Source: Escherichia coli (lineage in GTDB: Bacteria; Pseudomonadota; Gammaproteobacteria; Enterobacterales; Enterobacteriaceae). From it: a stretch of 64,000 bases of DNA. The translations under genes and the position numbers were made by a program. The notes below the pieces were generated by a model, which was given only the letters and a program-made list of their open reading frames with translations, made no database searches and was not told where the DNA came from. Below, one piece after another: positions 1 through 64,000 of this stretch; positions within the stretch are counted from its first letter, which is position 1; the number at the start of each line of letters is the position of its first letter. Location: the NCBI RefSeq assembly GCF_002854065.1, contig NZ_CP024147.1; one strand, 5' to 3'.

Positions 1-54
1 TGCTAATTGAGAACCAACTTGTCCAGTGAATCCTGTAATTAATACATTATTCAT
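1..54 (-). CDS. 5' end (about 18 codons) of an SDR-family nucleotide-sugar dehydratase/epimerase gene that runs off the window start
   Basis: Minus-strand ATG at 54-52; translation MNNVLITGFTGQVGSQLA carries a TGxxGxxG Rossmann motif typical of GDP/dTDP-sugar 4,6-dehydratases; remainder lies outside the window. Confidence 0.4.
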   Translation of the reverse strand, partial: MNNVLITGFTGQVGSQLA

Positions 55-60
55 ATATGC

Positions 61-894
61 TTACCCCTTAATAACGTTTAAATATGATTCACATGATCTA
101 TCAAGAATAGATTCGAGAAAACGACTTTTGGTATTAATTTTTTTTGGCCTACCCAGCCAAAATGATTCTGGCGCATCTGTAAATTGATACTGCAGTTCTG
201 GAAATTTTTCCTGCGCTAGCGCCAAAACAATCTGTTGTCGACTGACAAGATCCGGGCCGGAGAAATTAACGATGCGAGTATCAATTTGGCTCCAATTCAA
301 TATAATATTTTTGATGCCTAACAATACATCATTAATTGAAACAACACTGCGCTCAAAACCATCAAATACATCTAATAATTTACTATTCAAACTGTGCTCT
401 TTTACCATTTCAGAGAATTTATCACCTTTCCCTAAAATGTACGAAAATCGTATTACGAAGAACCCAGGGTTATTTGAAAAATGTTCTTCAACTTCACATT
501 TCATTTGACCATATTTGCCAAATGGTTTTCGTTCTGACATTTCAGTGCACACATCAGATGTACCACCAAATACAACATCACTTGATGAGAAAATCACTCG
601 CGCATTTTTTTTAAGTAATTCAGATATCAAAGTAATTGTATTTTTCACATTAATCTTATGCGCAACGTCATAGTTTTTCTCACATTGATCAGGCGCAGAG
701 ACTGCTGAAAGAAAAATGATGGTGTCATCATTGTTTACTTGATCCAGTAAATCATTAAATTCACCAGTTTCCAGATCAAAATGAATATCTGAATTTTTTC
801 TTCCAACTGTTACCAGCGAAAAAGCATCACTAAGAAATGATTTAAGATGATTACCAACGTAACCAGTAGACCCTAGAATGAATACTTTTCTCAT
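61..894 (-). CDS. NAD(P)-binding SDR-type nucleotide-sugar reductase/epimerase (RmlD-like), O-antigen cluster
   Basis: 277 aa ORF with N-terminal GSTGYVG Rossmann motif; AT-rich; co-oriented and tightly packed with the O-antigen genes. Confidence 0.55.
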   Translation of the reverse strand: MRKVFILGSTGYVGNHLKSFLSDAFSLVTVGRKNSDIHFDLETGEFNDLLDQVNNDDTIIFLSAVSAPDQCEKNYDVAHKINVKNTITLISELLKKNARVIFSSSDVVFGGTSDVCTEMSERKPFGKYGQMKCEVEEHFSNNPGFFVIRFSYILGKGDKFSEMVKEHSLNSKLLDVFDGFERSVVSINDVLLGIKNIILNWSQIDTRIVNFSGPDLVSRQQIVLALAQEKFPELQYQFTDAPESFWLGRPKKINTKSRFLESILDRSCESYLNVIKG

Positions 895-967
895 ACTCAG
901 TTACCAAATTATACGAAGTGAAGATGTATGCACATAAAATGCTATGAAGACAATTTTATCTGCCATT

Positions 968-1942
968 TTAATAACCGACGGATAGCTCAAATACACCGTC
1001 ATGATCTTTGGTATCTTTAAATTTAATTTTATAAATTTTATTATGATTAAGGCGAAGCCAGAAACTGTTGTCTTTAATGGATACTCTTTCCCAATCACTT
1101 GTTGTGGTTTTAAAACTGACGGAGACCACATCAACATCAATATTAAAATTAACATCTGAATATTCAGCTGTTGGATTTATATCTCCAACCTTAAAAGCTA
1201 CTGTTTCAGTATTTTTGTATTCCAGGAGCTTAAGCCCATAACTTGTCAGTTTCATAATCAAATTATATTTATTGTATACACTGTCACTTGGACCTTCATC
1301 CAGAACAACACCGTTTTCAATGCAAACAAGTCGATCGGAAAGGAGCTTCAACTGGTGTTCGTCATGCGAAACGATGACGACTGTTGTGTCTGACTTTATT
1401 TTTTCACGAATGCTTTTTTGTGCTTTCTCTGCAAAAGTCACGTCACCGACACCCAGTACTTCATCAATTAACAGAACTTCAGGGGTAGTATACATGGCAA
1501 TTGAGAAACCCAAACGTGCTAGCATACCTGATGAATAATTTTTAATTGGTTTTTCGAAGAACTCATTAAGCTCTGAATATACTTTGATGTCTTCAATAAT
1601 TGATTTGATATAAGACAATCTATGACCGAGGACCATTCCACTAAAGATAGTATTCTGACGACCTGATAAGTTGGGATCAAATCCTGCCTGAAGGGCCATT
1701 AGAGAAATACTGTTTGAATGAATAGTTATTTGCCCAGAATCAGGCTTAATAATACCCGCCAGAACTCGTAGTAATGTAGATTTCCCTGCTCCATTACGCC
1801 CAATTATTCCAAGAGTTTCGCCACGATAAACATCGAATGTAATGTTTGTCAAAGCTTCATATTCATCGTAAGTAAAGAGTGTTTTCTTTTCTCTATAAAC
1901 TAAACCTACGTTTTTTAGCTCAATAATCTTTTCATTCTTCAT
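968..1942 (-). CDS. wzt: O-antigen ABC transporter ATP-binding protein Wzt, with an ~85 aa C-terminal extension
   Basis: Walker A GRNGAGKST, ABC signature YSSGM, Walker B LLIDEVL, H-loop SHD; 4 bp overlap with upstream permease gene; extra beta-rich tail after the nucleotide-binding domain. Confidence 0.85.
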   Translation of the reverse strand: MKNEKIIELKNVGLVYREKKTLFTYDEYEALTNITFDVYRGETLGIIGRNGAGKSTLLRVLAGIIKPDSGQITIHSNSISLMALQAGFDPNLSGRQNTIFSGMVLGHRLSYIKSIIEDIKVYSELNEFFEKPIKNYSSGMLARLGFSIAMYTTPEVLLIDEVLGVGDVTFAEKAQKSIREKIKSDTTVVIVSHDEHQLKLLSDRLVCIENGVVLDEGPSDSVYNKYNLIMKLTSYGLKLLEYKNTETVAFKVGDINPTAEYSDVNFNIDVDVVSVSFKTTTSDWERVSIKDNSFWLRLNHNKIYKIKFKDTKDHDGVFELSVGY

Positions 1943-2712
1943 TTCTGAACAACTCGTGGGAAGATGAATTCTAATCTCTTAAATGCATACAACGAAATAG
2001 AAATCATAATTAAAGAAAGCAGAACTACATATGCGAGCAGCTTAATATTTGGTGCATTATGATACATCAATACATCACGGTACGAACTAAGAATTACTGC
2101 CATCGGGTTAATGAAGAAAATCTTCGATTCCATCGCCGGTATACTTTTGTAATTGAAAAATATACCTGAGCAAAACATCATAATTTGAAGGCCGGTTTCA
2201 ATTACAAATGAAAAATCTCTGACAAAGGGAACAATGATTGACACTATCAAAGAAAATGCAACTATTAATAATAGCTGAACAAAAATGACTGGAATAATCC
2301 AAAGCAAGCCAAGAGTATAATCATAGCCGTACAAGACTAAAAAAATAAATAGCAGAATAAATACAAGTATCTGCTTTAACGCATCCTGCAATATAAATGT
2401 CAAAGGGAAGAATATCTTAGAAATATGTACCTGATTCATTAGGTACTTTCCTTGAATGATACTCCCTTGCGCATGACTAACGCTGCGACCAAACCATATC
2501 CAGGGGATCAGTCCAGTTAACAGGAATGGGACGTAATCATGACCACCTTGCTTAAGAAGATATGCAAAAACCAAATAGTAAATTGCCATTTGAAGGACTG
2601 GTTCGATAATCCACCAAGCATAACTTAAATAGTTTATTGATGCTTCTGATTTTAGATTAAGCTTTGCTTTAACCCAAACCAATTCAAGGGTTTTTAACGA
2701 CATGATACTCAT
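1939..2712 (-). CDS. wzm: O-antigen ABC transporter permease Wzm (ABC-2 type)
   Basis: 257 aa, highly hydrophobic multi-span protein immediately upstream of and overlapping wzt. Confidence 0.85.
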   Translation of the reverse strand: MSIMSLKTLELVWVKAKLNLKSEASINYLSYAWWIIEPVLQMAIYYLVFAYLLKQGGHDYVPFLLTGLIPWIWFGRSVSHAQGSIIQGKYLMNQVHISKIFFPLTFILQDALKQILVFILLFIFLVLYGYDYTLGLLWIIPVIFVQLLLIVAFSLIVSIIVPFVRDFSFVIETGLQIMMFCSGIFFNYKSIPAMESKIFFINPMAVILSSYRDVLMYHNAPNIKLLAYVVLLSLIMISISLYAFKRLEFIFPRVVQK

Positions 2713-2713
2713 G

Positions 2714-5650
<2,937 letters not shown>

Positions 5651-5654
<4 letters not shown>

Positions 5655-6520
5655 TCACCTTTTGCACGTGCTATAATGTATTGACCATAATCATTTTTCT
5701 TCATAGGTAGTGCATTTTTTATTGCTTCTTCTTTGCTTAACCAACCATTTCTTAATGCAATCTCTTCAAGACATGCAACCTTGAGGCCCTGAACATTCTG
5801 GATGGTTTGCACGAAGGATGACGCTTCATGCAAACTTTCGTGGGTCCCTGTATCCAACCAAGCAAAACCACGCCCCAGTAGCTCTACGTTAAGAGTACCT
5901 TCTTTGAGATACATGTCATTAAGATCAGTAATCTCCAGCTCCCCTCTCACTGAAGGTTTAACTTTTTTAGCGAAATCGATAACGCGATTATCATAGAAGT
6001 AAAGTCCAGTGACTGCATAATTTGATTTTGGTTTTGACGGTTTTTCTTCAATAGATACAGCCCGCATCTCGCTATCAAATTCAACTACACCGAAGCGTTC
6101 AGGGTCTTTCACTTGATAACCAAATACTGTTGCACCGTATTCTCTTGCAACAGCATTCTGCAGGATTTTGATAAATGATTGGCCATAAAAAATATTATCA
6201 CCCAGCACCAAACAAACTTTATCGTTTCCTATAAATTTCTCACCAATGAGGAATGCCTGCGCTAATCCATCAGGGCTGGGTTGCACGGCATAATTAAGCC
6301 GAATACCAAAATTACTGCCATCACCGAGTAACCGCTGGAAACTCGCATTATCTTCTTCAGTGGTTATTATTAATATATCTTGAATACCCGCTAGCATAAG
6401 TGTGGAAAGCGGGTAATAAATCATTGGTTTATCATAGATTGGTAATAGTTGTTTTGATACACCACGAGTTATTGGATACAATCTAGTGCCAGAGCCGCCT
6501 GCTAAAATAATACCTTTCAT
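5651..6520 (-). CDS. rmlA: Glucose-1-phosphate thymidylyltransferase
   Basis: 289 aa; [19 protein letters not shown]-terminus and overall RmlA/RfbA sequence signature. Confidence 0.95.
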
Positions 6521-6532
6521 CTTTTATCCTTA

Positions 6533-7621
6533 CTACTCTACGAGCCCTAAGCGTTCACCAGCGTACGAACCATCCATCACACGCTGCCACCATTCTTTAT
6601 TATTTAAATACCAGTGAATGGTTTTAGTGATACCCGTTTCAAACGTTTCTTGCGGCACCCAACCTAAATCTTGTTTAATTTTACTGGCGTCAATGGCATA
6701 TCTAAGGTCATGCCCTGGACGATCGCTAACATACCGAATCAACTGTTCAAAATTTTCAATGCCATCTGGTTTATCTGCAATCAATTCATCGAGAATGCGA
6801 CAAATAGTTTTCACTACATCGATATTTTTACGTTCGTTATGACCACCAATATTATATGTTTCTCCCGGCACACCCTTTGTGACGACTTCATAAAGTGCCC
6901 GGGCATGATCTTCAACATATAACCAATCTCGAATTTGCTCACCGTTCCCATAAACAGGTAAAAGTTTACCCGCAATTGCATTCAGAATAATTAACGGAAT
7001 GAGTTTTTCAGGGAAATGGTACGGCCCATAATTATTAGAACAATTTGTCACTATGGTGGGTAATCCATATGTACGCCGCCATGCACGAACTAAGTGATCA
7101 CTGGATGCCTTAGAGGCGGAATATGGACTGCTAGGGGAATATGAAGTTTGTTCTGTAAACAATGGCAATATTGTATCTGACGATACTTCATCCGGATGAG
7201 GAAGGTCACCATAAACCTCATCCGTAGAAATATGGTGGAAGCGAAATGCACCTTTGCGATCTTCACTAAGTGCTAGCCAATACTTACGAGCTTCTTCTAG
7301 TAAGATATATGTTCCAACAATATTGGTTTCAATAAAGTCTGCAGGGCCTGTGATTGAACGATCAACGTGGCTTTCGGCTGCCAAATGCATTATTGCATCT
7401 GGTTGGTGATGTGCAAAAATATTGGCTATTGCAACGCTGTCGCAAATATCCGCATGCTCAAATTTATACCGCTCGTTATTCTCAATCTCTGTCAGAGATT
7501 CCAAATTACCTGCATAGGTAAGTTTATCAACATTGATGACAGAGTCTTGCGTATTATTAATTATATGACGAACAACTGCAGACCCAATAAAACCTGCACC
7601 ACCTGTAACCAGTATTTTCAC
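6533..7621 (-). CDS. rmlB: dTDP-glucose 4,6-dehydratase
   Basis: 362 aa; [22 protein letters not shown]-terminus; first gene after the galF-rmlB intergenic region, as in E. coli rfb clusters. Confidence 0.95.
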
Positions 7622-7715
7622 TTTGAATTTCCGCTATGACTTATAACTTATGGCTTGATAATATGAATGTTTGTTAAGAACAATCTGAATATTAAAAAAG
7701 ACACTTATGATTAGA

Positions 7716-7727
7716 CACGCTACCGCC
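7716..7727 (-). promoter_or_regulatory. ops element (GGCGGTAGCGTG) within a JUMPstart sequence; RfaH-dependent antitermination signal for the O-antigen operon
   Basis: Plus strand reads CACGCTACCGCC, so the minus-strand transcript carries the exact 12-nt ops consensus about 95 bp upstream of the rmlB start. Confidence 0.75.
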
Positions 7728-8044
7728 CCTGGCTCTCCAGCTACCAGCGCACTGCACCTTCAATGATAAAAATCATTTATGTCAAGGTAAAAATCCGCAA
7801 CGACTCCCACCTGCAAACCCAAAAAATTTCGGCAACTATTTTCGTCTTAAATGCATTTGAACTCAAGGAAAAATCTTATAAACGATATGCAACGCCTACA
7901 TTTCTAACCTATTGTTATTTTTTACTTTGTTTTATGAAATAAAAAGGCAGTGAAGCTAGTAGTAGGTTACCCTACATACTTATGCCCATCTGCCGTTCTA
8001 AAACGCCGTTCTTAAATTTGCTTTATCGTTTACTGAGAAACGAC

Positions 8045-8935
8045 TTAAGATAACAACTTTTCAATACTTTTCCTGATCTTAGCCCCTTCCTTCAGGTTGC
8101 GCAACCCATACTGCACAAACGCCTGCATATACCCCATCTTCTTCCCGCAGTCGTAGCTCTCACCCGTCATCAGCATCGCGTCAACAGACTGCTTATTCGC
8201 CAGTTCGGCGATCGCATCCGTCAGTTGAATTCGGCCCCACGCCCCCGGCACGGTCTTCGCCAGTTCAGGCCAGATATCAGCGGAAAGTACATAGCGGCCT
8301 ACGGCCATCAGATCGGATTCCAGCGTCTGCGGCTGGTCAGGTTTTTCGATAAAATCAACGATACGGCTAACTTTACCTTCGACATCCAGCGGCTCTTTCG
8401 TTTTGATGACGGAGTATTCAGACAGGTCGCCCGGCATACGTTTCGCCAGCACCTGGCTACGCCCGGTTTCGTTGAAACGCGCCACCATGGCGGCAAGGTT
8501 GTAGCGCAGCGGGTCGGCGCTTGCGTTGTCCAGCACGATATCCGGCAACACAACCACAAACGGGTTATCGCCGACAATCGGATGTGCGCACAGGATAGAG
8601 TGTCCCAGGCCCAACGGCTGCGCCTGGCGAACGTTCATGATGGTCACGCCAGGAGGACAGATAGATTGAACTTCAGCCAGCAGCTGACGCTTCACGCGCT
8701 GCTCAAGCAGTGCTTCCAGTTCATACGAGGTATCGAAGTGGTTTTCCACCGAGTTTTTCGATGCGTGTGTGACCAGAACGATTTCTTTGATCCCTGCAGC
8801 AACCACTTCGTCGACGATGTACTGAATCATCGGCTTGTCAACGATCGGCAGCATCTCTTTAGGGATGGCCTTCGTGGCAGGTAGCATGTTCATACCCAAT
8901 CCCGCTACCGGAATGACTGCTTTCAAATTAACCAT
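8045..8935 (-). CDS. galF: UTP-glucose-1-phosphate uridylyltransferase regulatory paralog GalF
   Basis: [43 protein letters not shown] matches GalF; ORF track start at 8947 probably over-extended by 4 codons. Confidence 0.93.
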
Positions 8936-9069
8936 TATCTTGTCCACCTATATATCGGTTGATGAATTATAGCGATTAAACATGTTTAATCCACTCTGTT
9001 TTGTCATAGTACTGATTTGAGTCAGGATGATCCCTGGATGTAATCCGATAATTCAGTGGATTGCCGTGC

Positions 9070-10467
9070 TCAGCGGCGCGGCAGCGCAAAATTGAGGCGT
9101 TCTGTGTTGACAACATGCTGATCGACCCGATCAATATCCACCGCCGCCTGCCCTTTCTCATTCACCGCCCTCACGTTCGCCAGCGACAGCAGCGTATCCT
9201 GCTTCGCCATAAACTTCCCACGCACATCCTTGCGTAAATCGAAGTTCAGCTTCAGCGCAGGCCCACGAAAGGAGAGCTGCATCACGTTGATGTTCCTCAA
9301 AAAAATGTGTTGCGGTTTGTTATGAATCTCCAGCGAAGCGTGCTTCATGGACAGGTTGGTGATAGAGACAAACGAGGGGTTGTTACCCGAGGAAATTTGA
9401 ATACCGCGGACCGTATAGGCCAAAGCACTGTTGTCCATCTGTATATTATTCAGGCGGAAGTTTTGCGGTATCGACAAATAATTACCTTTGATAACACCGT
9501 AGCCAATCAGCATTCCCGCGCTATTAACCATATCGACACCATCAATAACGAAATTATCACAGCCGTAGATCGCCACCGTGGCGTTATCTATTCCCGCCTG
9601 CTTGCTGAATTCCGGCGTGATATTGCTGGCTTTCACATTACGTATAATAAAGTGTTTGCCGTTTTCCACGTGCACCAGCTGGCGGCAGTTGCTGCCGGTG
9701 ATGTTGGCGACGACAAAGTTTTTCACCGCCTGCTCTTCCGGGTAGCCATTATCGTAGGTGCTGCCGGCCAGGCCGATCCCGATGCCCCAGTTGACCTTAC
9801 CGTTGGTGCAGTCGATATGGTCGATGACGTGGTCGGAGATAAGGATATTGCGGTCGTTAATCGCCACGTTCCACTCAATGGCGTCGCCCTGCAGATAGCT
9901 GAAGTGGCAGTGGGTGATGTTCACATCAAGCCACTGATTATGGTAGCCCTGACGCAGAATACCGTAATTGGCTTTGGTGATGGTCAGGCGGGTAATGGTC
10001 AGGTTACGCAGCGTACGCTTGTCTTTCCCGCCGATGAAAATCTGCACCACTGGGCCGTAGCCGCTCATCGTCAATCCGGCAATCGTACAATCACTACCAC
10101 GGACGTCCAGCGTAATGTTGTAGAGGCTGGCTTCACCGCTGCCGATCACCTGGCAGCCCTTTTGCAGGATAAAGCGCCCGCGCCCGTTGCCTTTCAGGGC
10201 ACCGGCAACCGCCAGCGTTTTCCCCGGCGGCAGCGTAATCGCCGTATTGATATTGTCGCAAACCACACTCGCTGGCACGTTGACGGTGTCGGCCTGCGCG
10301 AAGGCCTCATTGAACGCGCGGATCCAGTCGCCATTGTGCACGTAGTCACGTATGTCCACTGCCGAGCGCTTCTCAGCAGCACGCGCGGCGGTTGCTGAAA
10401 GTACCGGTAAGGCCGCGGCAAGCGTTGCCCCGGCGATAAGGAAGTAACGTCGGGTTAAGGTGTGCAT
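9070..10467 (-). CDS. wcaM: Colanic acid biosynthesis protein WcaM (Tat-signal, beta-helix protein)
   Basis: 465 aa; N-terminal [16 protein letters not shown] twin-arginine signal; position between galF and wcaL. Confidence 0.88.
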
Positions 10468-10476
10468 AGCGCCTCC

Positions 10477-11700
10477 TTAGCAAAGCGTCTGCAGCAGGCT
10501 GGCAAGCTGCCGGTTAATCACCTGCTGATTAAAATCGGTTTCGACTTTCTCACGTGCGCGCGCCAGCACCGGCTGCAGGCTGTGCGCATCCATCCGGCCA
10601 AGTGATTGCAGTTTGTCTGCCAGCGCCGTGGCGTCGTACTCCTCCACCAGCCAGCCGGAATGACCGGAGTCAATCAGTTCCGGGATGCCGCTGTGGACCG
10701 TCGACAGCACCGGGATCCCCACCGCCATCGCCTCCATGAGCGCCACCGGAATACCTTCCATATCGCCATCGGCCCCCGTTACCGAGGGCAGCAGGAAGAC
10801 GTCAGCTTCATCAAGCAGCATTTTCACTTCATGGCTGGGCTTAAAACCCGGCATTTCTACGTGATCTTCCAGCTGATACTGTTCAATCAGGGTGCGCAGA
10901 CGGCGCTCCCACGGCCCGATGCCGAGGATGCGATAGCGAAAGTTGACGCCACGCTCTTTCAGCTGGCGGCAGGCTTCAATCGCCACATGCAGCCCCTTTT
11001 TCTCGGTCAGACGCGCAACGGAGAGTATCTGCAAGCAGCCATCGGGCGCTTTTAGCGGGCGCAGCGAGAAGCGGTCCATGTTTACGCCCATTCTTGATAC
11101 GGTAATTTTATCCGTCGGGCAGCCCATCGCCTGCAGCCGGTCTGCCCACAGTTGGCTGATGGGCAACATCATGTCGCCGCGGCGGAACAGCTGCTGATAT
11201 TCGCTGGTGTAGTGGTTCAACACTCCGCGGCTTGAGATATCAATACCGTGAAAGACGGTGGCTATCTTCCCGTCGATCACCCCCAGTTCGCGCAGCTTGG
11301 CGGCGGTCACTCCTGCCGGGCCAAAGTGGGCGATGTAAACATCGGCGACAATCGGCGCGGGAGTGCGGCTACAGATAGAAGAGAGGATCAGATTGCGCGC
11401 CTCCTGCCCGTAGCGCCGCGCGTTTAACGCCCGCCAGACGGCGGGACGGTGTAAACCGCGCAACGTGCTGAACGCGCGATAGCGTAGCTTCTCCAGCGCC
11501 GTTGACGGCTCATCCTGTAACCAGCGAACTTTGTCCGCCAGTTGATACTGGGTATAAGCCGCATGAGTATTGGTCAGGTCGCCCTTTTGTAGGGCGACAA
11601 TCTCCACCTCATAACCCATCTCGATGAACGCCACGATCTGGTTTAAGACAAACGTCTCAGACGATAAAGGAAATTTCAGCAGGAAGAAGCTGACTTTCAT
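10477..11700 (-). CDS. wcaL: Colanic acid glycosyltransferase WcaL (GT4 family)
   Basis: 407 aa; position and length match wcaL; 4 bp overlap with wcaK. Confidence 0.88.
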   Translation of the reverse strand: MKVSFFLLKFPLSSETFVLNQIVAFIEMGYEVEIVALQKGDLTNTHAAYTQYQLADKVRWLQDEPSTALEKLRYRAFSTLRGLHRPAVWRALNARRYGQEARNLILSSICSRTPAPIVADVYIAHFGPAGVTAAKLRELGVIDGKIATVFHGIDISSRGVLNHYTSEYQQLFRRGDMMLPISQLWADRLQAMGCPTDKITVSRMGVNMDRFSLRPLKAPDGCLQILSVARLTEKKGLHVAIEACRQLKERGVNFRYRILGIGPWERRLRTLIEQYQLEDHVEMPGFKPSHEVKMLLDEADVFLLPSVTGADGDMEGIPVALMEAMAVGIPVLSTVHSGIPELIDSGHSGWLVEEYDATALADKLQSLGRMDAHSLQPVLARAREKVETDFNQQVINRQLASLLQTLC

Positions 11701-12977
11701 CGGCCCTCCCGGATGCGGTTCAGCACCGATTCAATCATGGTGAAGCCCTTCTGGCGTTCCCCCTCCACCGCCGCGGCGACTTTCTCGCCCAGCGCCGGAA
11801 GCTGGTTGAGAATATCGCCCACCACGCCTTGCATCGAGCCGTCGAGCAGGTGACGAATGTCGATGGCCATCTCAGGCATACCCAGCTGCTGCATAATGCC
11901 CGCTGATTTGTGCTCGTAGTTAATGGCAATCGCCGGCGTGCCGAAGTTCATCGAGATGATCGCCGAGTGCAGGCGGGTACCAATGGTCAGTTCGCAGGAG
12001 GCAAGAATTTTGCCAATCTCCACGTCATTAAGTTCGTCCATGGCGATGTGGAAATGCTCGCGGTTTTTGACGTACTGCGCCATGCGCAGCGCGACCATGC
12101 GGTCATCGCGGTTGTAGCGGTCGATACTGGTGCAAGTAGAAAGCGCCAGCACCTGATAACCGTCGTCAATCATACGGTTCACCACCTCGGCAAACGCTTT
12201 TTCATAGGCCTGCTGGGTTGTACCCAGACGCTTATCAAACGGCTCCAGCTCGCGCAGAGTAATCGCCACGGTTTTACGCTGTGCGGTCAGGTTCAGCCAG
12301 TGCTGTACCGCGTAGCTCGGTTCGAAACTGTCGTTACGATGCTCAACCAGCCAGGCGGTGTCCACGCCCTGCTCCACCTTACCGGTGTCGATATTCGCCT
12401 TCGCCATCAGCTCACGGCTGACGGTTTCACGCAGAATCAACGCGTTAGTGCGGCCAAAGACGTAGTTCGCCAGCTCGTTGAAGTCCGGGTTCTGGAACGG
12501 GCCAACGCTGTGGCCAATCATGTAGATAGGCTTGTTGGCCATAAAGGCGCACAGCGGGTACTCAAAGTGAGTCAAGCCGTAGAGATCGACGTAGTTCGAC
12601 CCACCTACCTGAATAATCGCGTCATAGTTGCCAAGGAAGCGCACAAACTCATGAAACTCTGGCGCAATTTCAAAGTTGCGCAGTTTGCCTTCGCCGGTCA
12701 CCTTGGCCAGCAGGATCTTGTGCTGGAAGCGGCGACGCAGCACTTTCTTCACGCGCCCGCTCACCCCTGCAGCCGCCTGCTGTTTCTGGCTCAGCTGATA
12801 CAGCGGATCGGCAATAATCTCACGCCCCTGCAACCAGGAGGAACTGATCGGGAAACGGCTCATTACGTCCATTTCAACGTCCGGCTGCTGGCGAAGAATC
12901 GCATCGAGCAGGCCGCGCATAATCGCGCTGTCGCCGCGGTTGCCGCAGGTGTGGTTTCCCAAAATTAGTAATTTCAT
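11697..12977 (-). CDS. wcaK: Colanic acid pyruvyl transferase WcaK
   Basis: MKLLILGNHTCGNRGDSAI N-terminus (polysaccharide pyruvyl transferase); ORF track start at 13007 is probably an upstream extension. Confidence 0.88.
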   Translation of the reverse strand: MKLLILGNHTCGNRGDSAIMRGLLDAILRQQPDVEMDVMSRFPISSSWLQGREIIADPLYQLSQKQQAAAGVSGRVKKVLRRRFQHKILLAKVTGEGKLRNFEIAPEFHEFVRFLGNYDAIIQVGGSNYVDLYGLTHFEYPLCAFMANKPIYMIGHSVGPFQNPDFNELANYVFGRTNALILRETVSRELMAKANIDTGKVEQGVDTAWLVEHRNDSFEPSYAVQHWLNLTAQRKTVAITLRELEPFDKRLGTTQQAYEKAFAEVVNRMIDDGYQVLALSTCTSIDRYNRDDRMVALRMAQYVKNREHFHIAMDELNDVEIGKILASCELTIGTRLHSAIISMNFGTPAIAINYEHKSAGIMQQLGMPEMAIDIRHLLDGSMQGVVGDILNQLPALGEKVAAAVEGERQKGFTMIESVLNRIREGR

Positions 12978-13008
12978 CATGGCCTCATCAAAAAGGGGTT
13001 CAAGCAAA

Positions 13009-14490
13009 TCAATCAGGAACGCGTAATAACGTTTTCAGTTTTCCGCTCCGACAGAGCGGTTTTTTTAGTTCAAGCAACAGGCTGTGGCGTGACAGCATGA
13101 TCACCAGCGCAAAGCTGACTACCCCCGCCAGCACCTGCATCGCCAGCAGCGCCGAGAGCGAAACGCTGCCTTCCAGCAGTCGCCCCACCGCGTAGCTTGA
13201 AATCAACGTCGGCAGAGAGAGACGGAACGGCAGCCACAGGCTCAGCAGGTAATCGCGGTAGCCCGGCCCCAGCACCGGTTTGATCATCACGAAATAGCTG
13301 AGGATGGTGTTGATGATTTGCACCAGCAGGAAGCCCAGCGTGACGCCAATCGCGCCGCCGAGCTGCCCGCCGATAATCACCGCAGGAATAAACAGGAAGG
13401 TCTTAAAGACGTTGAATTTAAAGCTGATATCCACTCGCGCTTTAGCCATCAGCAGCGAACCGATTGGGTTGCCCACCGAGCGCAGCAGCCCCACCACGCA
13501 CAGCAACTGGAGGATTGGCACGATGTGCAGCCATTTGTCGCCGAACACCAGCGGCACAAAGTTATTGCTCACCACCATCAGCCCCAACAGCGCCGGGAAA
13601 TTGATGATCCCCACCACCGACAGCAGCTTGTAGAAGTTCACTCGCAGCTTGTCGGTGTCGTCCTGAATCTTGGCGAACGCCGGGAACAGCACGCGGGTGA
13701 TGATTGGGTTAAGCTTCATCGGCGGCACCACCGCCACGTTGTAGGCGAGGTTATAGCCCCCGGCCACGCTGGCGCCGAGGATGCGCGCGAGCGTCAGCGT
13801 CGACAGGTTAGTGTTGATGTAGTTAACAATACTGTCCGCCGTCAGCCACGCGCCGAAGCGCAGGTTCGGCATGACCGTGGTCAGCGAAAAATGCAGACCT
13901 GGACGGTAAATCTTGCGGCCAAAATAGCCGAACAGCAGCGTACGCACGGCGCTGTTGACCAGATAACCCAAAATTGCGGTCATCGCCAGCGGCCAGAAGC
14001 AGGCGCTAATCACCGTAAAGGTAAAGCCCGACAGCACCGCTGCGGTCTCAATGGAGCCGATTTTGTTAAACTCCAGCTCTTTTTGCATCAGCGCACGAAA
14101 TTGCTGGCCGTGGGGGATCACCACGAAGGCCAGCGACAGCGTTTTGATCAACGGCGCGAGATCCGGGTTGTGCAGCAACCGCGCAATGGTATCGCTCAGC
14201 AGATACACCGCGGCAAACACCGCAATCCCCAGCCCGACGTTCAGCCAGTAGAGCGTGGTCAGCTCAATCTGGCTGATGGCTTTACGCTGAATAATCGAGT
14301 TGGCGATACCAAAATCCGACAGCGTGTCCGCCAGCGCGATAATCACCAGCGACACGGTGAGCAGACCAAACTGATGGCCGTCAAACAGCCGCGCCAGCAC
14401 GGTCATCTGCGCCAGCCCCAGGCCAATAATCACCACCGTCGCCATCGCCGACCATTTCGCGCCATTGATGGTTTTTTCTCTCAGGCCCAT
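13009..14490 (-). CDS. wzxC: Colanic acid repeat-unit flippase WzxC
   Basis: 493 aa polytopic membrane protein; position between wcaJ and wcaK. Confidence 0.9.
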   Translation of the reverse strand: MGLREKTINGAKWSAMATVVIIGLGLAQMTVLARLFDGHQFGLLTVSLVIIALADTLSDFGIANSIIQRKAISQIELTTLYWLNVGLGIAVFAAVYLLSDTIARLLHNPDLAPLIKTLSLAFVVIPHGQQFRALMQKELEFNKIGSIETAAVLSGFTFTVISACFWPLAMTAILGYLVNSAVRTLLFGYFGRKIYRPGLHFSLTTVMPNLRFGAWLTADSIVNYINTNLSTLTLARILGASVAGGYNLAYNVAVVPPMKLNPIITRVLFPAFAKIQDDTDKLRVNFYKLLSVVGIINFPALLGLMVVSNNFVPLVFGDKWLHIVPILQLLCVVGLLRSVGNPIGSLLMAKARVDISFKFNVFKTFLFIPAVIIGGQLGGAIGVTLGFLLVQIINTILSYFVMIKPVLGPGYRDYLLSLWLPFRLSLPTLISSYAVGRLLEGSVSLSALLAMQVLAGVVSFALVIMLSRHSLLLELKKPLCRSGKLKTLLRVPD

Positions 14491-14499
14491 GTCACTTCC

Positions 14500-15894
14500 T
14501 CAGTAGGCTGCTTTGTTGACAAAGCCTTTGAATACCGTCAGGAAGACGATCTTGATATCGAGCCACAGGCTCCACTCGCGGATGTATTCGAGATCGAACT
14601 CCACCCGTTTTTCCATCTTCTCGAGGGTATCGGTTTCACCGCGCCAGCCGTTGATCTGCGCCCAGCCGGTAATACCAGGCTTCACTTTGTGGCGCAGCAT
14701 GTAGCCTTCAATCAGTTGACGGTACTGTTCGTTGTGCGCCACCGCGTGCGGACGCGGGCCGACGATAGACATGCCGCCGGTGAGCACGTTGATAAACTGC
14801 GGCAATTCATCCAGCGAGGTGCGGCGCAGGAAGTTGCCGACACGGGTCACACGCGGGTCGTTTTGCGTCGCCTGTTTCACCACCTTGTCGTTCTCCATGA
14901 CCTTCATCGAGCGGAATTTCCACACTTTGATCGGCTTACCATCCATACCGTAGCGGGTCTGGCGGAAGATGATGGGGCCCGGCGAACTCAGCTTCACCGC
15001 CAGCGCGATACAGCACAGCGCAGGCGAAATCAGCAGCAGAATGCCCAGCGCCAACACGATATCCTCCAGCCGTTTGATAATACGATTCACCCCGGAGAGC
15101 GGCGTGTCGTACAGCGGCACCAGCGGAATACCGTTCACCACCTCTACGCGTGAATGCAGGATGTTGAAGGTGAAAACATCCGGGATCAGCAGCACCGAGC
15201 AGGTGGTGTCGGCGAGAGAACGGACCACCTCTTTAATCTGGCTCTCTTCCTGCATCGCCATCGAGATGTAGACGTTGTGGATTTTGCCGCTGCGGGCATC
15301 GTCGAGTAGTTGTTCAAGATTGCCCATCCAGTCGGCGTTAACGCCGCCTGGTTTAGCATCGTAATAGCTGCCGACCACTTCATAGCCCAGCCACGGCTGG
15401 TTGCGGAAGCTTTCGAGCAGCGCCTGCCCTTCCGGCATGTCCCCGGCGACGGCCACATAGCGGGTGTTATAGCCGCGATGGCGCAGCATGCCAGCGCCGT
15501 AGCGAATGAACGCGCGGCTCGCCAGCATGCCGATGGTGCTAATCAGATACCACGCCAGCCACATGGTAAAGTTGGTATTAAAATCATCGTTAAACGCCAG
15601 CAGTCCGGCGGCAAACACCAGGCTCAGCGTCCAGTTCTGCAACAGCAGCAGCAATTCGGTGGTGATACGCACGCCGCGCCAGGAGCGGTAGAAATCGGTA
15701 ATCCCGCCAATCATCTGGAAAACGACCAGCGTCACCAGCGCCATCAACAGATGGAGATATAAAAACGGCAACGCAACCGCCTGACACACCAGCCACAATC
15801 CCCCCAACATGATGGTGATGTCGGAAAAACGCTGCACCATGGAGATTAACGATGCATTCGTTTTAGCTCGTTCGCGCTTTTTTAGAGTCGTCAT
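14500..15894 (-). CDS. wcaJ: UDP-glucose:undecaprenyl-phosphate glucose-1-phosphate transferase WcaJ
   Basis: Probable start MTTLKKRERAKTNASLISMVQRF; C-terminal sugar-transferase domain; the ORF track's 43-aa N-terminal extension (MPLTLTLSPERRG...) is translation of the intergenic palindromic repeat. Confidence 0.9.
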   Translation of the reverse strand: MTTLKKRERAKTNASLISMVQRFSDITIMLGGLWLVCQAVALPFLYLHLLMALVTLVVFQMIGGITDFYRSWRGVRITTELLLLLQNWTLSLVFAAGLLAFNDDFNTNFTMWLAWYLISTIGMLASRAFIRYGAGMLRHRGYNTRYVAVAGDMPEGQALLESFRNQPWLGYEVVGSYYDAKPGGVNADWMGNLEQLLDDARSGKIHNVYISMAMQEESQIKEVVRSLADTTCSVLLIPDVFTFNILHSRVEVVNGIPLVPLYDTPLSGVNRIIKRLEDIVLALGILLLISPALCCIALAVKLSSPGPIIFRQTRYGMDGKPIKVWKFRSMKVMENDKVVKQATQNDPRVTRVGNFLRRTSLDELPQFINVLTGGMSIVGPRPHAVAHNEQYRQLIEGYMLRHKVKPGITGWAQINGWRGETDTLEKMEKRVEFDLEYIREWSLWLDIKIVFLTVFKGFVNKAAY

Positions 15895-15920
15895 CGTTGG
15901 TCCTATTCGTCGTTTCCCTT

Positions 15921-16020
15921 CACCCCGCCTCTCTCCCCAAAGGGGCGAGGGAGAAAAACCAATCCGCAGCCTGCACGTTCGGTTCCCTCTCCTCTCTGGG
16001 GAGAGGGTTAGGGTGAGGGG
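15921..16020. repeat. ~100 bp nested palindromic REP/MITE-like element, copy A, in the manB-wcaJ intergenic region
   Basis: Outer arms CACCCC...GGGTGAGGGG enclosing two GC-rich hairpins (CCTCTCTCCCCAAAGGGGCGAGGGAG and CCCTCTCCTCTCTGGGGAGAGGG); its reverse complement matches the copy at 27857-27945. Confidence 0.75.
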
Positions 16021-16026
16021 CAATAA

Positions 16027-17397
16027 TTACTGATTAAGCAACGCCAGAATGTCCTGCGTTCGCGCCTGCATCAGCGGCGTATTTCCGCGAGACTCCACGT
16101 TTAAGCGCACCACCGGTTCGGTATTGGAAGAACGCAGGTTGAAGCGCCAGTCGGCAAACGCCAGGCTGATGCCGTCAGTACGGTCGATCTCCAGCGCGCT
16201 GCCGGCAAAGTGTGCTTCCACGCGGGCAATCGCTTCTGACGGTGCCGCCAGATGACTGTTGATTTCACCGCTCGCCGGGAACGCCGCCATGCGGTCGCGC
16301 ACCAGTTCACCCAACGTTTTGCCCTTCAGGCACAGCAGTTCGCTGACCAGCAGCCAGGGGATCATGCCGCTGTCGCAGTAGGCAAAATCACGGAAGTAGT
16401 GGTGAGCGCTCATTTCACCGCCGTAAACCGCGTCGTCCTGACGCATGCGCTCTTTAATAAAGGCATGACCAGTTTTCGACATCACTGGCGTGCCGCCCGC
16501 CGCCGTGACGACGTCCACGGTGTTCCACGACAGACGCGGGTCGTGAATGATGCGCGCGCCGGGGTTCTTTTCGAGGAAGGCTTCCGCCAGCAGGCCGACG
16601 ATGTAGTAGCCCTCGATAAACTGCCCTTTCTCGTCGAACAGGAAGCAGCGGTCGAAGTCGCCATCAAAAGCGATACCCATATCGGCACCGTATTTGATGA
16701 CCGCATCGCGGGTATCCGCGCGGCACTCCGGCAGCAGCGGGTTAGGAATACCGTGCGGGAAGGTTCCGTCCGGGGTGTTGTGCACTTTGATCAGGTTCAC
16801 CGGCACATTCAGCGCTTTGAAGCGGGCTTCCAGCGCGTCAATCACCGGGCCTGCCGCGCCGTTACCGGAGTTCACCACCAACTTCAGCGGCGTCAGGTTT
16901 TGCACGTTGATGTAGCCCAGCAGGTGGTCGATATAGGCGTCACGCAGGTTGATTTTCTGGTAGCTACCGCGCGCGGCCTCATTGACCGGCGGGAAGTCGT
17001 TGGCTTCCGCCAGGCGCTGTACGTCGCGCAGGCCGGTATCGCCGCTGATGGGGCGTGCGCCTTCCCGCACCAGCTTCATGCCGTTGTAATCCATCGGGTT
17101 ATGGCTGGCGGTCACTTCGATACCGCCATCAACGCCGAGATGGAAGGTGGCGAAGTAAATCTCTTCGGTGCCGGAAAGCCCGATATCGAGCACGTCAACG
17201 CCCGCGTCGCGCAGGCCATTGGCTAACGCCAGTTTCAGCGCCTCGCTGGTCAAGCGCACATCGCCGCCCAGCACGATAATTTTCGGCTTCAGATATTCAC
17301 CGTAAGCGCGGCCAATGCGCCACGCGATGTCTTCATTCAGCTCTTCACCGAGCTTGCCGCGGATGTCGTAGGCTTTAAAACAGGTTAATTTCGTCAT
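16027..17397 (-). CDS. manB: Phosphomannomutase
   Basis: Probable start [14 protein letters not shown]; phosphohexomutase active-site region TASHNP; position between manC and wcaJ (cpsG in K-12 nomenclature). Confidence 0.92.
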
Positions 17398-17465
17398 GTT
17401 TTTACCTTTCTTCAGGCAACAGTTCGCCCTGACCGTTATGGCCATCAATTTTGGTGTCGTGATTT

Positions 17466-17490
17466 GCCGGATGCGCCGCGCTTATCCGGC
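17466..17490. repeat. REP-like palindrome in the manC-manB intergenic region
   Basis: GCCGGATGCGCCGCGCTTATCCGGC, the classical enterobacterial REP stem GCCGGAT...ATCCGGC. Confidence 0.6.
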
Positions 17491-17500
17491 CAGCCGGGCG

Positions 17501-18937
17501 CTACACGCGCCCGTAACGATCCTGGAAACGCACCACGTCGTCCTCTTCCAGATAGGCGCCAGATCGCACCTCAATCAGGTCGAGCGGGATTTTCCCCGGG
17601 TTTTCCAGGCAGTGGGTGACGCCAAGGGGGATATAGATAGATTCGTTCTCACCCAGCAGCGTAATTTGGTCATTGAGAGTGACTTTGGCGGTGCCCGCCA
17701 CCACGATCCAGTGTTCCGCCCGGTGGTGATGCATCTGCAGCGACAGCCCTTCCCCCGGCTTCACGGTGATGCGCTTAACCTGATAGCGATCGCCGGAATC
17801 AATCGAGTCATACTTGCCCCACGGGCGGTAGACTTCCCGGTGGATGTGGTGTTCGTGGCGGCCGTCGGCCTTAATCTTCTCGACCACCTTTTTCACGTCC
17901 TGCACCGCGTTGCGATCGGCGATAAGCACCGCGTCTTTGGTTTGCACCACCACCAGGTCCTTTACCCCGACGGTCGTCACCAGGCCAGACTCTGCATAGA
18001 CATAGCTGTTTTCGGTTTTATGGCTGATGACATCGCCATGGTGCACGTTGCCTTCCGGCGTATGGTTGCTTATCTCCCACAGCGATGACCAGGAGCCGAC
18101 ATCGCTCCAGCCCGCGTCCATCGGCACCACTACCGCATCCGCGGTCTGCTCCATCACCGCATAATCGATGGATTCGTCCGGGCAGCTCAGGAACGCCGCT
18201 TCATCGACGCGGATAAAGTCGAGATCCGGGTCGGTGACGTCCATCGCTTTTTCGCAGGCGCGAAGAATATCCGGGCGATATTTGCCCAGCTCTTCCAGAT
18301 AGCGCCCGGCGCGGAACAGGAACATGCCGCTGTTCCAGTAATATTCACCGCTGGCGACATAGGCCTGTGCGGTATCGAGATTGGGTTTTTCGACAAACTG
18401 CGCGACGTCGAAGGCCAGCGTGTCGTCGGTACCCGGCGTGACATCACCACGGCGAATATAGCCGTAGCCGGTTTCCGGCACGTTCGGCACGATACCGAAG
18501 GTCACCAGCTTGCCATTTTCAGCATACGGCGTGGCATGACGAACCGCCGCGCGGAAGGCCTCTTCGTCCTGAATCACATGGTCCGCCGCCAGCACCAGCA
18601 TCAGCGGGTCGCAGTCCGGTTCGCGACGCTTAGCCGCCAGCGCCGCCAGGGCGATGGCTGGCGCCGTGTTGCGCCCTGCCGGTTCCAGAATAATGTTTTC
18701 GGTCAGCTTGTTGAGTTGACGCAGCTGTTCCGCCACGATAAAGCGGTGTTGCTCATTGCAGATCACCACCGGGCTGGCGCACTTCACGCCGTCCAGCCGG
18801 TTCACCGTGGCCTGCAGCATGGTCATGTCCCCTTTCAGGCACAGGAACTGTTTGGGGTACAGCACTCTGGACAGCGGCCACAGTCGGCTACCCGAGCCAC
18901 CGGCCATCACGACCGGGAAAAGCGTAGTTTGACTCAT
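17501..18937 (-). CDS. manC: Mannose-1-phosphate guanylyltransferase
   Basis: 478 aa; N-terminal [14 protein letters not shown] nucleotidyltransferase motif and C-terminal cupin domain (cpsB in K-12 nomenclature). Confidence 0.93.
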
Positions 18938-18940
18938 CGT

Positions 18941-20164
18941 TTAACCCCGAATATCAGCAATAAATTGGTTGAGAACGTGTTCTTTATCGAGCGAACGTTC
19001 GGCCCAGGCGCGGGCGACCGCATTTCGCTTCGGCATCTTCAGCGCCTGCTCAATCCCTTCCACCAGCGACGGAACCGATTCAGGCGTCACGCACACCGCA
19101 ATGCCCGGATTGTCCAGACATAGCTGGCCCAGCTCGGTCTGCAGTTCAGCGGTAATCACCGCGTTGCCGCCCACCGCCAGAATATTGGTCAGCTTGGAAG
19201 GCAACACCGCATCCGCGGCGCCACGCTTCTGAATCACCAGATGGCAGTCGCCAATCGCCAGCAGCGCGGGTAAATCTTCGTACGACTGCAGCGGCAGGAA
19301 CTTGACGTTATCCAGCCCGCGTTCGGCGACCATTTTTTCCAGCCGCGCTTTACCGCCGCCCTGACCGACAATGGCAAACAGCCACGGCTGTTCACGTAGC
19401 TGTTCGGCGGCAGTAATCACGCTCTCCAGCCCCTGTTTCTCACCGATATTGCCGGAGTAGAGAATAATTTTGCGTTCATCCGGCAGGCCAAGACGCTGAC
19501 GCAGCGCCATCACCAGCGTTTCCGGCACCTCGCGAAAACGGGAAACTTCCGACCAGTTGGGGAAGAAAATCACCTTCTCCGGCGCAACGCCCTTCTCGCA
19601 GGCTTTGTTCATCATTGAGCGCGAGATGGTCGATACGTTGTCAACGTTGTGCAGCCCGCTACGCTCAAAGGCGCTGGCAAGTTTTGCCACCTTGCCGGCG
19701 CGACCGTTGCCTGCCATGCCCAACCCCAGCATGGCGTCGACTTCATAATCCTGAATATGCAGCAGCGTCCGCGCGCCGGAGAGCTTCGCCAGCAGGCGCA
19801 TACCGGGGGTGCAGAACAGCGTCGGCACTACGCCGATAATGCGATCCGGCTTCCAGCGGCGTTGGGCCATCAGCGGGAAGAAACTGCTGAGCGCAAAGCT
19901 GCCGAGATGGATCAAACGCTTCAGCGTCGACAGCTGCTTTGGCACATACAGCGGGCAGCGCCAGACGGTGGCATCGCCGTTTTCCCGGCGGTAACGCCAG
20001 CTTGAGTATTTCGCGCCAACCTGCCATTCCGGATAGTACGGCGGCGCGGTAATCACTCGCACCTCGTGACCCTGCTGCACCATCCACTCGACCATTTCGC
20101 CGGTGTATTTGCCGATGCCGGTGAGTTCAGGCGAATAGTTGATGCCATACACCAGAATCTTCAT
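18941..20164 (-). CDS. wcaI: Colanic acid glycosyltransferase WcaI
   Basis: 407 aa GT4-type protein; position between gmm and manC. Confidence 0.88.
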
Positions 20165-20640
20165 AGGCCCTGCACCTCGGCCAATTTGTCGACCCGGAAA
20201 TAGGCGCGGCTGTTTTCATGAACGTTGTCCGACGCCAGTAACGCAGGCGGTGTCAGCCAACGGTACTCATTATGCTGATCGTCCGGCAGCGTTAAGGTCC
20301 CGGCGTCCACCTGCAGGCGGAAACCAAGCACAATGTAATGGGTCGAAAAATCCGTACCGCAGAAATTCTCGTCATAGAAATGCTGCCAGACTCCGTAAAA
20401 GCGGCCTGCCGTCATCGGCAGGCTCAGCCCCAGTTCGGCCTCGGTCAGGCGGGCAAACGCCTGTTCCAGCGTTTCATCTTTCTGTACCCGCCCGCCCGGC
20501 ACAAACCAGTACCCCTGCGCCGGACGATTGTTGCGCTTACCCAGCAAAAACTCGCCCTGCGCGTTCTCGACGATCAAATCGATGGAGATCAGCGGCGTAG
20601 ACTGCACCACGGTGGCAAACGCTTCCTGGCTCAGAAACAT
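20161..20640 (-). CDS. gmm: GDP-mannose mannosyl hydrolase (NUDIX)
   Basis: 159 aa; position directly downstream of fcl (wcaH). Confidence 0.88.
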
Positions 20641-20643
20641 GCG

Positions 20644-21609
20644 TTACCCCCGGAAGCGGTGCTGGCTTTCCAGAAACCACTGGTAAGTGCTGGCAAGACC
20701 AGCCTCCAGCGAGATTTCGTGGTACCAGCCCAGTTGATGCAGGCGAGAAACATCGAGCAGCTTGCGCGGCGTGCCGTCGGGTTTGGTGGCATCAAACACC
20801 ACCCGCCCTTTAAAGCCCACCACTTTCACCATCGTCTGCGCCAGTTCACGAATGGTGCAGTCAACGCCGGTGCCAACGTTAATATGCGACAGCATAGGCT
20901 GCGTGTTTTCGAGCCAGACGCCGCGATCCAGCTCCATCACATGGATACTGGCAGCCGCCATATCGTCCACATGCAGGAACTCGCGCATCGGCGTGCCGCT
21001 CCCCCACACCACCACGTCCGCGGCGTTTTGCTGTACCGCTTCATGGAAGCGGCGCATCAGCGCCGGAATAACGTGCGAATTGCTCGGGTGGAAGTTATCG
21101 TTCGGCCCGTACAGGTTGGTCGGCATCACCGAGCGATAGTCGCGATTATGCTGGCGGTTGTAGGACTCGCACAGCTTGATACCGGCAATTTTCGCAATCG
21201 CGTACGGTTCGTTAGTCGCTTCCAGCGTGCCCTGCAGCAGCTCGCTTTCGTGCATTGGCTGGTTAGCCATTTTCGGATAGATGCACGATGAACCGAGAAA
21301 CAGCAGCTTATTCACGTTGTGCGTATGCGCCGCGTGAATAATGTTGCTTTCAATCATCATGTTCTCGTAGATGAAATCCGCCGGGAAGGTGTTGTTGGCC
21401 ACAATGCCGCCCACCTTTGCCGCCGCCAGATACACCTGATCAATATTTTCAGCGGCGAAGAAGTCGTTCACTTCGCGGCTATCCAGCAGGTTGAGCTCAT
21501 CGCGGCCGCGAACCACCAGATCCACGTCGCCGCGTTGTGCAAGCTGTCGGACGATGGCCGAGCCCACCATTCCCCGGTGGCCCGCCACAAAAATACGTTG
21601 TCTGGTCAT
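20644..21609 (-). CDS. fcl: GDP-L-fucose synthase (GDP-4-keto-6-deoxymannose 3,5-epimerase/4-reductase)
   Basis: 321 aa; N-terminal [18 protein letters not shown]ossmann motif; immediately downstream of gmd. Confidence 0.93.
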
Positions 21610-21611
21610 AC

Positions 21612-22733
21612 TTAAGACTCCAGCGCGATCGCCACTTCATAACCGTGGGATTTCAGCAGGGAATGTTTCTTCGCTGCTTCCAGGTCTTTGGCGACCATTT
21701 CAGATACCATCTCCTGCAGGGTGGTTTCCGGTTTCCAGCCGAGTTTTTCATGCGCTTTGGTCGGGTCGCCGAGCAGGGTTTCAACTTCTGCCGGACGGAA
21801 GTAGCGCGGATCCACGGCCACCATCACATCGCCCGGTTTCACGCCCGGCGCATCGTGACCGGTGACGGAAACGACAATCCCTTTTTCTTCCACGCCTTTA
21901 CCTTCAAAGCGCAGTTTAATACCCAGCTGTGCCGCCGCCATTTCGACGAACTGGCGAACCGAATACTGCACGCCGGTGGCGATAACGAAATCTTCCGGAT
22001 GGTCCTGTTGCAGCATCATCCACTGCATTTTCACGTAGTCTTTGGCGTGGCCCCAGTCGCGCAGAGAATCCATGTTGCCGAGGTACAGGCACTTCTCCAG
22101 GCCCTGAGCGATGTTAGCGATCGCACGGGTGATTTTACGCGTCACAAAGGTTTCGCCGCGGCGCGGAGACTCGTGGTTGAACAGGATGCCGTTACAGGCG
22201 TACATGTCGTAAGATTCACGGTAGTTGACGGTGATCCAGTAGGCATACAGTTTGGCGACCGCATACGGCGAGCGCGGATAGAACGGAGTGGTCTCTTTTT
22301 GTGGAATTTCCTGCACCAGGCCGTACAGTTCCGAAGTGGAAGCCTGATAGAAACGCGTTTTCTTCTCCAGCCCTAGGAAGCGGATGGCTTCCAGCAGACG
22401 CAGCGTGCCCATCGCATCCACGTCGGCGGTATATTCCGGCGACTCAAACGACACGGCAACGTGGCTCATTGCGCCGAGGTTATACACTTCATCCGGCTGC
22501 ACTTCCTGCAGAATGCGCGTCAGGTTGGAGCTGTCGGTCAAATCACCGTAGTGCAGGTGAAATTTCGGGTTGCTGCTGTGCGGATCCTGATAGATGTGAT
22601 CGACACGTTCGGTGTTAAAGGAAGAAGCACGGCGTTTAATCCCGTGAACTTCATAGCCTTTTTCCAGCAGCAGTTCTGCCAGATAAGAACCGTCCTGCCC
22701 CGTTACGCCGGTAATAAGTGCGACTTTTGACAT
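21612..22733 (-). CDS. gmd: GDP-mannose 4,6-dehydratase
   Basis: 373 aa; [20 protein letters not shown]-terminus characteristic of Gmd. Confidence 0.95.
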
Positions 22734-22757
22734 TCTATTTTCCTCAAATTGTCCCGT

Positions 22758-23312
22758 TTAGGGAGTCACTTTCTCTACGCGCTCACGCGTAACCACTGCG
22801 GGATTGCCACGGCAAATCATATTTGCCGGTAGCGATTTAAAAACGCTGCTGCGGGCACCGACGATTGTGCCCTCGCCAATCGTGACGCCGGGGGCAACAA
22901 AAACATCTGTCGCCAGCCAGCATTTCTCACCAACCACAATCGGCGCAGCGTTAATATCGAAATGCGCGCTCTGATAATCGTGGCTGCCGGTGCACAAATA
23001 GCATTTCTGCGAAACCACCGAATTTGCCCCAAGGGTTATTTCACCCAAGGTATATAACACTGCCTCATCGCCCACCCAGGCATAATCTCCAATGGTTAAT
23101 TTCCATGGGTAAGTGATTTTTACCGACGGGCGAATGACTACGTTTTTTCCTATTTTTGCGCCAAACAGACGTAATAAAAATGCGCGCCAGCGATACAATA
23201 TCTGTGGAGACCAGGCAAATAATGTGGCCTGAACCGCCCACCATATTTGTACTTTTATGCCCCCGGCGCCGCGAAAACCTTTTGGTACCGAAAAGCCCGA
23301 TAATTCCTGCAT
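22758..23312 (-). CDS. wcaF: Colanic acid acetyltransferase WcaF (hexapeptide-repeat)
   Basis: 184 aa with left-handed beta-helix hexapeptide repeats; position between wcaE and gmd. Confidence 0.85.
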   Translation of the reverse strand: MQELSGFSVPKGFRGAGGIKVQIWWAVQATLFAWSPQILYRWRAFLLRLFGAKIGKNVVIRPSVKITYPWKLTIGDYAWVGDEAVLYTLGEITLGANSVVSQKCYLCTGSHDYQSAHFDINAAPIVVGEKCWLATDVFVAPGVTIGEGTIVGARSSVFKSLPANMICRGNPAVVTRERVEKVTP

Positions 23313-23321
23313 TTGGTATCC

Positions 23322-24068
23322 TTATGCTTTGTGATATAAGGCTTTTGCTTTCCCCGTTGTGCGCAGACGTAATAAATAAGATAATTCTGCAAGCAGGCCC
23401 GGCATACGTAATATTTCACGCTGCACTTTTTTTGCATCCTGGCACAACTGTAGATTATTTGTGGTGGACACGCCGCCCATCGAAAATTCCGACACCAAGC
23501 CTTTAATACGTTTAAAGGCATATCCCGACTTATACATCCGCGCCGCCAGCGCATAATCAGAAGAGACACGATACTGCACATCATAAGGATGATTTTTCAG
23601 CCCACGCAGCGGGAAGAAAATAGCCTGATGGCTAGCCGGTAGGCTGTGATAAATATACCAACCCTGCTTAGCGCTACGGCGAATCTGGGTGCCGTCGCCA
23701 AAGTCCAGCATCGCATCGCCAAGGTACATGGCATCATCGCTTTTACCGCGCAGCTGACGGACGAACTGCGACACATCCGGATGAAAGCTGTCGCCGGAAT
23801 TCAGAAACAGCACAAACTTGCCCTGCGCCATGCGGATGCCTTTGTTCATCGCATCGTAAAGCCCTTTATCCGGTTCGCTGACGTAGCGTAAGTGGTACTG
23901 GCCGTTACGTTTTTCGAGGAACTCTGCGGTGCCATCGTTAGAACCGCCATCCACCACAATCCACTCGAAAGTGAGGCTGGGATCGTTTGCCAGATGGGCC
24001 AGAGAACGCCAGGTTTTCACCACGCCATCAACGTTACGAAACGCGACGGTAACCACGCTTAACAACAT
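23322..24068 (-). CDS. wcaE: Colanic acid glycosyltransferase WcaE (GT2)
   Basis: 248 aa; N-terminal GT2 motif VVTVAFRN...VVDGGS. Confidence 0.85.
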
Positions 24069-24076
24069 GCTTCACC

Positions 24077-25300
24077 TCATCTGCTGTCAGCAATATTCAG
24101 CGCTTTACGCAGAATAAAAGGACAAACAATTAAAAATGCATATTCCGGACTAAATATCGAACCGGTAAAAAATAATGATATCGGCGTGAAAAGATACAGC
24201 TGCACGGCGAAATTACGATTATTCCCAAAAGCGTTAATGAACATTTTAAATACGTAGTACAGATACCCAGCCGTTAATATCACAGCGAACCACGAAAAAT
24301 AAATCATTAACAGATACAGACCATTGTCTATGGTTTTACCGACATCCGCACCGTTAAATATTCCGAATGATGCAACATATTCGTAAAGAGAACCAAAACG
24401 CACGACCCCATCAATGCTGGTTAATGAATAACCGACCATCACCAATGGACCAATTATACGGTAATACGATGACGATCCTTCCGTTCCTAAATCACCAATA
24501 CGCTCGGCAATATAGGGGAATGCAAACACCAGACCGATAAAAAATGCGCCTAATGAGATAATCGCCAACGGTAACTTTTTCTTGATCGCTTCTTTGTTCA
24601 GGTACTGGAAAGCCCACTCCAGCAGATAGAACAGGATAAATGTCATAACCCCAGAAAACGATCCAGAAAGAATTATCCCTGCCAGAATCATAGCATCAGA
24701 CTTCGGGGTTTTGATACCAAACTGTTTGATGCAAAGCCAAATTGAGATTAATGCCAGAGCAAAAAATGCCGGTTCGAAATATAACGCAGTGGTGCGCTTT
24801 CCACCGAATTTGATAAAATTCAGCACATAGCTATTACTGTAAATAAGATATTTCGAAATCGTCGCTATCAAACTGCTGCCGCCGGTGAGAATAATCTGCG
24901 CCATCTCCAGCGCCGCCAGCGCCACCACCAGGGTAATCACCACATAGAAAAAACGCAGGATCTTACGGTGGTTATGCGGTGAAATGGTTTTGAAGCGAAT
25001 GCTCCAGACCATGCCGATAATGATCACGATATAGACAAACAGCATCGTCGAGGTGACATATTTGCTGGGGTCCAGCGATTGTCCAAACAGATAGTTGAAC
25101 AACGTCAATCCTACGCCCAGTCCGAGGGCAATCATCAGTTTTTTCAGATTAATGCGTTCAACAAACAACAGCAGCAACAGCGGAAGGAACGTCACAATGG
25201 TAATGGGGAAGCTCTCCCCCAGCTGCGCCAGCTTCACGTTAACCAACAGGTAGATTAACGGCAGCAGCAGATAGCTACAGACTCTGATAGAACGAGACAT
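24077..25300 (-). CDS. wcaD: Colanic acid polymerase WcaD (Wzy-type)
   Basis: Probable start MSRSIRVCSYLLLPLIYLLVNV; polytopic membrane protein; ORF track start at 25507 is an over-extension into wcaC. Confidence 0.88.
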   Translation of the reverse strand: MSRSIRVCSYLLLPLIYLLVNVKLAQLGESFPITIVTFLPLLLLLFVERINLKKLMIALGLGVGLTLFNYLFGQSLDPSKYVTSTMLFVYIVIIIGMVWSIRFKTISPHNHRKILRFFYVVITLVVALAALEMAQIILTGGSSLIATISKYLIYSNSYVLNFIKFGGKRTTALYFEPAFFALALISIWLCIKQFGIKTPKSDAMILAGIILSGSFSGVMTFILFYLLEWAFQYLNKEAIKKKLPLAIISLGAFFIGLVFAFPYIAERIGDLGTEGSSSYYRIIGPLVMVGYSLTSIDGVVRFGSLYEYVASFGIFNGADVGKTIDNGLYLLMIYFSWFAVILTAGYLYYVFKMFINAFGNNRNFAVQLYLFTPISLFFTGSIFSPEYAFLIVCPFILRKALNIADSR

Positions 25301-26492
25301 ATTCCTCCAGCATCTGTTGTCCGCTGTAAGCTTTGCGGCTACGCGCGCTAAAGTTCTCCAGCGTGGTGCCAAAAATCTGCTCGGCGATCTCCGCTTTCGG
25401 TTGCTGTACCAGGGTGAGCACCTCGGCCTCATCCACCGTATGGCCGCCGGATTTTGCCAGCACCTCTTTTGCCGCCTCGCTATGGGTAGCAATGACCGGC
25501 ACGCCAATCGATAACGCTTCGCACAGAATCAGCGGGTAATTATCTACCCGCGAGCTGAACAGCAGAGCGTCCAACGGGTTCAGTTCGCTCATCAGTTGGC
25601 GTTTATCGGTCAGAAAACCGTGGTTCACCACGTTGCTGCCCTCAAACGGCGAGAACTTACCAAAGGTATGGACCTCGACCTTATCGCCCAGCGCGATAAT
25701 ATCGCGCACCAGCTGCTGGTTGGTTTTGCCGTCATAGCGCAGGTCGTGAGCCACCACGGCGATTTTAGGCCGCGAGGAGAAGCGTTTTACCGGCGTCAGC
25801 TCGGCAAGAATCGCTTCGGTGGCGACGTCGATCCCGTTATTGATAATCTGGCAGCGCCCTGCGCCGTAGAGGCTGTTAAAGGCCTCGGCAACATGCTGAC
25901 TGGGTGAAATAAAACGGCAGCCCAGCGCCAGCATCTGGCGGAAAAGTTGACGTTTTTCATCGACCAGCGCATGTGCGCGATCGACCTTCACCGGCGGGTA
26001 GTTACTCAACGTTGGGCACTTCTGACAGCCGCTTTTCCAGCCTTCGCAGCCGTCAAGAAAGGCACAGCGCCCGGTCACGCTCCAGTGATCGTGCAGCGTC
26101 CAGATAAAAGTCGCATCGCTTTTATGCGCCTTCACCCGCTCGCAGAAGTTCACCACATCCGCCAGATTCAGCCAGTAGCTGTGCATGACGTGAAAATGCA
26201 GTACCACCGGGCCGTCAGTACGGGTGACCTGGCGATACAGGTTATTGAGGTTGCCAAACACATCGCGGTTAAACAGGCGGAACAGCGCCAGGTTCGCCAT
26301 TGAGGTTAACCGTCCGGTCTGCTTCACCACCTGCGGATAACGGTCATGGCTGACGCTCTTCTTACCGCCTTTGCCATAGCCGTAGACAAATTTTGACGAC
26401 AGCCCCTGACGGAGTGCGCGCTGATGCAGATCCAGCGCCACGCCCGCCGCGCCGCCTTCGGCCAGACGGACGTTAAATTGCAGAATATTCAT
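25275..26492 (-). CDS. wcaC: Colanic acid glycosyltransferase WcaC (GT4)
   Basis: 405 aa; position between wcaB and wcaD. Confidence 0.88.
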   Translation of the reverse strand: MNILQFNVRLAEGGAAGVALDLHQRALRQGLSSKFVYGYGKGGKKSVSHDRYPQVVKQTGRLTSMANLALFRLFNRDVFGNLNNLYRQVTRTDGPVVLHFHVMHSYWLNLADVVNFCERVKAHKSDATFIWTLHDHWSVTGRCAFLDGCEGWKSGCQKCPTLSNYPPVKVDRAHALVDEKRQLFRQMLALGCRFISPSQHVAEAFNSLYGAGRCQIINNGIDVATEAILAELTPVKRFSSRPKIAVVAHDLRYDGKTNQQLVRDIIALGDKVEVHTFGKFSPFEGSNVVNHGFLTDKRQLMSELNPLDALLFSSRVDNYPLILCEALSIGVPVIATHSEAAKEVLAKSGGHTVDEAEVLTLVQQPKAEIAEQIFGTTLENFSARSRKAYSGQQMLEEYVSFYQSL

Positions 26493-26983
26493 TTGATTAC
26501 CTTCACTCGCGCTTTTTCGCCCACCACCAGCGCATGGTCCGGAACGTCGTCCAGCACCACGCTGCCCGCGCCAATGGTCACGTGGTTACCGATGGTAATA
26601 CCGCCGATAATCATCACGTTGGCCCCCAGCTCAACGCCATCACCAATCCTTGGGCACGCCAGACTCTCCGGGCCGCGATTGCCGATAGTGATGCCGTGAC
26701 GAATCGTGAAATCGTCTCCCGCCACCACGTTTTTATTGATCACCACGGCATAACCGTGGTGGATGGTGAAACGTCGGCCAATGGTCGCCGCCGCCTGGAT
26801 TTCATAGCCGAAGAAACATTCGGTGATAATGCGGTACAGCACCAGCACCGGCGCCGCCCACAGGTTGTTCAGCACATTTTTCTTGCGCCACACCGAGCAA
26901 AAATGAGCCACACGGTAGGCGATCACCATGCAGCAAGGGCGCAGGCTCCAGCTGTTGGCATGTAAATCTTCCAGTAGCATCAT
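26489..26983 (-). CDS. wcaB: Colanic acid acetyltransferase WcaB (serine acetyltransferase-like hexapeptide protein)
   Basis: 164 aa with hexapeptide repeats; 4 bp overlaps with both neighbours. Confidence 0.88.
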   Translation of the reverse strand: MMLLEDLHANSWSLRPCCMVIAYRVAHFCSVWRKKNVLNNLWAAPVLVLYRIITECFFGYEIQAAATIGRRFTIHHGYAVVINKNVVAGDDFTIRHGITIGNRGPESLACPRIGDGVELGANVMIIGGITIGNHVTIGAGSVVLDDVPDHALVVGEKARVKVIK

Positions 26984-27822
26984 TTACTCCGCAGTCCGTC
27001 GACCCAGCGTTTGCCGTTGCGCACCGACAGCAGCGTCAGAAACGTCTTCCAGGTCATGCGCTTATTACGAATTTGATAGAGCGTGAACAGCTGATACTTC
27101 TTACTCGCCCGATCAAACTTCTCTTTGTGCTTGCGGTAGAAGCTGAAGTAGCCGGAAAACTTTTTGGGTGACGAGGTGATCTGCATTTCACCGTGGTTGA
27201 TGTGCAGAATCTGCGTAGCGGCTTCAATCTTCCACGGCTCGCCGTAGGCCACCACCATGCGCAGGAAAATATCGTAGTCCTGCGCCGCCTTCAGTTCGGT
27301 ATCAAACAGGCTTTCTTTAAAACGCCAAGCCCAGCTAAACACCTGATTGCCAATGATGTTGCGCTTATAGAACAACTGACGGGAGAACGGCGATTTCGGG
27401 TACAACGGCAGGCTGGCAGGCTGCGAGTACACCTCCCCTTCGCAGACGTAGTCATCGGCGTACAAAAAGGCGTGATCCATCAATTGCTGTTTATGTTCGA
27501 GAAACAGCGAAAGGCGGTTGGATGTCCACTCATCGTCATCATCAATACCGGTGATAAACTGCCCTTTGGCCTGCAGAATGGCCTGATTGCGTACCGCGCA
27601 TGCTCCGGAGTTAAAATCGTTGCGCGTGTACTGTACGCGGCGATCGTTGAGTTCGATGACAAACTGCTGAAGCTGCTCATAGCTGCTGGAGCAGTCATCG
27701 ACGATAATCATTTCCCAGTGAGGATAGTCCTGACGCAGTACCGATTTGATGGCGCGAATGGCCAGCTGCTGTCGGTTCCAGGTCGGCATATAAATGGAGA
27801 TCAACGGGTTGTCTGTTGTCAT
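26980..27822 (-). CDS. wcaA: Colanic acid glycosyltransferase WcaA (GT2)
   Basis: Probable start MTTDNPLISIYMPTWNRQ; GT2 motifs; ORF track start at 27864 is probably over-extended. Confidence 0.88.
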   Translation of the reverse strand: MTTDNPLISIYMPTWNRQQLAIRAIKSVLRQDYPHWEMIIVDDCSSSYEQLQQFVIELNDRRVQYTRNDFNSGACAVRNQAILQAKGQFITGIDDDDEWTSNRLSLFLEHKQQLMDHAFLYADDYVCEGEVYSQPASLPLYPKSPFSRQLFYKRNIIGNQVFSWAWRFKESLFDTELKAAQDYDIFLRMVVAYGEPWKIEAATQILHINHGEMQITSSPKKFSGYFSFYRKHKEKFDRASKKYQLFTLYQIRNKRMTWKTFLTLLSVRNGKRWVDGLRSK

Positions 27823-27856
27823 GGTATATCCCCGAATAAGCGTTTGAGCGGTTGTT

Positions 27857-27945
27857 CCCCTCACCCTAACCCTCTCCCCAGAGGGGAGAGGGGACCGTTC
27901 GGTTTTCTCCCTCGCCCCTTTGGGGAGAGGGCCGGGGTGAGGGGG
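27857..27945. repeat. ~90 bp nested palindromic REP/MITE-like element, copy B, in the wzc-wcaA intergenic region
   Basis: CCCCTCACCCTAACCCTCTCCCCAGAGGGGAGAGGGG...CTCCCTCGCCCCTTTGGGGAGAGGGCCGGGGTGAGGGG; inverted relative to copy A and lacking about 20 bp of copy A's central spacer. Confidence 0.75.
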
Positions 27946-27951
27946 ATGTTA

Positions 27952-30114
27952 TTATTTCGAATCCGACTGATACTCGTACTCGTAGTACCCGTAATCCTGG
28001 TATCCCGTCGCGCGGCGGAAGATCGAGTTGAGGATAACCCCTTTCACCGCAATGCCATTCTGCTCAAAGCGGCTCAGGCTGGTTTCTACTTCCTTCAGGG
28101 TGTTAACCGCATAGCGCGTGACCATCAAGGTGGTGCCCGCGTGGCGACCAACGATAGCGGCATCGGTAACCGCGAGAATCGGCGGCGTATCGATCAGCAC
28201 CAGGTCATAGTTCGCTGAACCCCACTTCAGCAGCTCGCTAAAGCGCTCGGCCATCAACAGCTCCGACGGATTTGGCGGGATCTGCCCGCGCGGGATCAGG
28301 TCAAAGTTGGCAACCGACGTCCGTTTCGCGCTGCTTTCAAACGCCGCTTTCCCCACCAGCACCTCGGACAGGCCGTTATCATTGGTGGTGCCGAGCAGTT
28401 CGTGGGAATAGCCTTTACGCATATCGCAGTCGATCATCAGTACGCGCTTATGGGTCTGGCTGATCACCGCCGCCAGGTTGGCGCAGACGAAGGTTTTACC
28501 GATAGACGGGCTGACCCCGGTCATCATCAGCACGTTGTTCGGCGCCTGCATCATGGCGAAGTGCAGGCTGGTGCGCAGGCTGCGAATGGCTTCGATCGCC
28601 AGGTCGGTCGGGTTACCCACCGCCAGTAGCTGGCTCTGCTTATAGCGCTTCACACCGTTGACGCTCTTCACGCTATCGCGCGATTTTTGCCACTCGGAGA
28701 GCGGAATGCTGGCATAAACATTGATGCCATGCTCTTCGAGCACCTGTGGGCTTTCGATACCGCGGTTAAACAGCGAGCGCAGCAGCACGCCGACGATCGA
28801 CAACATCAGGCCGAGAATAATGCTGCCCAGCACGATCAACGCTTTCTTCGGCTTCACCACCCCCGGCTGAGTAATTGCCGGGTCGACAATCCGCACATCG
28901 CCGACGGTACTCGCCCGGGTGATTTTCAGCTCCTGCTGTTTATTCAGCAGTTGCATATAAACCTGTTGACCAGACTCCACGTCACGGGTCAGGCGTACAA
29001 TCTCCTGCTGGGTTTTCGGCATCGCCGTCACGCGTTTGCTCAGCTTGGCCTTCTCTTCTTCCAGCGCCCGGCGTTTTTCCAGCAACGTGCGATAGGCCGG
29101 GTGGATGCGGGTATACAGCTTGGAGATTTCCGCTTCGCGGAACGTCAGCTCGTTCAGCTGCGCGTCGATGTTCACCATCGAATCGAGCACCGATTTCGCT
29201 TCCAGCGGCAGGTCTACGGAGTCTTGCTGCTGACGGTAGGTATTCAGTTTGTTTTCCGCCACGTCCAACTGGCTGCGCACCTGTGGCAGCTGCACTTCGA
29301 GGAACTCGAGGCTTTTCGCGGCTTCTTCCGATTTGCGCGCCACGTTCTGCGCCACGTAGTTGTTGGCGATACTGTTGAGGATGTCGCGGATCTGATCTTT
29401 GTCTTCACCCACCATCGTGAGCGTCAGCACACCGGACTCTTTACCATCCTCGGTGACGCTCAGGCTATTTTGCAGGTTATTGATCATCCCCAATGTTGAA
29501 TATTTGGTGACGGTAAAACTCGCGCCATCGTGGGCGGCGATCCCGGTAACCAGCAGCGAAACGCCGCCTTTATTCAGCGTCTCCCCGACCTTCCCTTCTG
29601 CGCTAAAACCGTCGTCGTTGCTCAGGCGATAGCGCGTTGGGTTGATAACCTCCAGCGTAAAGGTGCTGTCGGCCATCGAGGCCGGGCGATTAAAGGCGCT
29701 GACCTTCACCGTCTCATTCTGGCGGCCCATCAGCCGTTCCCAGCCCGCCCCCAGAATCGGAAAGGTGTTTTTGCTCACGGCAATATCCAGCCCCAGATCC
29801 TCAACGGTTTTCCCGAGCACCATACGCGAGGTGATCATCTGGATTTCCGCCTCGGAGGCCGGCGGCTTGCTGGTGAGCGCGTTGCTGATATCCTGCACCA
29901 GCGCGCTGCCCTGATTTTGCTCAATGCGCACCAGTGCGTCGGCGCTGTAAATCGGCGTGGCGAACAGCGCGTAGACAATCGCCAGCGCGGCAAACAGGGC
30001 GGTAATGCCGATGACCCACCATTTGGCTTCCACCACGGTGCCCACAAGGCGACCAATGTCGATCTCATCGTTGCCCGAGACCGATGGGCTTATCTGTTTT
30101 ACTTTATCTGTCAT
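27952..30114 (-). CDS. wzc: Tyrosine-protein kinase Wzc (polysaccharide co-polymerase / BY-kinase)
   Basis: Probable start MTDKVKQISPSV; C-terminal Walker A GVSPSIGKT and tyrosine-rich tail YQDYGYYEYEYQSDSK. Confidence 0.95.
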   Translation of the reverse strand: MTDKVKQISPSVSGNDEIDIGRLVGTVVEAKWWVIGITALFAALAIVYALFATPIYSADALVRIEQNQGSALVQDISNALTSKPPASEAEIQMITSRMVLGKTVEDLGLDIAVSKNTFPILGAGWERLMGRQNETVKVSAFNRPASMADSTFTLEVINPTRYRLSNDDGFSAEGKVGETLNKGGVSLLVTGIAAHDGASFTVTKYSTLGMINNLQNSLSVTEDGKESGVLTLTMVGEDKDQIRDILNSIANNYVAQNVARKSEEAAKSLEFLEVQLPQVRSQLDVAENKLNTYRQQQDSVDLPLEAKSVLDSMVNIDAQLNELTFREAEISKLYTRIHPAYRTLLEKRRALEEEKAKLSKRVTAMPKTQQEIVRLTRDVESGQQVYMQLLNKQQELKITRASTVGDVRIVDPAITQPGVVKPKKALIVLGSIILGLMLSIVGVLLRSLFNRGIESPQVLEEHGINVYASIPLSEWQKSRDSVKSVNGVKRYKQSQLLAVGNPTDLAIEAIRSLRTSLHFAMMQAPNNVLMMTGVSPSIGKTFVCANLAAVISQTHKRVLMIDCDMRKGYSHELLGTTNDNGLSEVLVGKAAFESSAKRTSVANFDLIPRGQIPPNPSELLMAERFSELLKWGSANYDLVLIDTPPILAVTDAAIVGRHAGTTLMVTRYAVNTLKEVETSLSRFEQNGIAVKGVILNSIFRRATGYQDYGYYEYEYQSDSK

Positions 30115-30116
30115 GG

Positions 30117-30560
30117 TTATCCCTGCTGTGCTTTCAGTGCCTGCGCCCACTGGCTGGCAGACCTGTCGAGTAACTGGTACACCGCTTCAAATGCCTCCCG
30201 GCTTTTGCGATACGGATCGGGAATCTCGCGTTCGTTATCCCAATGACCAAACAGCATGACCTTGCCGCGCATCTCCGGCGCCATTTCATGCAGGGTGGCG
30301 ACATGACGTTTTTCCATCGCCAGAATCAGATCGTACTCACGACACATACGGCCAGAGATCTGTCGCGCGCAGTGCCCTTCCAGCGAAATCGCGTGCTCGG
30401 CGGCAACGCTCGCGGCGCGTTCATCCGCCGCTTTACCCACTAATGCTCCCAGCCCCGCCGATTCGACGGTCAATGACGGCAGATGGCTGCGTAGCAGCCG
30501 TTCCGCCGTGGGGGAACGACAGATGTTCCCCACGCAAACCACAAGAATTTTGCTAAACAT
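30117..30560 (-). CDS. wzb: Low-molecular-weight protein-tyrosine phosphatase Wzb
   Basis: 147 aa; N-terminal ILVVCVGNICRSPTAE CX5R P-loop. Confidence 0.95.
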   Translation of the reverse strand: MFSKILVVCVGNICRSPTAERLLRSHLPSLTVESAGLGALVGKAADERAASVAAEHAISLEGHCARQISGRMCREYDLILAMEKRHVATLHEMAPEMRGKVMLFGHWDNEREIPDPYRKSREAFEAVYQLLDRSASQWAQALKAQQG

Positions 30561-30565
30561 GACGG

Positions 30566-31699
30566 TTACCAGGTATGAATGTCTTTCGCCGAATCGGTCA
30601 TGTAGCGAACGCCACTGATGGTCGGCAACAGTTGGTTGATCAGACGGTTCCAGCGAGCAACCGGTGCGGTGGTGACGTAAACCACGTCATACGGCTGGAG
30701 AATAAAGTTGGTTGCCATGACCAGTGAGGTCGCATCAGACATATCCAACTGATAGATGTTGGCCATCTTGCCGTTGTTGCCCGCTTTGGTTGGACGAATC
30801 ACGAAGATACCGCTGGCATTGGAGGTCGTCAGGTCGATGCCTTCCGCCTGGCCGAGCGCTTCGGTCAGCGTCATGCCGCTGAAGTCCATTTTGAGCGTGC
30901 TCTGTTTTTTCACTTCGCCCATCACGAAGACCTTGAGATCATCGTTACGCGGTACGAAGAGGATATCACCCGGATAGAGCAAGCGGTTCTGGCTCAGATC
31001 GCCGTTTTGCATCAACGCCTGCACTGAAATGCGCTGTTCTTTGCCATCGTGAGTCAGTACCACGTTGCGCCAGTCGGCCAGTTCGCTCAGACCACCCGCC
31101 GCGTTGATCGCGTCCAGTACCGTCAGCGGTACGTTGGTGATAGCCTGCTGGCCGGATTTGTTCACCTGCCCGGAGACATACACTTTTTGCGAACGGAAGG
31201 CGGCAACGTTCACGTCAACCTGCGGGTCGGTGATGTAGGCGGCGAGACGCTGGGTAATGGTCTGGCGAATTTCCGCCAGCGTGCGCCCTTTCACCTGCAC
31301 TTTGCCAATATAGGGATAGAAAATGGTGCCGTCCGGCTGGACCCAGTTACCGGTATCGCTGGAGCTACGGTACTGCCCCGCCGGGGTGGTCAACTCCGGG
31401 TGATCCCACACCGTGACGTTCAGCACGTCGCCTGAACCGACGCGATACTGGTAATTGCTTAACTCCTGATCCAGCGACATGTTCGGTTGCGCGACGTTGG
31501 GACGTGGGCGTAATTGTTCAATCAGTCGCGGGGTCAGCGGATAAACATTCACCATCCGGCCAATGTCATAATCAGCATCCTGCTGCTTAATCACATCTTT
31601 TCCATAGGTAGACATATTGCTGCCTGGAAGTATGGTGCAACCACTCATCAAGCTTACCGACACCAATAATGGCATCAATTTTAGTTTGGATTTCATCAT
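30566..31699 (-). CDS. wza: Outer-membrane polysaccharide export lipoprotein Wza
   Basis: 377 aa; lipoprotein signal peptide with lipobox LMSGC; first gene of the wca operon. Confidence 0.95.
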
Positions 31700-31885
31700 T
31701 GATTATTTATCACTTTGGCAGAAAATTATCCTGTGCGAATTATATTAATCCGTACGATTTGATTACCTGTAAACTCACCATGCATTTATTTGCCGATGAA
31801 TATAACTGGCATATATCCTAAAAAAGTTGGGATTCATCCGCAGGCTATTGACAGAATAATTCAGGCTTTACGTCACGCCTTCAGG

Positions 31886-31897
31886 CATGCTACTGCC
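31886..31897 (-). promoter_or_regulatory. ops-like motif (GGCAGTAGCATG, 10 of 12 matches to ops) in the wza leader; possible JUMPstart
   Basis: Plus strand CATGCTACTGCC; sits about 190 bp upstream of the wza start codon. Two mismatches to the consensus, so function is uncertain. Confidence 0.3.
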
Positions 31898-31968
31898 CTT
31901 GGCTTTCAGCTACCAATTCACCTAAAAATCATGTTGTTATAGGAAACCCACCCATTCATAAAAAGAAT

Positions 31969-31982
31969 AGAGAATATTCCTG
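31969..31982. promoter_or_regulatory. Candidate RcsAB box upstream of wza
   Basis: AGAGAATATTCCTG matches the RcsAB consensus TAAGAATATTCCTA at 11 of 14 positions; an alternative 11 of 14 candidate TAAGAATAATATTA lies at 32120-32133. Confidence 0.3.
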
Positions 31983-32342
31983 GATATATAATTGCAGGGA
32001 TAACATCCCCTGCATGACTATTTTATGACGCACATAAATGGCTATTCCATTCAGTACCGAGAGAATTGTTGCAGTTAAGCGAATAGCAGGCAAGGTAACT
32101 GCCGCTTAAAAAATATTTTTAAGAATAATATTAAGATTAATTAATCGAGTATTTTTAGGAATTTCTTTATATTGACAGATTACAGAGTGAGTTTCTCACC
32201 ATCAAATATTTCACGGGAATATTATCCCCTATTTTCACAATATCCTTAGATTTTGTCATGATAAATCACAGGCAGACGTTGCATTTTGCCGCGGCTTTAT
32301 CCATGATCAATTTGTCTTGTAACATAAGGTTTTAACCAACGT

Positions 32343-33923
32343 ATGGAATGGATTGCCGATCCCTCTATTTGGGCGGGACTCGTGACGCTGGTCGTCATTG
32401 AGCTGGTTCTCGGAATTGATAATCTGGTGTTTATCGCCATCTTGGCGGAAAAGCTGCCGCCAACCCAGCGCGACCGCGCGCGCGTCACCGGGCTTATTCT
32501 GGCCATGCTGATGCGCCTTCTGCTGCTGGCCTCTATTTCGTGGCTGGTCACGCTCACCCAGCCTTTATTCAGCATCCGTGATTTCACCTTCAGCGCCCGC
32601 GACCTCATTATGCTGGTCGGCGGCTTCTTCCTGCTCTTTAAAGCCACGGTAGAGCTCAACGAGCGGCTGGAAGGGAAAGACAGCGATAACCCTACCCAGC
32701 GGCGCGGCGCGCGCTTCTGGGGCGTAGTGGCGCAGATTGTGGTGCTGGATGCCGTTTTCTCGCTCGACTCGGTGATTACTGCCGTCGGCATGGTCGACCA
32801 TCTGGCGGTGATGATGGCGGCGGTGATTATTGCCATCAGCCTGATGCTGCTGGCCAGTAAAGCGCTCACCCGCTTTGTGAACAGCCACCCGACCATTGTT
32901 ATCCTGTGTCTGAGCTTCCTGTTGATGATTGGCTTTAGCCTGGTGGCGGAAGGCTTTGGCCTCGTCATACCTAAAGGTTATCTGTACGCGGCTATCGGTT
33001 TCTCAGTGATGATCGAGTTCTTAAACCAGCTGGCCATCTTCAACCGTCGTCGCTTCCTCACCGCTAACCAGTCGCTGCGAAGCCGCACGACGGAGGCGGT
33101 TATGCGCCTGCTGAGCGGCAAGAAAGAGGATGCCGAGCTGGATGTCGGTACCGCCTCGCTGCTGGTGGACCAGGACGATCAGCAAATCTTCGACCCGCAG
33201 GAACGGCGGATGATTGAGCGTGTGCTCAACCTTAACCAGCGCACGGTCAGCAGTATCATGACTTCACGTCACGATATCGAGCACATCGACCTCAGCGCGC
33301 CGGAAAGCGAAATTCGCGCGCTGCTGGAGAAAAACCAGCATACCCGCCTGGTAGTGACCGGCGGCGATGACGAAGAAGATCTGCTCGGCGTGGTGCACGT
33401 CATCGATCTGTTGCAGCAGTCGCTACGCGGTGAGCCGCTGGATCTGCGCGTACTGATCCGCCAGCCGCTGGTCTTCCCGGAGGCGCTGCCGCTGCTGTCA
33501 GCGCTGGAACAATTCCGTAACGCGCGAACCCACTTTGCCTTCGTGGTGGATGAGTTTGGTTCGGTCGAGGGGATTGTGACGTTAAGCGACGTGACCGAGA
33601 CCATTGCCGGTAACCTGCCAAACGAGGCTGAAGGGATTGATGCGCGCCACGACATCCAGAAAAATGCCGACGGCAGCTGGACGGCAAATGGCCACATGCC
33701 GCTGGAAGATCTGGTGCAGTACGTTCCGCTGCCGCTGGATGAAAAGCGCGAGTACCACACCATTGCCGGGCTGCTCATGGAACACCTGCAGCGCATTCCC
33801 ACAGCCGGTGAAGAGGTGCAGATTGGCCCGTGGACGCTGAAAACCTTACAGGTCGAGAGCCACAGGGTACAGAAAGTGCAGATTATCCCGCCGCCGCAGG
33901 AAGAGTGGGATTACGAAGTGTAA
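32343..33923 (+). CDS. yegH: Inner-membrane protein YegH (TerC-family membrane domain plus CBS pair and CorC/HlyC transporter-associated domain)
   Basis: 526 aa; hydrophobic N-terminal half and soluble C-terminal half; divergent from wza. Confidence 0.88.
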
Positions 33924-33929
33924 TATTTT

Positions 33930-33952
33930 CCCGGCGGCGCCATGCCGCCGGG
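33930..33952. terminator. GC-rich hairpin between convergent yegH and asmA; possible bidirectional terminator
   Basis: CCCGGCGGC-gccat-GCCGCCGGG perfect 9 bp stem; flanking runs are only weakly T/A-rich, so terminator activity is uncertain. Confidence 0.35.
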
Positions 33953-33962
33953 CTTAGGGATG

Positions 33963-35807
33963 TTACTGCTTATCGAGGAGCTGCTTCACGTCTTTACCGG
34001 ACTGGGTATTCTTATTGCGTTCCGCCCAGTCATTTAACCGACGCTTCGCCTCGTTCTGTAGCTGACGGCGCAGTATCTGGTCTACCTGCAAACTGTAGTT
34101 CAGGGCTTCCCATTTGCCGTAAACGCGCAGCGGAATAGCCGTAGACTTCAGAATATCCACCAGCTTGCCCTGCCCCTGCCAACCATCAGTAACCTGAATA
34201 CCGAACTGCAGATCGCCTTCCTCTTTCATCAGATCGAGAGTGCCTTTGCCGGTCATCTGCATCAGCGAGGATTTCCCTTTCATGTTACTGAGCGCCAGAA
34301 TGCCGCTATCGAGGTCAACATCGGTCGTCAGTTCATCCAGCCGCGTGGCGCTGTCATAGTTCTCCTGCGCCTGCACGTCTGTACTACGCTCAACCGCCTG
34401 CTGAACCAACTGCTGGAAGTTCAGCCCTTCGGTACGGGTGTCTCTTAGTTCAAGATTCGCCTGCCCCTGCCAGTCGCGGCGGAAGTGGTTGGCATCAATC
34501 ACCGAACCCGAAAAATCACCGGCCAGCGACAGTTTGCCCGTCATGTTGATGGGGTAGTTGAAGGCCTTCAACAGGCTGCCAATCTCGATGTTGTCGAGCT
34601 TAGGCTGAAATTCGGCCTGCGGAGTCCCACTGCGCGCATCCAGCGTGCCCGGCAGTGACAGTTGACCACCGGCTAATGAACCTTCCAGTTGAGAGATATG
34701 CAGCAGCCCACGCTGGTTATCGGCCTGCAGGGTCACATGGGTAAACGGCAGCCCGCGCCAGACGATCTGGTTCGCGGTCATCGCAAGCGAACCATCGAAG
34801 CTTTTCAGGCCGCTATAAGGCGGTAAATTAACGCCGTTGGCTATCACCGGACGCGGTTTGTTCGGCGCCGACTGTGCCTGCTGCGCGCCACCGCCGAGGA
34901 GGATATCCGAGCGCACCAGCAAGTTATCGAGGTTGAGCTTGTCGGACTGAAGGTTCAGCGACCACACCGGCTTATCGCCCAGCACCACGCTGCCTTTACC
35001 GGTCAGCGTACTGTCGTTGGCCATCAGATTGAGCGCGTTAAAGCTGAGCGTCTTCGCGTCCTCCTGCCAGCTAACGTTCACGCTACCGTTACCGTTAATG
35101 CCCTGAGCCGGAAGATCGGCGCCCTGAAGCTGCCAGCTGATTTGCGACAGCTGCGCATCCAGACTCTGCGGGTAGTTGCCCGCCTGAACGGCGGCGGAGA
35201 AACGAAGGGATAAGTCGCGCTGATCGCGGTTCATGCGGCCTGAGAAATCGACGGTGGCCTGATGCCCGGCATCCTGCTGCATCTGCAGATGAATATCGCG
35301 GACCGTCATCTGCTCATCACTTTCATGCTGGAATACCAGCACGCTGTCAATGACCTGCAGCCCGGCAATATCGAATGACCAGCCGCGATCGCCAGACTCC
35401 TGAGGCAGCGAGGTTCCTTTTGGCGCCACCGGCGCTCGCTGGTCGCGAATCGCCTCGGTTTCCGGCGTCAATTGTACCACCGCGCCTTTGAGCATCACCT
35501 GCTCAACCTGCAGCTGATGTGACAGCAGCGGCAGCAGCGCCACGTCGAGACGCATATTGTCTGCCCGCACCAGCGGCGCGCTGGCGCCGGGCGCGGTTAA
35601 GGTCATACGTCCGGACAAAATGCTTAGCCGCGGCCAGACGTGCCAGCGCAGGGAACCGTCCAGCTCCAGCTGATATCCGCTGCGCTCAGCCACCTGCTTG
35701 ATCATATAGCTGCGGAAATCGTTAGGATTGACCAGCAGCACCAACGATGACAGGCCGGCAACCAGTACCACCAGCAGAATCATCAGTGTCGTCAATATTC
35801 TTCTCAT
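33963..35807 (-). CDS. asmA: Outer-membrane assembly protein AsmA
   Basis: 614 aa; N-terminal membrane anchor MRRILTTLMILLVVLVAGLSSLVLL; position next to dcd. Confidence 0.9.
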   Translation of the reverse strand: MRRILTTLMILLVVLVAGLSSLVLLVNPNDFRSYMIKQVAERSGYQLELDGSLRWHVWPRLSILSGRMTLTAPGASAPLVRADNMRLDVALLPLLSHQLQVEQVMLKGAVVQLTPETEAIRDQRAPVAPKGTSLPQESGDRGWSFDIAGLQVIDSVLVFQHESDEQMTVRDIHLQMQQDAGHQATVDFSGRMNRDQRDLSLRFSAAVQAGNYPQSLDAQLSQISWQLQGADLPAQGINGNGSVNVSWQEDAKTLSFNALNLMANDSTLTGKGSVVLGDKPVWSLNLQSDKLNLDNLLVRSDILLGGGAQQAQSAPNKPRPVIANGVNLPPYSGLKSFDGSLAMTANQIVWRGLPFTHVTLQADNQRGLLHISQLEGSLAGGQLSLPGTLDARSGTPQAEFQPKLDNIEIGSLLKAFNYPINMTGKLSLAGDFSGSVIDANHFRRDWQGQANLELRDTRTEGLNFQQLVQQAVERSTDVQAQENYDSATRLDELTTDVDLDSGILALSNMKGKSSLMQMTGKGTLDLMKEEGDLQFGIQVTDGWQGQGKLVDILKSTAIPLRVYGKWEALNYSLQVDQILRRQLQNEAKRRLNDWAERNKNTQSGKDVKQLLDKQ

Positions 35808-35833
35808 GGCACCCTCATCCGCTTTGCGATGGG

Positions 35834-46825: not shown

Positions 46826-49800
46826 GTGAAGTTTTTTGCCCTCTTCATTTACCGCCCGGTGGCGACGATTTTACTGTCGGTCGCCATTACCCTGTGCGGC
46901 ATACTGGGTTTCCGTATGCTGCCAGTGGCCCCGCTGCCGCAGGTCGATTTTCCGGTGATTATGGTCAGCGCCTCGCTGCCCGGTGCGTCGCCGGAGACAA
47001 TGGCATCTTCCGTTGCCACACCGCTGGAGCGCTCACTTGGGCGCATTGCCGGAGTCAGTGAAATGACCTCCAGCAGTTCGCTCGGCAGCACACGCATTAT
47101 TTTGCAGTTTGATTTTGACCGGGATATCAACGGCGCAGCGCGCGATGTGCAGGCGGCGATCAACGCCGCGCAAAGTTTGCTGCCCAGCGGGATGCCCAGC
47201 CGTCCGACCTATCGCAAAGCGAACCCGTCGGATGCGCCAATTATGATCCTCACGCTGACATCCGATACTTATTCGCAGGGTGAACTGTACGATTTCGCCT
47301 CGACGCAGCTAGCTCCGACGATTTCGCAAATCGACGGTGTTGGTGATGTCGATGTCGGCGGCAGCTCACTGCCCGCCGTACGCGTCGGGCTGAATCCGCA
47401 GGCGCTGTTTAATCAGGGCGTGTCGCTGGACGACGTACGCACCGCCATCAGCAATGCCAACGTGCGTAAACCGCAGGGCGCGCTGGAAGATGGCACTCAC
47501 CGCTGGCAGATCCAGACCAATGATGAGCTAAAAACCGCCGCTGAATATCAGCCGTTGATTATTCACTACAACAACGGCGGCGCGGTTCGTCTGGGCGATG
47601 TGGCGACGGTGACCGACTCAGTGCAGGATGTGCGCAACGCCGGGATGACCAACGCCAAACCGGCTATTTTACTGATGATCCGCAAACTGCCGGAAGCCAA
47701 TATTATCCAGACGGTTGACAGCATCCGGGCAAAATTACCGGAGTTGCAGGAAACCATTCCGGCGGCGATTGATCTGCAAATTGCCCAGGATCGCTCCCCC
47801 ACCATTCGCGCCTCGCTGGAAGAAGTCGAGCAAACGCTGATTATCTCGGTGGCGCTGGTGATTCTGGTGGTGTTTTTATTCCTGCGCTCGGGTCGCGCCA
47901 CTATTATTCCCGCCGTTTCGGTGCCGGTTTCGCTGATTGGTACGTTTGCGGCGATGTACCTGTGCGGATTCAGTCTCAATAACCTTTCGTTAATGGCGCT
48001 CACCATCGCTACTGGTTTCGTGGTGGATGACGCCATCGTGGTGCTGGAAAACATTGCACGTCATCTGGAAGCGGGAATGAAACCGTTGCAAGCCGCACTG
48101 CAAGGTACTCGCGAAGTCGGTTTTACGGTGCTGTCGATGAGTCTGTCACTGGTGGCGGTGTTCCTGCCGCTGCTGTTGATGGGCGGATTGCCGGGCCGAC
48201 TGTTACGCGAGTTTGCCGTGACGCTTTCTGTCGCCATTGGTATTTCGTTGCTGGTTTCTCTGACATTAACGCCAATGATGTGTGGCTGGATGCTGAAAGC
48301 CAGCAAGCCGCGCGAGCAAAAGCGACTGCGTGGTTTTGGTCGCATGTTGGTAGCCCTGCAACAAGGCTACGGCAAGTCACTGAAATGGGTGCTCAATCAT
48401 ACCCGTCTGGTGGGCGTGGTGCTGCTTGGCACCATTGCGCTGAATATCTGGCTGTATATCTCGATCCCGAAAACCTTCTTCCCGGAGCAGGACACTGGCG
48501 TGTTGATGGGCGGGATTCAGGCGGATCAGAGTATTTCGTTTCAGGCGATGCGCGGTAAATTGCAGGATTTCATGAAAATTATCCGTGACGATCCGGCAGT
48601 GGATAATGTCACCGGCTTTACAGGCGGTTCGCGAGTGAACAGCGGGATGATGTTTATCACCCTCAAGCCACGCGACGAACGCAGCGAAACGGCGCAGCAA
48701 ATTATCGACCGTCTGCGCGTAAAACTGGCGAAAGAACCGGGGGCGAATCTGTTCCTGATGGCGGTACAGGATATTCGCGTTGGTGGGCGTCAGTCGAACG
48801 CCAGCTACCAGTACACGTTGTTATCCGACGACCTGGCGGCACTGCGCGAATGGGAGCCGAAAATCCGCAAAAAACTGGCGACGTTGCCGGAACTGGCGGA
48901 CGTGAACTCCGATCAGCAGGATAACGGCGCGGAGATGAATCTGGTTTACGACCGCGACACCATGGCACGGCTGGGAATCGACGTACAAGCCGCCAACAGT
49001 CTGTTAAATAACGCCTTCGGTCAGCGGCAAATCTCGACCATTTACCAGCCGATGAACCAGTATAAAGTGGTGATGGAAGTGGATCCGCGCTATACCCAGG
49101 ACATCAGTGCGCTGGAAAAAATGTTCGTTATCAATAACGAAGGCAAAGCGATCCCGCTGTCGTATTTCGCTAAATGGCAACCGGCGAATGCCCCACTATC
49201 GGTGAATCATCAGGGATTATCGGCGGCCTCGACCATTTCGTTTAACCTGCCGACCGGAAAATCGCTCTCGGACGCCAGTGCGGCGATCGATCGCGCAATG
49301 ACCCAGCTTGGGGTGCCTTCGACGGTGCGCGGCAGTTTTGCCGGCACGGCGCAGGTGTTCCAGGAGACGATGAACTCGCAGGTGATCCTGATTATCGCCG
49401 CCATCGCCACGGTGTATATCGTGCTGGGTATCCTTTACGAGAGTTACGTACATCCGCTGACGATTCTCTCCACCCTGCCCTCGGCGGGCGTTGGAGCGCT
49501 GTTGGCGCTGGAGCTGTTCAATGCCCCGTTCAGCCTAATCGCCCTGATAGGGATCATGCTATTAATCGGCATCGTGAAGAAAAACGCCATTATGATGGTC
49601 GATTTTGCGCTTGAAGCCCAACGGCACGGTAACCTGACGCCGCAGGAAGCTATTTTCCAGGCCTGTCTGCTGCGTTTTCGCCCGATTATGATGACCACCC
49701 TGGCGGCGCTGTTTGGCGCGCTGCCGCTGGTATTGTCGGGCGGTGACGGCTCGGAGCTGCGGCAACCCCTGGGGATCACCATTGTCGGCGGTCTGGTGAT

Positions 49801-49903
49801 GAGCCAGCTCCTGACGCTGTATACCACGCCGGTGATGTATCTCTTTTTCGACCGTCTGCGGCTGCGTTTTTCGCGTAAACCTAAACAAACGGTAACCGAG
49901 TAA
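46826..49903 (+). CDS. mdtC: Multidrug efflux RND transporter permease MdtC
   Basis: 1025 aa RND pump immediately following mdtB. Confidence 0.95.
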
Positions 49904-51319
49904 ATGACAGATCTTCCCGACAGCACCCGCTGGCAATTATGGATTGTGGCTTTCGGCTTCTTTATGCAGTCGCTGGACACCACCATCGTAAACACCGCCC
50001 TTCCCTCAATGGCGCAAAGCCTCGGGGAAAGTCCGTTGCATATGCACATGGTCATTGTCTCTTATGTGCTGACCGTGGCGGTGATGCTGCCCGCCAGCGG
50101 CTGGCTGGCGGACAAAGTCGGCGTGCGCAATATTTTCTTTACCGCCATCGTGCTGTTTACTCTCGGTTCACTGTTTTGCGCGCTTTCCGGCACGCTGAAC
50201 GAACTGTTGCTGGCACGCGCGTTACAGGACGTTGGCGGCGCGATGATGGTGCCGGTCGGCAGGTTGACGGTGATGAAAATCGTACCGCGCGAGCAATATA
50301 TGGCGGCGATGACCTTTGTCACGTTACCCGGTCAGGTCGGTCCGCTGCTCGGTCCGGCGCTCGGCGGTCTGCTGGTAGAATACGCGTCGTGGCACTGGAT
50401 CTTTTTGATCAACATTCCGGTGGGGATTATCGGTGCGATCGCCACACTGATGTTAATGCCGAACTACACCATGCAGACGCGGCGCTTTGATCTCTCCGGA
50501 TTTTTATTGCTGGCGGTTGGCATGGCGGTATTAACCCTGGCGCTGGACGGCAGTAAAGGTACAGGTTTATCGCCGCTGACGATTGCAGGCCTGGTCGCAG
50601 TTGGCGTGGTGGCACTGGTGCTTTATCTGCTGCACGCCAGAAATAACCACCGCGCTCTTTTCAGTCTGAAACTGTTCCGCACTCGTACCTTTTCGCTGGG
50701 CCTGGCGGGGAGCTTTGCCGGACGTATTGGCAGTGGCATGTTGCCCTTTATGACACCGGTTTTCTTGCAAATTGGCCTCGGTTTCTCGCCTTTTCATGCC
50801 GGACTGATGATGATCCCGATGGTGCTCGGCAGCATGGGGATGAAGCGAATTGTGGTACAGGTGGTGAATCGCTTTGGCTATCGTCGGGTACTGGTGGCAA
50901 CCACGCTTGGCCTGTCGCTGGTCACCCTTTTGTTTATGACCACCGCTCTGCTGGGCTGGTACTACGTTTTGCCGTTCGTCCTGTTTTTACAAGGGATGGT
51001 CAACTCGACGCGTTTCTCCTCCATGAACACCCTGACGCTGAAAGATCTCCCGGACAACCTGGCGAGCAGCGGCAACAGTCTGCTGTCGATGATTATGCAA
51101 TTGTCGATGAGTATCGGCGTCACTATCGCCGGGCTGTTGCTGGGACTTTTTGGTTCGCAACATGTCAGCGTCGACAGCGGCACCACACAAACCGTCTTTA
51201 TGTACACCTGGCTTAGCATGGCGTTTATCATCGCCCTTCCGGCGTTCATCTTTGCCAGAGTGCCAAACGATACGCATCAAAACGTGGCTATTTCGCGGCG
51301 AAAAAGGAGCGCGCAATGA
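49904..51319 (+). CDS. mdtD: MFS-type efflux transporter MdtD
   Basis: 471 aa, 14-TMS-type major facilitator; directly follows mdtC. Confidence 0.93.
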
Positions 51320-52719
51320 AGTTCTGGCGGCCCGGTATTACCGGCAAACTGTTTCTGGCGATTTTCGCCACCTGCATTGTCTTGCTGATCAGTATGCACT
51401 GGGCGGTGCGTATCAGTTTTGAGCGCGGCTTTATTGATTACATCAAGCATGGCAATGAGCAGCGGCTGCAAATGCTCGGCGATGCCCTGGGCGAGCAGTA
51501 TGCGCAGCACGGTAACTGGCAATTTCTGCGCAATAACGACCGCTTTGTGTTTCAGATCCTGCGCTCGTTCGAACGCGACAACCCGGAAGACCGAACTGGT
51601 CCCGGTATGCCGCCGCACGGCTGGCGCACGCAATTCTGGGTAATCGATCAAAATAACACCGTGCTGGTTGGCCCGCGCGCGCCCATTCCGCCGGACGGTT
51701 CGCGACGACCCATACTGGTCAATGGTGTTGAAGTTGGCGCGGTGATCGCCTCACCCGTTGAGCGACTGACCCGCAATACTGATATCAATTTCGATAAGCA
51801 ACAGCGGCAAACCAGCTGGCTGATTGTCGCCCTGGCAACGTTACTCGCGGCGCTCGCCACCTTTCTGCTGGCGCGCGGTTTGCTGGCTCCGGTCAAACGG
51901 CTGGTGGACGGCACGCACAAACTGGCAGCGGGCGATTTCACTACCCGCGTGACGCCCACCAGCGAAGACGAACTGGGGAAACTGGCGCAAGACTTCAACC
52001 AGCTTGCCAGCACGCTGGAGAAAAACCAGCAAATGCGCCGCGATTTTATGGCTGATATCTCTCACGAACTGCGTACGCCATTAGCGGTGCTGCGCGGTGA
52101 ACTGGAAGCCATTCAGGATGGCGTGCGTAAATTCACGCCGGAGACGGTGGCGTCTTTACAGGCGGAGGTCGGTACACTGACCAAACTGGTTGACGATCTC
52201 CATCAGTTGTCGATGTCTGATGAAGGCGCTCTCGCCTATCAAAAAGCACCGGTAGATTTGATCCCACTGCTGGAAGTGGCGGGCGGCGCATTTCGCGAAC
52301 GATTCGCCAGTCGTGGCCTGAAACTGCAATTTTCCCTGCCAGACAGTATTACCGTATTTGGCGATCGCGACCGTTTAATGCAGTTATTCAATAACTTACT
52401 GGAAAACAGCCTGCGCTACACTGACAGCGGCGGCAGCCTGCAAATCTCTGCCGGGCAGCGCGACAAAACGGTGCGCCTGACCTTTGCCGACAGTGCGCCA
52501 GGTGTCAGTGACGATCAGCTACAAAAATTGTTTGAACGTTTTTATCGCACCGAAGGTTCCCGCAACCGTGCCAGCGGCGGTTCCGGGCTGGGGCTGGCGA
52601 TTTGCCTGAACATTGTTGAAGCACATAATGGTCGCATTATTGCTGCCCATTCGCCTTTTGGCGGGGTAAGCATTACAGTAGAGTTACCGCTGGAACGGGA
52701 TTTACAGAGAGAAGTATGA
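51316..52719 (+). CDS. baeS: Envelope-stress sensor histidine kinase BaeS
   Basis: 467 aa; HAMP domain, H-box [14 protein letters not shown] and ATPase domain; 4 bp overlap with mdtD. Confidence 0.95.
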
Positions 52720-53438
52720 CCGAGTTACCAATCGACGAAAACACACCGCGTATTTTGATCGTGGAAGATGAACCGAAGCTGGGGCAGTTGCTCATTGATT
52801 ATCTACGTGCTGCGAGCTATGCGCCGACGCTTATCAGCCACGGCGATCAGGTACTGCCGTATGTGCGCCAGACACCACCGGATCTGATCCTGTTAGATCT
52901 GATGCTCCCTGGCACCGATGGCCTGACGCTGTGCCGGGAAATTCGTCGTTTTTCTGACATTCCGATCGTGATGGTGACGGCAAAAATCGAAGAGATCGAT
53001 CGCCTGCTGGGGCTGGAGATTGGCGCAGATGATTATATCTGTAAGCCGTACAGCCCACGGGAAGTGGTAGCGCGCGTCAAAACCATTTTGCGCCGTTGCA
53101 AACCGCAGCGCGAGTTGCAGCAACAGGATGCTGAAAGCCCGTTGATTATCGACGAAGGTCGTTTTCAGGCTTCATGGCGCGGTAAAATGCTTGACCTGAC
53201 GCCTGCGGAATTTCGTCTGCTGAAAACGCTCTCTCATGAACCAGGAAAAGTGTTCTCCCGCGAGCATTTGCTCAATCATCTTTATGACGACTACCGCGTA
53301 GTAACCGACCGCACCATCGACAGCCACATTAAAAACCTGCGCCGCAAGCTGGAATCTCTCGACGCCGAACAGTCATTTATCCGCGCCGTTTACGGCGTCG
53401 GTTACCGCTGGGAAGCCGACGCCTGCCGCATCGTTTAG
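52716..53438 (+). CDS. baeR: Response regulator BaeR (OmpR family)
   Basis: 240 aa; receiver domain ([10 protein letters not shown]...[11 protein letters not shown]) and winged-helix output domain. Confidence 0.95.
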
Positions 53439-53628
53439 TTTTAGCGACATTATTTTGTTAGCCGGAGATGGCGTTCAGACCCGATCCGGCAACATTATCC
53501 CACGCATGGTCAGCAAACTGACATTATCTCTCCGCCCTGGCAGGCATCAGAAAATCGCTCATACTTTAATCGGTAAACAGCACCTTTAGATGCTGTTTTC
53601 GATACACAATTTCAATCAAGGAGTCATT

Positions 53629-53961
53629 ATGGCTGGTTGGTTTGAACTCAGTAAGAGCAGTGATAATCAGTTCCGGTTTGTGCTAAAAGCGGGCAATGGT
53701 GAGACTATCCTCACCAGCGAGCTGTATACCTCAAAAGCCTCTGCGGAAAAGGGCATCGCGTCGGTGCGTAGCAACAGCCCGCAAGAAGAACGCTATGAGA
53801 AAAAAACGGCAAGTAACGGCAAATTCTATTTCAATCTGAAAGCCGCTAATCATCAAATTATCGGCTCCAGCCAGATGTACGCCACCGCACAATCTCGTGA
53901 AACCGGAATTGCCTCCGTTAAAGCCAATGGCACAAGCCAGACGGTGAAAGACAATACGTAA
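53629..53961 (+). CDS. yegP: YegP (UPF0339/DUF1508 tandem-repeat small protein)
   Basis: Probable start MAGWFELSK with AAGGAG Shine-Dalgarno at 53617-53622; two internal repeats (FRFVLKAGNGETILTSELYTSK and FYFNLKAANHQIIGSSQMYATAQS). Confidence 0.85.
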   Translation: MAGWFELSKSSDNQFRFVLKAGNGETILTSELYTSKASAEKGIASVRSNSPQEERYEKKTASNGKFYFNLKAANHQIIGSSQMYATAQSRETGIASVKANGTSQTVKDNT

Positions 53962-54214
53962 TTACGATGCCGGGCGTGGGTTGTTGGCGTCCGGCTTTAT
54001 ATCCAAATAACGCTTAGTTATTGATAATTAAGAGTAACTGCCGCCATTAAAATAGTGGGCACTGACGAGCACTCGTTGTGCTTTCTTTGTTTACCATCCC
54101 ATACTTATCCTCCTGAACATGTTCATGTGCCAAAATATCTTCTAATACTTTCGTGACGCTATCCGGTTTATGACATACACTGATGTAAGATTTTTACTTA
54201 CAGGCGGGCGTAAA

Positions 54215-54466
54215 ATGGCCAGAACGATGACGGTTGATCTCGGCGATGAGTTGCGTGAATTTATCGAGTCCTTAATTGAATCCGGCGACTATCGCACCCA
54301 AAGCGAAGTGATCCGTGAGTCACTGCGATTACTTCGAGAAAAGCAAGCAGAGTCTCGCCTGCAAGCGTTACGTGACATGCTCGCAGAAGGGTTGAGTAGT
54401 GGTGAAGCTCAGCCGTGGGAAAAGGACGCGTTCTTACAGAAGGTGAAAGCAGGGATAAGGAAATAA
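54215..54466 (+). CDS. parD: ParD-like ribbon-helix-helix antitoxin (type II toxin-antitoxin)
   Basis: MARTMTVDLGDELREFIESLIESGDYRTQSEVIRESLRLLRE matches the ParD (COG3609) pattern; stop is 1 nt before the toxin start. Confidence 0.8.
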   Translation: MARTMTVDLGDELREFIESLIESGDYRTQSEVIRESLRLLREKQAESRLQALRDMLAEGLSSGEAQPWEKDAFLQKVKAGIRK

Positions 54467-54467
54467 T

Positions 54468-54764
54468 GTGCGTATTATTAAACTCATGCCAAAAGCCAAT
54501 GAGGATTTAGAAGGCATCTGGTATTACAGCTATCACCATTTCGGCGAACCACAAGCCGACAGATATGTGGAACATCTTTCAGACGTTCTCCAGATTCTGA
54601 GTAACAATAATATAGGTACGCCCAGACCTGAATTAGGCGAAGGTATTTTTGTTCTTCCTTTTGAACGCCACGTCATTTATTTCCTGCAATCACCAGGGGA
54701 AATTATCGTCATTCGTATCCTTAACCAAAACCAGGACGCCACCAGACATTTACACTGGAGCTAA
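54468..54764 (+). CDS. parE: ParE/RelE-superfamily toxin (type II toxin-antitoxin)
   Basis: 98 aa from a GTG start (an ATG at 54486 is an alternative); C-terminal HVIYFLQSPGEIIVIRILNQNQD fits the ParE fold; lower GC than neighbouring core genes. Confidence 0.8.
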   Translation: MRIIKLMPKANEDLEGIWYYSYHHFGEPQADRYVEHLSDVLQILSNNNIGTPRPELGEGIFVLPFERHVIYFLQSPGEIIVIRILNQNQDATRHLHWS

Positions 54765-54866
54765 ACCCGCCGATTGCGCTACAATGCCCGCCCTTAAAGT
54801 GGGGGCACTCCCCTAACCGCTTCATCAGGTGAAGCGGATCTGACCTGTCATCAGAACGAGAGAATT

Positions 54867-56228
54867 ATGTTTAAACCGGAACTCCTTTCCCCGGCGGGAA
54901 CGCTGAAAAATATGCGTTACGCTTTCGCTTATGGCGCAGATGCTGTTTATGCGGGCCAGCCGCGTTATTCCCTGCGTGTGCGCAACAACGAATTCAACCA
55001 CGAAAATCTTCAGCTCGGCATCAATGAAGCCCACGCGCTGGGGAAAAAGTTTTATGTCGTGGTCAACATTGCACCGCACAACGCCAAGCTGAAAACCTTT
55101 ATCCGTGACCTGAAACCGGTGGTGGAAATGGGGCCGGATGCGCTGATTATGTCCGATCCAGGGCTGATTATGCTGGTGCGTGAGCACTTCCCTGAAATGC
55201 CGATCCACCTCTCGGTGCAGGCTAACGCCGTAAACTGGGCGACGGTGAAATTCTGGCAGCAAATGGGCCTGACCCGCGTGATCCTCTCTCGCGAGCTGTC
55301 GCTGGAAGAGATTGAAGAGATCCGCAATCAGGTGCCGGATATGGAGATCGAGATCTTCGTTCACGGCGCACTGTGCATGGCCTACTCCGGTCGCTGCCTG
55401 CTCTCTGGCTATATCAACAAGCGCGACCCGAACCAGGGTACCTGCACCAACGCCTGCCGCTGGGAGTACAACGTCCAGGAAGGGAAAGAAGATGACGTTG
55501 GCAACATCGTACACAAGTACGAGCCGATTCCGGTGCAAAATGTTGAGCCGACGCTGGGTATCGGCGCACCAACCGACAAAGTGTTTATGATCGAAGAAGC
55601 CCAGCGTCCGGGCGAGTATATGACCGCGTTTGAAGATGAGCACGGCACTTACATCATGAACTCGAAAGATCTGCGCGCCATCGCCCATGTTGAACGCCTG
55701 ACCAAAATGGGCGTGCATTCGCTGAAAATCGAAGGTCGTACCAAATCTTTCTACTATTGTGCACGCACCGCACAGGTTTACCGCAAAGCTATCGATGACG
55801 CCGCTGCGGGAAAACCGTTCGATACCAGCCTGCTGGAAACTCTGGAAGGTCTGGCGCATCGTGGCTATACCGAAGGTTTCCTGCGTCGTCATACTCACGA
55901 CGATTATCAGAACTACGAATACGGTTATTCAGTTTCTGACCGCCAGCAGTTTGTTGGTGAGTTTACCGGTGAGCGCAAGGGGGACCTCGCGGCGGTAGCG
56001 GTGAAAAATAAATTCTCCGTTGGCGACAGCCTTGAGCTGATGACGCCGCAAGGCAACATTAACTTTACCCTTGAGCACATGGAAAACGCCAAAGGTGAAG
56101 CGATGCCGGTCGCACCAGGCGATGGTTATACTGTGTGGCTCCCGGTCCCGCAGGATCTTGAGCTAAATTACGCTCTCCTGATGCGTAATTTCTCTGGGGA
56201 AACCACGCGTAACCCACACGGTAAGTGA
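54867..56228 (+). CDS. yegQ: Peptidase U32-family protein YegQ
   Basis: 453 aa; MFKPELLSPAGTLKNMRYAFAYGADAVYAGQPRYSLR N-terminus typical of U32 collagenase-like proteins. Confidence 0.93.
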   Translation: MFKPELLSPAGTLKNMRYAFAYGADAVYAGQPRYSLRVRNNEFNHENLQLGINEAHALGKKFYVVVNIAPHNAKLKTFIRDLKPVVEMGPDALIMSDPGLIMLVREHFPEMPIHLSVQANAVNWATVKFWQQMGLTRVILSRELSLEEIEEIRNQVPDMEIEIFVHGALCMAYSGRCLLSGYINKRDPNQGTCTNACRWEYNVQEGKEDDVGNIVHKYEPIPVQNVEPTLGIGAPTDKVFMIEEAQRPGEYMTAFEDEHGTYIMNSKDLRAIAHVERLTKMGVHSLKIEGRTKSFYYCARTAQVYRKAIDDAAAGKPFDTSLLETLEGLAHRGYTEGFLRRHTHDDYQNYEYGYSVSDRQQFVGEFTGERKGDLAAVAVKNKFSVGDSLELMTPQGNINFTLEHMENAKGEAMPVAPGDGYTVWLPVPQDLELNYALLMRNFSGETTRNPHGK

Positions 56229-56263
56229 TTAATATCGATTATTTTTCCCGGATGGAAAATTCT

Positions 56264-56279
56264 TAGAAACCGATCACAT
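56264..56279 (+). promoter_or_regulatory. Class II CRP site and promoter of cyaR
   Basis: TTAGAaaccgaTCACA is an imperfect TGTGA-N6-TCACA site centred about 41.5 bp upstream of the cyaR 5' end; -10-like TATCAT at 56300-56305. Confidence 0.5.
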
Positions 56280-56312
56280 ACAGCTGCATTTATTAAGGTT
56301 ATCATCCGTTTC

Positions 56313-56399
56313 GCTGAAAAACATAACCCATAAAATGCTAGCTGTACCAGGAACCACCTCCTTAGCCTGTGTAATCTCCCTTACACGGGCTTATTTTTT
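56313..56399 (+). ncRNA. cyaR: CyaR (RyeE) Hfq-dependent small RNA
   Basis: GCTGAAAAACATAACCCATAAAATGCTAGCTGTACCAGGAACCACCTCCTTAGCCTGTGTAATCTCCCTTACACGGGCTTATTTTTT matches CyaR as I recall it, including the terminator hairpin (GCCTGTGTAA...TTACACGGGC) and U-tail. Confidence 0.85.
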
Positions 56400-56557
56400 A
56401 TGCATAAGCCCTATCCCTGGTCACCGTCTTCCATTGACCACATCGATAGAATCTCCCTTCATAGCACGATGCCTTTCACGTAACGGCATCGTGCTCGCAC
56501 AGGTTCCGGCTAAGCACAACCAGAACGCGCATGTTTGATGCTTACCAAAAAATATTC

Positions 56558-56875
56558 TCACTCTCCACATTTGAATGTCAGACGAGCGACGCCATGTAAT
56601 CCTGCACCTTCTGTCTTCAGGTCAACTATCTGCATTTTTTTGCCCTGAGTAACACAGAAATGGGCTGCATCATTTTTTACTATATTTTCTGCACCAGATA
56701 TTCTGCCCCTGGCTAAAGAAGCTTCGGCTTCGGTGTAGTATTGGTTATCGAGTTTACGCTGAATATTACTTTTATATGCAAGACCAAATTTACCGATACT
56801 TGTTTCATCATTATGCACAGCACAACCAGATATAAGAAAAATACTAATTAATGATATAGCAGCTATCTTTTTCAT
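56558..56875 (-). CDS. yegR: Small lipoprotein (YegR-like)
   Basis: Probable start MKKIAAISLISIFLISGC (signal peptide with lipobox); about 105 aa; name assigned from position between yegQ/cyaR and yegS. Confidence 0.7.
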   Translation of the reverse strand: MKKIAAISLISIFLISGCAVHNDETSIGKFGLAYKSNIQRKLDNQYYTEAEASLARGRISGAENIVKNDAAHFCVTQGKKMQIVDLKTEGAGLHGVARLTFKCGE

Positions 56876-57280
56876 CTCACCTTCCCCCATTAAATACCAA
56901 CGACACTCTCTAGTGTTTAAATATAATAATGGCATGATTATTATAATTGAATAGGATTATAATAAATGTTCTGTACAACATTTCCTACATAAGTAGGAAT
57001 TACGGACATTGAGGCCCTTCAGGGTAACTCCATGGGGGCTTTAATATATTATATTGAAGATGCCACTGTTTAGTTGAATATTAGGTATATGCTCTTTTTT
57101 GAAATTTATCGGTGGCAGCCGTTAGTATTCGCTGTCCCCATTGCAAGCTCCTGGTGGTAACCACTGAATCTTCCATACTTGAACTGACTTTTTATCCTCC
57201 GACTTTCATCCTGTTCTGACTCCACCTTTTGTTTTCTGCTCTACACTATCTACAGACCAATCATAAAGGCACATACGATC

Positions 57281-58180
57281 ATGGCAGAATTTCCCGCCAG
57301 CTTACTGATTCTTAATGGCAAAAGTACTGACAATCTACCCTTGCGCGAAGCAATTATGCTGTTGCGTGAGGAAGGAATGACGATCCATGTGCGGGTCACC
57401 TGGGAGAAAGGCGATGCCGCACGATATGTAGAGGAGGCCCGGAAGTTGGGTGTCGCAACGGTGATTGCCGGTGGTGGCGATGGCACCATTAATGAAGTTT
57501 CTACGGCGTTGATTCAGTGTGAGGGGGATGGCATACCCGCGCTGGGAATTTTGCCATTAGGAACCGCCAATGATTTTGCCACCAGTGTAGGGATTCCTGA
57601 GGCACTGGATAAGGCGCTGAAACTGGCAATTGCCGGTAACGCCATTGCGATAGATATGGCGCAGGTCAACAAACAAACCTGTTTTATTAATATGGCGACA
57701 GGCGGATTTGGGACGCGTATTACCACAGAAACGCCGGAAAAATTAAAAGCCGCGCTGGGTGGCGTCTCTTACATCATTCATGGCTTAATGCGCATGGATA
57801 CTCTGCAACCGGACCGTTGTGAAATCCGCGGTGAAAACTTTCACTGGCAAGGTGACGCCCTGGTCATTGGTATTGGTAACGGGCGTCAGGCCGGTGGCGG
57901 TCAGCAATTGTGTCCGAACGCATTAATTAACGATGGCTTGCTGCAACTGCGCATTTTTACCGGCGATGAAATTCTTCCGGCTCTCGTATCAACCTTAAAA
58001 TCTGACGAAGATAACCCGAATATTATCGAAGGCGCTTCGTCGTGGTTTGATATACAAGCCCCACACGAAATCACTTTTAATCTTGATGGCGAACCGTTGA
58101 GCGGACAAAACTTTCATATTGAAATACTTCCGGCGGCGTTGCGTTGTCGATTACCACCAGATTGTCCATTATTGCGTTAA
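57281..58180 (+). CDS. yegS: Lipid kinase YegS (diacylglycerol-kinase-like catalytic domain)
   Basis: 299 aa; GGDGT motif ([13 protein letters not shown]) of the DAGK_cat family. Confidence 0.93.
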
Positions 58181-58217
58181 TCAAACTATTCTCTCTTGAA
58201 CCAGGGAGAATCCGAAA

Positions 58218-58253
58218 TGCCGGATGCGGTGTAAATACCTTATCCGGCATACA
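58218..58253. repeat. REP (repetitive extragenic palindrome) between convergent yegS and gatR
   Basis: TGCCGGATGCGGTGTAAATACCTTATCCGGCATAC, the canonical enterobacterial REP unit. Confidence 0.75.
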
Positions 58254-58261
58254 GAACAATA

Positions 58262-64000: not shown

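Follow-up and report, generated by a model that had tools for sequence, protein, structure and literature searches.

A base-composition step at galF in an Escherichia coli O52-type locus lies within a long tract of Kluyvera-type DNA

Gene content of the O52-type locus and its flank

The analysed stretch of DNA, called the window here, comprises 64,000 nucleotides of E. coli contig NZ_CP024147.1. It carries part of an AT-rich O-antigen cassette read on the minus strand, followed by galF, a complete colanic-acid cluster and further genes of Kluyvera type, and then by ordinary E. coli backbone (Table 1). The cassette is placed between galF and gnd and runs on for about 8.8 kb past the window start, up to gnd. 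Window positions 1-9,000 are 100% identical to four E. coli genomes in which wzm and wzt are annotated by PGAP as O52 family. The dTDP-D-fucofuranose gene set (rmlB, rmlA, fcf1, fcf2) is found in full, the glf-family mutase being presumably the O52 fcf2, a dTDP-fucopyranose mutase. In strain CUWW06, which has the same sequence as window positions 1-9,000, the genes just left of the window encode a 4,6-dehydratase, a hypothetical protein, an isomerase, a nucleotidyltransferase and a phosphatase, corresponding to the GDP-6-deoxy-D-manno-heptose set (dmhA, hddAC, gmhAB); the PGAP 'hypothetical protein' in the hddA position has GHMP-kinase Pfam domains. The names dmhB and those of the other heptose-pathway genes are taken from a review (PMC7685785), and literature cited there describes fcf2 as the dTDP-fucopyranose mutase of O52. 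Judged by gene content and identity, the AT-rich block is the O52 O-antigen cluster of E. coli, of the predicted ABC-transporter pathway. As far as that cluster is summarised in the review (Feng et al. 2004; Wang et al. 2008; Liu et al. 2020, PMC7685785), the cassette does not differ from it, with a common gene order of rmlB, rmlA, fcf1, fcf2, glycosyltransferase, wzm, wzt, dmhBA, hddA, gmhA, hddC, gmhB onward. Added here is the derivation of the flanks, and probably of the cassette too, from Kluyvera; no paper mentioning both Kluyvera and O52 was found in the literature collection searched.

The galF-rmlB spacer holds a JUMPstart element that matches the RF01707 model over its full length (model positions 1-38 of 38; gathering score 35), with the ops sequence GGCGGTAG at 7720-7727. 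As in known loci, the element precedes the leading gene of a polysaccharide operon. JUMPstart/ops functions in RfaH-dependent transcription antitermination, not in recombination. Transcription of the cassette would proceed along the minus strand, starting in the spacer and passing through JUMPstart/ops; a promoter-like site is present at 7791-7763, in a spacer where promoter matches are no more numerous than expected by chance.

Table 1. Features of the 64,000-nucleotide window.
Feature	Position	Strand	Basis
AT-rich O52-type O-antigen cassette, in-window part	1..8080	-	GC 0.36
dmhB-like SDR reductase, GDP-6-deoxy-D-manno-heptose pathway	61..894	-	ORF; weak RmlD-type match only
wzt, ATP-binding subunit, O-antigen ABC exporter	968..1942	-	ABC ATPase profile match; PGAP 'O52 family' in identical genomes
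wzm, ABC exporter permease	1939..2712	-	ABC-2 permease match; PGAP 'O52 family' in identical genomes
family-2 glycosyltransferase	2714..3568	-	ORF, profile match and annotation of identical genomes
glf-family mutase (fcf2 in O52)	3565..4698	-	TIGR00031, 324.5 bits
fcf1, dTDP-4-dehydro-6-deoxyglucose reductase	4701..5654	-	PGAP name in identical genomes; SDR fold
rmlA (rfbA)	5651..6520	-	TIGR01207, 513.7 bits; GC 0.395; 99.9% to Kluyvera YDC799
rmlB (rfbB)	6533..7621	-	NF007490, 689 bits; GC 0.409; 99.8% to YDC799
galF-rmlB spacer, 423 bp	7622..8044	-	GC 0.359
JUMPstart element	7716..7754	-	Rfam RF01707, 56 bits, E = 1.8e-11
galF, Kluyvera-type	8045..8935	-	NF007516, 639 bits
complete colanic-acid cluster, wcaM through wza, Kluyvera-type	9070..31699	-	DNA 97-99% Kluyvera, 71-80% K-12
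yegH, asmA, dcd, udk, split dgcE, alkA, yegD, Kluyvera-type	32343..42055		identity and gene content
right crossover, within mdtA (42450-43703)	43139..43145	+	three-way alignment, informative sites
ordinary E. coli backbone: mdtA 3' part, mdtBCD, baeSR, yegP, parDE, yegQ, yegS, gat	43146..64000		96-100% K-12
IS5 copy, in the E. coli backbone part	62298-63502		

Beyond the cassette, galF is 98.4% identical to that of Kluyvera genomosp. 3 YDC799, with lower values for K-12 (80.6%) and for most E. coli (about 85%), and the wca cluster of the window shares 78-79% identity with typical E. coli ones. Together, galF, the colanic-acid cluster and yegH-yegD are 67-80% identical to K-12 and 97-100% to Kluyvera genomosp. 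3 or related genomes. Identity to K-12 is 67-80% over window positions 8,051-42,050 and 96-100% over 43,250-64,000. For the WcaM protein, identity is 99% with YDC799, 95% with K. georgiana and 84-89% with other Kluyvera, compared with 68-79% for Citrobacter and Trabulsiella. Compared with Kluyvera contigs, the gene content of the tract is Kluyvera-like, with no yegIJKL and a short-type dgcE; wzzB, yeeY and yoeB-yefM are likewise missing from the carrier tract, the Kluyvera comparison having covered yegIJKL and dgcE. By these sequence criteria the GC-rich side of the step is Kluyvera DNA and not E. coli backbone. The earlier note had treated the AT-rich side as an imported O-antigen block. The cassette is indeed compositionally foreign to its flanks, but since galF and the wca genes are 70-80% identical to K-12 and 98% to Kluyvera, the contrast is not one of imported versus native.

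Position and history of the GC step

The change from AT-rich to GC-rich DNA at galF, reported by eye in the earlier note, is real. Sliding-window GC is 0.32-0.37 at 1-5,500, 0.39-0.42 at 5,500-7,750 and 0.52-0.62 from 8,000 on. The maximum-likelihood change point is position 8,081, both for 1-20,000 and for the whole 64 kb, with GC rising from 0.360 on the left to 0.573 on the right (2*deltaLnL = 886; 500 shuffles of 100-bp blocks averaged 27 and never exceeded 84), making this the biggest GC step of the window. The suggested third-position G/C preference from galF onward was also borne out, GC3 being 0.26-0.36 in the O-antigen genes (rmlA, rmlB 0.31), 0.65 for galF and 0.69-0.78 across the wca genes. 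There is a second, lesser step at 5,512 (0.343 to 0.396), which leaves rmlA and rmlB intermediate in GC. The main change point lies about 36 nt within galF, counted from its 3' end, so that the entire 423-bp spacer, JUMPstart included, is on the AT-rich side. Placing the transition at the JUMPstart spacer was therefore right in so far as the spacer holds JUMPstart and the cassette edge is there, whereas the change point itself is inside galF.

In CUWW06 the AT-rich block is 16.85 kb long with a GC of 0.364 and terminates exactly where gnd starts. The step at about 8,081 forms the galF-proximal border of the low-GC O52-type cassette. A compositionally deviant block with sharp edges resembles an integrase/tRNA genomic island. 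Neither GC boundary (the galF and gnd edges) has an integrase, tRNA, IS element or direct repeat, and an integrase-type island is rejected, the boundaries being the ends of galF and gnd and the acquisition being by homologous replacement, not insertion.

A GC drop right after the galF stop codon is also present in seven Kluyvera-type loci, Citrobacter, Trabulsiella, K-12 and strain SY3626, and GC after galF is 0.29-0.49 in each of the O-antigen loci examined, across genera and cassette types. YDC799 carries the same step. With both of its sides imported together, the step is older than the transfer and inherited from the donor: it is an old trait of this chromosomal site in Enterobacteriaceae, present in the donor beforehand, and by itself textbook and ordinary, with nothing new in the step alone.

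As to how the step first arose, the cassette's low GC may have been kept in place by relaxed or different selection acting on rarely or weakly expressed, often exchanged genes, instead of reflecting a recent low-GC import. We regard this as possible but somewhat unlikely; it is compatible with transfer of a Kluyvera tract. The low GC after galF in all O-antigen loci examined is in line with it, as is the grading of GC by gene class, with processing and glycosyltransferase genes below sugar-synthesis genes (PMC7685785), a gradient repeated here (0.40-0.41 for rmlBA versus 0.33-0.36 for the remaining cassette genes). However, rmlB and rmlA are equally far (66-76%) from all compared enterobacterial homologues (for rmlB, from every compared locus other than YDC799), while galF broadly follows taxonomy, a difference that fits an outside source of the cassette.

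Crossovers and extent of the Kluyvera-type tract

YDC799 aligns to window positions 761-20,485 as one unbroken match of 97.8% that crosses the GC step (rmlA 99.9%, rmlB 99.8%, spacer 98.3%, galF 98.4%, wca genes 97-99%). The spacer, which had been put forward as the recombination junction, lies inside this continuous identity, and the crossovers are instead located in mdtA, at a distance of 35 kb, and in sbcB, at about 37 kb. No comparison made here gave any sign of JUMPstart/ops acting as a recombination site. Where loci of Kluyvera, Citrobacter and E. coli differ, their homology ends at the stop codon of galF. The junction that can be detected among Kluyvera species is upstream of galF (K. 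georgiana wcaM 91.8%, galF only 83.1%), and a later O-antigen replacement in the carrier SY3626 broke in gmd, not galF.

At the right crossover, informative sites change from Kluyvera-type to K-12-type between 43,139 and 43,145, inside mdtA, which is consequently a hybrid gene. Kluyvera contigs (L047-L050) are 96-100% identical to the window from 30,703 to about 43,000 and about 80% thereafter, K-12 showing the mirror image. Mismatches occur about every 6 nt in the crossover region and no long identical run is present, which is unusual for RecA-mediated exchange. On the left side, the Kluyvera chromosome CP078559.1 is 97.8% identical to the carrier EC24 through his to sbcB, and the crossover lies outside the window, 362-386 nt into sbcB, at the same place in five carriers. 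Both crossovers are in-frame at homologous sites in shared genes with synteny kept, delimit a tract of about 67 kb and are common to all carriers examined. A prophage att site is also located in sbcB, within E. coli-type DNA and at 330 bp from the crossover; the prophage is found in some carriers and missing from others.

These positions bear on the possibility that only the O52 cassette was imported, by a crossover at or close to the JUMPstart spacer, into a native E. coli backbone with resident galF and wca genes. The GC step does fall in the spacer region, homology between different O-antigen loci does stop at the galF stop codon, and O-antigen clusters are swapped by recombination in flanking genes (PMC7685785). 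Nevertheless, galF (about 85%) and the wca genes (78-79%) are distant from those of most E. coli and both 98% identical to Kluyvera, identity is continuous over the spacer and the crossovers map to mdtA and sbcB, making import of the cassette by itself highly improbable.

The O52 part is present in 4 of 5,426 complete E. coli genomes and the mdtA junction in 5 of 5,426. Independently sequenced complete genomes (Gambia, Thailand, China and a soil isolate) share both junctions, as do NCTC strains and a gut metagenome contig. Some carriers show further replacements with the original crossovers kept: SY3626 and CP057705.1 have another O-antigen cassette with wca at 87.7% and his at 90.7%, CP142552.1 has 2-4% divergence only left of window position 36 kb, and his-sbcB is 93% in NCTC UGDN01.

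Proposed origin of the tract and its implications

Very probably, an E. coli ancestor exchanged about 67 kb for a syntenic Kluyvera segment, GC step included, through crossovers in sbcB and mdtA. As to the donor, its genus is Kluyvera and its chromosome would have been genomosp. 3 / K. ascorbata-like. The segment would have carried, in order, sbcB, tsuBA, plaP, yeeZ, the his operon, ugd, gnd, the O52 cluster, galF, the wca cluster, yegH, asmA, dcd, udk, dgcE, alkA, yegD and mdtA, and would have been integrated by a double crossover between diverged homologues, one in sbcB and one in mdtA. DNA may have entered by conjugation or by transduction, which would have had to move at least 67 kb; the driver may have been selection for the new O antigen. 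Sequenced Kluyvera include no exact donor, top identities being 97.8-99%, and separate genomes served as references for separate tract parts, so that coverage of the 67 kb is a composite of several Kluyvera genomes. Within the cassette, identity to YDC799 is mosaic (rmlBA 99.8%, wzt 93.8%, a 1.5-kb gap at dmhB-dmhA), and the O52-type cassette was seen in this one Kluyvera genome only, whose assembly is full of frameshifts.

We infer that transfer ran from Kluyvera to E. coli. Identity by itself is symmetrical and the cassette is known from a single Kluyvera genome, as would be expected had an old E. coli allele moved the other way. This reverse direction is very unlikely given that wca, yegD and his of other Kluyvera grade from 84% through 95% to 99%, as vertical descent predicts, that outside both crossovers the Kluyvera contigs remain unlike E. 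coli (about 80% in mdtBC, 76% in dacD), that only 5 of 5,426 E. coli genomes have the tract and that the GC of the tract (0.557 without the cassette) agrees with the Kluyvera flanks (0.565-0.60; K-12 wca cluster 0.526, E. coli part of the window 0.52). A chimeric assembly or Kluyvera contamination, for which nothing specific speaks, has a negligible probability, as the same two junctions occur in independently sequenced genomes, both in-frame in homologous genes.

For the Kluyvera-to-E. coli exchange, the shared crossovers suggest a single founding event. More tentatively, O52 could represent one inter-genus event after which the imported tract became a 'landing pad' for further Kluyvera-like exchange, a reading we hold to be possible though short of probable and one that would explain the nested secondary replacements in carriers with original crossovers.

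On the identities described, Kluyvera is the apparent source of the O52 locus and the 67-kb tract, a fresh case of a known event type. In the Klebsiella to E. coli transfer of O antigens (O3 to O9a, O5 to O8; Sugiyama 1998, as cited in PMC7685785), an ABC-pathway cluster likewise crossed genera by recombination near conserved his/rfb with flanking donor DNA. Set against those transfers as outlined in that review, the present case differs in its Kluyvera donor, in a tract of about 67 kb mapped end to end between sbcB and mdtA crossovers, in the complete replacement of both the his operon and the colanic-acid cluster and in the location of the cassette at galF-gnd. Holt et al. 2020 (PMC7305143) deduced 218 between-genus locus-sharing pairs across Enterobacteriales, attributed to recent exchange, and described galF, gnd and ugd as jumping between cps locus families, which fits galF moving with the cassette here. 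That survey dealt with the galF-gnd/ugd interval, leaving distant crossovers unmapped, and its main text merely lists Kluyvera among genera.

The tract puts versions diverged by about 20% in place of the his operon, gnd, ugd, galF, all of the colanic-acid machinery and a number of housekeeping genes, and the transfer makes chimeric SbcB and MdtA proteins. Serotype and MLST-type inference is affected because gnd- and his-linked markers in carriers report Kluyvera and not E. coli ancestry. The locus provides a well-delimited natural case of very long inter-genus recombination between diverged homologues at the rfb hot spot, useful for probing the limits of such recombination. The composition boundary marks the meeting of different long-term histories, not the cut site of the latest transfer.

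Base composition around galF

The base composition of the window changes sharply at galF. Sliding-window GC content is 0.32-0.37 over positions 1-5,500, 0.39-0.42 over 5,500-7,750 and 0.52-0.62 from 8,000 onward. When two segments were fitted by likelihood, the change point fell at 8,081, whether positions 1-20,000 or the whole window was analysed; GC content is 0.360 on the left side and 0.573 on the right (2ΔlnL = 886). Shuffling 100-bp blocks 500 times gave values of at most 84. At third codon positions, the O-antigen genes have a GC content of 0.26-0.36, rmlA and rmlB 0.31, galF 0.65 and the wca genes 0.69-0.78. These values confirm the compositional observation of the earlier note, which had described a sharp step at galF and GC-rich wca genes with a third-position G/C preference. 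All genes around the step are carried on the minus strand, and the step falls within galF, ~36 nt from its 3′ end, which leaves the entire galF-rmlB spacer (423 bp, GC 0.359) on the AT-rich side. The spacer does contain the JUMPstart element, as the earlier note held, but the boundary itself lies within galF. Owing to a second, minor step at 5,512, rmlA and rmlB have an intermediate GC content.

A promoter and terminator scan of the spacer returned matches no more numerous than expected by chance. The ops octamer GGCGGTAG occurs eight times in the window compared with 1.3 expected copies, a count reached in 0 of 100 shuffles, and only the copy at 7720 is located in a JUMPstart. This excess may be due to composition.

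Coordinates of sequence elements in the window
Feature	Position	Strand	Remarks
JUMPstart	7716-7754	minus	Rfam RF01707, full-length, 56 bits; in the galF-rmlB spacer
ops	7720-7727		within JUMPstart
ops octamer GGCGGTAG	7720, 17824, 41215, 42649, 45130, 45640, 55991, 59440		
dgcE, first ORF	37421-39133	plus	570 aa
dgcE, second ORF	39155-39760	plus	201 aa
Patch in mdtD 3′ end / baeS 5′ part	~51,250-52,000		~0.8 kb
ParD/ParE pair	53,996-54,775		between yegP and yegQ
IS5	62298-63502		in gat operon

Kluyvera-type DNA on both sides of the step

Most E. coli galF genes share only ~85% identity with the window galF, and the wca cluster is 78-79% identical to those of K-12, O157 and other strains. Identity to K-12 is 67-80% over galF, wca, yegH, asmA, dcd, udk, dgcE, alkA and yegD and 96-100% from mdtA on, with yegI, yegJ, pphC and yegL absent from the window. 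To the left of the window, in the E. coli strain CUWW06, which is identical to the window over positions 1-9,000, identity to K-12 beyond the O-antigen cassette is also reduced (gnd 86%, ugd 73%, his operon 81%, plaP-tsuAB-sbcB 80%) and returns to 98.8% at dacD. This left part also lacks wzzB at the position between ugd and hisIE, as well as yeeY and the toxin-antitoxin genes yoeB-yefM; absence of wzzB is consistent with an O antigen of the ABC-transporter type, which is independent of Wzz.

The closest relatives of this DNA are found in Kluyvera. In a WcaM scan covering one genome per species, identity was 99% for Kluyvera genomosp. 3 YDC799 (CP022114.1), 95% for K. georgiana, 84-89% for other Kluyvera and 68-79% for Citrobacter and Trabulsiella. 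YDC799 covers positions 761-20,485 as a single 97.8% match spanning the GC step (rmlB 99.8%, rmlA 99.9%, spacer 98.3%, galF 98.4%, wca genes 97-99%), and the same step is present in its own GC profile. The earlier note had read the JUMPstart spacer as the recombination junction of an imported O-antigen block; Kluyvera identity is unbroken across it and the crossovers lie in sbcB and mdtA, which contradicts this reading. Because of frameshifts in YDC799, further Kluyvera contigs were found via YegD homologues and TsuB rather than via exact YDC799 proteins. Exact look-ups of the tract Dcd and AsmA proteins returned E. coli carriers only and no Kluyvera, while the tract YegD is at least 99% identical to Kluyvera proteins. 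The Kluyvera contigs with yegD likewise lack yegIJKL and encode a 779-aa dgcE, indicating that the unusual gene content of the tract is a donor trait.

The AT-rich block has a GC content of 0.364 and measures 16.85 kb, its ends coinciding exactly with the stop codon of galF and the start codon of gnd. Family scans identified RfbB, RfbA, a glf-family mutase, SDR reductases, a GT2 glycosyltransferase, an ABC-2 permease and an ABC ATPase, together with GalF and WcaM. Only four of the 5,426 complete E. coli genomes match positions 1-9,000 at 100% identity; in these four, PGAP labels wzm and wzt 'O52 family' and also names fcf1. The remaining cluster genes, dmhA, hddA, gmhA, hddC, gmhB, glycosyltransferases and a methyltransferase, lie just left of the window, up to gnd, and the gene set agrees with the published O52 cluster as far as it is summarised in PMC7685785. 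Compared with E. coli O52, YDC799 is missing 1.5 kb comprising most of dmhB (from ~codon 45) and the 5′ part of dmhA, a gap that may be real, and identity in wzt is only 93.8%. Decay of the O52 cluster in YDC799, considered because of split wzt, wcaI and cpsB genes, was rejected: fragmentation spans the whole locus, housekeeping-like wca genes included, which makes assembly indel errors the likelier cause.

The GC step is older than the transfer into E. coli, as the same drop from 0.51-0.54 to 0.32-0.42 directly follows the galF stop codon in seven Kluyvera-type loci, Citrobacter, Trabulsiella, K-12 and the different cassette of the E. coli carrier SY3626 (CP059283.1). The galF stop codon also marks the end of homology between loci with different cassettes. 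Cassette and flank GC contents are 0.392 and 0.526 in K-12 and 0.361 and 0.557 at the window locus, a slightly steeper contrast because the flank is Kluyvera DNA. In the galF versus rmlB incongruence test proposed in the earlier note, rmlB and rmlA show 66-76% identity to all other loci in the comparison, irrespective of genus, whereas galF identity broadly tracks taxonomy (Kluyvera 83-88%, others ~80%). However, galF is incongruent with wcaM too, K. georgiana showing 91.8% identity in wcaM but only 83.1% in galF, which places the exchange junction among Kluyvera species upstream of galF and not at JUMPstart. Overall, the earlier interpretation of the step is partly supported.

Crossovers in sbcB and mdtA

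The Kluyvera contigs found via YegD are 96-100% identical to the window from 30,703 to ~43,000 and ~80% identical thereafter, the K-12 profile being the exact mirror image. A three-way alignment locates the right crossover inside mdtA, where informative sites change from Kluyvera-type to E. coli-type between 43,139 and 43,145; no long identical run is present at this crossover, and a few isolated donor-type sites just past it suggest patchy mismatch repair. On the left, carrier EC24 shares 97.8% identity with the Kluyvera chromosome CP078559.1 over the interval spanning the his operon and sbcB. The left crossover lies 362-386 nt into sbcB and is the same in EC24, CP142552.1, UGDN01 (NCTC), 100416 and SY3626. 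sbcB and mdtA are consequently chimeric genes produced by a double crossover at homologous positions, and the tract between them is ~67.2 kb long in CUWW06.

In CUWW06, Kluyvera-type DNA at first seemed to begin exactly at the prophage adjoining sbcB. A prophage-anchored crossover or lateral transduction was rejected: informative-site mapping locates the crossover inside sbcB, 330 bp from the att core, and its position is the same whether a carrier has a full prophage, a remnant, a different prophage or no prophage, and the integrase-proximal orientation of the sbcB prophage would direct headful packaging away from the tract. The phage att site (core CGTAATCGTGAAACAAAAAGGTAGATTGTT) lies in the first 50 nt of sbcB and, depending on the carrier, holds different prophages, one decayed remnant or nothing. 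The element of CUWW06 and 100416 carries an acyltransferase gene adjoining dacD that could be an O-antigen modifier.

We infer that transfer proceeded from Kluyvera to E. coli, because identity is graded across Kluyvera species as vertical descent predicts, the Kluyvera contigs continue as non-E. coli DNA past both crossovers, and few E. coli possess the tract, the mdtA junction being present in five of 5,426 complete genomes. Judging by the shared breakpoints, the tract would stem from a single founding event. Delivery could have been by conjugation or large-capacity transduction of a fragment of at least 67 kb, followed by RecA-dependent recombination between diverged homologues.

Later changes and significance of the tract

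In a later, nested replacement, SY3626 gained another O-antigen cluster of the ABC-transporter type, which differs from that of the window and contains rfbBADC. The junction of this replacement lies in gmd, adjoining an ISKpn26 (IS5-family) insertion and far from JUMPstart; leftward from gmd a third sequence type is present, with wca-galF 87.7% identical to the window. In SY3626 and CP057705.1, his-sbcB is 90.7% identical to EC24 and the sbcB crossover is kept, as is the mdtA junction in SY3626. CP142552.1 shows 13-42 mismatches per kb only left of window position 36 kb, and in UGDN01 the differences fall in his-sbcB and mdtB. These patchy differences suggest nested secondary exchanges within the original tract. 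The imported colanic-acid cluster is broken in several other carriers (IS1 or IS in wza, split wzc, broken wcaC and wcaD), although some of these breaks may be sequencing errors since some carriers are long-read NCTC assemblies. In the window, dgcE is split into two ORFs. It appears to have been inactivated after transfer, as Kluyvera contigs contain a single intact 779-aa gene, itself already shorter than K-12 dgcE (3,318 bp, ~1,105 codons).

The E. coli part of the window holds further differences. The mdtD-baeS patch, a rare baeS sensor-domain allele, shares only 82-93% identity with K-12 and 65-77% with Kluyvera; of 5,423 E. coli records, three reach at least 99% and the rest 80-95%. At the gat operon IS5 copy, ~187 bp are missing compared with K-12 (gatA 5′ end, gatZ 3′ end), and gatR is intact, unlike in K-12. 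The ParD/ParE toxin-antitoxin pair, not found in K-12, is ordinary, being present in ~1,843 of 5,426 E. coli genomes.

Both the GC step and JUMPstart are known features, as is the O52 cluster. Our literature search found no paper linking O52 to Kluyvera. Inter-genus exchange at the O-antigen locus is a known kind of event, exemplified by the Klebsiella to E. coli O8/O9a transfers that PMC7685785 cites and by 218 between-genus locus-sharing pairs reported (PMC7305143). The 67-kb Kluyvera tract is a new and well-delimited case, which may have become fixed in E. coli owing to the new O antigen it conferred.

Follow-up and report, generated by a model that had tools for sequence, protein, structure and literature searches.

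Does the short ops sequence between galF and rmlB in the E. coli DNA analysed here load RfaH onto the polymerase that transcribes the O-antigen operon downstream, and does the transcript of that operon begin far enough upstream to include it? A preliminary description of the locus had claimed a perfect ops site on the minus strand, and had taken the polarity and the promoter-proximal end of the operon from it. We examined these points in the window, by which we mean the whole 64 kb stretch of DNA, and in other genomes with related leaders.

Identification of the ops element and JUMPstart

As claimed, a perfect ops element was found on the minus strand at 7716-7727, where the 12-nt consensus GGCGGTAGnnTG is present as an exact GGCGGTAGCGTG on the coding strand of rmlB (minus-strand context CAGTGCGCTGGTAGCTGGAGAGCCAGGGGCGGTAGCGTG), i.e. 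as the non-template strand, with the pause position U11 at 7717. It is the single exact copy of the 12-mer in the window, approximately 0.01 copies being expected from base composition on both strands, and 94 nt separate it from the GTG start of rmlB at 7621, in accordance with the distance of about 95 bp given before. The core GGCGGTAG occurs eight times in the window. Precisely, seven of these eight copies fall inside ORFs of at least 100 aa and are without the 3′ TG context, and the copy at 7716-7727 is both the sole intergenic one and the sole full 12-mer. There were also 26 near-matches to ops with at most two mismatches, against 6 expected; we rejected this excess as a functional signal and considered it a composition effect of GC-rich coding sequence.

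The 12-mer is the 3′ end of a 39-nt JUMPstart at 7716-7754 on the minus strand, which scored 56.0 bits with Rfam RF01707 (gathering score 35, E 3.9e-10, model positions 1-38 of 38) and which carries a one-nucleotide loop insertion relative to the model. The two arms of its 5-bp hairpin (CUGGU at 7747-7743 and GCCAG at 7733-7729, minus strand) are upstream of the G-run and of ops, and a GGTAGC half-site lies upstream within JUMPstart, at 7745-7740 on the same strand. In the family as it has been described (RF01707; Hobbs & Reeves 1994; Weinberg et al. 2010) a 5-bp hairpin is followed by GGGGCGGTAGCGTG, as here, and we found no substantive difference between the two, both being beside a polysaccharide gene cluster. 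The element is intergenic, between galF and rmlB, and it is downstream of a terminator-like hairpin and of a conserved predicted promoter. By sequence it is a genuine ops/JUMPstart, far beyond chance.

The downstream operon

The preliminary description had spoken of an AT-rich O-antigen operon, and this is what we found: the GC content is 34-40% across the cluster (1-8000), against 51-60% for galF and the wca/colanic-acid genes. All the genes are on the minus strand and were assigned with NCBIfam. The first one is rmlB (rfbB; 6533..7621, dTDP-glucose 4,6-dehydratase, E 1e-207), with a GTG start that is preceded by only a weak GGA Shine-Dalgarno match. It is followed by rmlA (5651-6520), by fcf1, a SDR reductase (4701-5651, annotated as fcf1 in identical RefSeq genomes), by fcf2/glf, a UDP-galactopyranose-mutase homologue (3565-4698, annotated as glf in identical RefSeq genomes), by a glycosyltransferase gene (2714-3550), by the ABC-2 permease gene wzm (1939-2712) and the ABC ATPase gene wzt (968-1942), both carrying the name "O52 family" in RefSeq, and by a gene for a sugar-nucleotide-binding protein (61-894). 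The operon runs on past position 1 of the window; the cluster of strain 100416 comprises 17 genes and, measured from the predicted start, extends for ~16.4 kb, ending before gnd.

The O52 antigen is an ABC-transporter-dependent one, with D-Fucf and 6-deoxy-D-manno-heptose (PMC7685785), and the gene content and the galF-gnd location agree with the description of its cluster (NCBIfam, RefSeq names, PMC7685785). Judged by these genes, the operon is the E. coli O52 O-antigen gene cluster. Four RefSeq E. coli genomes match the cluster with 100% identity over 7.7 kb, and 4 of 5426 complete E. coli genomes carry it. The polarity and the promoter-proximal end that had been proposed for the operon were upheld.

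Terminator-like hairpin, candidate promoters and predicted transcription start

Upstream of the leader is galF (8045..8935, minus strand; NCBIfam GalF, E 1e-193 to 1e-197, and RefSeq annotation of the identical strain 100416). After it we located, by folding and conservation, a terminator-like hairpin of the form GGCAG...CTGCC at 7994-7946 with a U-tract at 7945-7937, on the minus strand. Its folding energy is -24.7 kcal/mol (z -3.5), with none of 200 shuffles as stable, and that of its K-12 counterpart is -31.4 kcal/mol (z -7.7). The outer stem and the T-run (CTGCCGTTTTT) are kept across genera and the inner stems vary. We infer from this that the hairpin serves as the galF terminator.

The conserved promoter was found via cross-genus alignment, a simple scan having given only a lineage-specific site. 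In 25 aligned leaders from approximately 15 genera there are two conserved non-coding islands, which are the CCTTGTTTC-17 nt-GACAAT pair and JUMPstart; the arrangement CTTGTTTC-17-GACAAT is kept in Escherichia, Salmonella, Citrobacter, Enterobacter, Leclercia and others. The candidate sigma-70 promoter of the O52 operon, at 7838..7866 on the minus strand (-35 TTGAGT at 7866-7861, 17-nt spacer, -10 GAAAAT at 7843-7838), aligns with this arrangement position for position. It is a poor match to the consensus (TTGAGT / GAAAAT) and was missed by the simple promoter scan. A start near 7830, 7 nt after the -10 and thus upstream of ops, is predicted from it; such a start would give a leader of ~209 nt, in which ~104 nt would precede ops. 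By the same rule (start 7 nt after the -10) the K-12 leader has 172 nt. Marolda and Valvano reportedly mapped, in 1998, a leader of 173 nt for O7, which agrees with the K-12 figure.

A consensus scan gave a second promoter-like site, TTTACC-17-TATCAT, at 7763..7791 on the minus strand, just upstream of JUMPstart. It overlaps sequence that Kluyvera genomosp. 3 also has and that faces a 19-column gap in four E. coli comparators, and no conservation of it was seen elsewhere in the leader alignment. We considered it a weaker promoter candidate, from which transcription could start near 7756. Both candidates place ops within the transcript.

Conservation of ops and JUMPstart

A search with the intergenic region by megablast (28-nt word) returned 12 records, and the rarity of JUMPstart that this number suggests was rejected as a word-size artefact, because the blastn mode found at least 2202 genomes. 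In the latter search, only 7756-7716 of the 279-nt leader was common to other E. coli. The O52 JUMPstart has three differences from the common E. coli version, one of them before the stem and two in the loop.

Beyond E. coli, we considered 80 species representatives of the Enterobacteriaceae retrieved with GalF. In 71 of the 80, GGCGGTAG sits 180-350 nt after galF, and the complete 12-mer is identical in 58 of these 71 species. Within the 39-mer, positions 27-36 and 38 are invariant in the 71 species. Across species, the first long ORF begins at a median distance of 75.5 nt from ops, and the 94 nt measured here are within the range.

This invariance bears on a reading in which the 12-mer is a consensus (class II) pause alone, slowing polymerase, e.g. 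for translation coupling, with no loading of a factor. The ops pause is set by T11 and G12 (PMC5995543), and both are present here. However, G4-G8 are dispensable for pausing (PMC5995543) and yet they are invariant in the 71 species, which fits recognition by a protein; we regard a pause without loading as highly unlikely, and keep to the reading of the 12-mer as an RfaH loading site.

The hairpin of JUMPstart was evaluated by covariation in 66 distinct sequences. In these, 98.8% of the cells are paired and three of the five pairs have changed on both sides, a level reached by 0 of 500 shuffles, and registers slid along the alignment pair only in 20-61% of cells. Thermodynamic folding was uninformative: for the 234-nt leader the folding energy was no better than that of shuffles (z 0.35), and the isolated O52 39-mer folds preferentially into a structure other than the Rfam hairpin. 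With z values from -0.4 to +0.4 for the leader and the isolated 39-mers, we dropped folding as evidence and used covariation instead.

The compensatory changes in the hairpin speak for JUMPstart being mainly an RNA element, independent of RfaH loading or additional to it, as do its Rfam class of cis-regulatory RNA motif (PMC2864571) and the RfaH-binding RirA, an ops-containing RNA of 73 nt derived from the waaQ leader (PMC6358824, review). A possible variant of this explanation is that the hairpin alone, or a RirA-like short leader RNA, has a role in leader stability or in RfaH titration. On the other hand, what is invariant in JUMPstart is ops, an element read in the form of non-template DNA (PMC5995543), the hairpin has only five pairs with folding energies no better than shuffles, and the literature that we examined documents no short RNA from rfb leaders. 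A mainly RNA-based function therefore seems to us rather improbable, and it is compatible with the RfaH loading model that we favour.

It could also be that ops is an unused relic, and that the operon is expressed without RfaH, either by transcription reading through from galF or by promoters located downstream of ops. In favour of this, the start upstream of ops is a predicted one, the AT-rich 94-nt stretch between ops and rmlB could hold weak promoters, and imported DNA could be mismatched to its host. Nevertheless, galF is followed by the strong terminator-like hairpin described above, the consensus scan found no promoter-like site on the minus strand between 7716 and 7621, and the same block is present at about 99.9% identity in many assemblies. 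Furthermore, ops and JUMPstart have been retained perfectly while their flanks have diverged to ~70%, which argues for selection. We give this explanation very little credit and, in what follows, consider ops as a probably functional site.

Probable RfaH recruitment at the O52 leader

The bases of ops on which RfaH depends have been studied by mutation. All the ops substitutions lower the stimulation by RfaH, with the exception of G2C, and each of G4C, G5A, A7T and G8C abolishes RfaH recruitment (PMC5995543). When we compared the O52 element by eye with these data, the recruitment bases (C3-G8) and the pause bases (T11, G12) were all intact (PMC5995543). In addition, sites in coding regions do not bind RfaH (PMC9765446), and the element studied here lies outside any ORF of at least 100 aa.

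Direct evidence exists for the O6 operon of strain CFT073. There, the RfaH ChIP signal begins at an identical ops and persists along the operon, and in a deletion of rfaH the polymerase occupancy drops toward the end of the operon (PMC9765446). The transcription unit starts 67 nt upstream of ops, at a sigma-70 peak (RNA-seq and ChIP; PMC9765446, Data set S2A). Measured from the conserved -10, this start comes 25 nt further downstream, which agrees reasonably well for an estimate based on coverage. With this homologous operon as a model, the dependence of the O52 operon on RfaH in this strain is a well-founded inference.

The gene rfaH is itself outside the window. Matches to the K-12 rfaH DNA were obtained in 5425 of 5426 complete E. 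coli genomes, so the gene must be present in at least three of the four that carry O52. As regards translation, the published view is that operons under RfaH rely on it for the recruitment of ribosomes (PMC6358824), and this agrees with rmlB having a GTG start and a weak Shine-Dalgarno match. Taking together the evidence given in this and the preceding sections, we consider it very probable that ops at 7716-7727 functions as the site where RfaH is loaded for the O52 operon.

The mechanism that we propose is as follows. Transcription would come from the operon's own promoter, between the galF terminator and JUMPstart, with a start near 7830. About 100 nt into the leader the polymerase would transcribe ops and would pause at U11 (window position 7717), and the non-template GGCGGTAGCGTG, in the open bubble, would form a small hairpin displaying G5 and T6. 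RfaH would then bind both the ops hairpin and the polymerase, displacing NusG, and the refolding of its C-terminal domain would lead to ribosome recruitment. The polymerase modified in this way would resist pausing, Rho termination and H-NS silencing over the whole operon, ~16 kb long and with 34-40% GC. For annotation, the element fixes the polarity and the probable 5′ end of the O52 operon, and the expression of O52 is predicted to be RfaH-dependent; for engineering or silencing of the antigen, the targets would be G5/T6 of ops and the -10 at 7843-7838.

Comparison with known systems

The O6 operon of CFT073 (wzx unit) has its ops in the same place after galF, with an identical GGCGGTAGCGTG and with a conserved upstream promoter block that could be aligned. 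For sequence comparison the O6 leader of clone D i14 was taken as the CFT073 equivalent, since ops and wzx are 71 nt apart in both; three of the 39 positions of its JUMPstart are different in O52, and none of the three falls in the stem or in ops. The two operons differ in the first gene, which is rmlB in O52 and wzx in CFT073 O6, and in the mode of export, which is by ABC transporter (wzm/wzt) in O52 and by Wzx/Wzy in CFT073 O6. They differ also in spacing, with 94 nt from ops to the start codon in O52 and 59 nt from the element to wzx in CFT073 O6 (71 nt from the start of ops), and in the predicted leader, which has ~209 nt in O52 and 138 nt in O6, the flanking leader of O52 being ~70% diverged.

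The K-12 rfb (O16) and O7 rfb loci share with O52 the succession of galF, terminator, promoter, JUMPstart and rmlB, the last with a GTG start. Their -35 and -10 are in register with those of O52, but the hexamers are TTGTTT/GACAAT and not TTGAGT/GAAAAT. In comparison with these leaders, O52 has 19 extra nucleotides beside JUMPstart and a longer spacer between ops and rmlB.

The leaders of waaQ, hlyCABD, kps and tra have in common with O52 the 8-nt core, the TG pause dinucleotide and the non-template location in a leader. The hly and kps ops sites vary at positions 10-12 (GGCGGTAGCATG, GGCGGTAGCATA), unlike the O52 ops, and are at much longer distances from the first gene. By every sequence feature examined, then, the O52 element belongs to the JUMPstart family and to the ops class. 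Elements of this kind, in this position behind galF and with this function, are textbook knowledge, and a curated model detects the O52 copy automatically.

Origin of the O52 locus

Local BLAST divided the window into two parts. From position 1 to ~43,200 it is 67-80% identical to K-12, with the gene order kept, and from ~43,250 to 62,300 it is 96-100% identical. The diverged part includes the O52 cluster, galF, the wca cluster, wza, yegH, asmA, dcd, udk, dgcE, alkA, yegD and the 5′ part of mdtA. In a complete genome the diverged block is ~67 kb long and extends from sbcB to mdtA (NZ_CM128593.1, about 1,825,900-1,893,300), with 67-86% identity to K-12 within it and 98-100% in both flanks. Beyond the window it includes gnd, ugd, the his operon, yeeZ, plaP and tsuAB, and it ends inside sbcB; wzzB, yefM-yoeB, yeeY, yegI, yegJ, pphC and yegL are absent from it. 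The portion 25,834-46,415 of the window recurs in ten further assemblies with 98.7-99.96% identity (at least 99.9% in eight of the ten), and therefore the block is not an assembly artefact.

The direct comparison with Kluyvera covered the 8.9 kb around galF. Over this segment (wcaK to fcf2, with the leader) the window and Kluyvera genomosp. 3 YDC799 have 98.5% identity; the corresponding values are 81-84% with other Kluyvera and 71-80% with K-12. Residues 1-284 of GalF are 100% identical to those of YDC799, with 94-97% for other Kluyvera and ~90% for Escherichia species. When YegD and Dcd were looked up as exact proteins, all the assemblies returned had the block layout of the window, and no Kluyvera contig was among them.

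On this basis we incline slightly to the view that the ~67-kb block from sbcB to mdtA, with the leader and the O52 operon, was acquired from a Kluyvera near genomosp. 3 by homologous replacement. Intergeneric transfer around gnd/rfb is known in principle, O8/O9 having passed from Klebsiella to E. coli, and Nelson and Selander reportedly described a case for gnd in 1994. In our literature search, no published link of O52 to Kluyvera was found.

If this origin is correct, the O52 antigen of E. coli would be of Kluyvera origin, and the conserved ops/JUMPstart and promoter islands would let the RfaH of the host express an operon of another genus without adaptation. That E. coli RfaH acts on a Kluyvera-like leader is assumed here from the identity of ops. 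In the ~70%-diverged sequence, non-coding conservation is confined to the terminator stem, the promoter hexamers and JUMPstart/ops, and these kept islands illustrate why O-antigen clusters can cross genera and remain expressed.

Two further observations concern this block. The leader of YDC799 has one G fewer in the G-run between hairpin and ops (GCCAGGGCGGTAG; L010:5175-5221), with the 12-mer intact and the spacing 1 nt shorter. At the left junction, beyond sbcB (NZ_CM128593.1, about 1,893,700-1,897,000; L107:18,500-22,000), there are a truncated tyrosine recombinase gene, an IS1, an acyltransferase-family gene, possibly for an O-antigen modifier, and a degraded S24 peptidase gene; the genes at this junction could be the remnant of a phage or of an integrative element.

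Other elements in the window

The window contains a second JUMPstart, in the leader of wza (colanic acid), at 31886-31923 on the minus strand (Rfam 41.4 bits vs 35). Its ops is degenerate (GGCAGTAGCATG), and this copy may be inactive, its G4 being altered and G4C abolishing recruitment (PMC5995543). The wza leader of CFT073 has a perfect ops with cryptic binding of RfaH (PMC9765446). The variant found here is present, at 99% identity or more, in 5 of 5426 complete E. coli genomes.

Three RNA elements were identified with Rfam. The algC RNA motif (17402-17451, minus strand; 55.8 bits vs 33.8) is downstream of a 478-aa minus-strand ORF at 17501-18937, in a region that by K-12 synteny is the colanic-acid cpsB-cpsG (mannose-1-phosphate guanylyltransferase / phosphomannomutase) intergenic region. 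A Sib antitoxin RNA is at 42066-42212 on the plus strand (150 bits), and the CyaR/RyeE sRNA is at 56311-56396 on the same strand (101 bits), where the ogrK/P2 remnant that adjoins cyaR in K-12 is missing.

Some differences from K-12 regard the genes. The gene dgcE (37,421-39,760) consists of two ORFs, of 570 and 201 aa, and in K-12 it is a single gene of 1105 aa. Directly after yegD are the Sib/Ibs module and mdtA (~42,050-42,360), the K-12 genes yegI, yegJ, pphC and yegL between yegD and ibsA being missing. Between yegP and yegQ (53,995-54,776) there are ~780 bp without a counterpart in the compared region of K-12. Finally, a copy of IS5 at 62,298-63,502 adjoins the gat genes and is 96% identical to the IS5 of K-12 in wbbL.

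Follow-up and report, generated by a model that had tools for sequence, protein, structure and literature searches.

The colanic acid (wca) operon in a 64-kb stretch of Escherichia coli DNA (contig NZ_CP024147.1; hereafter the window) carries two copies of a palindromic repeat about 12 kb apart, copy A between cpsG (manB) and wcaJ and copy B between wzc and wcaA. What are these repeats, how did they come to lie here, and do they act on the DNA or the RNA of the operon? A first, sequence-only reading had proposed that they form very stable structures in the polycistronic transcript and could mediate inversion or deletion of the segment between them. The best overall explanation, which we consider very probable, is that they are imported BoxC dimers at recurrent wca sites, forming hairpins in the mRNA, and not an inversion switch.

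Two BoxC dimers in the wca operon

The existence of two inverted copies was borne out by global alignment, in which copy A and the reverse complement of copy B are identical at 82 of 88 columns (93%); identity in the direct orientation is 84.5%. The alignment also placed a central insertion in copy A relative to copy B, as read before, though of 17 nt rather than about 20 bp. A repeat search recovered the inverted arms between the copies (47 nt at 89% and 41 nt at 95%) and an internal palindrome within each copy. With up to one mismatch allowed, the window contains 11 occurrences of the GGGGAGAGGG motif, where 2.1 would be expected, and 9 of them fall inside the two copies. Both copies are strictly intergenic, lying between annotated stop and start codons, and the annotation of identical genomes places them between the same gene pairs; the earlier assignment to short gaps of one operon was correct, with the genes on the minus strand (Table 1). 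The JUMPstart/ops element upstream of wza marks the start of one long transcription unit of the RfaH type, which includes both copies. Mechanical open reading frame calls of wcaJ and wcaA extended into the dimers (ORF list).

Table 1. Coordinates in the window of the two repeats, their monomers and the surrounding features.
Feature	Coordinates	Strand	Remarks
Copy A, BoxC/TMECO palindromic dimer	15916..16020	.	cpsG(manB)-wcaJ spacer
BoxC monomer in copy A, type B-like, degenerate (CCCTCGCCCCTTTGGGGAGAGAGGCGGGGTGAAGG)	15917..15951	-	2 mismatches to published consensus
BoxC monomer in copy A, type A, second loop TTA (CCCTCTCCTCTCTGGGGAGAGGGTTAGGGTGAGGG)	15985..16019	+	1 mismatch
Copy B, BoxC/TMECO palindromic dimer	27857..27944	.	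wzc-wcaA spacer
BoxC monomer in copy B, type A	27858..27892	-	0 mismatches
BoxC monomer in copy B, type B, second loop CCG	27909..27943	+	0 mismatches
wcaJ	14500..15894	-	downstream of copy A; ATG 21 nt past hairpin
cpsG (manB)	16027..17397	-	upstream of copy A; stop codon 6 nt ahead of element
wcaA	26980..27822	-	downstream of copy B; ATG 34 nt past hairpin
wzc	27952..30114	-	upstream of copy B; stop codon 7 nt ahead of element
JUMPstart/ops element	31886..31923	-	upstream of wza; RF01707, 41.4 bits

The repeat belongs to a family described under three names: BoxC (Bergler et al. 1992), PIT (Hoyne et al. 2000) and TMECO (Holder et al. 2015, PMC4666352). Its published monomer consensus is CCCTCNCCC-N3-6-GGGNGAGGG-N3-GGGNGAGGG, where a second loop of TTA defines type A and CCG type B, and palindromic sites, of which K-12 has five, pair an A and a B monomer on opposite strands (PMC4666352). 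The four monomers of the window fit this consensus with 0, 0, 1 and 2 mismatches; they are the only matches to the 35-nt consensus in the 64 kb at up to three mismatches, and 30 dinucleotide shuffles gave none. Both copies follow the pairing rule: on the plus strand, copy B reads type A (-), a 16-nt centre and type B (+), both monomers perfect, and copy A reads a degenerate type B (-) with loop GCG, a 33-nt centre and type A (+). Positions 27909-27944 (the type B monomer and the next G) match K-12 TMECO no. 3 (Holder et al. 2015, Table 1; PMC4666352) letter for letter, and a near-identical half-element adjoins fabI/envM in the K-12 fabI(envM)-ycjD spacer, the neighbourhood in which BoxC was first described. 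The genome-wide search for further copies that had been suggested matched copy B in 5425 of 5426 complete E. coli genomes, at a median of 20 places (15-27 places per genome in the five genomes with this exact locus).

Both copies are, almost certainly, canonical palindromic BoxC dimers, in each of which a type A and a type B monomer are inverted relative to each other. They share with BoxC/PIT/TMECO the 35-36-nt monomer consensus, the TTA/CCG loops, the inverted A+B dimers with a short centre, the strictly intergenic position and the roughly 20 dispersed copies per E. coli genome, and we found no structural difference, copy A having a longer centre and a partly decayed B monomer. BoxC is a GC-rich, strictly intergenic repeat, abundant also in Enterobacter and related genera, and the identity of these repeats is thus already known as that of a catalogued dispersed repeat of enterobacteria. 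To the sequence-only reading this identity was not obvious, and it had named as a finding against itself a common, catalogued repeat without positional bias; because BoxC/PIT/TMECO is both common and catalogued, the first half of that description applies. We did not find the colanic acid operon gaps as BoxC sites, or their recurrence across genera, in the searchable literature, and wca gene names are absent from the supplementary tables of Holder et al. (63 TMECO loci; PMC4666352).

Other families fitted less well. REP/BIME elements (Higgins 1982; Stern 1984; Newbury 1987) are likewise short, GC-rich palindromes that are dispersed between cistrons and transcribed with their operons, but their sequence is unrelated (the core GCC(G/T)GATGCG(G/A)CG(C/T), with up to two mismatches, has no match in either copy) and their stem measures about 12-15 bp, against about 40 bp for the BoxC dimer. 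RU-3 (Delihas 2007; 103 nt, E. coli and Shigella) has a published sequence that is a REP pair (gccggatgcggcg...), unrelated to both copies. For ERIC (IRU, RU-1) there was no match to the ERIC1R/ERIC2 primer cores at up to five mismatches, though this is a weak test. MITEs (ERIC/RU-1, YPAL/RU-2, Correia) resemble the copies in small size, terminal inverted arms, a long stem-loop when transcribed and intergenic dispersal; however, the flanks of the copies (tcgttt and caataa; ttgtt and gatgt) show no target-site duplication. We know of no parent transposon of BoxC, nor of any link between BoxC and a REP-associated transposase (RAYT). A search of the whole window with Rfam at gathering thresholds gave no match at either copy, and permissive thresholds with copy A alone gave only sub-threshold generic hairpin matches to miRNA models.

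Recombination between the copies

Could the inverted dimers drive inversion of wcaA-to-cpsG or, with other copies, its deletion, and so act as an on/off switch for colanic acid? The inverted identity of the copies includes two exact runs of about 27 nt, and Holder et al. connect TMECO loci with variability of the local genome and discuss whether distant copies recombine (PMC4666352). The same authors found, however, that TMECO loci change mostly by small local deletions and not by large rearrangements (PMC4666352). The longest exact run common to the two copies in inverted orientation is 27 nt, and no recombinase gene lies between or beside them; the interval between them contains the wca genes alone, plus IS elements in one strain. 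A length of 27 nt is at the lower limit for RecA-dependent recombination in E. coli (the MEPS concept). Only five complete genomes have both copies, and in this small sample all five were collinear, with full-length matches across both junctions; a single 2-kb difference in spacing (SY3626) corresponds to IS1 and ISKpn26 insertions between the copies. Nor is the mutual inversion of the dimers conserved, since Pseudocitrobacter, E. cloacae and E. asburiae have the two in direct orientation. The comparison of strains thus returned one orientation throughout, the proposed rearrangement of wcaA-to-manB found no support, and we regard such a switch as very improbable: the two dimers are not an inversion switch.

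Origin of the dimers and occupancy of the same spacers

Identity between the window and K-12 is 67-80% up to about position 42,050, where it jumps to 96-99%. The wca cluster is 85.3% identical to that of Kluyvera genomosp. 1, and the cpsG-wcaJ element aligns end to end with its Kluyvera counterpart. Judged from these identities, the whole wca region is a Kluyvera-like import of at least 42 kb in an E. coli backbone. The dimers are not recent insertions into an E. coli operon, but arrived with the imported segment.

Comparison of 20-kb loci around the operon in other species revealed BoxC at these spacers in the window and at least 10 genera. Pseudocitrobacter, E. cloacae and E. asburiae have a perfect dimer in each of the two spacers, and Kluyvera, Superficieibacter, RIT691, Pluralibacter and others have dimers or remnants; in the other genera with dimers at both sites, the mutual orientation is mostly direct, not inverted. 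Typical E. coli, including K-12, have a REP core in the wzc-wcaA spacer, with one to three REPs, and E. coli REPs after wzc have been described (PMC3158064). REP-like elements occur at these spacers in Citrobacter and Cedecea, and 10-14-bp GC hairpins elsewhere. A clear GC-rich hairpin is present in about 20 of 23 cpsG-wcaJ spacer sequences; in four taxa the wzc-wcaA spacer is short and has no hairpin, so a hairpin there is not obligatory. The cpsG-wcaJ element varies within E. coli: the lineage of the window has it at full length, about 10% of genomes (554 genomes, FDN-9 type) carry a half-scrambled version, and the K-12-type spacer retains the outer arms alone, with a compensated C:G to T:A change. 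The recurrent occupancy of both spacers suggests conserved intercistronic hairpin sites. An absence of positional bias, the second half of the description given above, therefore does not simply apply, since both spacers carry BoxC or another hairpin element in many genera.

The turnover at these sites might instead reflect the DNA itself, if replication or transcription allowed the purine-rich strand to fold into an intrastrand triplex or the dimer to extrude a cruciform; the main effect would then be local instability at the two spacers, and not an RNA function. Predicted single-stranded DNA hairpin energies of the copies are -28 to -37 kcal/mol. CD and NMR have shown triplex formation in vitro by type A and type B oligonucleotides, and variability is greater at TMECO loci than at intergenic control sites (PMC4666352); both wca spacers are highly variable, and the wzc-wcaA element has opposite orientations in the window and in Kluyvera despite conserved flanks. 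In vivo, however, DMS footprinting did not reveal a stable triplex, nor was a triplex signal obtained with duplex DNA (PMC4666352). Local instability would, moreover, account for turnover but not for the continued occupancy of the same two spacers across genera, and we consider it an unlikely main effect.

Possible role in the operon mRNA

The very stable RNA structures foreseen from the sequence were supported by folding, which predicted -64.8 kcal/mol for copy A (z = -6.3) and -74.8 kcal/mol for copy B (z = -8.9). The preferred fold predicted for each copy in the mRNA is a single hairpin with about 40 bp of near-perfect double-stranded RNA; the fold proposed earlier, in which outer arms flank two hairpins, can form but is less stable by 13-19 kcal/mol. 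Both dimers would be transcribed within the wza-to-wcaM mRNA and would each fold into such a hairpin. Neither would be expected to act as an intrinsic (Rho-independent) terminator, as there is no U-tract or terminator-like site at either element on either strand (the transcript tails after the hairpins are GGGAAACGACGAAU and GGGGAACAACCGCU), and no promoter-like site was found at either element. The downstream Shine-Dalgarno sequences would stay unmasked; the AGGA of wcaJ lies outside the copy A hairpin and is free.

REP elements are an established barrier to 3'-to-5' mRNA decay, and this role is the best functional analogy for the BoxC dimers. By that analogy, the hairpins would most likely impede 3'-to-5' decay and/or serve as weak attenuators or processing sites, by which wza-wzb-wzc and wcaA-to-cpsG would be set off from the genes downstream. 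Equally possible is that the dimers are tolerated passengers with little effect, and their occupancy of the spacers in many genera could be due to inheritance and slow decay rather than to selection. As reported in PMC4666352, Hoyne and Maher (2002) detected neither promoter nor terminator activity of PIT elements in reporter tests, and RNA polymerase was unaffected; in K-12, Holder et al. saw no bias of TMECO with respect to operons or regulation (PMC4666352). These reporter negatives and the lack of bias in K-12 argue against a strong RNA-level role, and we put the chance of any selected role of the dimers in RNA at somewhat below even.

A more specific proposal is that stable stem-loops are kept after wzc and cpsG across Enterobacteriaceae, supplied interchangeably by a BoxC dimer, a REP or a mini-hairpin. 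This view, which we hold to be possible but doubtful, is favoured by the presence of unrelated palindromes in the same spacers of different lineages, the frequency of the cpsG-wcaJ hairpin, the compensated change in the retained K-12 arms and the length of the near-perfect stems. It also agrees with the literature, where the stem-loop after wzc is called an attenuator (Bailey et al. 1997, cited in PMC2516531), as is the one between wzc and wbaP in Klebsiella (PMC3438125). The post-wzc attenuator of group 1 capsule and colanic acid operons shares with copy B its place directly after wzc and before glycosyltransferase genes, an RfaH/JUMPstart operon and a stable stem-loop; the known stem-loops, however, are either small, with about -8 kcal/mol in Klebsiella Kp13, or, as in K-12, formed by a REP, whereas here an 88-nt BoxC dimer with a predicted -75 kcal/mol and no U-tract takes the site. 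The hairpins might block decay, cause Rho-dependent or partial attenuation, or be cleaved by RNase III, setting the relative stability or read-through of three blocks, a mode of action that we likewise propose only tentatively. In an equally tentative division, the first block would comprise the export genes wza-wzb-wzc; the second, from wcaA to cpsG, the sugar-nucleotide and transferase genes; and the third, from wcaJ to wcaM, the genes for initiation and the flippase together with the late genes. Against such punctuation count the lack of terminator activity of PIT/BoxC in the reporter tests summarised in PMC4666352, and the four taxa with no post-wzc hairpin; the argument is also partly circular, because the spacers are long on account of the element and few other spacers of the operon can serve as controls.

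The result is in itself ordinary: it names the repeat and removes a suggested 12-kb invertible segment. Its value for annotation is that BoxC dimers are absent from Rfam and from RefSeq feature tables, and so will keep being 'rediscovered'. More useful is the by-product of the comparison, that the same two gaps contain a strong palindrome in nearly every genus examined, drawn from different repeat families, which makes any role of BoxC or REP inside operons directly testable at two defined sites. If such hairpins do punctuate the operon, BoxC, which has had no assigned function for 30 years, would gain a concrete RNA-level role at defined sites.

Two BoxC dimers in the colanic acid operon

The two inverted palindromes of about 100 bp that the sequence-only reading had described inside the colanic acid operon are present as claimed. 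Copy A and the reverse complement of copy B are identical in 82 of 88 columns (93%), against only 84.5% in direct orientation; a repeat search paired them through inverted arms (47 nt, 89%; 41 nt, 95%) and found each copy to be internally palindromic as well. The extra centre peculiar to copy A, estimated at about 20 bp, was confirmed, its size being 17 bases. The decamer GGGGAGAGGG, with one mismatch at most, occurs 11 times in the window (2.1 expected), and nine of these occurrences fall within the two copies. Both copies lie between the stop codon of one gene and the start codon of the next, the names cpsG, wcaJ, wzc and wcaA being confirmed by RefSeq annotation of identical genomes, and the JUMPstart/ops element upstream of wza marks a single long transcription unit, in agreement with the sequence-only reading. 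A second such element presumably stands at the head of the O-antigen cluster. The algC RNA motif and the adjoining REP-like core make the cpsB-cpsG gap a third spacer of the operon with structured elements. Mechanical ORF calling extended wcaJ and wcaA through the dimers, an example of the over-long gene calls that such repeats can cause.

Features of the window, with positions and strands
Feature	Position	Strand	Remarks
Copy A	15916-16020		Gap from cpsG/manB stop (16027) to wcaJ ATG (15894); genes on minus strand
BoxC monomer type B, degenerate	15917-15951	-	Copy A; 2 mismatches
BoxC monomer type A	15985-16019	+	Copy A; 1 mismatch
Copy B	27857-27944		Gap from wzc stop (27952) to wcaA ATG (27822); genes on minus strand
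BoxC monomer type A	27858-27892	-	Copy B; perfect
BoxC monomer type B	27909-27943	+	Copy B; perfect
JUMPstart/ops element	31886-31923	-	Upstream of wza, colanic acid
Second JUMPstart/ops element	7716-7754	-	
Over-long wcaJ ORF	14500-16023		TTG at 16023
Over-long wcaA ORF	26980-27864		GTG at 27864
algC RNA motif	17402-17451	-	RF02929, 55.8 bits; cpsB-cpsG spacer, just upstream of cpsG/manB
REP-like core	17466-17479	+	cpsB-cpsG spacer
Sib RNA gene	42066-42212		RF00113
IS5-like insertion	62,298-63,502		gat region; 96% identical to K-12 IS5I

The family of the repeat, which was not obvious at first sight, could be resolved. In a search for further copies, all but one of 5426 complete E. coli genomes (5425) had matches to copy B, the median being 20 places in each; nearly all of these places were chromosomal and unannotated, and the element therefore belongs to a dispersed repeat family. 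A half-element near-identical to it lies in the K-12 fabI(envM)-ycjD spacer, the site of the original BoxC discovery (Bergler 1992, as cited in PMC4666352). BoxC corresponds to the PIT elements of Hoyne and Maher, later renamed TMECO (Holder et al. 2015, PMC4666352). The TMECO consensus is CCCTCNCCC-N3-6-GGGNGAGGG-N3-GGGNGAGGG, with subtypes A and B distinguished by a second loop of TTA or CCG, and MG1655 carries 23 copies, with inverted A+B pairs at five sites (PMC4666352). A regular expression of this published consensus, run on the window and on 30 shuffles, found exactly four monomers in the window, all within copies A and B, and none in the shuffles; moreover, positions 27909-27944 are letter-identical to K-12 TMECO no. 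3. Judged by the consensus, this identifies each copy as a canonical palindromic A+B BoxC dimer and establishes family membership: the repeat is one that was known before, which answers the family question. RU-3, REP and ERIC identities were also tested and rejected. Rfam contains no family covering BoxC, and no target-site duplication was found at either copy.

Predicted RNA folds and the inversion question

In the mRNA sense each dimer is predicted to form one long hairpin of about 40 bp, the energy being -64.8 kcal/mol in copy A (z = -6.3) and -74.8 kcal/mol in copy B (z = -8.9), so the very stable structures anticipated for both sites are borne out by prediction. The anticipated architecture of outer arms enclosing two local hairpins proved to be a valid alternative fold, 13-19 kcal/mol less stable than the long hairpin, and is probably a co-transcriptional intermediate. 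Purine-motif triplexes are not formed in RNA (field review of Holder et al., PMC4666352), leaving the hairpin alone as relevant in the transcript. The Shine-Dalgarno sequence of wcaJ lies outside the predicted stem of copy A, and that of wcaA lies outside the dimer stem, its GGGGAU pairing with AUCCCC just upstream of the dimer when the whole wzc-wcaA spacer is folded. Neither hairpin is followed by a U-tract, and promoter-like sites were found at neither copy; together with the JUMPstart element upstream, these sequence signals indicate that the dimers are co-transcribed within the operon.

The suggestion that the copies could invert the wcaA-to-manB segment found no support. All five genomes carrying both copies are collinear, the offset between the two query starts being exactly 12,000 bp in four of them and 1,977 bp longer in the fifth, SY3626, because of IS1 and ISKpn26 insertions. 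In this genome, IS1 separates wcaD from wcaE, and gmd is disrupted by ISKpn26 (4143-4840 and 6276-8597 of its locus, L089), as a result of which colanic acid synthesis is probably inactivated. The longest exact run shared by the copies in inverted orientation is 27 nt, which is at the lower limit for RecA-dependent exchange, and no recombinase lies near either copy. Most genera with a dimer at each site show the monomer order A..B in both, which makes the dimers direct repeats of each other, so that their mutual inversion is an accident of the window's lineage. Nothing supports inversion between the copies; rare events are possible given the small sample of five genomes.

A probably imported cluster and recurrent occupancy of two spacers

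Only 5 of the 5426 complete E. coli genomes have these exact spacers. By BLAST, the window from 1 to about 42,050, comprising O-antigen genes, galF, the whole wca operon, yegH, asmA, dcd, udk, dgcE, alkA and yegD, is 67-80% identical to K-12, and identity rises abruptly to 96-99% at 42,050/42,097, adjoining a Sib RNA gene; the K-12 genes yegI-yegJ-pphC-yegL-sibA are absent. Within the wca cluster, the window shares 85.3% identity with Kluyvera genomosp. 1, 81.1% with Pseudocitrobacter and 79.6% with E. cloacae. In positions 1-42,097 the O-antigen/colanic-acid region appears to have been replaced from another genus, and the identity switch together with the likeness to Kluyvera suggests that the dimers were brought in by a Kluyvera-like segment, at least 42 kb long, from a donor outside the species representatives sampled. 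The mdtABCD-baeSR block (42,097-53,995) is 95.8% identical to K-12, below the 97.8-99.4% of the following blocks (IS5 aside); either another, older recombination tract or a divergent phylogroup may account for this.

Typical E. coli have one to three REPs in the wzc-wcaA spacer, where "all strains conserved a REP" (Iguchi et al., PMC3158064). The E. coli cpsG-wcaJ spacer has two forms. The minority form (about 10%, 554 genomes; FDN-9, locus L004, 111-245) combines one perfect type B monomer with a remainder that is scrambled and with the far outer arm, and the majority form, including K-12 (locus L001, 6556-6609), contains the outer arms alone, fused as a mini-hairpin CCCCTTACCC-gcagtg-GGGTAAGGG of 10 bp with a compensated C:G to T:A change in K-12. 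Read from their sequences, both forms represent decay stages of a BoxC dimer in native E. coli, which agrees with the remark that palindromic TMECO sites tend to lose inner parts while the hairpin is kept (Holder et al., PMC4666352).

We then compared 21 usable enterobacterial wca loci, fetched by WcaE. Pseudocitrobacter, E. cloacae and E. asburiae carry a perfect A+B dimer in each of the two spacers. Kluyvera, Superficieibacter, RIT691, Pluralibacter, other Enterobacter, Siccibacter, Phytobacter and Ag1 carry dimers, arrays or remnants in at least one of them. In Citrobacter and Cedecea, wzc is followed by REP-like palindromes, and in the remaining loci cpsG is followed by short GC hairpins whose arms resemble those of BoxC. 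About 20 of 23 cpsG-wcaJ spacer sequences (22 taxa) contain a clear hairpin; most taxa also have one after wzc, except four whose spacer there is short and lacks any. This comparison establishes recurrent occupancy of the two sites. The cpsG-wcaJ element of the window aligns over its whole length with its Kluyvera counterpart, and the two are therefore orthologous. At wzc-wcaA (window 27823-27951, Kluyvera locus L009 6121-6246) the flanks align and the element is flipped, B..A and perfect in the window, A..B and decayed in Kluyvera, which suggests that the palindrome flipped in place, underwent gene conversion or was inserted again.

In Superficieibacter electus the wzc-wcaA spacer (locus L011, 5898-6247) holds the element as an expanded array: 350 nt with three tandem units of about 95 nt, a BoxC-core hairpin in each, and BoxC outer arms as caps (MFE -204 kcal/mol). 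Perfect monomers also occur in the wcaF-gmd spacers of this species (11304-11336), RIT691 (L012, 11351-11384) and Pluralibacter (L013, 11351-11385), and further ones in the Superficieibacter cpsB-cpsG spacer (16962-17061); across the fetched loci nearly all BoxC matches fall within wca operon spacers. The literature searched contained no link of BoxC/TMECO to colanic-acid or capsule operons, and the cross-genus recurrence and the REP-for-BoxC substitution may thus be unreported.

Possible role of the hairpins

By analogy with REPs and with a post-wzc attenuator, the hairpins may guard the mRNA upstream of them against 3' exonucleases, or they may attenuate read-through. The protection analogy rests on a role of REPs reportedly described by Newbury in 1987. 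The attenuator is a "stem-loop attenuator immediately after wzc" (Bailey 1997, as cited in PMC2516531; also Klebsiella). At about 40 bp, the stems could plausibly be cleaved by RNase III as well. A selected role of the hairpins as punctuation of the operon would account for different palindromes (BoxC, REP, short GC hairpins) recurring in the two wca spacers across genera, but appears rather unlikely to us. Inheritance and slow decay can explain both this recurrence and the substitution of REP for BoxC. A strong role is disfavoured because PIT elements acted neither as terminators nor as promoters and left RNA polymerase unaffected (Hoyne and Maher 2002, summarized in PMC4666352), and K-12 TMECO copies show no operon or regulatory bias (Holder et al., PMC4666352). 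Most likely, the dimers are a known repeat carried largely as a passenger, possibly with a modest effect on mRNA stability.

Follow-up and report, generated by a model that had tools for sequence, protein, structure and literature searches.

The Rcs envelope-stress pathway has its textbook read-out in the colanic acid switch, and Rcs control of the wca operon is established. The same operon is a cryptic target of RfaH. The wza promoter and the RcsAB box of Escherichia coli K-12 were reportedly mapped by Stout in 1996 and by Wehland & Bernhard in 2000. Full-text literature searches with the K-12 box sequences and for the wza promoter start site returned nothing useful, and the reviews and structural papers on RcsB give the consensus and not the wza site. 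Between wza and the divergent yegH of K-12, TAAGAAATATCGCA is the only 14-mer that combines T1, A3, G4, T10, C11 and A14 of the RcsAB consensus. Since all conserved consensus positions come together in this one 14-mer of the K-12 gap, we infer that it is the published K-12 box.

Two further systems are close enough for comparison. The RfaH/ops elements of the rfb, rfa, hly and kps operons (RF01707) consist of a 38-nt JUMPstart match on the non-template strand of the leader of a long polysaccharide operon, and their ops core reads GGCGGTAG. In Klebsiella, galF (P1) has an RcsAB box, TAAGATTATTCTCA, which serves as an Rcs operator beside yegH at the homologous place in the chromosome. Here we compare with these systems the wza-yegH region from a stretch of 64,000 nucleotides of an E. 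coli chromosome, referred to as the window in this text.

The wza-yegH gap and its gene setting

According to the ORF list, wza, the first gene of the colanic acid (wca) operon, lies on the minus strand at 30566-31699. It is divergent from yegH on the plus strand (32343-33923), which codes for a TerC/CBS/CorC-family membrane protein. The gap between them measures 643 bp (31700-32342) and contains 35.3% G+C, compared with 52.1% for the whole window. This agrees with the original prediction of an AT-rich gap of about 640 bp upstream of wza, a divergent control region that holds RcsAB-like sites and, in the wza sense, an ops-type element. All 20 wca genes 3' of wza are intact, as each K-12 protein gives a single full-length tblastn match; these genes occupy about 9076-31699 of the window, and galF follows directly beyond. 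The 76 species loci that have both genes come from about 30 genera and retain the divergent order of wza and yegH.

On the yegH side, a putative promoter can be drawn on the plus strand at 32279-32307 (TTGCAT, a 17-bp spacer and CATGAT). It coincides with the conserved blocks AAAATGCAA and TGATCATGGATAAAG (given as in the wza-sense alignment; mean identity 0.79), both of which also occur in the Klebsiella yegH-galF gap.

The region shares with K-12 its genes, the divergent layout, a similar gap length (643 versus 658 bp), the two upstream blocks, the promoter-like block, a JUMPstart about 190 nt before wza and the leader blocks described below. However, K-12 has the box TAAGAAATATCGCA and the ops sequence GGCGGTAGCGTG, whereas the gap of the window holds no counterpart of TAAGAAATATCGCA and its ops reads GGCAGTAGCATG. 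Unlike K-12, the window also has a palindromic box and a hairpin in the leader. Three features set the region apart from the K-12 paradigm: it has lost the distal box, it has a box in the leader, and there is a SNP in its ops core. We consider it likely that the colanic acid operon is controlled from this gap, and that the gap represents a Kluyvera-type version of such a region. The overall system is of a known kind; what is new here is this Kluyvera-derived version of it.

The original prediction had singled out two 14-mers as RcsAB-box candidates, candidate 1 at 31969-31982 (AGAGAATATTCCTG, plus strand) and candidate 2 at 32120-32133 (TAAGAATAATATTA), and both do have exactly three mismatches to the consensus TAAGAATATTCCTA. 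It had also held that the functional elements cannot be told apart from sequence. This seems too pessimistic, as a comparison with 76 other Enterobacteriaceae species ranks the candidates.

Origin of the control region

The gap is 99.8-99.9% identical in only 5 of 5426 complete E. coli genomes, and about 75% identical to K-12 and to every other matching E. coli genome. In BLAST comparisons with K-12, positions 1-42050 of the window are 67-80% identical and positions 42097-64000 are 96-99% identical. The former part comprises the O-antigen genes, galF, the wca cluster, yegH, asmA, dcd, udk, dgcE, alkA and yegD.

A Wza scan with one genome per species yielded 80 Wza loci, and the best match was Kluyvera georgiana ATCC 51603, with 100% amino-acid identity. 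The gap region is 97% identical to that of this strain (25 differences in 851 bp) and the 11.1 kb around wza are 93.5% identical, compared with 83-86% for other Kluyvera species. Judged by these identities, the E. coli chromosome carries a control region made of Kluyvera-type DNA. Positions 1-42050 of the window are K. georgiana-like and form part of a replacement of about 66 kb in the E. coli chromosome. The donor was a relative of the K. georgiana type strain and not that strain itself, since the identity over 11.1 kb is 93.5%. The wza-yegH region of ATCC 51603 has the same blocks, candidate 1 and the hairpin; it differs by a canonical G at ops position 4. The original prediction had proposed an alignment with the E. 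coli K-12 wza promoter; the region is not of the E. coli type but K. georgiana-like.

Conserved blocks, promoter and leader

The gaps of the compared species were aligned over their full length for 36 sequences and over the upstream half for 77 sequences. Conservation was expressed as the mean identity to the base of the window in 14-nt windows across the 36 sequences (median 0.60). The positions of promoter, start and sites given below are deduced from conservation.

A putative sigma-70 promoter for wza lies on the minus strand at 32065-32093, with the -35 element TTGCCT (32088-32093), a 17-bp spacer and the extended -10 element TGcAACAAT (32065-32073). Its mean identity is 0.83, and 77 of 78 sequences retain CTTGCCTG-N-CTGCAACAAT. 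From the position and conservation of this block we infer a wza transcription start near 32058, which would give a leader of about 360 nt with the JUMPstart at about +135 to +172. A simple promoter scan of the gap returned three hits, which equals chance expectation, and left the conserved block unflagged (8 of 12 matches at a cut-off of 9).

Two blocks stand out further upstream. Block 1 (TGTCAATATAAAGAAATTCCTAAAAAT, minus strand, 32151-32177) has a mean identity of 0.86 and is centred at about -104.5 from the inferred start. Block 2 (TTAATATTATTCTTAAAAA, 32116-32134), an RcsAB-like pseudo-palindrome that corresponds to candidate 2, is centred at about -68.5 and reaches a mean identity of 0.92 (97th percentile). 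Both blocks and the promoter block are conserved across the 77 sequences from about 30 genera. Candidate 2 of the original prediction thus ranks among the most conserved blocks of the region; the blocks at 32151-32177 and 32065-32093 and those in the leader had been missed.

In the leader, block GCACAGGATAATTTTCTGCCAAAGTGATAAATAATCA (minus strand, 31700-31736) directly precedes the wza start codon. Its mean identity is 0.92 (97th percentile of the 14-nt windows), and it contains no strong Shine-Dalgarno sequence. Two more leader blocks, ATTATTCTGTCAATAGCCTGCGGATGAA and TTTTAGGA..ATGCCAGTTATAT (minus strand, 31800-31860), lie 3' of ops with mean identities of 0.78 and 0.86; they include a 32-nt run identical to K-12, whereas the gap as a whole is about 75% identical. 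The motif TGTCAATA is found in block 1 and again in the leader block after ops. A further feature of the leader is the hairpin TGCAGGGGATGTTATCCCTGCA at 31993-32014, a perfect 8-bp palindrome that is terminator-like on both strands and is part of the minimum-free-energy structure predicted for the leader. It is mostly confined to Kluyvera, with a conservation of 0.32.

JUMPstart element and ops core

The original prediction described a weak ops-like 12-mer with two mismatches at 31886-31897. The count is right: GGCAGTAGCATG on the minus strand, 187 nt before the wza ATG, has two mismatches to GGCGGTAGCGTG. Taken alone, such a match is weak (26 such 12-mers in the window, versus 6 expected). 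However, the 12-mer is the 3' end of a JUMPstart at 31886-31923 (minus strand) that scores above the Rfam threshold, with 41.4 bits against a gathering score of 35 and an E-value of 4e-7 for the scanned 4-kb stretch or 6e-6 for the whole window. The RF01707 match covers all 38 model positions, and the stem is intact. Like the elements of the rfb, rfa, hly and kps operons, it is located on the wza-sense (non-template) strand in the untranslated leader, 5' of a long polysaccharide operon. The same model gives 57.3 bits for K-12, 56.3 bits for Salmonella and 51.0 bits for K. georgiana. At permissive thresholds, Rfam found nothing besides the JUMPstart in 30000-34000. A canonical JUMPstart with a perfect ops is also present in the window at 7716-7754. 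A small conserved reading frame starting in ops was considered and rejected; by our reading of the alignment, the frame differs between the window and K-12.

The wza ops has been seen in action elsewhere. In CFT073, where it lies 190 nt before wza, RfaH gives a ChIP signal at this site in the absence of hns and stpA (PMC9765446). The supplement of PMC8117528 places an IS1 between JUMPstart and wza.

Ops is recognisable in 72 of 78 wza leaders. The variants are GGCGGTAGCGTG (55 sequences), GGCGGTAGCATG (11), GGCGGTAGCCTG (4), GACGGTAGCGTG (1) and GGCAGTAGCATG, which is found in the window only. The two mismatches of the window are not equivalent, although the original prediction counted them alike. 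Position 10 varies naturally: it is A in 12 of the 72 sequences and also in the RfaH-bound hlyC ops GGCGGTAGCATG of CFT073 (PMC9765446), so that an A here is ordinary. Position 4 is an invariant core base, with G in 71 of the 72 sequences and A in the window alone. Bases 1-8 of the core therefore read GGCAGTAG instead of the intact GGCGGTAG.

The SNP is located at 31894 (minus strand; G to A when read in the direction of wza, so that the plus strand has T). K. georgiana and 4 of 5 sister E. coli genomes have G at this position, and A is found, apart from the window, in strain CUWW06 only. This distribution marks the change as derived and recent. It lowers the Rfam score by 9.6 bits, from 51.0 to 41.4.

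Several published observations bear on its consequences. G4 is present in all 8 RfaH-bound ops sites of CFT073, and none of the validated RfaH targets listed for that strain has the G4 to A change (PMC9765446). In vitro, a G4C substitution abolishes RfaH recruitment and antipausing, and in vivo all ops substitutions but G2C reduce the RfaH effect (Zuber et al. 2018, PMC5995543). G4 is situated in the loop of the ops hairpin, where R16 makes a base-specific contact to the guanine O6; the roles of T11 and G12 as pause bases are described in the same paper (PMC5995543). Because G4C abolishes recruitment in vitro, RfaH loading is probably weakened or lost in the window strain, with the qualification that the substitution assayed was G4C and not G4A. 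It could be argued instead that the change is functionally neutral and RfaH loads normally. The C3:G8 stem pair and the pause-inducing T11 and G12 are retained (the 12-mer ends in ...CATG), a purine-to-purine exchange is gentler than the assayed G4C, and the operon 3' of ops is intact. We regard neutrality as unlikely, given the near-invariance of G4 among wza ops and RfaH-bound sites, the in vitro effect of G4C, the loss in Rfam score and the fact that adenine lacks the O6 that R16 contacts.

Loss of the distal box and a box in the leader

In most genera, a distal RcsAB-type box is found about 35 bp upstream of block 1. It has the form TAAGAAATATCGCA in K-12 and E. whittamii, TAGGAAATATCTCA or TAGGAAATATCGTA in Salmonella, TAGGAAATATCGCA in Citrobacter and TAGGATATATCGCA in Enterobacter. 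The consensus of the K-12, Salmonella, Citrobacter and Enterobacter boxes is TAGGAAATATCGCA. At most one mismatch to the RcsB-box pattern TNRGAN4TCYNA is seen at this place in 50 of 77 sequences, compared with 7.8% of shuffled 60-nt windows. The homologous position in the window, 32202-32215 (minus strand), is occupied by CGTGAAATATTTGA, a degenerate remnant that retains G4, T10 and A14 without T1, A3 and C11. With three mismatches to the pattern in the window and two or three in other Kluyvera, this position is at background level.

Candidate 1 reads CAGGAATATTCTCT in the wza sense and has a palindromic RcsB-box core, GGAATATTCT. Counted from the inferred start, it would span about +76 to +89, and it is 78.5 nt before G1 of ops. 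The site is absent from E. coli, from Salmonella and from most Citrobacter and Enterobacter, with Enterobacter sp. R1 and the 'C. freundii' M-21 record as exceptions. Of the 77 sequences, 29 have a core of the form [GA]GA-N4-TC[TC] within the corresponding 60 nt of the leader, versus 4.2% in shuffles. The carriers belong to Kluyvera, Trabulsiella, Pseudocitrobacter, Phytobacter, Franconibacter, Siccibacter, Silvania, Atlantibacter and Cedecea, together with one Buttiauxella and a few unplaced Enterobacteriaceae; the flanks of the core do not align between these genera. The core is commoner in sequences without the distal box (16 of 27) than in those with it (13 of 50; odds ratio 0.24, P = 0.006, phylogeny uncorrected). 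We conclude that candidate 1 is probably a real, clade-restricted element of the RcsB-box type.

The Franconibacter and Siccibacter versions, AATAAGATTATTCTGG and AATAAGATAATTCTCT, differ little from the RcsAB box of Klebsiella galF plus its 5' flank (AATAAGATTATTCTCA). The Klebsiella box itself matches the window version CAGGAATATTCTCT at 10 of 14 positions and was found 187 nt before galF, in the yegH-galF gap. This gap contains neither blocks 1-3 nor a JUMPstart, so the likeness is one of motif and we do not claim positional homology. Use of the Klebsiella gap as a homology anchor for the RcsAB box of the literature was rejected for the same reason: the box is present in a gap that has no homology to blocks 1-3.

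Candidate 1 could act as an auxiliary site, as a replacement for the lost distal box or as the operator of a second promoter. The last role, in its strongest form, would make it the main Rcs operator of the Kluyvera-type region, serving a promoter just upstream of JUMPstart. The spacing of the core speaks for this, since the core lies at one of three discrete ranges of distance from ops (66.5-68.5, 78.5-83.5 and 96.5-98.5 nt), whereas the distance to the upstream promoter ranges from 71.5 to 98.5 nt. So do the recurrence of the core at a similar leader position, its higher frequency without the distal box, the likeness of the Franconibacter and Siccibacter versions to the galF box, and the -10-like hexamers TATAAC (31936-31941) and CATGAT (31928-31933) after candidate 1. 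However, the window version lacks T1 and A14 and has two mismatches to the RcsB-box pattern, which is background level, and the upstream promoter block is far more conserved. E. coli and Salmonella lack the site and yet have Rcs-regulated colanic acid, as is established knowledge. Moreover, by our reading of the alignment, the genera with the best boxes have no -10-like hexamer at a fixed place before JUMPstart. Such a promoter thus makes a weak rival, and we think there is rather little chance that candidate 1 is the main Rcs operator. In our preferred reading, transcription starts at the upstream promoter block and candidate 1 may play a supporting or replacing part.

Upstream RcsAB-like blocks

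The RcsAB-like matches (three mismatches at most) number 12 in the window, versus 3.35 expected. Four of them fall in the gap, compared with 0.22 expected from dinucleotide shuffles of the gap (P = 0.0005), with the palindrome counted twice: TAAGAATAATATTA matches the consensus on both strands. One three-mismatch match to TAAGAATATTCCTA that does not appear in the original prediction is TAAAGAAATTCCTA, at 32156-32169 on the minus strand. As the enrichment is measured against shuffles of the gap itself, the cluster exceeds what AT-richness would produce. The five top positions of the RcsAB box (TaAGaatatTCctA: T1, A3, G4, T10, C11) are matched at four of five by candidate 1, by candidate 2 on either strand and by block 1. 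Read in the yegH sense, block 1 also contains the only 14-mer of the gap with all five, TTAGGAATTTCTTT, which matches 8 of 14 positions overall and has T at position 14. Relative to the inferred promoter, candidate 2 and block 1 are upstream and candidate 1 is downstream.

Block 2 has one mismatch to TNRGAN4TCYNA in most of the 77 sequences. Block 1 combines an invariant TGTCAA with an RcsB-type half-site, TTCCTA in the window and ATCCTA in most species; the spacing between its GA and TC is 3 nt and not 4 nt. The tails of both blocks, AATCCTAAAA and AATCTTAAAA, form a same-orientation repeat AATC(C/T)TAAAA, 36 bp apart, and their AAAA stretches resemble an UP element. The half-sites, TCCTA in block 1 and TCTTA in block 2, are kept perfectly across about 30 genera, while the flanks drift. 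TGTCAA was also considered as an IHF site and as the -35 element (TTGACA) of a yegH-directed promoter, and both were rejected, as neither had a matching partner element.

For RcsB, with or without RcsA, blocks 1 and 2 are the most likely docking sites, although they could bind something other than RcsB. An improbable alternative, in which AT-rich DNA bound by H-NS gives rise to the RcsAB-like matches as a side effect and the blocks serve other proteins (the alpha subunit at an UP element, or nucleoid proteins), is opposed by the half-sites preserved between drifting flanks and by the enrichment that survives shuffling of the gap; that Rcs controls the operon is, besides, established. In its favour are the 35% G+C of the gap, the A-tract-like, conserved AAAA tails of both blocks, the lack of any candidate with all five key consensus positions and the coverage of the wza promoter region by H-NS in CFT073 (PMC9765446).

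A model of the region and its meaning

In the model that we propose, RNA polymerase would start near 32058 at a weak, activator-dependent sigma-70 promoter, with RcsB, alone or together with RcsA, docking on the two nearly invariant blocks at about -68.5 and -104.5. As the sequence and the analogy to E. coli suggest, the ops in the leader of about 360 nt, once exposed on the non-template strand, would pause the polymerase and load RfaH, which would then carry transcription through the operon of about 23 kb. The palindrome of candidate 1 in the leader may contribute an auxiliary Rcs site, or one that takes the place of the distal box. The G4 to A change in the ops core would probably weaken or abolish RfaH loading and so lower the expression of the distal genes.

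A possible, if tentative, history is that about 66 kb of Kluyvera chromosome, with the his operon, the O-antigen genes and the colanic acid genes, entered an E. coli lineage, that the colanic acid switch in it has another wiring than that of E. coli, with a leader Rcs box in place of the lost distal one, and that a sub-clone then disabled RfaH loading by the G to A change in the ops core. If this is true, the strain would represent a natural uncoupling of a capsule-type operon from RfaH. The A allele and the sister genomes with the G allele form a natural pair for gauging the share of RfaH in colanic acid expression; strain 100416 has the G allele and CUWW06 the A allele.

The known picture of how the system works is left unchanged by the present findings. 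What the cross-species footprint adds is a ranked map of the control region: a pair of invariant blocks upstream, the promoter block and, in some clades only, a box in the leader. The footprint also suggests a turnover of Rcs operators from genus to genus, against a constant background of core promoter and JUMPstart.

A Kluyvera-like segment replaces part of the E. coli chromosome

The colanic acid (wca) operon of this strain lies on imported DNA. About 66 kb of the E. coli chromosome has been replaced by Kluyvera georgiana-like DNA, which covers positions 1–42097 of the window and approximately 1827000–1893516 of NZ_CM128593.1, the genome of sister strain 100416. The foreign segment shares 67–86% identity with K-12, as opposed to 96–99% for both flanks. 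Its gene order is sbcB, the his operon, ugd, gnd, an O-antigen cluster of the O52-family wzm/wzt type, galF, the wca cluster, yegH, asmA, dcd, udk, dgcE, alkA and yegD. Of 5426 complete RefSeq E. coli genomes, just 5 have the segment; these originate from Gambia, Thailand, Switzerland, Spain and China. In a literature search, no paper turned up that brings Kluyvera and colanic acid together with recombination in E. coli.

The right junction (42050–42212) is located at a Sib RNA (RF00113, 42066–42212), and approximately 4.6 kb of K-12 genes (yegI, yegJ, pphC, yegL and sibA) are missing between yegD and sibB. In 100416, the left junction adjoins sbcB (locus L089 27715–31055, corresponding to NZ_CM128593.1 1893714–1897054). 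An integrase fragment and an IS1 are located there, together with an acyltransferase gene and a broken gene for an S24 peptidase. This set looks like a mobile-element remnant at the recombination boundary. In its E. coli-type part, the window contains the sRNA CyaR (RF00112, 56311–56396) and, near the gat genes, an IS5 copy (62298–63502) that is 96% identical to the K-12 IS5.

Sequence elements of the wca and O-antigen operons

Apart from the wza JUMPstart (31886–31923, minus strand), whose ops carries a G-to-A exchange at core position 4 (31894), the window has a second JUMPstart at 7716–7754 on the minus strand, between galF and the O-antigen genes. It scores 56 bits and includes a perfect ops, GGCGGTAGCGTG; one canonical and one mutated ops are therefore present in the same window. 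Five genomes, among them Pseudescherichia vulneris and relatives, have no recognisable JUMPstart or ops before wza (wza-yegH gaps L071, L079, L083, L070 and L032), and all retain the promoter block and the blocks upstream of it. In P. vulneris, the only one of the five that was aligned, the element was lost through an apparent deletion.

The wza leader contains a perfect 8-bp palindromic hairpin (31993–32014), flagged as terminator-like on both strands and situated downstream of the inferred promoter, ahead of the JUMPstart. Kluyvera retains it in part, and it is missing from K-12. The 10-mer TCTGTCAATA occurs twice in the window, once in the invariant RcsAB-like block 1 upstream of the promoter (32170–32179) and once in an invariant leader block after the ops (31846–31855). 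The core common to both copies, TGTCAATA, is conserved across genera at both sites.

Inside the wca operon, between cpsB and cpsG, an algC RNA motif (Rfam RF02929) was found on the minus strand at 17402–17451 with 55.8 bits. In sister strain SY3626 (L088, NZ_CP059283.1 1675955–1676805), wza is truncated by an IS1 just inside its coding region, so that the operon is disrupted there by a different route.

Follow-up and report, generated by a model that had tools for sequence, protein, structure and literature searches.

The spacer between yegP and yegQ in Escherichia coli raises the question of what a small two-gene unit does there, whether it is a working toxin–antitoxin pair and how it came to reside at this site. 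The unit was found in a 64,000-nucleotide stretch of contig NZ_CP024147.1, referred to here as the window, and a sequence-only reading had proposed that it is a parDE-like type II pair that this strain had acquired. The pair proves to be an ordinary, intact-looking chromosomal ParDE, which is named correctly by RefSeq in more than 1,800 genomes and in that sense is already known. No experiment on the yegP–yegQ pair or on its RefSeq protein accessions was found in the searchable literature.

Two small co-oriented neighbouring genes make up the unit, both on the plus strand and both at the positions that the sequence-only reading had assigned to them. parD (54215–54466) has an ATG start and a TAA stop (54464–54466) and encodes a ribbon-helix-helix antitoxin of 83 amino acids (PF03693/TIGR02606), and parE (54468–54764) starts at GTG and encodes a ParE-fold toxin of 98 amino acids. 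A single nucleotide (T, 54467) separates the two genes, and the parE Shine–Dalgarno sequence, AAGGA, is found 6 nt 5′ of the GTG, within the end of parD. This is the layout of a type II toxin–antitoxin operon, with the antitoxin first and the genes tightly coupled.

It should be pointed out that an in-frame ATG is also present upstream, at 54170, where the sequence-only reading began its region, and that PGAP takes this codon as the start to give a 98-aa antitoxin. Comparison with homologs supports 54215, not 54170, as the true parD start. The open reading frames of the Escherichia whittamii ortholog and of the homolog on the Klebsiella plasmid pINF078-VP start at MARTMTVD and have no possible upstream extension. 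In addition, the −10-like hexamer and the palindrome described below, both of them conserved, would sit inside the extension, and indels hit the extension while the 83-aa frame stays intact. The corrected start also accounts for a number of strains in which the gene is wrongly called a ‘frameshifted’ pseudogene. PGAP annotates parD and parE with no pseudogene flag in 56 of 59 sampled full-length carriers. In two of the three that are flagged, E. coli E308 and MDK6L1, ParD is called ‘frameshifted’, but the indels are confined to the extension and the 252-nt frame is gap-free; on this alignment the flags are annotation artefacts. The third is B379, which is listed in the same order as these two.

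Profile searches, which had been proposed as a check, matched both proteins to the expected families, far above chance. ParD matches NCBIfam TIGR02606 at 89 bits (cutoff 46.2) and Pfam PF03693 at 2.9e-19 (model positions 1–76 of 81), and its N-terminus has an RHH_1 match at 0.0034 along with weaker similarity to the ribbon-helix-helix domains of NikR and CdrS. These matches bear out the description of the first gene as a ribbon-helix-helix ParD-like antitoxin. Among solved structures, residues 2–53 align to the crystallized ribbon-helix-helix fragment of PrpA (7YCV, 8e-18), and residues 2–78 align to PrpA itself (PDB 7YCS chain D, 2e-27) with ~61% identity over 77 residues, so that similarity to the PrpA C-terminal domain reaches residue 78 at the level of sequence. 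The β-strand RTMTVD is identical to that of PrpA.

ParE matches Pfam PF05016 at 2e-13 over model positions 1–88 of 89. The PF05016 profile also takes in RelE and alone does not discriminate ParE from RelE. The NCBIfam profile search gave no match for the toxin, whose identification rests on Pfam, the PDB matches and the fold. The best PDB sequence match is to 7YCS (2.3e-12, 33–36% identity, TM 0.88), identified as PrpT (PMC13048266), and the next matches for both proteins are ParDE1 of Mycobacterium tuberculosis, ParDE1 of Caulobacter and ParDE2 of Vibrio cholerae. An AlphaFold model of ParE was made from an alignment of 115 sequences obtained in a representative-protein search, which was also used for the residue counts given below. 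The model has a mean pLDDT of 93.9 and a β-α-α-β-β-β topology (strands at residues 3–6, 60–65, 68–74 and 78–86, helices at 8–25 and 27–46), in which a long α1–α2 hairpin is followed by a three-stranded sheet. In a Foldseek search of the PDB, ranks 1–22 are all ParE-type toxins, with TM values of 0.75–0.88, and the mRNases RelE, YoeB and YafQ fall behind them at TM 0.66 or less. The sequence-only reading had left the choice between a ParE and a RelE fold open for this GTG-start gene and had named loss of the conserved ParE fold as grounds for giving up the idea; the model and the structure search confirm that the fold is that of ParE.

Eight residues that are near-invariant in the clade, A10, D13, I17, A30, Y33, H68, R83 and L85, are all present in ParE. 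The mutational map of V. cholerae ParE2 (VcParE2) shows that Tyr33, His69 and His88 contribute to toxicity and that W25F weakens it (bioRxiv 10.1101/2025.07.24.666505). The first two of these are kept in the present toxin as Y33 and H68, and VcParE2 Phe20 is replaced by Tyr. At the position of His88, ParE has Asn86, where 98 of the 115 homologs have His and three have Asn, and at that of the key Trp25 it has Phe25 (Trp in 69 and Phe in 39 of the 115). Such differences make it less certain, though still credible, that ParE is strongly toxic or that gyrase is its target.

These substitutions bear on an alternative that we regard as unlikely, namely that the toxin is attenuated or acts on something other than gyrase, and that the antitoxin is the main reason for the module's retention, serving either to regulate or as an ‘anti-addiction’ safeguard against the ParE of enterobacterial plasmids that enter the cell. 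The Asn in place of the conserved His is in line with an attenuated toxin, and some chromosomal ParE proteins, e.g. Pseudomonas aeruginosa ParE1, have been described as non-toxic (bioRxiv 10.1101/2025.07.24.666505). However, the same study found that single alanine mutants of VcParE2, His88Ala included, were still lethal, with the exception of W25A, and parE of the present pair is annotated as intact in every sampled carrier, those with a flagged ParD among them.

Gyrase is assigned to the present ParE by family membership, and it is the presumed target on that basis. For related ParE toxins, in vitro activity on gyrase is reported (bioRxiv 10.1101/2025.07.24.666505; PMC3001019, PMC10899793), and such toxins trigger the SOS response, make cells filamentous and compact the DNA (PMC6614396, PMC10203498). 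Two publications on PrpA/PrpT yielded no gyrase data for PrpT, the closest characterized relative.

To analyse the control region of the pair, the 120 nt 5′ of the ATG in the window were aligned with their counterparts in E. whittamii, in the Klebsiella plasmid and in a copy from an E. coli IncF plasmid. A −10-like hexamer, the palindrome GTAAG-N7-CTTAC, the Shine–Dalgarno sequence and the ATG are conserved in register at these four diverged loci, and farther than ~40 nt upstream of the ATG the sequences are unrelated. The hexamer (54176–54181, plus strand) is TACACT in the window and in E. whittamii; at the aligned position the Klebsiella plasmid has TATAAT and the IncF copy has TAAACT. A weak −35, GTGACG, is found at 54153–54158 on the same strand with a 17-nt spacer to TACACT, and together the hexamers of the predicted parDE promoter score 8/12, under the threshold of the promoter scan. 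The palindrome (54185–54201, plus strand) overlaps the expected transcription start. It occurs once in the 64-kb window, and as one occurrence is within chance, its support comes from conservation. Its TGTAA core is similar to the motif published for PrpA, TTTG(T/A)AAT. With this core, the conservation of the palindrome and the RTMTVD strand shared with PrpA, we read the hexamer and the palindrome as the putative parDE promoter and as a predicted ParD operator at the transcription start. The absence of a second palindrome site from the window also counts against a module retained chiefly for its antitoxin.

The locus is likely to be a chromosomal type II operon of a PF03693-type ParD and a ParE toxin that works by the canonical mechanism. 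A weak σ70 promoter with TACACT as its −10 would give a bicistronic parD–parE mRNA, and the 1-nt gap together with the AAGGA inside the end of parD may couple translation of the GTG-start toxin to that of the antitoxin. A ParD dimer, formed via the N-terminal ribbon-helix-helix, would bind GTAAG-N7-CTTAC at the transcription start and repress the operon. ParD would wrap ParE with its C-terminal half to yield a neutralized ParE:ParD2:ParE heterotetramer, as in PrpA2:PrpT2. Should degradation of ParD outpace its replacement, the ParE set free would most likely trap gyrase on cleaved DNA, which would lead to a replication block and an SOS response. The default role under this mechanism would be that of a self-stabilizing addiction module that persists at yegP–yegQ.

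How the pair came to be at this site can be approached through strains that lack it. Alignment against empty alleles delimits an accessory segment of 777 bp (~53997–54773, plus strand), and at this position K-12 BW25113, ST131 JJ1887 and two Escherichia albertii genomes have only ~21 bp, which confirms that the pair is absent from E. coli K-12, as the sequence-only reading had stated. As had been noted, GC content is lower than in the flanking core genes: 0.44 in the segment (0.42 in parE and 0.50 in parD) versus 0.54–0.56 in yegQ, baeR and baeS and 0.52 in the whole window. The left junction directly follows the yegP terminator stem, and the right one lies 4 nt 5′ of TACAAT, the −10 of the predicted yegQ promoter. 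A search for direct or inverted repeats flanking the segment found none, and thus no insertion signature of the transposon or integrase type. The 21-bp filler of K-12, GCTTTACCAGAGCCCCCCACA, is loosely like the 3′ end of parE, CATTTACACTGGAGCTAAACCCGCC, and was considered as a possible deletion scar; it is, however, a short, variable stretch rich in C, and E. albertii has the empty allele too.

Within the segment, the non-coding upstream spacer (53997–54175, plus strand) is ~90% conserved in E. whittamii and is without a counterpart in the plasmid homologs. The GC content of 53997–54214 is 0.38, and the terminator scan shows a terminator-like hairpin at 54067–54083 followed by a T-run. A search of Rfam with positions 53400–55000 at a permissive threshold gave no match, and consequently lends no support to a small RNA in the ~220-bp upstream spacer or in the yegQ leader. 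A 33-aa open reading frame at 54055–54156 was considered and ruled out as coding, as indels in E. whittamii break the frame.

Between parE and yegQ is a second palindrome, which the sequence-only reading had reported in connection with the toxin–antitoxin pair. The palindrome itself is present (54817–54837, with 8-bp arms and a 5-nt loop), but its relation to the pair does not hold. It is unchanged in K-12, JJ1887, E. albertii and Escherichia sp. E1V33, and has one loop substitution in E. whittamii; because genomes with the empty allele keep it, it is outside the inserted module. The DNA around it differs by a few substitutions at most in these five genomes. From this comparison it is a core hairpin of the yegQ leader, one of three hairpins predicted in the leader of yegQ/trhP, with an unremarkable z-score of −1.9. 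The terminator scan found no T-run at this hairpin, and no terminator between parE and yegQ.

The segment also alters the sequence upstream of yegQ. The promoter scan predicts a yegQ promoter in K-12, TTTACC-17-TACAAT. In the occupied allele the segment replaces the −35 and spacer of this predicted promoter, and the scan calls no promoter there. With this loss and no terminator following parE, yegQ/trhP may be transcribed in part by read-through from parDE in carriers.

The segment is present in 1845 of 5426 complete E. coli genomes (34%), always as a single chromosomal copy and always at yegP–yegQ. Identity to the window is at least 99% in 1515 of these and 95–99% in 329, with a second haplotype group at ~97%. 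In the carriers sampled, RefSeq labels the products ‘ParD family antitoxin’ and ‘RelE/ParE family toxin’. Comparison of yegP–yegQ across strains bears out the accessory status proposed for the pair, which had been open to the objection that it might prove to be core in all related genomes. Beyond E. coli, E. whittamii has an intact copy with identical junctions and ~95% nucleotide identity, a homolog in Pluralibacter gergoviae is found at another chromosomal site, between alr and tyrB, and homologs with 60–80% nucleotide identity are carried by 881 enterobacterial plasmids, mostly conjugative. Such a distribution, together with a GC content of 0.44 in the segment against 0.52 in the window, is that of an accessory, horizontally mobile unit.

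Some genomes contain only remains of the unit. Escherichia sp. E1V33 and E3659 have deletion remnants that consist of the left end and the last ~130 nt of parE, and E. coli MS20655 has an unrelated 5.2-kb island of four genes at the locus but retains the last 18 nt of parE. A ‘partial’ allele in strain BS-04 was rejected as a real variant, as it looks like an assembly artefact from homopolymer errors. The yegP–yegQ spacer appears as a variable hotspot with three alleles. The 1845 carriers, the two haplotype groups, the E. whittamii copy and the remnants speak against the strain-specific acquisition that had been suggested. On these comparisons the pair is an old presence/absence polymorphism with repeated loss, common to E. 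whittamii.

The remnants, the frameshift in the E. coli IncF plasmid copy L005 and an IS1 element upstream of the pair in E308 might be taken to mean that the module is a non-functional, decaying relic. This is extremely improbable for the copy in the window, where both frames are intact, no clade-invariant residue is missing, the regulatory elements are conserved and the between-species substitution ratios are low. Between E. coli and E. whittamii, dN/dS is 0.05 for parD (dS 0.23) and 0.11 for parE (dS 0.16), compared with 0.00 for the flanking yegQ (dS 0.38). These values, from small counts, indicate purifying selection on both parD and parE, and that on parE also weighs against an attenuated toxin. 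The lower dS of parDE relative to yegQ, again from small counts, would fit exchange through homologous recombination at a later time.

Within E. coli, between the window and the ~97% haplotype, parE has a dN/dS of 0.65 (dS 0.034), based on five nonsynonymous and two synonymous changes. The five substitutions include D90Y at a conserved Asp and could be cited in favour of an attenuated toxin, but the counts are too small for a conclusion; they hint at relaxed constraint on the toxin, or its attenuation, in that lineage.

Another role to consider is anti-phage abortive infection, whereby a phage would free ParE and the infected cell would be killed or arrested. A role as defence toxins is reported for some type II toxin–antitoxin systems, RelE/ParE superfamily members among them (PMC11980606), and the locus is a variable hotspot with an unrelated four-gene island in other strains. 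The PADLOC defence models, on the other hand, match neither ParD nor ParE, and no defence genes adjoin the pair in the window. The phage collection gave one partial match alone, to a 2-kb unannotated Salmonella phage record (53% of the query, ~72% identity), which also leaves a prophage origin of the segment without support. We consider a defence function to be highly improbable.

The plasmid homologs are the closest comparison, and it is there that the anti-addiction proposal finds its evidence. Those of Klebsiella pINF078-VP and of E. coli IncFIA/FIB plasmids belong to the same sub-clade as the chromosomal pair and have the GTG toxin start and the same hexamer and palindrome. Their nucleotide identity is 69–71% from ~54175–54185 to ~54760, a stretch that takes in the palindrome together with parD and parE. 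Among the IncF copies in E. coli, L005 is frameshifted; other IncF hits share its coordinates and identity, with the frame read in L005 alone. The pINF078-VP copy is intact, and its ParD is 92% identical in amino-acid sequence to the present antitoxin, while the toxins are merely 65% identical. Such a conserved antitoxin, and homologs on so many enterobacterial plasmids, are what might be expected if ParD acted against plasmid ParE. An antitoxin-centred role would also recall PrpA, which binds DNA in a second capacity, at plasmid iterons. A clear difference is that the plasmid homologs are on conjugative plasmids, whereas the present copy is fixed at yegP–yegQ.

A related question is whether the module matters beyond that of a simple addiction cassette, via side-effects on plasmid immunity and on yegQ/trhP expression. 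We think this quite doubtful. If true, ParD could protect carriers from post-segregational killing by parDE-bearing enterobacterial plasmids, and the tRNA uridine-34 hydroxylase gene yegQ/trhP could be driven by an autoregulated parDE promoter in one third of E. coli. Were ParE an active gyrase poison in B1-type strains, it would be a further candidate for studies of stress tolerance or plasmid interference. By-products of the analysis are the corrected antitoxin start, the predicted operator, the evidence for an old polymorphism and the three-allele yegP–yegQ spacer.

Among known systems, RK2 ParD/ParE is the founding one. Like the present pair it has a toxin of the ParE family, in RK2 with gyrase as the target, and an operon with the antitoxin gene first, but RK2 ParD belongs to PF09386 and is unrelated to the PF03693 ParD of the present pair. 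ParDE-I of IncI/IncF plasmids (Kamruzzaman & Iredell, 2019) and ParDE of the Yersinia plasmid pYV are functional analogues in enterobacteria, likened by function: their ParE triggers the SOS response and makes cells elongate with compacted DNA, and the plasmid is stabilized by the pair. Protein sizes are ParE-I 93 aa, Yersinia ParE 99 aa and Yersinia ParD 80 aa, against 98 aa for ParE and 83 aa for ParD here.

M. tuberculosis ParDE1 (8C24), Caulobacter ParDE1 (3KXE) and V. cholerae ParDE2 (7R5A) have the same fold and operon order, and all have a PF03693-type ParD. Their toxins are 26–31% identical to the present ParE, with TM values of 0.83–0.85. Activity on gyrase has been demonstrated for these three toxins, whereas for the present ParE it is presumed from the family.

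The best solved match for both proteins is PrpA/PrpT of the Pseudoalteromonas rubra plasmid pMBL6842 (7YCS, 7YCU). The two systems differ in setting: that of P. rubra is carried on a plasmid, whose copy number PrpA sets by binding ori iterons, whereas the present pair is chromosomal and has no replicon to control. The toxins are only about one-third identical, and PrpT keeps the conserved His where the present ParE has Asn. What they have in common is the same PF03693 and PF05016 pairing, the same RTMTVD strand and an operator motif with a similar TGTAA core.

The spacer between yegP and yegQ (window positions 53962–54866; yegQ is also termed trhP) is a hotspot for which three alleles are seen: one without an insert, one that holds parDE and one that holds a four-gene island. 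The empty allele is found in K-12, JJ1887 and E. albertii. The island, 5.2 kb in length, lies in the spacer of E. coli MS20655 (L018 14795–20121, minus strand) and its four genes encode hypothetical, DUF4034, DUF1266 and PcfJ-domain proteins; the final 18 nt of parE are still present at its right edge. The spacer of E. coli E308 carries an IS1A element (L015 1–283) 5′ of parDE, with an insertion point equivalent to approximately window position 54038. The 600 bp spacer of E. coli BS-04 (L016 1462–2061) is homopolymer-rich and matches the parDE insert only in part, and this sequence is most likely an assembly error.

Synonymous divergence of yegP between this E. coli (window 53629–53961) and E. 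whittamii (L007 3160–3492) is very high, with a dS of ~1.05 as opposed to 0.38 for yegQ. This suggests that the yegP gene beside the hotspot is a divergent or recombinant allele. Downstream of yegQ, at window positions 56550–57150, the GC content is low (0.33–0.38).

At the right junction of the insert, the TACAAT of a predicted yegQ/trhP promoter begins 4 nt downstream (within window 54774–54866). The predicted promoter in K-12 is TTTACC-17-TACAAT (L001 1539–1567), and its K-12-type −35 element is lost in the parDE-occupied allele. Since there is also no terminator 3′ of parE in this allele, transcription from the predicted parDE promoter may continue into trhP. The yegQ leader (window 54784–54866) is highly conserved, with three or fewer substitutions between the GCGCTACAAT hexamer and the yegQ ATG among E. 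coli, E. albertii, E. whittamii and cryptic-clade genomes; synonymous sites of the genes that flank it diverge, with dS values of 0.38 to ~1.05. Folding of the leader predicts three hairpins, and the short palindrome pointed out by the sequence-only reading is one of these. The leader has no match in Rfam.

The RefSeq/PGAP start of the antitoxin gene is 45 nt too early (window 54170–54214), which gives a protein of 98 aa. PGAP flags ParD as a ‘frameshifted’ pseudogene in E308 (L015 434–731) and E. coli MDK6L1 (L017 473–770) because of indels in this spurious extension; the 83-aa reading frame is intact in both strains.

Codon 86 of parE (window 54723–54725) encodes Asn, and 98 of 115 homologs have His, the equivalent of His88 in V. 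cholerae ParE2. A ~97% haplotype, present in 329 E. coli genomes (parE at L014 769–1065), carries D90Y and four further substitutions, against only two synonymous changes. Asn86, together with D90Y and the other changes of the ~97% haplotype, may attenuate the toxin.

The antitoxin is far better conserved than the toxin: between the chromosomal module (window 54215–54764) and that of the Klebsiella plasmid pINF078-VP (L006 2532–3081), identities are 92% and 65%, respectively. A similar asymmetry is seen relative to PrpA/PrpT of Pseudoalteromonas rubra, where the antitoxin shows ~61% and the toxin ~35%.

Follow-up and report, generated by a model that had tools for sequence, protein, structure and literature searches.

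The DNA analysed here, referred to as the window, is a stretch of 64,000 nucleotides from Escherichia coli, and its queried part, around the small RNA gene cyaR, is 100% identical to E. coli strain SY3626. The genes follow one another in the order yegQ/trhP (plus strand, ending at 56228), cyaR (plus), yegR (minus) and yegS (plus, from 57281), and the features that lie among them are collected in Table 1. Elsewhere in the window, a ParD/ParE-type toxin-antitoxin pair (two 98-aa ORFs, 54170-54764) is situated between yegP and yegQ, with the same annotation in SY3626, and a REP-like palindrome (58214-58249) lies between yegS and a DeoR-type regulator, where its match to naRNA4, at 30 bits, stays below the gathering score of 59.5.

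The cyaR gene, its control by CRP and its use as the attachment site of phage P2 are textbook knowledge. In the window, cyaR sits downstream of yegQ with an intrinsic terminator of its own at 56364-56399, and the annotated RNA of 87 nt corresponds to 56313-56399. The match to Rfam family RF00112 is full-length (1-85; 56311-56396) with 100.7 bits and an E value of 4.8e-20, the gathering score being 47. The terminator, a stem at 56364-56391 followed by a T-run, was the sole terminator-like site in a scan of 56150-57350, and the 3' end of cyaR in K-12 Term-seq data, at 2167199, is equivalent to 56398. Judged by the Rfam score and the terminator scan, gene and terminator are intact, as a preliminary description of this DNA had stated. 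That cyaR is CRP-dependent is established; at this locus, the CRP site is a candidate read from the sequence, with three of five consensus bases in its left half and five of five in its right half, and the promoter stretch that holds it is that of K-12 save for a single base at 56234. The preliminary description placed an imperfect class II site about 41.5 bp upstream of the gene. The class II-like placement near the -35 element stands, but the distance does not for the annotated start site (56313), from which the centre lies 42.5 bp upstream; 41.5 bp is obtained only if transcription starts at 56312.

Table 1. Features of the cyaR-yegS interval, in window coordinates.
Feature	Position	Strand	Basis or remarks
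CRP-like site TTAGA-N6-TCACA	56263-56278	+	Read from sequence; overlaps the -35 of the cyaR promoter
Probable cyaR -10 hexamer TATCAT	56300-56305	+	Sequence; 8-13 bp upstream of the annotated +1 (56313)
cyaR (ryeE) sRNA gene	56313-56399	+	Rfam RF00112, terminator scan, K-12 Term-seq 3' end
P2 attB core (locI)	56373-56399	+	Identity to P2 attP; lysogen junctions
Relic of P2-type attP P arm	56400-56449	+	Core stretch 56417-56446, CTGGTCACCGTCTTCCATTGACCACATCGA
Decamer AATCTCCCTT	56450-56459	+	Direct repeat; same letters as nt 1-10 of the att core
Orphan hairpin	56463-56495		11-bp perfect stem, 11-nt loop, no U-tract
Relic of 186-like cos-proximal right end	56505-56553	+	Aligns to the part of phage 186 that lies 60-108 nt inside cosR
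yegR	56558-56875	-	Small lipoprotein gene, 105 aa, PF27694; ORF and RefSeq annotation of SY3626
Possible relic of P'-side sequence, CCATTGCAAGCTCCTGGTGGTAAC	57138-57161	+	18/24 identity to P2 (L003 571-594), at colinear distance from the core
Decayed second att core, AATCTTCCATACTTGAACTGACTTTTT	57167-57193	+	19/27 ungapped match to the core
yegS leader	57194-57280	+	Homology to yegR-less relatives

The attP core annotated in P2 is 27 nt long and matches the window at all 27 positions, with the identity continuing to 56400 to give 28/28 (AF063097 24355-24382). The core coincides with the 3' half of the cyaR terminator and the T-run and, because it forms this half of the terminator, integration of P2 rebuilds the sRNA gene. 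A 372-bp query from the locus was found in one place in 4565 of 5423 complete E. coli genomes; in lysogens, the query breaks exactly at its bases 145 and 171, which are 56373 and 56399, and int-P'-core-flank (attR) junctions were read directly in two of them (L138 and L225). The literature gives 'cyaR RNA' as the insertion site of P2-type prophages in E. coli W, B and K-12, with the K-12 element listed as 'ogr-D'' (Archer et al. 2011, PMC3032704). The site in the window thus shares with P2 locI the identical 27-nt core within the 3' half of the terminator, and differs from it in two respects: no current prophage occupies the core in this strain, and an orphan hairpin lies outside it.

The spacer from the end of cyaR to the stop codon of yegR, put at about 160 bp in the preliminary description, measures 158 bp. 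Two small ORFs that run over it (67 aa on the plus strand and 49 aa on the minus strand) have no Pfam match and were taken as spurious. The same description saw no prophage remnant here, a statement that can no longer be maintained, since the spacer holds a P2-type P-arm relic and a 186-type cos-proximal relic. The stretch 56417-56446 aligns to P2 (L003 661-690), in which the annotated Int P-arm binding site occupies 663-690, with a score of 38 against 13.7 +/- 2.0 for shuffled sequences, none of 1000 of which reached it. The window has lost the greater part of the IHF site that separates core and P arm; strain 19KM1831 retains about 15 nt more of this region. P2-like lysogens of Citrobacter, Trabulsiella and Buttiauxella carry the same P arm after cyaR, and in all seven other E. 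coli haplotypes read at this place (7/7), the arm relic has been kept 18-47 bp from the core.

The cos-proximal relic, nearer to yegR, also scored 38 in its alignment to phage 186, against 18.1 +/- 2.3 for shuffles (0/500 reaching it). In a divergent locus, L041, the stretch equivalent to 56505-56553 is continuous with a recognisable cos site and with the beginning of the portal-gene terminator; against 186, z is 18.7. This locus, from E. coli SCPM-O-B-8794 (3480-3702), ends 240 nt after cyaR, with yegR outside it. It has no hairpin and carries a fuller P-arm/IHF relic in its place; its portal-gene terminator start and degenerate 186-like cos are joined to the sequence that adjoins the hairpin in the window.

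On the far side of yegR, the ungapped match that ends at 57193 is the best non-self match to the att core on both strands of the window (128 kb), the next best reaching 17 positions. Homology to two Escherichia lineages that have no yegR (L132 and L134) resumes at 57189, at this second core, and we read the element as the putative old attR, which would be the displaced original 3' end of cyaR. The possible P'-side trace ends 5 nt before it; in an open local-alignment shuffle test, this trace was not significant (120/1000). Upstream of the second core, tblastn matches to an integrase C-terminus were noise. No recognisable phage gene was found in 56400-57193 when Ogr, D and the Int C-terminus were compared, and only yegR is left, so the interval counts as a scar rather than as an annotated cryptic prophage. 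The relics succeed one another in the order and orientation of the P2/186 prophage map (core, P arm, cos-proximal end, cargo gene, P' trace, core), and the island has a GC content of 29-43% against 50-58% in yegQ and yegS.

A pattern scan for cyaR in one genome per species of the Enterobacterales yielded 120 loci. In 65 of them, yegS starts at most 420 nt from the cyaR terminator, without phage-arm sequence between the two, and neither yegR nor the hairpin was found in the fetched flanks of any (0/120). The yegS leader lies within 7 nt of the cyaR terminator in L132 and L134. Their yegR-less state could reflect precise excision or ancestral absence, and the segment would in either case be an integrated element. 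In E. albertii NBRC 107761 (L016, 4964-8300), an unrelated insert of about 3.3 kb, without yegR, lies between two copies of the att core, with a truncated P-arm relic coming first.

At this site, E. coli K-12 has a P2-type prophage in decay, the ogrK-yegZ (ogr-D') remnant. It is absent from the window, as the preliminary description had recognised, no ogr or D sequence being found anywhere in the 64 kb. Comparison with K-12 shows that the right border of the remnant is a partial core, TACACGGGCTTATTTTTT, beyond which follows the same relic-plus-hairpin sequence as in the window. The K-12 remnant lies to the left of the older scar, between it and cyaR. The two differ in age and content: the remnant is younger, with recognisable genes that are about 96-100% identical to P2, whereas the older scar has no phage genes and consists of site relics and cargo only.

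The gene yegR appears, from its sequence context, to be surviving cargo in the variable right-end slot of the old prophage. P2 and 186 carry a cargo ('moron') region at their right ends (old/tin in P2, tum-orf97 in 186), and yegR likewise lies between the cos-proximal and the int-side relics; like orf97 of 186, it is read towards cos, and it is AT-rich and foreign-looking. It differs from the cargo of these phages in that it occurs in no extant phage record save as host flank, and in that related yegR genes are also present at non-phage chromosomal loci in other genera. The YegR protein has been detected by proteomics (PMC9973271). Homologues are nearly confined to Escherichia. Distant ones (48-66% identity) were seen at unrelated loci, L008 (Enterobacter sp. 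BIDMC 29), L010 and L013, one of them between IS elements, and yegR itself therefore appears to be mobile.

Several further observations concern the surroundings of yegR. In many E. coli genomes and in L041, about 170 bp more separate the cos-like relic from the yegR stop codon (at about 56553/56554 of the window; L002 1830-2000). This segment, missing from the window and from K-12, holds an ORF of 41-51 aa on the yegR strand that has the appearance of a second lipoprotein gene of which only a decayed beginning is left; in another genus (L226-L229), yegR homologues are followed 4 nt later by a lipoprotein ORF of 108-110 aa. Upstream of yegR, where the GC content is 29-32%, AT-rich palindromes occupy 56922-56965 (with a 10-bp stem at 56938-56965) beside the best promoter-like matches.

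The hairpin between the two spacer relics is as originally described from the sequence, a perfect 11-bp stem without a U-tract. Its arms are AGCACGATGCC and GGCATCGTGCT and, read on the strand of yegR, its near edge comes 62 nt after the stop codon of that gene. It is the sole perfect 11-bp hairpin of the window, against an expectation of 0.2 in Markov-1 random sequence. Folding gave -21.3 kcal/mol on the plus strand (z -5.1) and -24.6 kcal/mol on the minus strand (z -5.8). No U-tract follows on either strand, the next bases being CGCACAGG (plus) and ATGAAGGG (minus), and the scan of 56150-57350 did not call the hairpin terminator-like. It resembles intrinsic terminators in being a perfect, GC-containing stem just downstream of a gene; it differs from them in the missing U-tract, the 11-nt loop and the want of a mapped 3' end in the Term-seq tables considered below. 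Because it has no U-tract, it is no canonical intrinsic terminator. A comparison with Rfam, at E values up to 1, assigned it to no family.

Of 5426 complete E. coli genomes, 5414 (99.8%) carry the hairpin, once per genome (median, one place), and the window has one copy. In 5408 of the 5414 carriers it is uninterrupted, and the one interrupted copy that was read, in strain 1912D004 (L139), has an IS3 within the right arm, at a position equivalent to about 56493. A pattern scan of IMG/VR returned 80 matches, 79 of which are host flank of cyaR-integrated prophages and one of which is unrelated; in a BLAST comparison with 50,697 phage records, the hairpin matched only host-flank records and chance hits, and no phage interior. 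The 46 nt that contain it (56450-56495) match nothing among the sequences compared, namely cos, the tQ and tW terminators and the 50,697 phage records, so that a phage origin of these 46 nt is suggested by their position only. As a candidate homologue of the P2/186 cos region, 56446-56495 was rejected, semi-global alignment to L041 and to the 186 cos giving z values of 0.5 and -0.6. Late genes and cos have been lost exactly where these 46 nt lie, and homology to L041 starts at the first base 3' of the stem, which suggests a deletion junction at this border of the hairpin (56495/56496).

The decamer that precedes the hairpin could represent an additional, truncated core copy, or it could match by chance. 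Compared over its full length, the 27-mer core matches at 56450 in 15 of 27 positions, owing to the first 10 nt only, and this is the best core-like match near the hairpin. Other haplotypes have AATCCTCCTT or AATCCCCCTT in place of the decamer. The first 10 nt of the core, which it matches, are also the loop of the CyaR terminator, and the complement of the decamer on the yegR strand, AAGGGAGAUU, resembles a Shine-Dalgarno sequence; pairing between it and that loop is conceivable in principle.

Variation within E. coli bears on whether the hairpin is under selection. Among eight sampled haplotypes, 8 of the 11 stem pairs are invariant, one C-G pair has become U-G and two are broken (A.C and C.A); compensatory changes were not seen in these eight haplotypes, which thus lend no covariation support. 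The identity band to which the doubly changed form belongs comprises 349 genomes. Nucleotide diversity is 0.04 in the stems, 0.045-0.055 in the flanking relic and 0.026 in yegR. The 11-bp stem is perfect in both major haplotypes, between which 6 of 59 neighbouring positions differ; the contrast could point to weak constraint, although the value is not significant (p about 0.15). The hairpin is no more conserved than the relic around it, and no selection on it is detectable. We take it most likely to be relic DNA, at most serving as a 3' stem-loop for the yegR mRNA.

One alternative is that selection maintains the hairpin as an RNA element in the yegR transcript, either a non-canonical terminator or a regulatory structure in the 3' untranslated region. 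Its stability on the yegR strand, its location 62 nt past the stop codon, its presence in nearly every E. coli genome and the perfect stem of both major haplotypes all speak for this, but the stem is neither followed by a U-tract nor called by the terminator scan, it varies as much as its flanks, and the changes it has undergone include pair-breaking C.A and A.C variants in sampled lineages (with 349 genomes in the doubly changed band) and no compensating ones. In many strains, moreover, the extra 170 bp come between yegR and hairpin, and yegR homologues elsewhere are served by unrelated canonical terminators. The idea that the hairpin travels with yegR was rejected, the distant homologues at other loci having such terminators, or a second gene, in its stead. 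In two of the three condition tables of the K-12 Term-seq study (Adams 2021), no 3' end is given from that of cyaR at 2167199 to 2171800, the next belonging to gatD, and the K-12 equivalent of the hairpin, at about 2167894-2167926, falls within this interval; weak expression of yegR could account for this. The TERMITe supplements have no entry for yegR or cyaR. On balance, we regard a selected RNA element as unlikely. Quite unlikely, too, is that the hairpin is the stem of a late-gene terminator of the old prophage, such as the portal-gene terminator tQ of P2 or tW of 186, whose T-run disappeared when a deletion joined the stem to the cos-proximal relic at 56495/56496. Such an event would account for a strong stem without a U-tract; the position between P arm and cos is that of tQ and tW, and the onset of L041 homology at the first base after the stem suggests a deletion junction. 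Against it, the sequence has no similarity to the tQ region of P2 or the tW region of 186, scoring below the shuffle mean, and the stem occurs in no extant phage or viral contig outside host flank.

The preliminary description had also offered the hairpin as a residual phage attachment core. The hairpin starts 64 bp past the P2 core, however, and is therefore not the att core: the true core is the one in the cyaR terminator, which all lysogen junctions examined have used, at 56373-56399. A role as a secondary core or as another recombinase site could draw on its 13-bp imperfect inverted arms with a 7-bp spacer, reminiscent of the core of a tyrosine recombinase, on the att-core-like decamer 3 nt before it and on the repeated P2-type integration that has shaped the region. 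Comparison with attachment sites of the P2 family, however, disclosed no similarity to attP or to any other phage att or cos sequence, and with 5408 of 5414 copies uninterrupted, the one insertion read is an IS3 in one arm and not an element flanked by the site; we consider this role highly improbable. Nor do we give more than minimal credence to a chance palindrome with neither history nor function. The lack of any homologue and of any sign of selection would suit it, but a perfect 11-bp stem is expected about 5e-4 times in a spacer of 158 bp (0.2 times per 64 kb), and the folding z values lie between -5 and -6.

We consider it probable that the locus consists of a CRP-activated cyaR with an unoccupied P2 locI in its terminator, followed from 56400 to 57193 by the scar of a P2/186-family prophage in which the hairpin is relic DNA. 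An old prophage of this family, once about 30 kb long, would have shrunk to about 0.8 kb, and its att core would have been kept functional because the core completes cyaR. Read from the left, the scar would comprise, in the order of the prophage map, the att core, the relic of the P-arm Int site and the 46 nt of unassigned origin with the hairpin; these would be followed by the cos-proximal right-end relic, yegR read towards cyaR, AT-rich DNA, the P'-side trace and the decayed second core. If the hairpin acts at all, it would do so on the yegR transcript as a stable 3' stem-loop. It follows the stop codon by 62 nt on the transcribed strand and forms a highly stable RNA structure, which points to a place at which exonucleolytic trimming of the yegR mRNA would stop after factor-dependent termination, and it would also separate the convergent cyaR and yegR units. 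The hairpin may equally have no activity whatever.

More far-reaching readings of the scar can be framed. The relic of the arm-type Int-binding site would make locI an extended, attL-like site and, possibly together with the hairpin, would contribute to the site preference of P2-family phages or to tandem integration and remnant formation; or the hairpin would have been domesticated as the structure that defines the 3' end of yegR. We hold such roles to be very unlikely. Already known are cyaR and its dependence on CRP, the location of the P2 core within the cyaR terminator, and the ogr-D' remnant of K-12. The older scar, the phage-site relics that flank yegR and the second core have, as far as we have checked (in sources other than the 1992 locI paper), not been annotated so far.

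These findings reveal no new mechanism and concern mostly known biology. The scar explains why the DNA after cyaR looks unusual, with a terminator-like hairpin that has no U-tract. The 'empty' P2 site of this strain is not virgin, and it illustrates cleanly how prophages decay in layers at the gene of an sRNA. Newer P2-type phages have been stacked on the cyaR side of the scar, among them the one that left the ogrK-yegZ remnant in K-12. Almost all strains sampled carry the uncharacterised lipoprotein gene yegR, for which the scar would provide an origin, as the last cargo of a decayed prophage.
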